Of a stretch of 30,942 nt of DNA, positions 1 through 30,942 are shown piece after piece. A program made the translations under genes and the position numbers. Origin of the DNA: Trichoplax sp. H2 (Eukaryota); NCBI GenBank assembly GCA_003344405.1, contig NOWV01000186.1, positions 124,001-154,942 of the forward strand. Reading direction: 5' to 3'. How positions within the stretch are numbered: the stretch's first letter is position 1; the number at the start of each line of letters is the position of its first letter. The notes under the pieces are model-generated. The model was not told the DNA's origin and ran no database searches. It was given only the letters and a program-made list of their open reading frames with translations.

Positions 1-206
1 TGCATATTATTTCATTTACTATAAATATAAATAAATGGACCTGATTGAACAAAAAGAAAATTCATATAAAATGAATAAATTGCTTTAAATACGCATGAAT
101 TATGAAGGTAGGGATAAACTAGAGTCTATCGATTTTATAATACGCGTACATAACGAAAATTAGATACAAGCTTAAAAATTAATCCATCATTTAGAGAAAT
201 TTACAT

Positions 207-862
207 GTAATCAACAATCTTGAATGGTACTGTTGTAATATGCTATATCTAAAAATGATCTTGAAATACGACTATATGTAACTAGCAGTCTTGAATAGTG
301 CCTTTGTAATACGCTATTTCTAAAAATAACCTTGAGACACGAGCATAAATAATCAGTAGTCTTGAATAAAACCGTTGTAATATGCTATATCTAAAAATAA
401 TCTTGAGATGCAAGTACATATAATCAGTAGTCTTGAATAATACCGTTGTAATATGCTATATCTAAAAACAATCTTGAAATATACTATTTACTACTGATAT
501 GCATAAGTACTGTGGCGATGAAAAAGGTAAAAGTTTATTCTAGTAAAGGAAATCCAGTAGTATATTCAAAGTTATCATGATTGATGCTTAAAAAAATTGA
601 TTTCATGTAATTTACATGTAATCAGTAGTCTTATATGGTACTATTGTAATATACTATATCTAAAATGATCCTGGCATAAATAATCAGTAGTCTTGAATAG
701 TACTGTTGTAATATGCTATATCTAAAAATGATCTTGTGATATACTATTGACCGCTGATATACATATGTAATACGGTGATGAGAAAAAGTAAAAATTTATT
801 TTAGTAAAGTAAACACAATAATATATTCGAAGCTTTCATGATTGATGCTAAAAAATTAATTT
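207..862. repeat. 71-bp tandem repeat (4 copies 207-490, 2 more at ~618-745) nested in a 260-bp higher-order duplication
   Basis: Unit resembling gtaatcagtagtcttgaatagtactgttgtaatatgctatatctaaaaatgatcttga starts at 207, 278, 349, 420 (period 71). 421-~605 aligns with 681-~862 (period 260). Confidence 0.9.
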
Positions 863-1014
863 CTGAAATATTGAATGTACAGGGACTATAGTACTTGAAG
901 TATTCTATCAAATATGTAATAGTAAGGATAGAACTGTTTTAATTTCTTTTTCAATGTACGGTCTAATAAAAGGACCTTGGGCAAAATCAAGTCTACATTC
1001 TCCATCAGTCGATC

Positions 1015-1345
1015 TGCATCAGATTAGTAATGATTTTTAGAGTCGATCCACATAGAAGATGTCTATATTATTTCACTATAAGTCAAGTAATATCTTTATA
1101 GAATCCTGTACAATACTTACATTATATTCTCTCTCCATAAAGCAATCTTTATCAGGTCAGTAACGATTTTAGAGTCGATTTACATAAAAGATATCTATAC
1201 GTACTTTCACTAAAAGTCTGGTAATATCTTTTAAGAACTCTATGCAATAATTAATTTATAAGCTCTCTTCATGAATCATTCTTCATCGGCTTAGTAATGA
1301 TTTTTATTTCAATCTATTTATATAGAAGATGAATATATTTACTTC
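1015..1345. repeat. degenerate ~133-bp tandem repeat, ~2.5 copies
   Basis: Motif agtaatgatttttagagtcgat..catagaagat..tttcacta..gtaatatcttt recurs at ~1025, ~1158 and (more degenerate) ~1292. Confidence 0.75.
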
Positions 1346-1937
1346 ACCAAAGGCTAATAATGCCGCTAAGAGTGATAAAGAGGTGATGTGATATTAATTG
1401 AAATTTTAGCCGAATTTCAGATTTTTTTAGCATGATTGCGTAATCCTAGAATATGCAGTGGTTTAATTGAAATTGCGATATGGACATTAACAATCTTTTA
1501 TTACTTTTTCCCTAGGTCTAAACCTTCGTCATGCCCATTATAACCGATTTTTTTCATGAATAATGCATCTCATCTTCAAATAAACAAAGTCTAGAGATAC
1601 AATTTAAAAGATTATAGTCCAGTATTTCCATAAGTATCGCCAAATGTACGTTAACTAGTAATTACTATTGCCTCTTTACGATTGGATTCTCAAGAAATTA
1701 TACAATATATTATAATTTAGCATGTAAATGCATGTACAAGATATTATACGCATATTTTTGCCGCAGTTACTCCTAAAGGTTGAAAATTAATGGGAAATAC
1801 TATGCAGTCCTAACTATAAAATATTATAACTTTAGGATATGATCAAGTTAAAGTATTTTACCTGCTTTAAAAATTATATTACAAACAGATGATGGATGTG
1901 ATCATATATGCTTTGCTTTTAGCGATAGTTGATTTAC

Positions 1938-2339
1938 CTTAATAAGATCCATCTTTGAGAAGAATTCGCTAATGAGGATATTTTGTCGATCTCTGGCTCG
2001 AGTTAATGATATATGAACTTTATTGTTGGCTAATTGATGAGCATTATCAGGAAATACACGATCTAATGCTTCTTCAATCAAATGAGGTATGCTAACACGA
2101 GGGTGAAAAGCTCCTGTGTAAAAATCTCTAGTCTTCACCCCCATCTCGATACAATATCGGCTTAATTCTGGTAATTTATCGGGACATACCACTAATGCTG
2201 ATGCTGTGATTGCACCACCAGATGCTCCACTAGCTGAATTTAAATTTTTGATTATATCTGGCGCATATTCCACAAATCCAGCTGCTACACCCAGTTGATA
2301 TACAGACAAAAATCCACCACCAGAAAATGCTAGATTCAT
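1938..2339 (-). CDS. patatin-like phospholipase (PNPLA2/ATGL-like), first coding exon only; possibly a pseudogene
   Basis: MNLAFSGGGFLSVYQLG (oxyanion Gly-rich loop), GASGG nucleophile elbow (GxSxG), FPDNAHQLANNKVHISLTR and ISEFFSKMDLIK typical of PNPLA1-5. Phase-0 donor AAG|gtaaat at 1938. No DGG catalytic-Asp exon found between 1 and 1937. Confidence 0.8.
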
Positions 2340-3433
2340 TTTGTCTTTTTTTCAGTTATGGCTTGCTGTATCGGACTACGTATAGGAATAAGGATATACG
2401 CTTACGATATTATGTACCAAGGTATTTTTTTTCTAGTAATCACGTACATTCTGGATACACTCATGCACGAATTCATTATATATTTACTGTAAATGTTGGT
2501 GTCAAAGGCGAGTATGCAAATGACCTGTGCTCAAAATTTTTTTTAAGACTGAACAGCTTCAATGATGCCCGCTGATTTGATAAATATTATTTCAAGATCT
2601 TAACCAATAAAATGTAAGTTCTAACTTATTTTTTTATGGCTGATCAATCTAGCATAATTTTATTGTCTTAGATGTACTCTTAGGGTAGAATCAATGAATA
2701 AAAAATGCTGTGTCTATTTTTCCAAATATTCTATATCATAGAAGTTACCTACTAAAATTGCTGCGTTTATTTTTCCAAATGCAGAGATATCAAAGAAGTT
2801 ATCTACTAAAATTGCCTCGAGCAAGTACCTGCTAATATAGATTATATTCACTTAATACTATCTGTTACACAACTTCAATCACATTTGGGAACGGATAGTT
2901 TTTGCTTCAGACTGCTAGATTTAAGACAAATTTGAAACGCAATTTTATGTATACGCTAGGTTATCAGTGTTCTAACACAAAATGCATTTTATTCGGCCAC
3001 TAAAGCGAAAGATATAAATTCGTCCGCGAACGCAAGATTATACTTGTGTAATCTCTATTTTATGTAATGTATAAGTGTTTGACTATTCTATCATAATTTA
3101 ATTACTTCTAAGACGATAAATCGTTACAAATTGTCTCAGATTTCAACGTCATAATGCGATAGCATTCTAGGCCATTAATGGTCAATTTTATACGCCCTAA
3201 CGTCGAGTCATGTCGATGAATTCATTTCTATACGGTATCACAACTTCAACAAGTGTCATAAAGAAGCCTATCATTAGCAATTACAAAATCGTTATGCTTT
3301 TTAGGTATTAACGGAGTAATTGTCTAGCATAATTCTTTTCATTTTCGAGTATGAAAAATTACAAAGGGCATAGTAATTTCAGATGTAAAGCGAAAAATCT
3401 TCTCAAGTTATAAGCAATGGGTGCATTTCGATT

Positions 3434-6400
3434 TTATAGTTTACTTTGTAATTTCGTTAACTCCGCGACCCGTTTTCTTAGTTCTCGTCTTAATATTTTA
3501 CCACTTGCTGACTTAGGAATAATATCAGCAAATTCAATACCACCTCGTAAATATTTATGAGGGCTAACTTTACTCTTAACAAATTCAATAATCTCTTCCT
3601 TTGATATTTCGCTTTTCTTTACTATAAACGCCATCGGCAACTCTCCTGCTTCTAAATCCGGTCGACCAATAACGGCAGCGTCGGCAATTTTTTCATTAGT
3701 AAGTAACAGTGCTTCTAGTTCGGCAGGAGGCACCTAGTTTAGTAAATATTAGGTTGGATCACGTTAGATTGACCATATTTTTCCCTTGTTACATCATATT
3801 TGTAATTCAAGTAGCAGCATTCAATATATTCTATTTGTTAGACCTGAAAGCCTTTGTACTTAATTAATTCCTTCAAGCGATCGACTATGTAAAAATACCC
3901 ATCTTCATCGTAATATGCAATATCACCAGTGTGCAACCAGCCATCTTTATCAATGGTTAATGCAGTAGCTTTTTCATTTCGAAAGTATCCTTTCATAACC
4001 TGAGGCCCACGTATACATAATTCTCCTCTTTCATGCTGTGGTAGTGATTTTCCATCCTCATCTACAACCTATTACCCCAAAAAGAAAAATGATTATATAG
4101 ATGATCAATTTCTCAATCAAATTTATTAAATTAATAAAACGCAGGATATGACTTCCAGTAGTTATAGATAATATAACAAGGTAAAATTATCTGTAGAGAT
4201 TCTAGACAAACCTTAGCTTTCGTATTAGGAGCACAAACTCCAATGGCTCCAAATTTCTTCTCGTCAGCTCTTTTGACTAAATGAGAGATAGGGCTAAGTT
4301 CCGTCATACCATAAGCTGTAATAAGCAAATAAAGTTGAGGCTACATCTGAGATACATTAAGTAAAATGTTTCTCATTAAAAGGTACGAAATTAAATACCT
4401 TGGCGTAATAATGATATCTTTGCTCGCTCTTTAACACTTTGACTGAGATCTGAGTCAAGTGGAGCTGCCCCACATATGGTTTCCTGCAGACTAGATAAAT
4501 CAAATTTTTCTACCAAAGGATCCTTAGCTAAAAATACGTATAATGGTGGGACTAGGCAGGCATACTTGATCTGATGCGTAGCGATGAATCGGTATAAAAA
4601 GTTGTATAATTAATAGTTGTAGAAAGGAGAATTAAGAGTTATTTTGTTTATACGATGTTATCTATTTTCAGTTTTTAGATACCTTATATTTTTGAATGGA
4701 TCCCAAAAAGAGCTCCGGTTCAAATCTTTCTAAGCTTATTAGGTGCGCACCAGTTCTTAGCCCAGATAAAAGGATAACAACTAATCCATAGATATGATAC
4801 CAAGGCAGTAATCCTAAGGACGGGCGGTCATTATCGAAAGCTTTGATATCTGGATGCATCAGTTGCAGAGAATTTGCAATTAGATTGTAATGTGTTAGCA
4901 TAACACCTAAAACAGTGAAAGAGATAGATGGGTTAGTGTTTTCTAATAGGAAACCTTTCAATATATTCATGCCAATTCAGATCATAAAGCAATGGCTCAG
5001 AGCTTATGTACAATACTAAGCATTTGTAGTTTTATAATCTGTAATGATTAGGTAATGATATAATTTTACATGCGAATAATTCTAAACCTATGTACGAATA
5101 CATTGCATGTATATGATAGCACAATTGAGGAACAGCCTAATACCTTTAGGGATGCCAGTTGTCCCGCTAGAATAAGGAATTACAACAGTATCTTGCATTG
5201 GTCGGATTGTGTCATCCATTTTAAAGAATGAGCCATCATCTTTCATTAGTTCGTTAAAGGACTTTAATCCCTTAACGTGACCAAACACATAAGCGCCTCT
5301 TAATCGTCTGCGAAATGCCAAAGACAGATTTTAATAGGTTGTGAATGTTAATATGGCAATTATGTTACGCCTATAATCCTACGAGTAACCTATGAATCTT
5401 AATGGGGTAGTTTAAATTTATTACTTACATTATTCAGTTTAGTGATATTAACAGCAGCTCTATTAGCCTAATTTAAATTATCCTTTTATTAAATAAATGA
5501 CTGTCACAAAACTATTTAAGAATTTATACCTGATTTGTACACGATTAAGAAATTGTATGCATATTGCTATTGCTTTGTAAGACTTTAGTATATAACGTTA
5601 GATTGAATATACTCATTATCAATACTTACATCCTGGAGGTAACTTTCAAGGCTACATCGGCGTTGGTTGGATATGCAAACAAATACTGTGCAGACGATAA
5701 CTTCATCTGCTTGGTCACTTCATCAGCAGTATATAAGGGGTTGATAGTTGTGACGATGCCGCCAATGGCTGTAACCGCTAACAAGAGAACGGCATATTGA
5801 GGATGATTTGGGCTGAAGAGAGCTAAAATATCGCCTTTCTTAAATCCTAGTCGTCGCAATGCGGAACCACATTGGCGTATTTGTAAGCCCAAATCTCTAT
5901 AAGACAGCGTTTGTGCAGTGGCAGCATGCGTCTGTAGGTATAAATGGATTAATTTTACGAATGAGAAGAAGAAATATACCTCGTATGATTACTATGCAAT
6001 GCATATATAAATGTTATATGCACATATTATAAACTGTAGAATGATGAATTAGATGATTTACGTGTAATACATAGTCCAAGGTACACTGTAATACTAATCG
6101 TATGTATTAAGTGAAATAATTCATGTAATATTTTATGGCTGTAATGGCAAAGCCATAGAGAATATTTTCAGTATTGTCATAGTTAACTTATATCATTAGC
6201 CTTTGCATTTTTAGTTAAGATTTAGTCATAGACAGTAGTACAATGGATAAGTAGTATGTAGAGATTACAGGTGGAGTAGATCCATATTGATTGCGATACA
6301 AGCAGTAAAGCAATCGTTGACAGTATATACTGAGATCCAAATGTATAATAAAGTTTGCTACTAGTAGTAATTAATAAATTAAACGTGTAAGACTCTTTGC

Positions 6401-7773
6401 AAGCTCGTAAAACTTACTACAAGGAGTCCATTTAACGTCTATGACTTCATGCAAGCTTTACTATCAATTTTGTATCGCCATATTATTATGTCCAGTCGAT
6501 TTCGATTTACTTTAAGCAATATACGAGTACGCAAGCTGGAAGTACCTAAAGCAGCAATTTATATGTGCTTGCTGATCAAATTACAGTGTCATTATACTGT
6601 ATTTTCATACGCGTATTTATCCAAGTTTACTGTGAGTTCCTCAGCCTGAGATCATTCTTGTTGCTTAAAAAAATTCCAGCTAGGCTTTGCTATGTAGTAC
6701 AGTAGTGTTTACTACTGGCGATAAATAGGTTTCTGCTTGGTACCGAATGCAGTAGACTGCACTACTCCTAGTTGTAGCGCATTGAGACAAGGACTACTAG
6801 ATGCTCTATGTACTCGTAATTAAGGTAATTTAGTAGTCTATGATTAAGATTTTATTGCGCATTGTGGTATAGAATTAAGATAGGACATTCTAAGTTGTTA
6901 TTAAATATAGATTCCTTCACAGTCTTACCGTACTAAGAGTCTAAGATAAATATAAAATAGCTTGTTATGTTTACAGTAGTTTACATAGCAGCGTCTTTGC
7001 TATTTTCTACAATCATTTGCTATTAAGTTCTAAAAAGCTATCAATGCTAGCAATTTCTGCTTCCGATTCAGTTAGTGGCAATAGTAACCGTGTTGATTGA
7101 ATATTCTTACGTTACTTCACGACAGCTTCCAACACACTGCTCTACTGTCACTACCTCACTCATGTAGTCTACAATAAAGAATCAACTTTCTTACTTAACG
7201 TATTTGTGCCAATCCCTCAATGGCTACTAAATCTACTTAAGCCGAATCATTGAACCTTCCAACACACTAGTACACTACTATTACTGCAATAATACTGGTA
7301 TTAACCATCAGAATCAGCATTGGTTAATGCACTAGAGAGAAAGCGATTCCTTCTTGATGCCCACCTAGTCGATTCTACGCGTGATTAATCGGTTCCTTCT
7401 AACTACAAGATACCCTCACAAGAGTGCCTACACTAATCAACCTGCATCACTGCAATGGCTGCTGTTGTGTATACTGTTGCTGTAGGTAAAAGTAAGTTAA
7501 GTTTAATTAATGAAGCATAAAAGGATAAGCGATGCATTGTAACTTAGCGGACATCCACTCATCATCCGTAGGCATTTTTCTTTGACTTCAGTAGAGACTC
7601 CTTGGGGAACATATGATGCAAGTCCAACAATGTTTCCGAGACTATTAACAACTTACGATTGCCGGCTTGTCTCCATAGCGGTCGAAATTTCCACAGATAA
7701 ATTGGTATAAGGAAACATTGGTTGGCGGGTGGACATCGCTCATAGGGCTGTTAACGATAAATTCTTCGGCCAT
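3434..7773 (-). CDS. peroxisomal 4-coumarate-CoA ligase-like / firefly-luciferase-like acyl-CoA synthetase (ANL superfamily), 535 aa
   Basis: Eight GT-AG exons with consistent phases: 7773-7657, 5931-5630, 5307-5144, 4906-4683, 4570-4399, 4315-4212, 4068-3844, 3733-3434 (1608 nt). Motifs [11 protein letters not shown] (P-loop), [47 protein letters not shown] and C-terminal SKL (PTS1). Confidence 0.95.
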
Positions 7774-10588
7774 GACGTCCTTGTATAGTAGCAGGAAACC
7801 CAAACGATGTGCGGCGTGTCTGGTTGCAAAGCTTGCAATTCAAAAGGCTTGATGACCTCTTTTTTTCCAGGTTACAAGGGTTGTGGCTGCCACTCCTCTC
7901 CTCTCAGTGCCATGGCCAAGTATAGTATATCCATTCTATATTATGTAAATATGCAAATAGGAAGAAAATAGTGCCCTCATTAATAACAGTATTGTGATGG
8001 GCGGCCACCATGCTGTCTCTCGTATTCATGGATAGACTATAGTAAAATGACTACTATACCTAGTATATGGTAAGCAGCCAAGTATGGATCTATGCTCTTG
8101 GCAGCAACAGAATTCATTGCTAAACAACGGTATGCTATCGAAGATTGTTATGGCATCCACTACTAAAATTTGAAGTTGTCCATGGCTATAAAGATATTAT
8201 TATATTACGGATAAGACGCCATGGATGCTATACTTTAGTATCCTAGAAAGTCGGGTTTTCTTCAACTTCATTGGCAATAGATTTTCTTTCAATAGCATAT
8301 ACACCGTATAGAATATTATACATTAGAGATGCTATATAGTACAGAAGAAGAAGAATTTACATAAATTGATGATTGATAACTACAAAAGTTTTCCACTCAG
8401 CTGCATTCACATGGATAAAGTTAAACATTGGATTATTGTAGTAGAAGTTCTATTCGTTGTTGTTACCATTAGTGTCGCTAGCATGAGCAAGAGATAGAGA
8501 AGTCAATCATTTCCGATCCAGCAATTGAAAGTAATACCTGCCTTCTCGATATATAATATAAGAATAGAGAGAACTAATTACAATTACTGTTATCCTAACA
8601 TAACTCATATAAAAATAGACATCTACAAGTTCTATTTGTTCAGTTTTAATATCAAGTTGGAGGCAGGTAAAAGTCTGTAATCAAAATTAAAATCGTCTAG
8701 AATGAATTATCGCCTTGAAAAAGAGGAGCCATGTAAATCGATTCCAGTCGAGACTACGTCAATTATACTATACAAAGTATAATTTATTGGCAAATAATAC
8801 CGTAAATTATATAAAATTGAAATGAATTCAAATTATTCAGGCCAATGAAGCGTACAGTTATTATGCCATCTTTATTGCTGTAATTTGATGAGATTTGTCG
8901 AGTGCTATAGTATTAGAATTCTATAAAACAGAAAATTTGAATGTGGAAGTGTATCTTCAATCAATAAATTAAATAAGTGTATCTCCAATTAATGAATAAA
9001 TTCCGCTTTAGATTTGGTAAATGGATACCAAGAGGGTCTGAAATATGCTTTTAAGAGGAAAATGACAATCAATGTTAGGCTATAAAAGATTTTTCCATTT
9101 CAGAATCTTTATTGGCATGATCGTTTTAAGAACGAGCTAGCGATAGTATCGGTAAACATAGCAACCTTTATTGACTAGAATATCTTAACGATTCGTCTTA
9201 TAAATTAGTTATTACCATCGTCGTAATCGTTATAGTTCAAGATTTAAGCTGGCAATGGTAAGCAAGAGTTAGAGTTTATCGATCACTAAGTGGCTGTAGA
9301 CAATCGCTGTCTATCTGATGAGAAGATCAAAGTTAAATAACAGATACAGAAATTATATTGAACTTCTATGCATACGAATATTGACATTGCAGTATTTACA
9401 AAATGCAATAGTACAATCAAGAAATTATCCTCATTACTATCATGGTTGATATACTCGTAGAATGTATAAAGACTATACCTATTACCATAAGCATTTTATT
9501 AGAATATAGCTAAATTTAGACGTAATCAATACTAGATCATCGTAGAAGGACGTTGATGTTGTTGGGTAAGCTTTAATAACGCATGGTAATTCATGGATGA
9601 ATTATTGTTCTTTCACATTCACTTATTAACAAAATTCTCCTTCTTCGGTACAATTGTTTCCATGCATTGATGGCATTGTAAGGTAGTCAACAGGCTTCTC
9701 TCCTCATGAGCAATTAACCATGTCCAATCATAATAAATCGGCAACCACTGACAAATAAACAACAGTTTAGGTAGTGTACTTATTAGCATCATAGTACAAA
9801 GTCCCACTTGGTCGGTGCGCCACATTGACTAACTGATTAAGAGTAGAACCAATGGATGCAATGTTATTCCACTCATTATTCATGACTTATTGTTGTTAAT
9901 CTCGTACTTTTGGCTACTCCAATAGGGTTATCATGCATGTCTTAAAGCTTCTTACTCGTGCTCACCCACATGATTGAATAATAAATCAGCAAGGTGCCTT
10001 TTTTCTAGTAGAGTAATTTGACTACTTGAAGGAAGTAATTGATATTTACATGCCAGTACGCGTCGATCTTGTAGCCACTTCGTTCAAATACTGAAAAAAA
10101 TAAAAAACATTGTGCTAAAGTTATTAAGTTGAAGAGAGTGACAGATTGATCTATTCGTAAGCGTAAAATATCAAGAATACCATCCATCGGAATCATACGT
10201 AGATCTAGAAACTTTTTCTCCATATTGACACCCTTGTCTTCATAAGGTAAACAGGATTAAGTGTACAATATTTGTCGATAGGATTATACAAATAAGATAG
10301 AGTACGATAGTGGATGATTTCTTAACGTTAATACCATTCAACGCGATAAAGATGCTTTTGACAGTATCCAATAGAGGCCAATCATAATCCGTATTTGTCA
10401 TTAAACTCATGTAATTGCTTATAGATGGGATAGTTAAGCGCTCAGAGCTTGCACTAGGCTACCTTTTAAACCGTGGCTTTGTGTACCTTGAAAAAATAAT
10501 TCAAACTTTTAAATTCGTATTACGAATAAATAAGGTGTACGTATAATGTAATAATTTCTTGATTACTTCCTTCTATCTTACCTAGAAA

Positions 10589-13500
10589 ATGTCTGATATT
10601 GAAGAATCACAAGAGGAATGTACACAATCTCCGCCAGAGGAATGTACAGGTACTACGTAGTGCATTTATACTGAACTGTCTGAGTATTTACACTTTGCAA
10701 ACAGTAAACGATGCTCATTTCGTTAAGGTTAAGAGCAAGGTTTGCAAAAATCAGTCTACTACATGTTGATTAGAGAGGACATGACAGTACGTGATTAGCA
10801 GTTTAATAATTATCGTTACAACAGGATATTTACTATAATATCATGTGGCAGAATCATGACAACATGATATACACTGTATATTATACAGTAGAGTCATGAT
10901 TTCTACTAGAAAAATTCTACAATAGGCTGTTATGAGAGATAATTATGGCTTACCTAAATTAGGTTACATTAACCATCAATCATTTGTTAATAAATTGAAT
11001 ACGATTTTAATATCCTAAACTGTTCGATCATGTATATAGTAAAGTGTGTGATCTTACGCACTGATCATTAACTAAATTACTACATAAAAGGTTTTCGCTA
11101 TCGACTGCTCACTGGTAAATTAACCACTGTCCAATAAAATAATCTCTACGTTATTTCTTGATGGTAGATGGCCACAATTAAAATAGACATGGACTACTAG
11201 ATGCACTTACCTAGTAGTCCATGGTATAGACTACAGTTTTATACTTCGCAGGAGCGGTTTTTTCCTCAACTGATTACGTATTTTATTGATAGATCAATCA
11301 TCAACAGTTGAAGCTTCGGAATTAACTGCAGAAGATACAAGCGATAAATTTGATGACAATGAACAACCTCTAGAAGAAGAACAGGTATCTTCCGAAGAAG
11401 CAGCGACTACTGAAGAACAAATAAATGAAGAACATGATGTATCCGAAGAAGCAGTCGAGGTTGAAGCGGAAGAGGAATCCCCAAATGAAGATTTAACGCA
11501 AACAGACGTTGCTGGAGAATTGGAACAACCTGTTCCTCAAGATTCTTGTGAAACTGCAACTTCTGTTGAACAATCGGATGAACATCAACAGAACGGCACA
11601 GTATCGAGTGAGTTCGTAGCTGCTGAAGAAGAGAACAATAATGAAGCTACTGAAATAACTAACGAAGATCAATCACCAACGGATCAAGTTAATACTGAAG
11701 ATTTAACAGAAAATAATTTATCGGATGAACCACTAGTAGTCTCTGAAGAGTCAGAGGTTCAAGAACTTTCTGAAGATTCGACCGAGGAACAAATTCCCTC
11801 TGAATCTGCAAGGGCAGATATTGAAGAGAAATTACCTGTCGAAGAAACAACTGAGGCTGTAAGCAATGAAGGGCAAATATCTTCAATGGAATCAACCGAA
11901 GATGTCAAAATTGACGAGGTATCTGATGAAGAAAAAGCTATAGAAGATGAGGGACAAACACCTGTTGAAGATGCTGATGAAATCCTAGAAAAAAATGAAG
12001 AAACTATAGAACAGATACCGGATGAAGAAACAGCTGAAGTTGTCAAAGTTGAAGAAGAAGTACATTCAGAAGAATCGGCTGAAGCTACAGAAACGAAAGA
12101 ACATATATCTAGTGAAGAAGCAACCGAAATAGTAGAAGTTGCGGAACCTTCGAAAGAATTGACTGAAGCTACAGAAGCGGAAGAGCATATATCTGATGAA
12201 GCAACTGAAATTGTAAAAGCTGAAGAACAAGCACCTTCGGAAGAACCAACTGAAGCTACAGAAATTAAAGAGGATGCATCTGATGAAGAAGCGGAAGAAC
12301 CGGCTGAAGTCGTACAAGCAGAAGAACAAATAACGTCAGAAGAACCAGCTGAAATTGTAGAAGCTGAAGAACAAATAACTTCAGAAGAACCAACTGAAAT
12401 CGTACAAACTGAAGAACAGATAACTGCAGAAGAACCAACTGAAACCTTAGAAGCACAAATAACTTCAGAAGAACCAGCTGAAATTGTAGAAGCTGAAGAA
12501 CAAGTAATTTCAGAAGAACCAGCTGAAATTGTAGAAGCTGAAGAACAAATAACTTCAGAAGAACCAGTCGAAGTTATAGAAGCAGAAGAACAGACACCTA
12601 GTGAAATAGACGAAACCACAGAACGAATACCTTCAGAAGAGTCAGCTGAAGCTGTAGAAACCGAAGGACAGCTATCTGGTGATGAAGTAGCCATCATTTC
12701 GGAGCCAACACTAGCTAAAGAATCAGGAGAAACTACAGAAATCGAAGTACAAGCAAATGATAAAGAAATACCCGAAGCTGCAGAAGACAAAAGGCAGACT
12801 CCATCATCCGAAGTCATAGAAGATCAAGAACAGATATCCTATGAAGAAACGATTAAAGCTACAGAAAGTGAGGTAGCTGCTGAGGAATTGCATGAAAATC
12901 TTGAATCTGAAGAACAGGTACCCGTATCTAGTGAACTAACAACGGAAGTTGTGGAACCTGAAGAACAAGCACCTAAGGAGGAATTAACCGAAGCTGCAGA
13001 AACTGAAGAACAGATAGCTGTATCTAGTGGAGAAATAACTGAAGCTGCAGAACCTAAGGAACCAGTTGAGGTTGCAGAGACTGAAGAAATGGTACCTGTA
13101 TCTAGTAAAGAAATAGCTGCAGTTGTGGTACCTGAAGACCAAACACCTGAGAAAGAATCTGTTGAAATTATAGAAATTGAAGAACAGACACCTACGGAAG
13201 AATCAACTGAGACTGCAGAAATTGAAGAACAAGTACATACAAAAGAATCAGCTGAAGTTATTGAGATTAATGAACAATTGTATGATGAAGGAGCTACTGA
13301 AGAACCAGCTGAAGAGGTAGAACTTAGTAAAGAAACAGCTCCTGTAAAATCGTCTGAGGTGATAGACTCTGAAGAACAAACACTTCCTAAAGAAGCCATT
13401 GAAGAGCCAGTCATGGTTACAAGTGAGATACAGCCTGAGGATGAGCAAGGCAGTCAAGAAGTGACAACGGTGGCTGATAATAACAAACAAATGGAAGTAA

Positions 13501-14406
13501 ACGAAATTAAGGCTGAAGAAACAGTTGAGACTTCATCTCGTCAGCAGTTATCAGACGTAAATAGTAATGATAATGATAAAGAAGTGACAATAAATGGAAA
13601 GACAGACTCATTGGTCGTAGGTAAAAAATTATTATTTAAGACCGTATAATGAAATTTGAGCAGATAGTAGAATTACTATTTTACTAGCTTGTATGATAAC
13701 TATCGATGTCGTTTTAAAAAGAATAAGGGTCAATGTAGAAATTTTAAGTCTTGATAGCTTCACGACTTTACGTCACTAAACTTAGAATGAAATTGAACTT
13801 TTTTTCGTTTAGTCCTCGTATTAAAAATTTTAGTTTCTAAAATCTCTACAGCTCTTCGCAATAATACGTGTAAACACAGACTTTAGCGGTGTTTTAGGCT
13901 TCAATGAAGGCAGATACGTAGGATAAAAAATGGCTATATTCTTAATCGTTTATCTATTAGTAGCAAAAGAATCACAGTCTGCAGATCACAAGACAGCTAC
14001 TACGATATCAAAAGCTAATAAAGAGCACTCACCTCAATCTGTGGCAACAGCAGGTAGATTATCTAGAATTTATAACATTTAGAAATTGCTATTACGTAAA
14101 GTAATATTACTGTCGCCTTTCCGATTGAAGGCTTTTACACTCACTCTTATAAGATGATTCTATTTTGTTGATGTCAATTCTCAGATGCTAGAAATCTGAA
14201 TTATTTATGTCCTATGACACTTCACTAACAAACACTTATGATATTGTCTGTCACTGCTCTTAAATCATGAAGATTCGAGAGAGAAAAATACAGATTCACA
14301 GGAATCAGGTGCTACTGGTTACCAAAAACGAGAGAAAACACCCAGCAAATCTAGAAGAAAATCCATTAAGAAAGCATTTGTAAAATTATTTAAAAGATCG
14401 CAATAG
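10589..14406 (+). CDS. Glu-rich, low-complexity repetitive protein of unknown function (~871 aa) with basic amphipathic C-terminus
   Basis: Phase-1-compatible exons 10589-10649 (MSDIEESQEECTQSPPEECT), 11293-13620 (bulk of the 787-aa ORF), 13961-14053 and 14273-14406 (ends SRRKSIKKAFVKLFKRSQ*). The large exon is secure. The terminal exon uses an AAG acceptor; an alternative CAG acceptor at 14184 would give a different short tail. Confidence 0.8.
12295..12602 (+). repeat. coding 45-bp (15-aa) tandem repeat EEPAEIVEAEEQITS, ~7 well-conserved copies with degenerate copies on both sides
   Basis: EEPAEVVQAEEQITS / EEPAEIVEAEEQITS / EEPTEIVQTEEQITA / EEPTETLEAQITS / EEPAEIVEAEEQVIS / EEPAEIVEAEEQITS / EEPVEVIEAEEQTPS. 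Confidence 0.9.
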
Positions 14407-15577
14407 AAGTCTTTCGCTTGGTTTAGCATCATAAAAATTTTCTGTAGTTGTAGAATTTGACAAATGTTTATTTTGATAATATACCGTCTAATTAGGTACT
14501 AAAAAAATTTAGGATGATATATATATAAATTATTTTATCGGTTGATTACATTAATATGGATACGACCAGGATAGTTTATTTATTAATTAATTAATATGCA
14601 ATGGTTTATGATTTTTATTCTAAAAGCGGATTGAAGGTATTAATATCATTAACTACGTAAGGTTCAAGACAATTTAACAATTATAAGCAAATGAATAATT
14701 AAGATTTTAATAATATTGTAATACACGCATTTGAGTATAGTTGTTTTTTTAATTATCGCCTTTTATCGAAAGATGAATACTCGTAGCGTAAGGATTAAGT
14801 TGGGATACCACAACTACTAACGGATTTCTTTACTATAAAGCTAGTAGCATCTTTTTTAAATGCAATCAATAAATGTGATTGAGCGATGCCAATGTGGCAT
14901 TTATGATAATTCTATACTAGCGTTGATGGATCTCGGAAATCTTGAATCTTTGATAGGAAAAAGTTGAGCCCGAGCACCTTATGCATAAGTTATGATCAAG
15001 AAGTTTATAGCTCTACGATGCATGGACCAGCAGTGACGCTGCTTGGTACTGCATCTCAGAATTTTTGAATTATTTAGAGGAAAGTGAACTCAAACTGGCG
15101 TTATTAATCATGATCAAGCTACAGATAAGGTTAATCGTTGTATGATATGTGGCGTATTGTATCAGGATTTCTAAATGCATTTATAAGAAATTAAACTCAT
15201 GTTACTCGTAGGATATATCGCGGAGTACTGCAAAGGGCCATTACACAGTATAGTGTCCTAGAATTCTGAATATTAAGTTAATAGGACCCATATATGATCA
15301 TACCGTCACACTAGCACTGTAGTTGATATTTTTAAAATACTAGAATATGTCCCGCTCGTTATGCTTCGCGTCCTTTGCATTCTTCCAAAAAAGGTTGTCA
15401 AGTTGTTATAATACAGTATCATGAAGGATGATGCATTGCTGTAATTGTAAGGTGTACAGTAGTAGCAGGGACTACTCCATAAAAAGGTTTATACCGTATA
15501 CTGTACCATAAACTACTAAGAGAAAAGGTTTTCTTTTAGTAGTCCATGACTGTACAGTATATGGTCAAAGAGTAGTG

Positions 15578-15990
15578 TAAAAGGAAGTTTTTTGAATCAT
15601 TGCGCGATGCAGAGTCGTAGAGTTCTACGAATCATGCACTACCTCTAAATCCTACAGGATCAGCAGTCCATGAACCAATATACTCTATGCATTAGCTACT
15701 ACAATATATCGTCAAGCAGTAAAAAGGAGCTCTTGAATCGTTATACGATACAGAATTGTAGAGTTCTACAAATCATGCATCACCTCTAAATGCTACAGGA
15801 TTAGCAGTCCATAGACCAATATACCCTATGCATTAGCTCCTGCAATAGATCGTCAAACAATACAGTAAAAAGGAACTTTTAAATCGTTGCATGATATAAA
15901 CTTGTAGAGTTCTATAAGCGTTAGCTACTACTGTACACGGTCAAACAGCAAATAGAGCTTTTAAATCGTTGCACAACACAGAATTCTACC
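15578..15990. repeat. ~141-146-bp tandem repeat, 2 full copies plus truncated copies
   Basis: gtagagttcta at 15617, 15758 and 15904. Shared aatcatgca..acctctaaat.ctacaggat.agcagtccat..accaatatac.ctatgcattagct in the first two copies. Confidence 0.85.
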
Positions 15991-16282
15991 TGATGACCGT
16001 TATGGTAACATGGCAACGCTGGTCTTTACGCGCACATTCAGTTTACATATTCTTCCCACATACGCGTATACGTGCATAACTGCCTATGCAAATTCTTTTT
16101 TTTTTATTGACTATTACCATTACTACAGTAGGCAGCCAAATTTATCGGGTATAAATAGTCATCATTGATTTAATTTGATTTTACATGTATACATAAAAGC
16201 ATCACGTTGACCATCATGCTAAATTACTACGGTCGAAGAAGCGATAGTCACATAATGCAAATGGCCACAAGTTCCCATAACA

Positions 16283-16512
16283 GGCTGATTCAAGCAGCCC
16301 TAGAAACCGGTACCTTGCGAAATACAGTAGCAAGGAGATCGTATCTGAACTGGACACCAGGGTCCTTAATTTGGCATTTTTTGATCACCGTTAACTGAGC
16401 AAGGTAGCGGACAATTCGCCCAATTTTGTAATTGCCCGACAAAGGACCCTTGCTGGTTAACTGTGGACAGTGGACACTATCCCTCATCTTGGATACTGGA
16501 ATACTGTTCCAA
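16283..16512. ncRNA. candidate structured non-coding RNA / nested inverted-repeat element (unassigned family)
   Basis: GC-richer island with multiple stems: 16386-16404/16448-16465, 16408-16416/16430-16438, 16359-16367/16442-16450, 16313-16318/16330-16335, 16283-16287/16295-16299, 16465-16472/16475-16482. Confidence 0.3.
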
Positions 16513-16728
16513 ACACTTCTATTCGCTATAATAATGTTATCGAGAGGATATTCGATTTTGTAATTTGTTCATTTTTGTAAATTAAGTAATATTACATTGA
16601 AATCTATTCTAATTTACTAAGTTCTGCTTAAAAGCAGTCATATCAGGTCATAAATATTGTTGAATTAATAGAAGTAATTAAGAAAAATAGGCACTGAAGA
16701 TCTATACTAAGTAAATTACTGATTTGGG

Positions 16729-17093
16729 GAGATTTCGGCCTCATTTGGAAGAAAGAGTCTGTCCGTCCGCACCGTGTCCATGCCATACAGTTAAGAGACT
16801 TAACTCTATAATACTGTACAGTGTACAGTATGGCCCAGTCCGATGATGAGATTTCGGCCTCATTTGGAAGAAAGCGTCTGTCCATCCGCACCGTGTCCAT
16901 GCCATACAGAGACTTAACTCTACAGTACTATACTGTACAGTGTACAGTACAGTACAGTACTGTATGGTCCAGTCCGATGATGAGATTTCGGCCTCATTTG
17001 GAAGAAGGAGTCTGTCCATCCGCACCGTGTCCATTCCATACAGTTAAGAAACTTAACTCTACTGTACAGTGTACAGTATGGTCCAGTTTGATG
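16729..17093. repeat. palindrome-rich tandem repeat, 3 copies (119 and 134 bp spacing), upstream of CTR9 copy 1
   Basis: gagatttcggcctcatttggaagaa.g.gtctgtcc.tccgcaccgtgtccat.ccatacag starts at 16729, 16848 and 16982. Units differ mainly in the number of (tacag/tactg) subunits. Confidence 0.95.
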
Positions 17094-17303
17094 GTACTGT
17101 ACTCAATACTGTACCGGCTGTCTTCCGCATACTGTACAGCACTGTATGCGTATACCGCTCAAATCGTTATTCACTCAGTATAGGTAAAACGACCATCCTT
17201 TACAGTATAATATGAGAGACTACAGTCAGGGACTACAGTGTACAGTACTTCTCTAAAAAGATTTTCCCCCTCCTAGGAACATTGACTGAAAGGTACGGTG
17301 GTT

Positions 17304-17347
17304 ACGCATGCGCGATAATTCTACCTCTAAAAATCAAAATGGCTGGA
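17304..17347 (+). promoter_or_regulatory. putative CTR9 proximal promoter motifs: NRF1-like site and YY1/Kozak-like motif at the start codon
   Basis: acgcatgcgc at 17304-17313 (GCGCATGCG core on the minus strand); caaaATGGCtgg at the start codon, mirrored by caaaATGGCtgcc in copy 2. Motif match only. Confidence 0.35.
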
Positions 17348-20300
17348 ACGACTTCTGTTGAGATTCCTTTACACGATTCCGATGAGGTAAACGAGTAATT
17401 TTGCTTAATTATGATTCCAACGACCTCGATTTTACCTTTTATTCTTCGATCTGTCTTTCATGCCAATGCTATTAGTCGTAGCAGTAACAAGAACGACAGA
17501 ATACGATTCCGTTATTCTAATGTTTGAGAATGTAGTCAACACGAATGGATGCATATTGTATCAACGCAGTAATGCGGTTTCAGTCATCAAAATTAGCATA
17601 GTCTAAACTAGTCTAAACATCAGTTTTGAATTGCTTATTTACACTATACTAGATTGATTGTGTACTAATAGAAAGCTATCTTTTGCAATGCACGGATTAA
17701 AGTCCTCATTTTGTAGCTGGAGTTTATTTAAAACATAGACAATGTCATTCAACCGGTTACATACTGTACAACTCCCCATGATAGGTAATCGAATTGGATT
17801 TCGATCAACTTCCTGATGGTGGTGAATGCCTCGCAATCCTGAAAGAAGAAAGACCCCAACTTCGTATATGGAATGTTCTAGCTGTAAGTAGGATTGATTT
17901 AGTTGATCGAATGGTGATATACGACAACATTGATCTTATCCTACCCATAATTGCGTAACATTTTTACAAGTTTTCGTTGATTCTTCATGCAATTGACGTA
18001 CTGTATTCTCAGCAATTTGTTGTGAAACGTTTTCCTCCTTACCTTACTTGTTTACAAGATTAAATCCTCTTTTGTTTATCATTGCATATGTGCAGCAACA
18101 GTATTACAAACTAGGAGAGCAAGATGCTTTCTTGTCTATGTTGGAAACTGCTACGACAGGTTAGTAAATTGCTGTGTTATACTGTAAATGCCCTTTGTCT
18201 CCTTGTGTTTGTAATAGTATGGATTAATGATGCGTTCATAAATGGCAGAAGCGACAATGAGCTACGACGATAGCGATAAAGACTTGATGACAACTTTAGA
18301 TAGTTTAGCCAACTACTACGTAGAATTGGGCAAAAAAGCAAATAATAAAGATCTAACGAGAGATTATTTTGCCAAGGTTGGGTTGCATTACACTGTATAG
18401 TGTATATCTTGATTAATTAAAAATTCATTTTTGGCAATAGTTATTAGTGCTATAATTTTTCTACAAGCGGCTCAGAATTCATAAACTAAAAATTTCGCTT
18501 ATATTTACTAAATGAATATCTACTGTTAAATTACTTGTGTAGGCCGCTCAATTGTTTGGTAAAGGCGACAAAATTATCATGCATCACGAGGTTATTTCTT
18601 GTTTCTCATCGGCAAATAATTTGCGTATTCATCGATCGCTAGAATTCAGCGTCATTGAAATAATTCCACAATCTATCACTATAATCTCATTGTTTCTATT
18701 TGTTTCTATTTTAATTGATATTAAAATCGTGATTGATGAGATGTGTGTAATAATAGGGGCATTTAGTAAGTCGTGGATGTTTTTACCTGGCTGATGGAAA
18801 ATTGGAACAAGCTGAAACACAATTCAATTTCGTTCTGACGCAAGTAAATTCATAGCATAGTAATGATATTGATATTATTGGTCTTTAGGTTACACCCATG
18901 TCTTACTAAAAGCAGTAATAGCGGTGCAATATATTAAACTATGTTATTATTACCCTTCCCTTATTCCAGTTAAACAAGCAAAATCCTCCAGCCTTATTAG
19001 GTATTGTTATGCTGGATAATATGAATGCCTTCATATTTATACTGTAAAAATGGTCAATTAAATTTACTTGCATGCCGGAAAAATTTTTATTACTATAGGC
19101 AAAGCTAGTATACTTTTCAGTCGAAAGGATTATAACGGTGCTCTTAGCCTATATAAAGAAGTTTTAAAATTAAAGCCGGAGACATGTCGAGGTGTTAACG
19201 TGTATCACTTTTGATACTTGAATACCGTATTGTTTTGTATGCAATCGATATGTTAACACCCGCTTTATTATCAACTTTACAGCTGATGTTCGTCTAGGAA
19301 TTGGACATTGCTATGCAAAGCTAAACAAACTCAACTTGGCAAGGTAAGCCTGAGTCTTTAACCACATTTACTGATCTCATGAGATATACATAAAGTGGCA
19401 CAGTTGCTAAAGTATAACCAATAAACGTTATAATAATGCTATTATCTTTTATATATTTTCACTGACAAAAAATTTCGTAGGCGAGCATTCGAAAGAGCAT
19501 TACAACTCGATCCTAGATGTGTTGGAGCGATGGTTGCTTTAGCTGTTTTGGAACTGAACAATAACAGGGTAAATGCAATAGTTCTATTTTATTTACGGTT
19601 AATTCAAATTCAAATTTGCTAATTTCGGTAATGACAAATTTAGAAACGATAATATACATGATAAGTTTGATATGATGCATAAATGTGCAGTATTTACACT
19701 TAACATTTAAAAATTTTTTATAGGCTGAATCTATTAGGAATGGGGTTGATTTATTATCACGTGCTTATACAATCGATCAAACAAACGCTATGGTGTTGAA
19801 TCACCTAGCCAACCATTTCTTCTATAAAAAAGATTTTAATAAAGTTCAACATTTAGCTCTACATGCTTTCCATAGTACGAACGTCGAACCTATCCAAGCC
19901 GAAAGCTGCTATCAACTAGCTAGAGTTTTCCATTCGATGCAAGATTACGATCAAGCTTTTAAATATTATTATCAAGCTACTCAATTTGCCGATAGTAATT
20001 ACGTTTTACCACATTTTGGTCTAGGCCAATTATATCTTACTCGTAACGATTCAGCTAATGCGGCTAGTTCATTTGAAAAAGTACTTAAAGTCCAGAGTGA
20101 TAACTATGAAAGTATGAAAATTTTAGGATCTATATATGCACGCTCTAATAACGAAGAAAAGCGAGAAAGAGCTAAAATTTTATTACAAAAAGCAACCACT
20201 CAACATCCTGACGACATAGAAGCTTGGATTGAATTAGCAGGTATACTAGAAGGTTCAGATATTCAAGGGGCACTTTCAGCATATGGTACATCTTCACGAC

Positions 20301-23252
20301 TTTTACAAGAGACTCTTGAAACCGATATACCTCCAGAAATATTAAACAATGCAGCTGCATTACACTTCCAGTTAGGTAATTTTTTAGAAGCTATGAAAAA
20401 CTTTAGTGCCGCATTGGAACGAGCTAAATTAGAAGCAAACGAATCAACCGAAGGTTCATCTTATTTCAATACTATATCAGTTACTATAACATATAACGTC
20501 GCTCGTTTACACGAAGCATTGTGTGAACATGATGAAGCAGAAAAGTTATATAAGCAAATCCTTAAAGATCATCCTAATTATATCGATTGTTATCTTCGAT
20601 TGGGATGTATGGCTCGCGATAAGGGTCACTTTTATGAAGCTTCAGATTGGTACACCGAAGCACTTGTTATAGAAAGGGAGCATAAAGATACATGGTCTTT
20701 AATTGGAAATTTACACATGATGAAGCAAGAATGGGGTCCGGCCCAGAAAAAGTACGAGCGTATTTTAAATCAAAACAAAGACGATACTTACGGTCTTGTA
20801 GCTATGGGAAATATATGGTTACAGACATTATATCAACCTACAAAGGACCCAGACAAGGTTTTAAAAATCGCGAGTTGTAATGAAATATTAATACCTACTG
20901 TATTTTAATAAGAGCCATATTGATGTTACTTATTTTTTATATTATACTAGAATAGACGTCATCGCGATCGCGCGTTGAGTCTATATAAGCAGGTAATTCG
21001 ACTCGATCCACGAAATATTTATGCCGCTAATGGTATCGGTGCCGTATTAGCACAGAGTAGTTTTCATCAAGAATCTCGAGAAATTTTTGCTCAGGTAGAT
21101 TAATATAGAATTATTGATTTGTAATTTAATAAGTTTACAAAGTTTTGAAGTTAATATACAATGTATTACTGTACTTTTAATAGGTCCGCGAAGCTACTGC
21201 CGACATGTTCGACGTATGGCTAAATCTCGCTCATGTTTACACTGAACAGAAGCAATATTCGACAGCAATTCAAATGGTACTCAATAATTTAGCATTGCTA
21301 TATCGAGTTTGATAGTGACGAAGATGAAAATTAGTGTCATTTTAGTATTGCGAAAATTTAACCAGCTATGTGATGTAATTTCTTTTAGTATCAGAACTGT
21401 ATCAAGAGGTTCGGAAAGAATCAAAGTACGGAAGTACTGCTATATCTAGCTAGAGTATTCTTTAAGGATGGTAGATTACAAAATTGTAAAAGTGCTCTTG
21501 TTAAGGTAATAAACAATTGCTCGATCATGTTTGTACAATGCAATTGCTATAGATTCGAAATTGTAATAGCCTTTGACGCTTTTAAAAATAATGGATTAAA
21601 ATTTAATTACAACCTTAGGCCTGCCACGTTGCCCCGCAGGAAACCCTACTCTTGTTTGACGTTTGCTTAGTCTTACAGCGTATAGCAACAGTTTCTCTAA
21701 AAGATGAAAATAGTAACCTCAAGGACGTTCAAGAAGCTGTTGATCAACTAAAATTAGCTCACAGGTGCTGCCATTGAGTAAAAATAATTCTTACATGATG
21801 TAATTGCTAACGATTCTTAAATTTACAGATACTTTACATTTTTGAGTAAAGTCGGAGACAAATCGAAATTCGATCTTAATCAGGCTCAATTGGAAGCACG
21901 GTATAGTTTATAATAAATACAGTGTATAGAATTAATATTGGTGTCAGTAATTAAGAAAATCCTTTCTTTTACTTGGTATCACAGCCAATGTGTAGATCTA
22001 TTAAGCCAGGCTAAGTATCATGTGTCCAGGGCAAAGAAGAAGCAAGATGAAGAACTTGAATTAATTCGTAAGCAGGAGGAAGAACACCAAGCCTATCTAG
22101 AGAAAAGAAAGGCTGAAGAGGTTGGTTTGATTACCGTGAACCACATTCTAGTTTGTTGCCAAGAGTAATTTAAATGTTCAAATAGATACAACGCCAAAAA
22201 GAAGAGGAAGTAAAGAACAAGTCCATTAATGAAAAACGTAGCCAATTTATTGAAGCGACCAAGAAACTCTTAGTTTTTGAAGCGGATACTTCTAGTGCTG
22301 CGAAAATTTCGGGTCGCCGAGCTAAGGTATGAATACTTTAGATAATGTAGCTCGAGCTCATATAACTGTTGTCCGATGCAGATACTGTATGTAACGTTAA
22401 ATAATTTTATTGCTCTTGATCAAAGAAACAAGATGACGATTTCATAAGTGATGGAGAGCAGAGTGAAGAAGACGTTACTGAACCTAAGCCTAAACGGTAT
22501 CTTCTAAGTTTAATTTTAATCTATTTGTGTAAGTATTTAGGCGATTAATATTATTTTATGCTCATAATAGCAAAAAAGCGAAAGACAAAGGTGTTCGAGT
22601 CAAAAAACGACCGCGAAAACGTAAAGCACCGGCTGCAGTCAAGGAAAGGTCTGCCAGAAAAAAACGTAAAGCTATTTCAAAAGAAATTATTTCGGATATC
22701 TCAGATAGTTCTGACGCTGATGACTCCGGACAGTTACATATTGTTGGTGAAGATGAGTGAGTTTTAATGACGTTAATGATATGAATTAAAAAGTTGATAT
22801 TATAGCTGCCTTAGATTTTACCTTAGAAAGAAGATGCTTGTGCTAAATCTTTTCCTATTTCTGTGTATATAATAAATAGAGAGGAATCAGATAAATCTAA
22901 TCTTTCGGATGAAAAGGAAGCAAGCTTTTCTGAAGAAGAAGATGAAGATGATGATGAAGTAGATTTTTCGCCACCGAAGGAAACTTCTACCAAGAGAAAG
23001 CAACGTAATATGATAGCAGAAACGGTGGATGAATCAAGCTTGTTAGGTGATGAAGACGAAAATGTAGCACCATCTGTTAGAAAATCTCTTAGGGCAACTA
23101 CAAATGCATTATTCTCATCTTCGTAAGTATCATTATAAAATATCGAATATTTTCTTTATACCTTCGGCTAATATTAATTTGTAGTCGTATTACTGAAGAT
23201 AAGTTGGTAATGTTATATTATGCAATGCATTTACTTTAGGGATGAGGATTAA
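17339..23252 (+). CDS. CTR9: RNA polymerase II-associated PAF1 complex subunit CTR9 (TPR scaffold), copy 1, 1080 aa
   Basis: 22 GT-AG exons with consistent phase: 17339-17386, 17785-17883, 18096-18159, 18249-18376, 18543-18590, 18757-18843, 18970-19000, 19099-19191, 19283-19343, 19481-19568, 19724-20857, 20951-21094, 21184-21276, 21389-21505, 21619-21764, 21829-21900, 21985-22120, 22186-22326, 22426-22496, 22571-22756, 22880-23122, 23240-23252 (3243 nt). CTR9 hallmarks: [98 protein letters not shown], and an acidic/basic disordered tail. Confidence 0.96.
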
Positions 23253-23692
23253 TATGATCACAAAGTCCAATAACATCACCTTAGAATGCTAGAGTATCCT
23301 ATCGTTCATTCATCCATCATGACGATCTTGAATTATTGGCTAATAAAAGTTATGAGCTATTGCCGTGCGAATATTACATGACTGTAAAAAATCCATTGCA
23401 TGAAAAGTGGGTATTTTTATTTTTAAATTTTCATGGGTAAATTGCTTGAATTGATATCAAACCTACCGATAAGTAAGAATGATATCATCAACATACGAGG
23501 TAAACTTTGACTGCGATAACTTGTGCTTTGTGCCGTGGATCGACCACTTCTTAGTTTTTAGATATTTTTAAATGAAACCCCCACTAAATACGCAAATATC
23601 AATGTCGCGTTGTGGTAAGCAGCAGCCATATTGGTAAATATTGCAATAATAAATACGTGTATCTTTTAAATGGAATAGAATGCAAACATTCG

Positions 23693-23717
23693 ATATATAT
23701 ATATATATATATATATA
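23693..23717. repeat. (AT)12 microsatellite
   Basis: Uninterrupted AT dinucleotide run. Confidence 0.95.
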
Positions 23718-24223
23718 GTATTTAAAACTTAAATTTTATGTGGTAAATATTTGTAAAAAGCATGAAACTCAATCTTGTATCACTGTCTGTAAAAAATTGT
23801 GCACTTTTGTCGTTATAAAGTTCTTATTCATTTGTGAACTTGATGTATTTGCTCTTATTACTGATCTATATTTTCCGTATCTTCCTTCTATTATGGTAGC
23901 ACGTATTGTTAAAGATTGTAGCATACCTTGATTACTTTTATAGAGCTACGCAATATTATAATGTCTGACAAAATGAGTAATTTATATCTACAATCTGATG
24001 TAGCTCTTCAATTGAAATACGCAATAAAATTTGGCACCTATAGATATTTTATAATACATATCATAATGATTTATTGATAGTCTGCGCGTATTATTTTACC
24101 AACAGAAAAATTCTCTTTCAATCTTCAATTTAAGCTTCACAAATGCTTCACTAATAGTAAAGATTTTTTTTAAATCTCCATTTTTAGCGTCACAGTCTAT
24201 GTCATAATTAAGCATATAATTAG

Positions 24224-24290
24224 CACTATGGTACAAATTCGGCAACATGGAGTATGATATACTCCATGTTGCCGAATTTTGTCCATAGTG
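24224..24290. repeat. 67-bp near-perfect inverted repeat with CACTA...TAGTG ends (possible minimal CACTA/EnSpm-type foldback element)
   Basis: Perfect 21-bp arms aaattcggcaacatggagtat (24235-24255) / atactccatgttgccgaattt (24259-24279) with a 3-nt loop, extended by cactatgg/ccatagtg. Confidence 0.8.
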
Positions 24291-24878
24291 TATAATACGT
24301 AGAATCATGGGCGCTCTTAAATATTTTCAAAGCAATAAAGACCTCTTTAAATCTCCATTTTTAGTTTCATAATCCCTATAGTAGCGGAGTGTAAGTAGAA
24401 GACTCATGCAGAAAAGATCAATTAGAATTTCATTTCATTTCATGTTGAACTTCATGTGCATCGCTCATGCAGAGGAAGTCTTTACTGTACTAATCATTGC
24501 ACTGAAGTTATAAATAGTTTCTATGCTGGTGCAATGCTGCAGACTATACCTTATTCTGTACAAGTTTACTAAACCTTAATTAAGTTAGGCCTATGAACTT
24601 AAGATAAAAATCTGCATTTATTATAATATTTAAAAAGGTCCGTGTAAGCTAGTCTGTCATTAGCCACCGTTTTCATTACAACTCAATGAATTAAATCTCC
24701 ATTTTTAGCTTGATGAGAGCCGTGTATAGTCGTTATATTTTTATCATACATAGTACAGTAAGGTATTGCAAGATTTTTCAATATATTGCATTATTTTACT
24801 GTTATTAAAAAAGATTGCTACATGGTGACTTTTGACGAAATCTCCTATGTTAGTAATGTCTAGTAATACGCGTACAAT

Positions 24879-25165
24879 TTAGGCGGATTACTCCAGTCTA
24901 CCGTTGAGCTTTTTTTTCTCCTTTACTCATAATAATTTACAATTAACAGAATCCCGTCTTACTTGTATAGTGCTTTTGTATTTAATTATCGGAATATTAG
25001 CCCATTCGACTTTTAAATAAATTATATTAGGCGGATTGCTCTAGTCTACCGTTGAGCTTTTTGCTCCTTTGCTCATAATAATTTGCAAGTAGCAGAATCC
25101 CGTCTTACTTGTATAGTGCTTTTGTATTTATTTGTCGGAATACTAGCTCATTCAACTTATAAATC
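24879..25165. repeat. 148-bp tandem duplication (2 copies)
   Basis: ttaggcggatt.ctc.agtctaccgttgagc starts at 24879 and 25027; identical core cagaatcccgtcttacttgtatagtgcttttgtattta. Confidence 0.9.
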
Positions 25166-25394
25166 GATTAATAATAATAGTACAGTATATTTAGCAGTCC
25201 AAACAGCACATCTACGCAAAATATGACGAGTGAGACATTATCCGTATACCTTGGTAAAAGGTTCGAAATCTTTCCAATACAACTGCGTTTTCTGATACCG
25301 CATATCAAAGAAATGGACAGCAAACAGGATTTGTAGGGAAATCAAAAACGTTGATAGGAATTACTACAGCATAACCAGCACTTTTGTTGCACCG

Positions 25395-26510
25395 GGGTAG
25401 AAGCCATTTTATTGCAATTTTTTACAGTCAATCCAATTGTAGGCCAAGTGAATCAAACGGTAGAAGGCATTTTAATGCTCAATATCGAATTTATTCATCA
25501 TAAAGACAATTTTTGGATCAATAATATAATGTAACTTTTTTTATAGTTAATCCGGTAGAGTATGGTAAACTAAGCAGGTTCTACTGTTTTACAGTAAAAT
25601 ACAAAAATAGATTGAGCAGGGGCCAGTAAGTGAAAGAAATGGATTAAGTAGACCAAATGGTATAAGGCATTTTATTGCCCAATTTTTCAATGATCTACAG
25701 TCACTTTTCTAGTTATTCTAATGGTAGTCAAAACGGACCAGTAAAGAAAGGAATGGACTAAGTAGATCAAATAGTATAAGGTATTTGATATCCCAATTTT
25801 TCAATGATCTACAGTTAATCTGTTGCACTGTAATGGTAGACAAAGCAGACCCGTCAATGAAAGAAATGGACAAAGTCTATCAAATAATTTAAGGCATTTT
25901 ATTGCCCAATTTTCAATGGTCTACAGTCACTTTTTTTTTATTGTTAATCTAATGAGAGACAGAGCAGACCAGTAAAAGAAAGAAATGGACTAAGTCGATC
26001 AAATAGTATAAGGCATTTTATTGCCTCATTTTTCAATGGTCAACTTTCACTTTTTTTACAGTTAATCTACAGTCATGGTAGACAGAGCAGACCAGTAAAA
26101 GAAAGTAGTGGATCAAGCGAGCCAAATCCTAGGTACAATTGATTTGATTCGGTATAAGCAATAAGGTATTTCAATCTGTTGTACTGTAATGGTAGACAAA
26201 GTAGACCAGTAAATGAAAGAAATGGTCTAAGTCGATCAAATAGTTTAAGGCATTTTATTGCCTCATTTTTCAATGGTCAACTTTCACTTTTTTTTACACT
26301 TAATCAACAGTAATGGTAGACAGAGCAGATCAGTAAAAGAAAGTAGTGGATCAAGCGAGCCAAATCCTAGGTACAATTGATTTAGTTCGGTATAAGCAAT
26401 AAGGAATTTCATTGCAACCATTTTGGATCAATAATTATAATTAATTAATTATTAATACTGTATAATCAGTTTTTTTTTACACTTAATCCAATATGGAGGA
26501 CCAAGCAGAA
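25395..26510. repeat. ~112-124-bp tandem repeat array (>=7 units) with A/B higher-order structure, upstream of CTR9 copy 2
   Basis: Units beginning aatggtag.ca.agcagacca-like at 25720, 25832, 25951, 26074, 26188 and 26312, with degenerate units from ~25395. Units at 26074 and 26312 share gtagtggatcaagcgagccaaatcctaggtacaattgattt. Confidence 0.9.
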
Positions 26511-26874
26511 GCTACTTAGCCATTACACGGTGTACCGTCCTGTCATAGTACTGTAAGCACCACTTAGTATGCGCAGTTGCGTAGGCAGAATACACACCTG
26601 ATTGCAGTAGCTCAAAAAGTCAAGTTGCCAGGTATGAAATTGAATGATTAACTGCTTGGAGCTAGTGAGAAATTGCACCAATTTTTCCCCATTTATGATT
26701 GTCGAGGAAAAGGAAAGCTCTAATATTATCGTTTCAGTTTATTCTGATAGATCAGGCTTGTATCAACTACGGTAGAAGAAGAAGGAATTATTGCGTAGTT
26801 TTGGTGGCACCACGTGCTGTCGCAATCACCGATTGAATCAATAGCGCTTACTTGGATCGAAATAAAAATCCAAA

Positions 26875-29800
26875 ATGGCTGCCGTCAACTACATTGAAAT
26901 CCCCTTACGTGATTCAGATGAGGTAAATGATTGCTGTAATTTAGCTCTTTCATTATTGTAGAGGTGTTTGTACTTATGTTCTATCTCGGTGAATGCATCG
27001 TATACGTATTAGAGATGCATTGAATAAAATATATCAGAAAAGGTTGAAATTTTCCGATACTGGATGTCATTCAATTTTGGAGAGTTATAGAATAATTATA
27101 ATTCAATTCGTTCATAGTACATTCTATGCAGTCAACGGTATAGAATGATCCATACTTTAGCTACAGCTATGCATTCATCATAGTAATTTGGAAGTGGCTT
27201 TCTCTTATAATGGTAGACCTTCGTTCTCACTTCCCGTCCATCGATCTATCTACGGTATCTTGATCGATTGATCATCCTGTACCAACCACGAAAGAGTATA
27301 CGAGTATCCTATAGAAACATTGTAATGGATGTTCAACAGGTTTACAATCTACAAACACAAAATCATCCACGTCCATTACTAGCCAACTTGTACGATTACA
27401 GTACTGTAGATCAAAAATACCTGGTGAAATACGAATTTCTAACTAACAACGCGGCATTAAGAAAACTCTCTCTTTTATCCGAAAGTGAAACCGTGTATTA
27501 TTAACTATTCTGCAGCATTACCTTAGCAACCGTTAGTGTAAAGTTAGTCGACAAACTGTAGGGATTCATGAGCACACTTTAGAAAATCAACATAATGTAT
27601 CTCAATACGGCACTATGTACTAAGAAAATTGTTCCACGTATACGCGTTGATCATAGTTTGTGGACTAGACATAACCTTGGAAAGGCAGCTTTAGCCAACT
27701 TTGAAAGGAAGTTATTTTACAACTGTAGGTATTCATTATTACGTTACTGTACTTTCTATGTATCTGAATGTATTTTAACCAGATGAGAATAATAGAGAAA
27801 TTGTAATAAGTCTCCATATATTAGCTCATTACGCTTCTATGATATGTATATGTATTATATCACATATACGAATATATGTATACGTTGGTATAGCCATAAA
27901 ACTGCCAAAGAAGCTTATTGTAATTATTAACTGTAGGTATTGATTGCTATTTTACACTCTATGCATTTTAATCAACTTTAAAGTATTACTCGTATGTGCA
28001 AAATGAGAATGATAAATATCAGCTCAGATGTCTCCATATGGCTGTAATCTTACAGTATATCAATATAGGTGTATTATAATGGAGTTCTAGTATTTATTGT
28101 AGTTTTAAATTGCCAACCTAATGTAGCTTGATCTTGCAATTGTAGCCATTTTGCTCAACTATACAAGTCGTATCTGTTGCAGCTCATGGTTCGTAAACGT
28201 GAGAGCAACATACAATTGCCATACTTTATAAATATTGTAATGCACATGCAACGTATTTATAATATCCGATTGATTGTACGTCCATAGTGCGCGCATTTCT
28301 GCGTCGGTAGTACAATGTAATTCTTACTATAGCAGCTTCTAATGCGGTTTTACTTTACAGCAGTAGATTTTGGGTTATTTCGTTTTAACCATAATAGTTA
28401 ATCCATCAGAATCGAAATAAAGAATATATAGTATTTATTAAATACATTGCAATTATATGGAATAAGCCTATAATCTCCGTCAACTGATCTATGTGCGGTA
28501 TACTTGTTTAGTAAGACTACATTTTTAAACATATTATTCCAATCTGTAAAAATTGAATAGGTCATCGAATTAGACCTTAATCAGCTTCCTCATGGTAACG
28601 AATCGTTGGCAATCTTAAGAGAAGAACGGCCCCAATTGCGTATATGGAACATCCTTGCTGTATGTATGAGTTATTCATTGGATGGCAATTGCCCATTTAC
28701 ATCTCGTTCTGATAGTGTTAGCCACACAGATCTCATTACTTGATATAAATCTGTTACCGCTATTATTATCATAGATAATAACGTGTAGTTATAATTTATA
28801 CTTGAACGGCAAGTGAATTAGACGCGTATATATACAGTATATTAATGTTATCCAACGGGAATACCTTTAGCAACAATACTACAAGCACGGTCAGCAAGAT
28901 GCATTTTTATCCGTATTAGAAGCCGCTGTTGAGGGTAAGTCTCAATGCTATTACTAATTTTGAAGGAATAGTATGCAGCAACATCACGTCTTTATCAATA
29001 TATCGAATAACAAAGTTAAACATATTAATAATTGCATTAAATGTATCCCATACGTTAACTAATTTTTTGGCTAATGGCAGAGGCAGTAGTAGACTATCCT
29101 GATAGTGATCGAGACTTGATGACATCATTGGATAGCTTGGCAAATTATTTTGTTGAACTAGGCAAGAAAGCTAGTAATAAAGACCTTACTAGAGAGTTTT
29201 TCGGAAAGGTTTGTTTAGTATTTATACTGCAACCATACGAGTTCGCCCAGTTTTTAAGGGCTAATTTTCTTAATTCATTTTGCTAAGGTGTATGACAGCA
29301 TTGAAATCCTAACTTAAAAAAATGGCCTTTTTAAATTAAATTTTATATAGTATTAATGAGATGATTGCAATCTTTGATTACCTGTGTAGGCTGCCCTACT
29401 GTTTAGTAAAGGCGATAAAATCATCATGCATCACGAGGTTATTGATAGCTACTAATATCGTATATAAACTGAATCGTTCATTTGCTAGTTTAAAAAAGCG
29501 TAAAAATGACTCACAGTTTGCAAACAATGCATTTCGGAAATATACAGTAGATAACCTTATATTGTAATTCTTTTAATCCATTAACTAAATTATTAAATTC
29601 CTATACAAACTTTGCCAAAGGGCCATCTCGTAAGCCGAGGGTGGTTTTATTTAGCTGATGGAAAATTTGAACAGGCCGAAGCACAGTTTAATTTCGTTTT
29701 AACCCAAGTATGACTATTAAGCATATACGCCGAGTGAATATGCATCACGTATTTATCTTATTGTTTCTATTTACTTGTAAAACACATAATTAAATCATCT

Positions 29801-30942
29801 GGACTAGACTAATTTTTATTATGTTCCTATCCCTTATAGCTGAATAAAAAGAACCCACCAGCATTACTAGGTCGTGAAGTAAAAATGATAGATTTCGAAA
29901 AGTTTAATATTATACACTGAATACTCAGAATTTTATGCCTTACTTTAATCAAAAAGATTTTCAAATTCACCTCGATATCTAATTCTATGTGCAGGCAAAG
30001 CTACTATACTATTTAATAGGAAAGACTACAATGAAGCTCTAAACCTATACAAAGAAGTCTTGAGATTGAAACCAAAGACATGTCCAGGTACTAGATCAGC
30101 TACAATTGTAAAAATTTTAGAGTTAGCAAACGAAATTGTTACTGCATTAATCAATTAAGAATTGACCTTTGAAATTGCAGCAAATGTTCGTCTAGGAATT
30201 GGCCATTGCTATGCAAGATTGAATAAATTTGATTTAGCCAGGTTGTCAATAGTAAAAGAGTTATATCGTAAATGATAGTAAGATAGTAAAGGAAAACAAG
30301 TTGTTTGGTTGATGTGGTTGTAAATAGGTGCATCATTACTATGGTATATAGACAGTGTACCATCTGCTTAACTTTTTTATACTAAAAGGAGGTTGTTGAC
30401 TGAACGTCATTAATATAATTCTTAAGACAAGCATTTGAAAGAACATTACAGCTCGATCCTAAATGTGTCGGAGCAATGGTTGCCTTGGCTGTTTTAGAAT
30501 TAAACACAAAAGTGGTATATATCCCGATTTAAACCCTTTATACTGATGATATCATAAAGTTTTAAAAGGAAAAAGTAGCACGTTGTGTTAAAATTTTTTT
30601 AGTATTCATTTTTGTTTCCTTATACTGTGATATTATTGAAATATTGACAGATTGATTTGATTTTAAATATCTAGGCTGATTCCATCAGAAATGGAGTCGA
30701 TTTATTATCACGTGCTTATACAATCGATCAAACAAACGCTATGGCTTTAAATCATCTTGCAAATCATTTCTTCTACAAGAAGGATTATGATAAGGTTCAG
30801 CATTTAGCTCTACATGCTTTCCATAGTACGAACGTCGAACCTATCCAAGCCGAAAGCTGCTATCAACTAGCTAGAGTTTTCCATTCGATGCAAGATTACG
30901 ATCAAGCTTTTAAATATTATTATCAAGCTACTCAATTTGCCG
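26875..30942 (+). CDS. CTR9: CTR9 paralog, copy 2 (tandem duplicate), 5' part; runs off the window in exon 11
   Basis: Exons 26875-26922, 28561-28659, 28871-28934, 29081-29208, 29390-29437, 29621-29707, 29840-29870, 29995-30087, 30181-30241, 30427-30514 and 30675->30942. Exons 1-10 have the same lengths (48, 99, 64, 128, 48, 87, 31, 93, 61, 88) and phases as copy 1, with no stops or frameshifts. Starts [26 protein letters not shown]. Confidence 0.93.

What the first reader, a model, noticed from the sequence alone, without database searches (positions are those of the whole stretch)
17339..30942. Tandem pair of diverged, apparently intact CTR9 paralogs: possible alternative PAF1 complexes
Seen: two head-to-tail CTR9 genes whose start codons are ~9.5 kb apart, with identical exon sizes and phases, essentially unalignable introns, many synonymous changes and 53 amino-acid differences in 249 codons of exons 1-10 (~79% identity, hand count). 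Copy 2 is largely missed by the ORF track because of its small exons. Differences concentrate in exons 1-4 (30 of the first 113 codons). Established: CTR9 is the TPR scaffold of the PAF1 complex and is single-copy in most animals; germline-specialised PAF1C paralogs are described in Drosophila. Inference: this is an old duplicate kept under purifying selection, possibly giving a cell-type-specific PAF1 complex that arose independently in this lineage.
Basis: partly seen in the sequence, partly recalled or inferred. Interest (0 to 1): 0.75.

Follow-up and report, generated by a model that had tools for sequence, protein, structure and literature searches.

The report
Tandem pair of CTR9 genes
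This animal genome carries two neighbouring genes for CTR9, the scaffold of a conserved transcription elongation complex; both look functional, and they have drifted far apart at the front end while still copying sequence from each other further along.

Summary
Two head-to-tail CTR9 genes start 9,536 bases apart (17339 and 26875). Exons 1-10 have identical sizes and phases, and all visible introns are GT-AG. The introns do not align. There are 53 amino-acid differences in 249 codons, 30 of them in the first 113.

Synonymous sites in exons 1-10 are saturated and dN/dS is about 0.11. Both copies lie equally far from 16 other animal CTR9s. Both keep the known PAF1-contact residues.

Copy 1 is a complete gene of 22 coding exons and 1080 aa, fully spliced in three RNA-type runs. 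Copy 2 shows only low-depth cover whose pattern fits its exons.

Stretches as diverged as exons 1-10 alternate with perfectly identical tracts of 46 and at least 141 bases. This points to gene conversion, so copy 2's open frame there is not independent evidence of selection.

Copy 2 beyond base 30942 could not be retrieved. The idea of an alternative PAF1 complex remains untested, and the pair differs from the Drosophila testis paralogs in origin and in rate of change. Verdict: a real, old, unannotated paralog of moderate interest.

The parts
17339..19568 (+). Copy 1, coding exons 1-10 (17339-17386, 17785-17883, 18096-18159, 18249-18376, 18543-18590, 18757-18843, 18970-19000, 19099-19191, 19283-19343, 19481-19568). 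They encode residues 1-249, the PAF1-binding N-terminal TPR module.
   Evidence: The translation is identical to P0001 residues 1-249. All 10 introns appear as GT..AG joints in contigs of runs X12, X8 and X10. P0001 residues 5-255 align to PDB chain 5zyq_A, the CTR9(1-249)-PAF1 fusion.
19724..20857 (+). Copy 1, exon 11 (1134 nt), the central TPR array.
   Evidence: It is one long open frame. It hits Pfam TPR families and matches human CTR9 chains at E = 9e-182. RNA contigs cover 19723-20855.
20951..23252 (+). Copy 1, coding exons 12-22 (20951-21094, 21184-21276, 21389-21505, 21619-21764, 21829-21900, 21985-22120, 22186-22326, 22426-22496, 22571-22756, 22880-23122, 23240-23252 including the stop). 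The full protein is 1080 aa.
   Evidence: Exons 12-17 come from the splice alignment to P0001. For exons 18-22 only one GT-AG combination keeps the frame open, and its summed length of 641 nt equals the RNA contig's span.
23253..24038 (+). Copy 1, 3' untranslated region.
   Evidence: Contigs of X10 and X8 run to 24038. An AATAAA lies about 15 bases upstream of that end.
20023..20383 (+). Two short patches inside copy 1 exon 11 (20023-20062 with 6 changes, 20328-20383 with 7 changes). Here the RNA contigs of three runs and the model P0001 differ from the window, while the rest of the roughly 4 kb mRNA is nearly identical.
   Evidence: tables 3 and 8: the exon 11 piece has 13 other letters, and each other listed piece of the mRNA has 0-3. 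P0001 differs from the window in the same places. I infer these are conversion tracts, because copy 2 cannot be read at the matching places.
25623..26411 (.). Tandem repeat array (units of 114-119 and 238 nt) in the spacer upstream of copy 2.
   Evidence: Tandem Repeats Finder. Loose ends of contigs lie at 26420 and 26441.
26740..26922 (+). Copy 2, transcribed leader and coding exon 1 (ATG at 26875, exon ends at 26922).
   Evidence: The start context and exon are alike in both copies. A 196-nt contig of RNA run X12 lies on 26740-26924 and leaves 11 letters unplaced. Exon 2 also begins with GT, which explains the 2 extra bases.
26923..28560 (+). Copy 2, intron 1 (1638 nt against 398 nt in copy 1), holding a repeat-like segment near 27729-28020.
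   Evidence: Exon model. Contigs break off at 27915 with loose ends in X12 and X10. A 95-aa frame at 27217-27504 hits no Pfam family.
28561..30514 (+). Copy 2, coding exons 2-10 (28561-28659, 28871-28934, 29081-29208, 29390-29437, 29621-29707, 29840-29870, 29995-30087, 30181-30241, 30427-30514).
   Evidence: The sizes equal those of copy 1, all introns are GT-AG and there is no stop. Nucleotide identity to copy 1 is 66-85% per exon. In X12 the bin depths fit exon-only cover of exons 2-4 at a depth of about 4.5 (my arithmetic).
30675..30942 (+). Copy 2, first 267 nt of exon 11, cut by the end of the window.
   Evidence: The frame is open to the last base. It differs from copy 1 at 4 of 89 residues and is 92.5% identical in nucleotides.
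30801..30941 (+). Tract of 141 bases identical to copy 1 (19850-19990), running to the window end. A second identical tract is 30699-30744 = 19748-19793 (46 bases).
   Evidence: Base-by-base alignment. The longest identical run in exons 1-10 is 19 bases. P(141 identical) is about 4e-19 at the exon 1-10 distance.

Best explanation
The region holds a tandem, head-to-tail pair of CTR9 genes made by an old DNA-level duplication within this animal's own lineage.

Copy 1 is the main gene. It has 22 coding exons, encodes 1080 aa and is well expressed.

Copy 2 has its own start and leader and the same exon plan. Its frame is intact through the 338 codons that can be seen. I take it to be a second working CTR9 scaffold that still binds PAF1.

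The N-terminal TPR module (residues 1-249, the part that clasps PAF1) has diverged by 21% in protein. It is under constraint as strong as copy 1's.

From exon 11 onward the two genes exchange sequence by gene conversion, which keeps the central TPR array nearly the same in both.

The likeliest division of labour is by expression level or place, perhaps together with changed surface residues of the N-terminal cap. A wholly separate complex seems less likely.

Shown: the structure, the divergence, the constraint, the mosaic identity, and full splicing of copy 1.

Inferred: that copy 2 is complete, that it is translated, that it binds PAF1, and that the identical tracts arose by conversion.
For: Structure: exon sizes and phases are identical in 10 of 10 exons, all introns are GT-AG and there are no stops.

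Age: the nucleotide distance in exons 1-10 is 0.26. dS is 1.15-1.33 (LWL85, YN00) and not computable by NG86. The introns are unalignable.

Constraint:
- dN/dS is 0.107 for codons 1-249.
- If all of the divergence had fallen on one neutral lineage, 0 of 20,000 simulated frames stayed open. If half had, 0.5% did.
- Tajima relative-rate tests gave p >= 0.317 with 16 of 16 outgroups.
- Copy 1 matches 108 and copy 2 matches 107 of the 159 columns conserved among the outgroups.
- Of the residues that the paper names as contacting PAF1 or needed for binding it, human K53, P164, R201, A220 and R223 are kept in both copies. K216 is L in both (residues named in PMC6143631).

Lineage-specific origin: the two copies form a clade with 100/100 support and terminal branches of 0.11 and 0.14.

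Gene conversion: all 20 differences in the visible 267 nt of exon 11 fall in two patches. The remaining 46 and 141 bases are identical (probabilities).

Expression: copy 1 is spliced exactly as modelled in X12 (RNA on record), X8 and X10. Copy 2's leader and exon 1 are covered by contigs in X12 and X8. The X12 bin depths over exons 2-4 stand as 0.61:1:1.10, against 0.59:1:1.10 expected for exon-only cover and 0.14:1:0.26 for unspliced DNA (my arithmetic).

Presence elsewhere: the DNA-like run X4, labelled organism B, covers copy 2's intron 1 with few differences.
Against: - Copy 2 is visible for only 338 codons. Everything beyond base 30942 is unknown, so a stop, a frameshift or a truncation downstream cannot be excluded.
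- No protein model of copy 2 exists among proteins of 157-2000 aa in the database.
- The splice joints of copy 2 were not among the 15 joints displayed; 14 more were not shown. Splicing of copy 2 therefore rests on one contig end and on depth arithmetic.
- Pairwise dN/dS averages over the whole history. A recent loss of function would not show.
- Gene conversion can keep exon 11 of a dead copy open, so exon 11 adds no evidence of selection on copy 2.
Confidence: 0.55

Rival explanations
1. Copy 2 is the scaffold of a distinct, cell-type- or stage-specific PAF1 complex that arose independently of the Drosophila testis complex. Its diverged N-terminal module would pair with a different PAF1 or with other partners.
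For: The diverged part coincides with the module that binds PAF1: P0001 residues 5-255 align to 5zyq_A. Passages of PMC13289920 propose that this region's N-terminal cap is a platform for partners outside the complex. Copy 2 is held under strong constraint. Its contig depth is about a tenth of copy 1's in the same runs, which would fit restricted expression, although contig depth is a poor measure. A precedent exists in Drosophila.
Against: None of the six named PAF1-contact or binding-critical residues differs between the copies. The two copies are equally conservative and evolve at equal rates. In contrast, passages of the Drosophila papers describe those paralogs as fast-evolving, with lost domains. 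I could not look for a second PAF1, LEO1, CDC73, RTF1 or WDR61, because no genome is held. The runs carry no tissue or cell-type information.
Confidence: 0.25
2. Copy 2 is a partial or decaying duplicate. It would be truncated or broken beyond the window, weakly transcribed, and kept looking intact in exon 11 by conversion from copy 1.
For: The 3' two thirds are unseen. No protein model was found in the database. Contig depth is low, and X10 shows no cover of exons 1-5. Conversion can mask decay in exon 11.
Against: Exons 1-10 are not being converted; their longest identical run is 19 bases. Yet they have no stop, 20 of 20 splice dinucleotides are intact, dN/dS is 0.107, and copy 2 shows no excess of unique changes. 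In the DNA-like run X4, half-depth variants at 21220-21459 and a contig that leaves copy 1 at 21279, just past exon 13's donor, look like copy 2's exons 13 and 14 laid on copy 1. This is a weak hint that the duplicate extends at least that far.
Confidence: 0.15
3. The second copy is an assembly artefact, such as an uncollapsed haplotype or a misjoin.
For: The identical tracts in exon 11 could in principle come from a collapsed or chimeric assembly of similar sequence.
Against: The exons differ by 26% and the introns do not align. That is far beyond allelic divergence, which is about 1% between the runs and the window. Independent runs from several studies and two organism labels hold copy-2-specific sequence.
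Confidence: 0.03

Closest known systems
Canonical CTR9, the TPR scaffold of the PAF1 complex (human CTR9 in PDB 6ted, 7oop, 9eh1; CTR9(1-249)-PAF1 in 5zyq)
   Same: The TPR array is the same. Exon 11 is about 68% identical to vertebrate CTR9, and P0001 residues 5-901 align to human residues 4-898. The PAF1-contact residues are kept in both copies. Copy 1 has the charged C-terminal tail.
   Different: There are two genes in tandem instead of one. The N-terminal 249 residues are only 52-58% identical to other animal CTR9s. The pair sits on a long stem outside the sampled cnidarians and bilaterians.
Drosophila testis PAF1C paralogs (tPAF; Ctr9t/CG9899, also called Ctr9L), PMC12324932 and PMC11535153
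   Same: Both are a second CTR9 gene kept beside the general one in an animal. The paralog retains the TPR regions used for complex assembly (passages).
   Different: According to passages read, the fly paralogs are likely retroduplicates with few introns, scattered across the genome, 50-100 million years old, fast-evolving with lost domains and testis-specific, and every core subunit has one. Here the duplicate is tandem and keeps 10 of 10 visible introns. It evolves at the same rate as its partner and undergoes gene conversion with it. Its expression pattern and the other subunits are unknown.
Tandem duplicates under partial concerted evolution (gene conversion limited to part of the gene). 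This is a general phenomenon that I recall, not one taken from a call.
   Same: There is a mosaic of perfectly identical tracts within paralog-level divergence. Short patches also differ between strains.
   Different: Conversion seems confined to the long exon 11 and perhaps the exons after it. The ten small exons, separated by diverged introns, have escaped it.

Membership tests
CTR9 (PAF1 complex scaffold) | A long TPR array whose best matches are CTR9 proteins | tested here: met
   Both exon 11 pieces hit Pfam TPR families. Copy 1's exon 11 matches human CTR9 chains at E = 9e-182. Copy 2's 89 residues are 96% identical to P0001 and 81% to vertebrate CTR9.
CTR9 (PAF1 complex scaffold) | An N-terminal module (human residues 1-249) with the residues that contact PAF1 or are needed for binding it | tested here: met
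   P0001 residues 5-255 align to 5zyq_A. Human K53, P164, R201, A220 and R223 are kept in both copies, and K216 is L in both. The residues are named in PMC6143631.
CTR9 (PAF1 complex scaffold) | Full length, with the C-terminal charged tail | tested here: inconclusive
   Copy 1 meets it, at 1080 aa. Copy 2 cannot be read past 30942. Two pattern scans of metagenome contigs found nothing, and no genome is held.
CTR9 (PAF1 complex scaffold) | Physical association with PAF1, LEO1 and CDC73 | not testable with these tools
   The organism's partner proteins are not on hand.
Drosophila-type germline PAF1C paralog (tPAF) | Origin by retroduplication: few introns, dispersed in the genome | tested here: not met
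   The copies lie in tandem 9.5 kb apart, and all 10 visible introns are kept at the same positions and phases.
Drosophila-type germline PAF1C paralog (tPAF) | Faster evolution or domain loss relative to the general copy | tested here: not met
   Relative-rate tests gave p >= 0.317 with 16 of 16 outgroups. The copies match 108 and 107 of 159 conserved columns. This covers the visible 338 residues only.
Drosophila-type germline PAF1C paralog (tPAF) | Germline- or tissue-restricted expression | not testable with these tools
   Only contigs of coded runs without tissue labels could be laid. Contig depth cannot rank genes.
Drosophila-type germline PAF1C paralog (tPAF) | Matching paralogs of the other subunits | not testable with these tools
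   No whole genome is held for this window.
Gene conversion between tandem paralogs | Identical tracts much longer than expected from the background divergence, with sharp borders | tested here: met
   Tracts of 46 and at least 141 identical bases lie between patches with about 25% differences. The longest identical run in exons 1-10 is 19 bases, and P is about 4e-19.
Gene conversion between tandem paralogs | The donor sequence can be found in the other copy for patches that vary between strains | tested here: inconclusive
   The patches at 20023-20062 and 20328-20383 vary between the window and three runs. The matching part of copy 2 lies just beyond the window end.

The most novel reading that the evidence does not exclude
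An animal lineage that sits outside the sampled cnidarians and bilaterians in the CTR9 tree evolved a second PAF1-complex scaffold by tandem duplication, independently of flies. Only the PAF1-clasping N-terminal module, including its cap surface, has been allowed to diverge, under selection. Gene conversion keeps the rest of the protein the same. The result would be two complexes that share a body and differ in one exchangeable module, possibly matched by a second PAF1 gene and used in different cell types.
Probability: 0.2. Interest if true: 0.65.

Novelty: new member of a known kind. Interest (0 to 1): 0.45.

Why it matters
CTR9 is the scaffold on which the PAF1 elongation complex is built. 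In the searches made here, the only CTR9 paralog described in print was the Drosophila testis one.

An independent paralog that keeps its introns and evolves slowly would show that duplicating this core transcription factor is not a fly peculiarity. The pair would also be a natural experiment. The PAF1-binding module differs by 21% in protein while the central array is held alike by conversion, so one could ask what the N-terminal module alone contributes.

More practically, the second gene has no protein model in the database searched, and the model of the first gene is truncated at 911 of 1080 residues. Both annotations need repair.

Tried and rejected
- Whole genome: none is held for this window. 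I therefore could not search for the rest of copy 2 or for duplicates of PAF1, LEO1, CDC73, RTF1 and WDR61.
- Three protein searches found no copy 2 model. The best match other than P0001 was 57% identical in the N-terminal 249 aa and 81% in the exon 11 piece. Only the best 120 hits of each search are listed.
- Two exact-pattern scans of metagenome contigs with copy-2-specific strings found nothing.
- Earlier findings of this scan: three look-ups returned nothing.
- My first greedy splice script failed.
- The first exon model misplaced the exon 5/6 boundary. That made copy 2 look as if it had a GC donor and a lost acceptor. I corrected this.
- Parts of copy 2 without contig cover prove nothing, by the tool's own warning. 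This applies to exon 11 in all three RNA-type runs and to exons 1-5 in X10.
- The depth ratio of about 1:10 between the copies is a weak hint only.
- Rfam and tRNA scans of the window found nothing.
- I considered folding or docking the two N-terminal modules. I dropped this because the spliced proteins cannot be handed to those tools and the organism's PAF1 is not on hand.
- I considered dating the duplication from branch lengths. I rejected it because the lineage's long stem suggests a rate of its own.
Full report
**What is there.** The + strand of 17339-30942 holds two series of CTR9-like exons. The long open frame at 19724-20857 hits Pfam TPR families. It matches solved human CTR9 chains at E = 9e-182 over chain residues 246-622. 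A database model, P0001 (911 aa, source masked, on a 13.26 Mb contig), is identical to copy 1 over its first 338 residues.

**Gene models.** I built copy 1 by splice-aligning P0001, then located copy 2's exons by size and similarity. My first model put the exon 5/6 boundary 10 bases off. This gave copy 2 an apparent GC donor and a CG acceptor. With the boundary used by P0001 and by the RNA contigs (18590|18757), both copies have canonical sites throughout.

Exons 1-10 measure 48, 99, 64, 128, 48, 87, 31, 93, 61 and 88 nt in both copies. The start codons are at 17339 and 26875, which is 9,536 bases apart.

The amino-acid differences are 53 of 249, with 30 in the first 113 and 23 in the next 136. 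The contrast between the two parts is not significant (Fisher p = 0.087).

blastn between the two regions returns 9 alignments. All are centred on exons and run at most about 25 bases into flanking sequence.

**Copy 1 in full.** RNA contigs fix the 3' end. Only one GT-AG combination keeps the frame open through exons 18-22, and its length of 641 nt equals the span of the contig. Copy 1 has 22 coding exons and encodes 1080 aa. Its stop codon ends at 23252 and its mRNA ends at 24038, after an AATAAA. P0001 stops at 911 aa because it reads into intron 18.

**Selection.**
- For codons 1-249, dN is 0.12-0.14 and dS is 1.15-1.33 (LWL85, YN00). NG86 cannot compute dS, so synonymous sites are saturated. 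dN/dS is 0.107.
- The nucleotide distance is 194 of 747, or 0.26. In 20,000 simulations each, random substitution at that level left no stop-free frame. At half that level, 0.5% of frames stayed open.
- Against 16 other animal CTR9s the two copies are equally distant. Copy 1 is 51.8-57.6% identical and copy 2 is 52.2-55.5% identical in residues 1-249.
- Tajima relative-rate tests gave p >= 0.317 with all 16 outgroups.
- Of 159 columns conserved in at least 14 of the 16 outgroups, copy 1 matches 108 and copy 2 matches 107.

Both copies have thus been under similar purifying selection for most of their history. Neither looks like the derived one.

**Phylogeny.** I built a maximum-likelihood tree from the aligned 338 residues, with 18 rows. 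It joins the two copies with 100/100 support. Their terminal branches are 0.11 and 0.14, and a long stem places them outside the clade of two cnidarians and fourteen bilaterians (midpoint root, long-branch caveat). The duplication is therefore lineage-specific. The best named matches to the N-terminal module are an octocoral (57%) and a stony coral (54%). I did not try to name the organism.

**Exon 11 is a mosaic.** This is new relative to the finding. In the 267 visible bases of copy 2's exon 11 there are 20 differences. All lie at offsets 5-23 and 70-125 from the exon start. Offsets 24-69 (46 bases) and 126-266 (141 bases, up to the window end) are identical.

Inside the two patches the density of differences is about 25%, the same as in exons 1-10. 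The longest identical run in exons 1-10 is 19 bases. The chance of 141 identical bases at the background distance is about 4e-19. For 47 consecutive identical third positions it is about 2e-14. Homology stops at the intron 10/exon 11 border.

The simplest reading is recent gene conversion with tracts inside the long exon. The lower dS of this segment (0.24-0.39) is an average over old and freshly converted stretches.

A second observation fits this reading. The RNA contigs of X12, X8 and X10, and P0001 itself, differ from the window's copy 1 almost only in two short patches of exon 11. There are 6 changes in 20023-20062 and 7 in 20328-20383, giving 13 other letters in the exon 11 piece. Each other listed piece of the roughly 4 kb mRNA has 0-3 (tables 3 and 8). 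Such clustered differences between strains look like short conversion tracts copied from a diverged paralog. I could not check the donor, because the matching part of copy 2 begins about 30 bases beyond the window end.

**Expression.** Twenty runs were listed, and 18 of them hold part of the stretch. I laid four of the 20: X4, X12, X8 and X10.

X12 is an RNA library on record. X8 and X10 are RNA by guess. All three carry one long contig of copy 1 (3,235-4,039 letters) with GT..AG joints. Fifteen joints were displayed, all in copy 1, each present in these three runs and absent from X4. X4 behaves like low-depth DNA of a close relative, with unspliced pieces across introns.

For copy 2 the evidence is thinner:
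- A 196-letter contig of X12 (depth 4.3) lies on 26740-26924. Its remaining 11 letters do not continue into the intron. Exon 2 starts with the same two letters as the intron, which explains the overhang of 2 bases.
- X8 also covers this leader, with depth 5.7 at 26811.
- The X12 depths of the three bins spanning 28160-29554 are 0.64, 1.05 and 1.16, a ratio of 0.61:1:1.10. A contig covering only exons 2, 3 and 4 predicts 0.59:1:1.10. Unspliced DNA predicts 0.14:1:0.26. This is my arithmetic on table 2.
- The implied depth is about 4.5, against 47 for copy 1 in the same run. The tool warns that contig depth is a poor measure of expression.

I conclude that copy 2 is probably transcribed and spliced at a low level in at least two runs, but this is not proven.

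**Does copy 2 go on?** I could not read it past 30942. There is one weak hint. In the DNA-like run X4, half-depth variants at 21220-21459 sit in copy 1's exons 13 and 14. A contig there leaves copy 1 three bases past exon 13's donor (loose end at 21279) and continues with sequence only loosely like copy 1's intron. Contigs of copy 2's own exons 13 and 14 would behave this way when laid on copy 1.

**Comparison with what is known.** The diverged part equals the crystallised human CTR9(1-249) fragment that binds PAF1(57-116). P0001 residues 5-255 align to 5zyq_A. Of that paper (PMC6143631) I read passages and all of section 8. The residues it names as contacts or as needed for binding are K53, P164, R201, K216, A220 and R223. 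None of them differs between the two copies: five are conserved, and K216 is leucine in both.

[quoted passage not shown] Several of the 53 differences lie in the first 35 residues. I did not map them onto a structure.

PMC12324932 (abstract and passages) and PMC11535153 (abstract, outline and passages) describe testis paralogs of the core subunits, including a Ctr9 paralog. For PMC6405060 (tPlus3a/b) I saw only the search listing. According to the passages I read, those paralogs are likely retroduplicates with few introns. They are dispersed, 50-100 million years old, fast-evolving with lost domains and testis-specific.

The pair here differs on each point that could be tested. It is tandem, all visible introns are kept, rates are equal, and gene conversion is present.

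Two full-text searches found no CTR9 paralog in print other than the Drosophila one. The first used 'Ctr9', 'paralog', 'Paf1 complex' and 'duplication' (143 papers, 20 listed). The second used six phrases such as 'Ctr9 paralog' and 'two Ctr9' (11 papers, 10 listed). Subscription journals and supplements were not searched.

**Verdict.** The part of the interpretation about an old duplicate under purifying selection is supported for exons 1-10. The idea of an alternative complex is open and gains nothing from the sequence beyond the position of the divergence. The gene-conversion mosaic and the equal rates are the main additions. The finding is a real, unannotated second CTR9 gene. It is a new example of a known kind of event and of moderate interest, pending the downstream sequence and proper expression data.

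Noticed in passing
window 22327-22332 (copy 1, start of intron 18): The database model P0001 (911 aa) ends by reading into intron 18 up to a stop. RNA contigs and the only frame-keeping splice solution give a protein of 1080 aa with four more coding exons.
   Followed up: yes
window 11274-13649 (+): A 791-aa open frame, extremely rich in glutamate and built of loosely repeated acidic units. It has no Pfam match. The base composition there is strongly skewed, with AT skew up to 0.45.
   Followed up: partly
window 1902-2351 (-) and 3434-5988 (-): Exon-sized frames of a patatin-like phospholipase gene and of an AMP-binding (acyl-CoA synthetase or luciferase type) gene lie on the opposite strand, upstream of copy 1.
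   Followed up: partly
window 24597-24655: A roughly 60-base AT-rich segment in the spacer after copy 1. Contigs of all four runs reach it and then run on into unlike sequence on both sides, at high depth in the RNA-type runs. It is probably a short dispersed repeat. It has no Rfam or tRNA match.
   Followed up: partly
window 16729-16949, 24879-25164 and 25623-26411: Three tandem repeat arrays (units of 119, 146 and 114-238 nt) flank the two CTR9 genes. The largest lies just upstream of copy 2's leader.
   Followed up: no
window 17314: In RNA run X12 the copy 1 contig carries 13 letters before 17314 that do not match the genome. This could be the remains of an adaptor or a 5' leader added to the transcript. 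It was seen in one run only (table 7).
   Followed up: no

Follow-up and report, generated by a model that had tools for sequence, protein, structure and literature searches.

The window analysed in this study, a stretch of 30,942 nt from Trichoplax sp. H2, harbors two tandem CTR9 paralogs, both on the + strand of one genome and 10.95 kb apart, as expected of a potential donor and acceptor in interlocus gene conversion. The two genes, here called copy A and copy B, appear to be old duplicates at both ends but share an identical block in their middle, and non-allelic (interlocus) gene conversion is probably the best explanation of this block. An earlier note on this DNA had proposed the same process, and given the statistics of the identical tracts, the saturated flanks, and the excess identity of the core, it is also the reading that we prefer.

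Based on sequence matches, both genes are predicted to encode CTR9, which serves the Paf1 elongation complex as its TPR scaffold subunit. In copy A, exon 11 aligned with all of its 378 residues to residues 248–624 of human CTR9 (PDB 6TED/7OOP; E ~1e-181) and revealed Pfam TPR matches, including TPR_1, TPR_2, and TPR_8. The nearest database proteins were P0002, annotated as "CTR9-like, partial" from Trichoplax sp. H2, and P0001, followed by vertebrate CTR9 proteins with 69% identity as the best further matches; the named homologs retrieved were overwhelmingly CTR9. Thus, the match to the human structure together with the TPR domains bears out the earlier assignment of two CTR9 paralogs. The likeness to human CTR9, as known from Pol II elongation complexes (PDB 6TED, 7OOP, 6GMH), comprises the exon 11 alignment, the TPR repeats, and a full-length copy A, while the Trichoplax genome differs in having two copies.

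Exon models were built from AG/GT boundaries conserved between copies A and B, leading to the following gene features:

17339–23126, + strand: CTR9 copy A, complete gene with 21 exons and 1077 aa, the splice choice for exons 19–21 being predicted
19724–20857, + strand: exon 11 of copy A, 1134 bp, the sole long exon
26875–30942, + strand: CTR9 copy B, exons 1–10 and 268 bp from the start of exon 11, running off the window

In copy A, every intron is of the GT-AG type, the reading frame is open, and exons 1–18 match the database protein P0001 at 903 of 910 residues. The other 20 exons measure 31–250 bp, in agreement with the earlier description of exon 11 as the only long one. Copy A displays a full-length CTR9 architecture including a charged C-terminal tail. 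The 911 aa model P0001 looks truncated in comparison, the copy A model adding three putative exons (19–21) that lie outside the P0001-matched part to reach 1077 aa. The ten small exons of copy A are all found in copy B, where the frame is open, the introns are of the GT-AG type at conserved sites, and exon 11 starts at 30675. Open frames and conserved splice sites are found in both copies, and therefore both look selected. As further details of the gene models, the start codon context (aaATGGCTG) and the exon 1 donor (GATGAG/gtaaa) are kept in both copies, intron 1 measures 398 nt in copy A (17387–17784) and 1638 nt in copy B (26923–28560), and the end of P0001 ("...RRAKV") corresponds to a read-through of the exon 18 donor (AAG/gtatga, window 22326–22332).

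Direct comparison of the beginning of exon 11 in both copies revealed two identical tracts interrupted by a diverged island:

30675–30698, + strand: unconverted 5' start of exon 11 in copy B, 6 differences in 24 nt, third positions only
30699–30744, + strand: tract 1, 46 bp in which copies A and B agree fully (P ~0.003–0.008)
19748–19793, + strand: counterpart of tract 1 in copy A
30745–30800, + strand: unconverted island with copy-B-specific bases, 14 differences in 56 nt, i.e., background-level divergence
30801–30942, + strand: tract 2, 142 bp without a difference from copy A, truncated at the window edge (P ~2.5e-12)
19850–19991, + strand: counterpart of tract 2 in copy A

Both tracts lie at a constant offset of 10951 bp between the copies, and tract 2 reaches the last base of the window. 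The differences in the island are distributed over 11 third, 2 second, and 1 first codon positions. Coordinates and counts of the earlier note (identities of 46 bp and 142 bp, 14 differences in the 56 bp between them, mostly at third positions) were found to be exact. The 5' edge of the continuous block, i.e., of tract 2, is located 126 nt inside exon 11 and thus off the exon boundary. The identical DNA directly visible amounts to 188 nt, the extent 3' of 30942 being read from the protein P0002 only.

The aligned coding sequence comprised 1015 nt and 214 differences, and its longest identical runs measured 142, 46, 19, 17, and 14 nt. When the differences were permuted (20000 permutations), a run of 142 nt was reached in none and a run of at least 46 nt in 0.28%. 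Silent sites led to the same picture: among codons of exons 1–10 that encode the same amino acid in both copies and have a degenerate third base, 95 of 191 differ, resulting in a probability of ~2.5e-12 for the identical run of 46 codons and of ~0.008 for that of 14 codons. In the manner of GENECONV, identity including silent sites was thus significantly higher in the tracts than in the rest of the alignment. Since tracts with zero differences flank an island at background divergence, this is a true mosaic and not a gradient of constraint. The sharp edges and the synonymous identity claimed previously hold, both in the run statistics and in the diverged island.

The remainder of the two genes is old. 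In exons 1–10, 553 of 747 nt are identical (74%) with a third-position identity of 51%, and the Nei-Gojobori pS of 0.79 is saturated, so that the heavy silent-site divergence reported before for these exons was found again. The CTR9 duplication is ancient, since neutral sites are saturated. A dN of 0.125 next to a saturated dS indicates that copy B is likely under purifying selection. Comparison of the copies via blastn resulted in exon blocks only, with 73–93% identity. Eight of the nine introns tested (introns 2–10) fell within 2 sd of shuffled controls, including intron 10 directly 5' of exon 11, which revealed chance similarity (z = -1.6). The one intron above chance was intron 6 (18844–18969 and 29708–29839), with 67% identity compared to 60% in shuffled sequences (z = 3.4). 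On the 5' side of the block, the old divergence is therefore seen at the DNA level, namely in exons 1–10, the introns, the first 24 nt of exon 11, and the island.

Selection on the nucleotide sequence itself, be it for an embedded RNA, for a gene on the antisense strand, for a splicing element, or through extreme codon preference, might in principle also keep silent sites identical, and tract 2 does encode the most conserved part of the protein, with 38 of 47 residues equal to shark and starfish CTR9. Equally conserved flank residues nevertheless use different codons (the 95 of 191 given above), the 56 bp island lies at background divergence within the same conserved region, and the block at the protein level spans about 400 codons. 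An Rfam search of the whole window gave 0 matches, no alternative-frame or antisense ORF longer than 72 aa was found under the tract, and fold z-scores of the tract (-0.48 to +0.73) resembled those of control windows (-0.44 to +1.51), folding being no more stable than in these or in shuffled sequences. On these Rfam, ORF, and folding results, an embedded RNA or overlapping gene under the tract was rejected, and nucleotide selection as a whole is hardly credible as the cause of the block.

For the part of copy B beyond the window we used P0002, which apparently is its continuation. Protein searches for copy B detected only P0001 and P0002 as placozoan CTR9 clusters, and no protein longer than 157 aa with the N-terminus of copy B was found in them. 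The two clusters contain 2 and 3 sequences, respectively, of which one A-type and one B-type sequence were compared. P0002 starts with the residues encoded from window position 30885, i.e., 84 nt after the start of tract 2 and 58 nt short of the window end. Its assignment to copy B is based on a C-terminus that is not of the A type, on the lack of any further placozoan CTR9 cluster in these searches, and on an overlap of 19 residues by which A and B cannot be told apart.

Between P0002 and copy A, 307 of 308 residues agree in exon 11, 48 of 48 in exon 12, and 29 of 31 in exon 13, where both are identical up to aa 697 and differ first at aa 698 and 702. In exons 14–20, identity falls to 35–72%. 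The single difference inside the block is Q465R. Along the entire protein, identity between A and B is 196 of 249 residues in exons 1–10, 38 of 42 at aa 250–291, 47 of 47 (copy B of the window) and 377 of 378 (P0002) at aa 292–697, and 133 of 210 at aa 698–910. The old divergence on the 3' side is hence a protein-level observation via P0002 (133 of 210 after aa 697), taken as copy B. In coordinates of copy A, the maximum block is as follows:

19850–21249, + strand: maximum homogenised block, 1400 bp, as deduced at the protein level; it starts within exon 11 and reaches 66 nt into exon 13, with exon 12 and introns 11 and 12 in between

Since P0002 matches through exons 11–13, the block would cross introns 11 and 12 and end inside an exon of 93 bp. 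A block of up to 1.4 kb would follow, with presumably neither edge at an exon boundary, and introns 11 and 12 may have been co-converted in copy B. Two parts of the earlier proposal find no support here. It had confined the conversion to exon 11, but the identity of P0002 runs through exon 12 into exon 13, and the 5' edge lies inside exon 11. It had also explained the pattern by exon length, with a long homogenised exon and diverging micro-exons, but the contrast is one between the core and both flanks, the C-terminal exons being about as diverged as the N-terminal micro-exons (63% and 79% amino acid identity, respectively).

The core is also the better conserved part among animals, with 64–68% identity to CTR9 of shark, starfish, and snail compared to 43–55% in the flanks. 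If its residues had diverged like equally conserved sites of the flanks, 97.1 differences would be expected among 406, but 1 was seen (Poisson P ~7e-41). Therefore, constraint does not explain the identity of the core.

A further alternative is an assembly artefact, in which a short-read assembler merged reads of both paralogs by haplotype merging, repeat collapse, reference-guided extension, or polishing, so that the real copy B would be more diverged within the block. According to those sections of the genome paper that we draw on, the Trichoplax sp. H2 assembly behind P0002 was generated from 2x150 bp reads only, with 500 bp inserts, using MaSuRCA with a utgErrorRate of 0.03 "to better merge haplotypes", and its scaffolds were then extended with AlignGraph, guided by the other Trichoplax genome; the published genomes are 99.1% identical to each other (PMC6057997). 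Such read and insert lengths, the merge tolerance of 3%, and the extension along a reference all speak for an artefact: an assembly of this kind cannot phase a near-identical repeat of 1.4 kb and could erase a real difference of up to about 3%. Moreover, the position one read length from the window end (30942 - 150 + 1 = 30793) directly precedes 30794, which with 30800 forms the last pair of copy-B-specific sites, and the partial model P0002 starts 84 nt into this same tract 2. The right edge of the window may thus be a scaffold end inside an unresolved repeat.

Merging, however, needs near-identity, and the background divergence of about 25% at the nucleotide level and 50% at synonymous codons is far above the 3% tolerance. 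Nor would collapsed reads account for two perfect tracts separated by 56 bp with 14 differences; a genuine long identical repeat is likewise expected to interrupt a scaffold within the tract, and P0002 keeps one difference from copy A in the block (Q465R). In addition, reads anchored in copy B can support tract 2, because a single 150 nt read can link each of its 142 bp to B-diagnostic bases. Altogether, we regard an artefact as unlikely, though the "perfect" identity is secure only to about 97%.

Unequal crossing-over, by two reciprocal exchanges or by re-duplication of the central segment, would leave the same appearance of old flanks and a young core, and it can act on tandem direct repeats such as these, 10.95 kb apart. 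A single unequal crossover would produce a hybrid gene with one old flank and a changed copy number, but both flanks of copy B appear to be of the B type (the 5' flank in the window, the 3' flank via P0002). Two exchanges 1.4 kb apart are operationally the same as conversion, and the additional 46 bp patch would need still more of them, so that this origin of the block appears very unlikely. Conversion templated by a spliced transcript, i.e., by cDNA of one copy, would suit a block that spans exons 11–13 at the protein level. Introns 11 (93 nt) and 12 (89 nt) are present in copy A, which was therefore not the recipient of a cDNA conversion across them; furthermore, DNA-templated conversion explains the data without the extra step. 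We give the cDNA route next to no weight.

Under interlocus gene conversion from DNA, a break in one CTR9 copy would have been repaired with the neighbouring paralog as template, the repair copying sequence in one direction without exchange of the flanks. The 46 bp patch and the 56 bp island would then stem from two distinct events or from a single heteroduplex whose mismatches were repaired patchily. Outside the block, the longest identical run shared by A and B measures 19 nt, which in view of general homology requirements would not suffice to initiate conversion; the block would thus be the only conversion substrate left. As the only part with enough uninterrupted identity to convert again, it would probably have been maintained by repeated events; both the repair mechanism and this recurrence are what we infer. 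A signature of GC-biased conversion was not seen (GC3 of 0.28 in the tract vs. 0.34).

A more far-reaching idea, which we consider rather doubtful, is that recurrent, ongoing mitotic conversion in a largely clonal animal keeps a shared central TPR module of about 1.4 kb, with diverged N- and C-terminal parts. If true, Trichoplax would possess two scaffolds for the Paf1 complex that share their core and differ at their ends, a patch of seven residues described below would represent a conversion that postdates the split between the closest Trichoplax lineages known, and the locus would be a natural gauge of the rate of somatic or clonal conversion in placozoans.

This patch was detected when copy A was compared with P0001:

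20039–20383, + strand: patch aa 355–469 in copy A, 7 residues different from P0001

Outside the patch, P0001 and copy A show 0 differences in 795 residues, inside 7 in 115 (Fisher P = 4e-7). At six of the seven sites, copy A of the window carries the residue of P0002. At the remaining one, aa 465, copy A has Q (CAG, 20369–20371), P0001 has K, P0002 has R, and five outgroups all have R; a single base change leads from CAG to AAG (K) or to CGG, an arginine codon. Compared to the five outgroups, the polarity of the patch is mixed, P0001 keeping the outgroup residue at aa 459 and the window at aa 359, and for this reason we name no donor. The patch would fit a further, more recent exchange between A and B in one lineage, and likewise a closer kinship of the two paralogs within than between species in the tract. 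It could also be a phasing error of the short-read assembly, as its assignment to copy A or B is not secure with such reads, which counts in favour of the artefact. With P0002 compared at the protein level, codon 465 may possibly be a chimeric consensus.

Interlocus conversion is well known from human gene pairs such as the gamma-globin genes HBG1/HBG2, the red/green opsins, and RHD/RHCE. Its rates and tract lengths are the subject of a review (PMC3924818). The CTR9 pair resembles other tandem duplicates with interlocus conversion in its close paralogs of the same orientation, a sharp block including silent sites, apparently old flanks, and patchy boundaries. It differs from the textbook cases in being a normally single-copy housekeeping gene in a placozoan host, and in its unusually high background divergence with saturated silent sites, to which the extreme contrast between core and flanks is due. 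For human interlocus conversion, the consulted part of one preprint gives a mean tract of about 250 bp, with detected tracts averaging 880 bp and partly representing clustered events, and the CTR9 tract size is within this usual range (bioRxiv 10.1101/135152).

A model for tandem paralogs, in which exon/intron structure and divergence-dependent conversion lead to mosaic divergence, was described for HMA4 of Arabidopsis halleri, where purifying selection keeps exons convertible and introns escape (bioRxiv 10.1101/2025.10.29.685298). As far as the excerpts of this preprint go, it is the general form of the exon-length idea of the earlier note, which is thus already in print (bioRxiv 10.1101/2025.10.29.685298). 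On the same excerpts, the HMA4 copies are young and show a mosaic of exons versus introns, whereas in CTR9 the duplication is old, most exons escaped too, and one homogenised block would include two introns. In our literature search, no paper with both "Trichoplax" and "CTR9" was found, and among the matches listed for Trichoplax and gene conversion, none dealt with conversion of placozoan paralogs, as judged from titles and the openings of abstracts. The CTR9 case thus extends a known process to another gene and phylum and reveals no new mechanism. It is a statistically extreme example of concerted evolution limited to the middle of a gene. In practical terms, whole-gene trees or dS would date the duplication of the core falsely young, short-read assemblies would break at the CTR9 block, and copy B is present in the protein database only as a partial model.

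Several other features were observed in the window. An ORF of 791 codons (11274–13649, + strand) is very glutamate-rich and consists of degenerate tandem repeats of 45 bp (15 residues) with super-periods of 87 and 129 bp; a Pfam search with it gave no match. On the - strand, an ORF of 149 codons (1902–2351) revealed a patatin-like phospholipase domain (PF01734, E = 8.7e-9) and probably represents one exon of a neighbouring gene. The spacer between the CTR9 copies carries tandem repeats at 24879–25164 and 25623–26411, with periods of 146 bp and 114–119 bp, respectively (the latter with a 238 bp super-unit, 93% matches), which have no counterpart upstream of copy A. Further short tandem arrays are located at 218–481, 1012–1304, 15605–15914, and 16729–16949, with periods of 71, 134, 141, and 119 bp, respectively, the 71 bp array lying near the left edge of the window.
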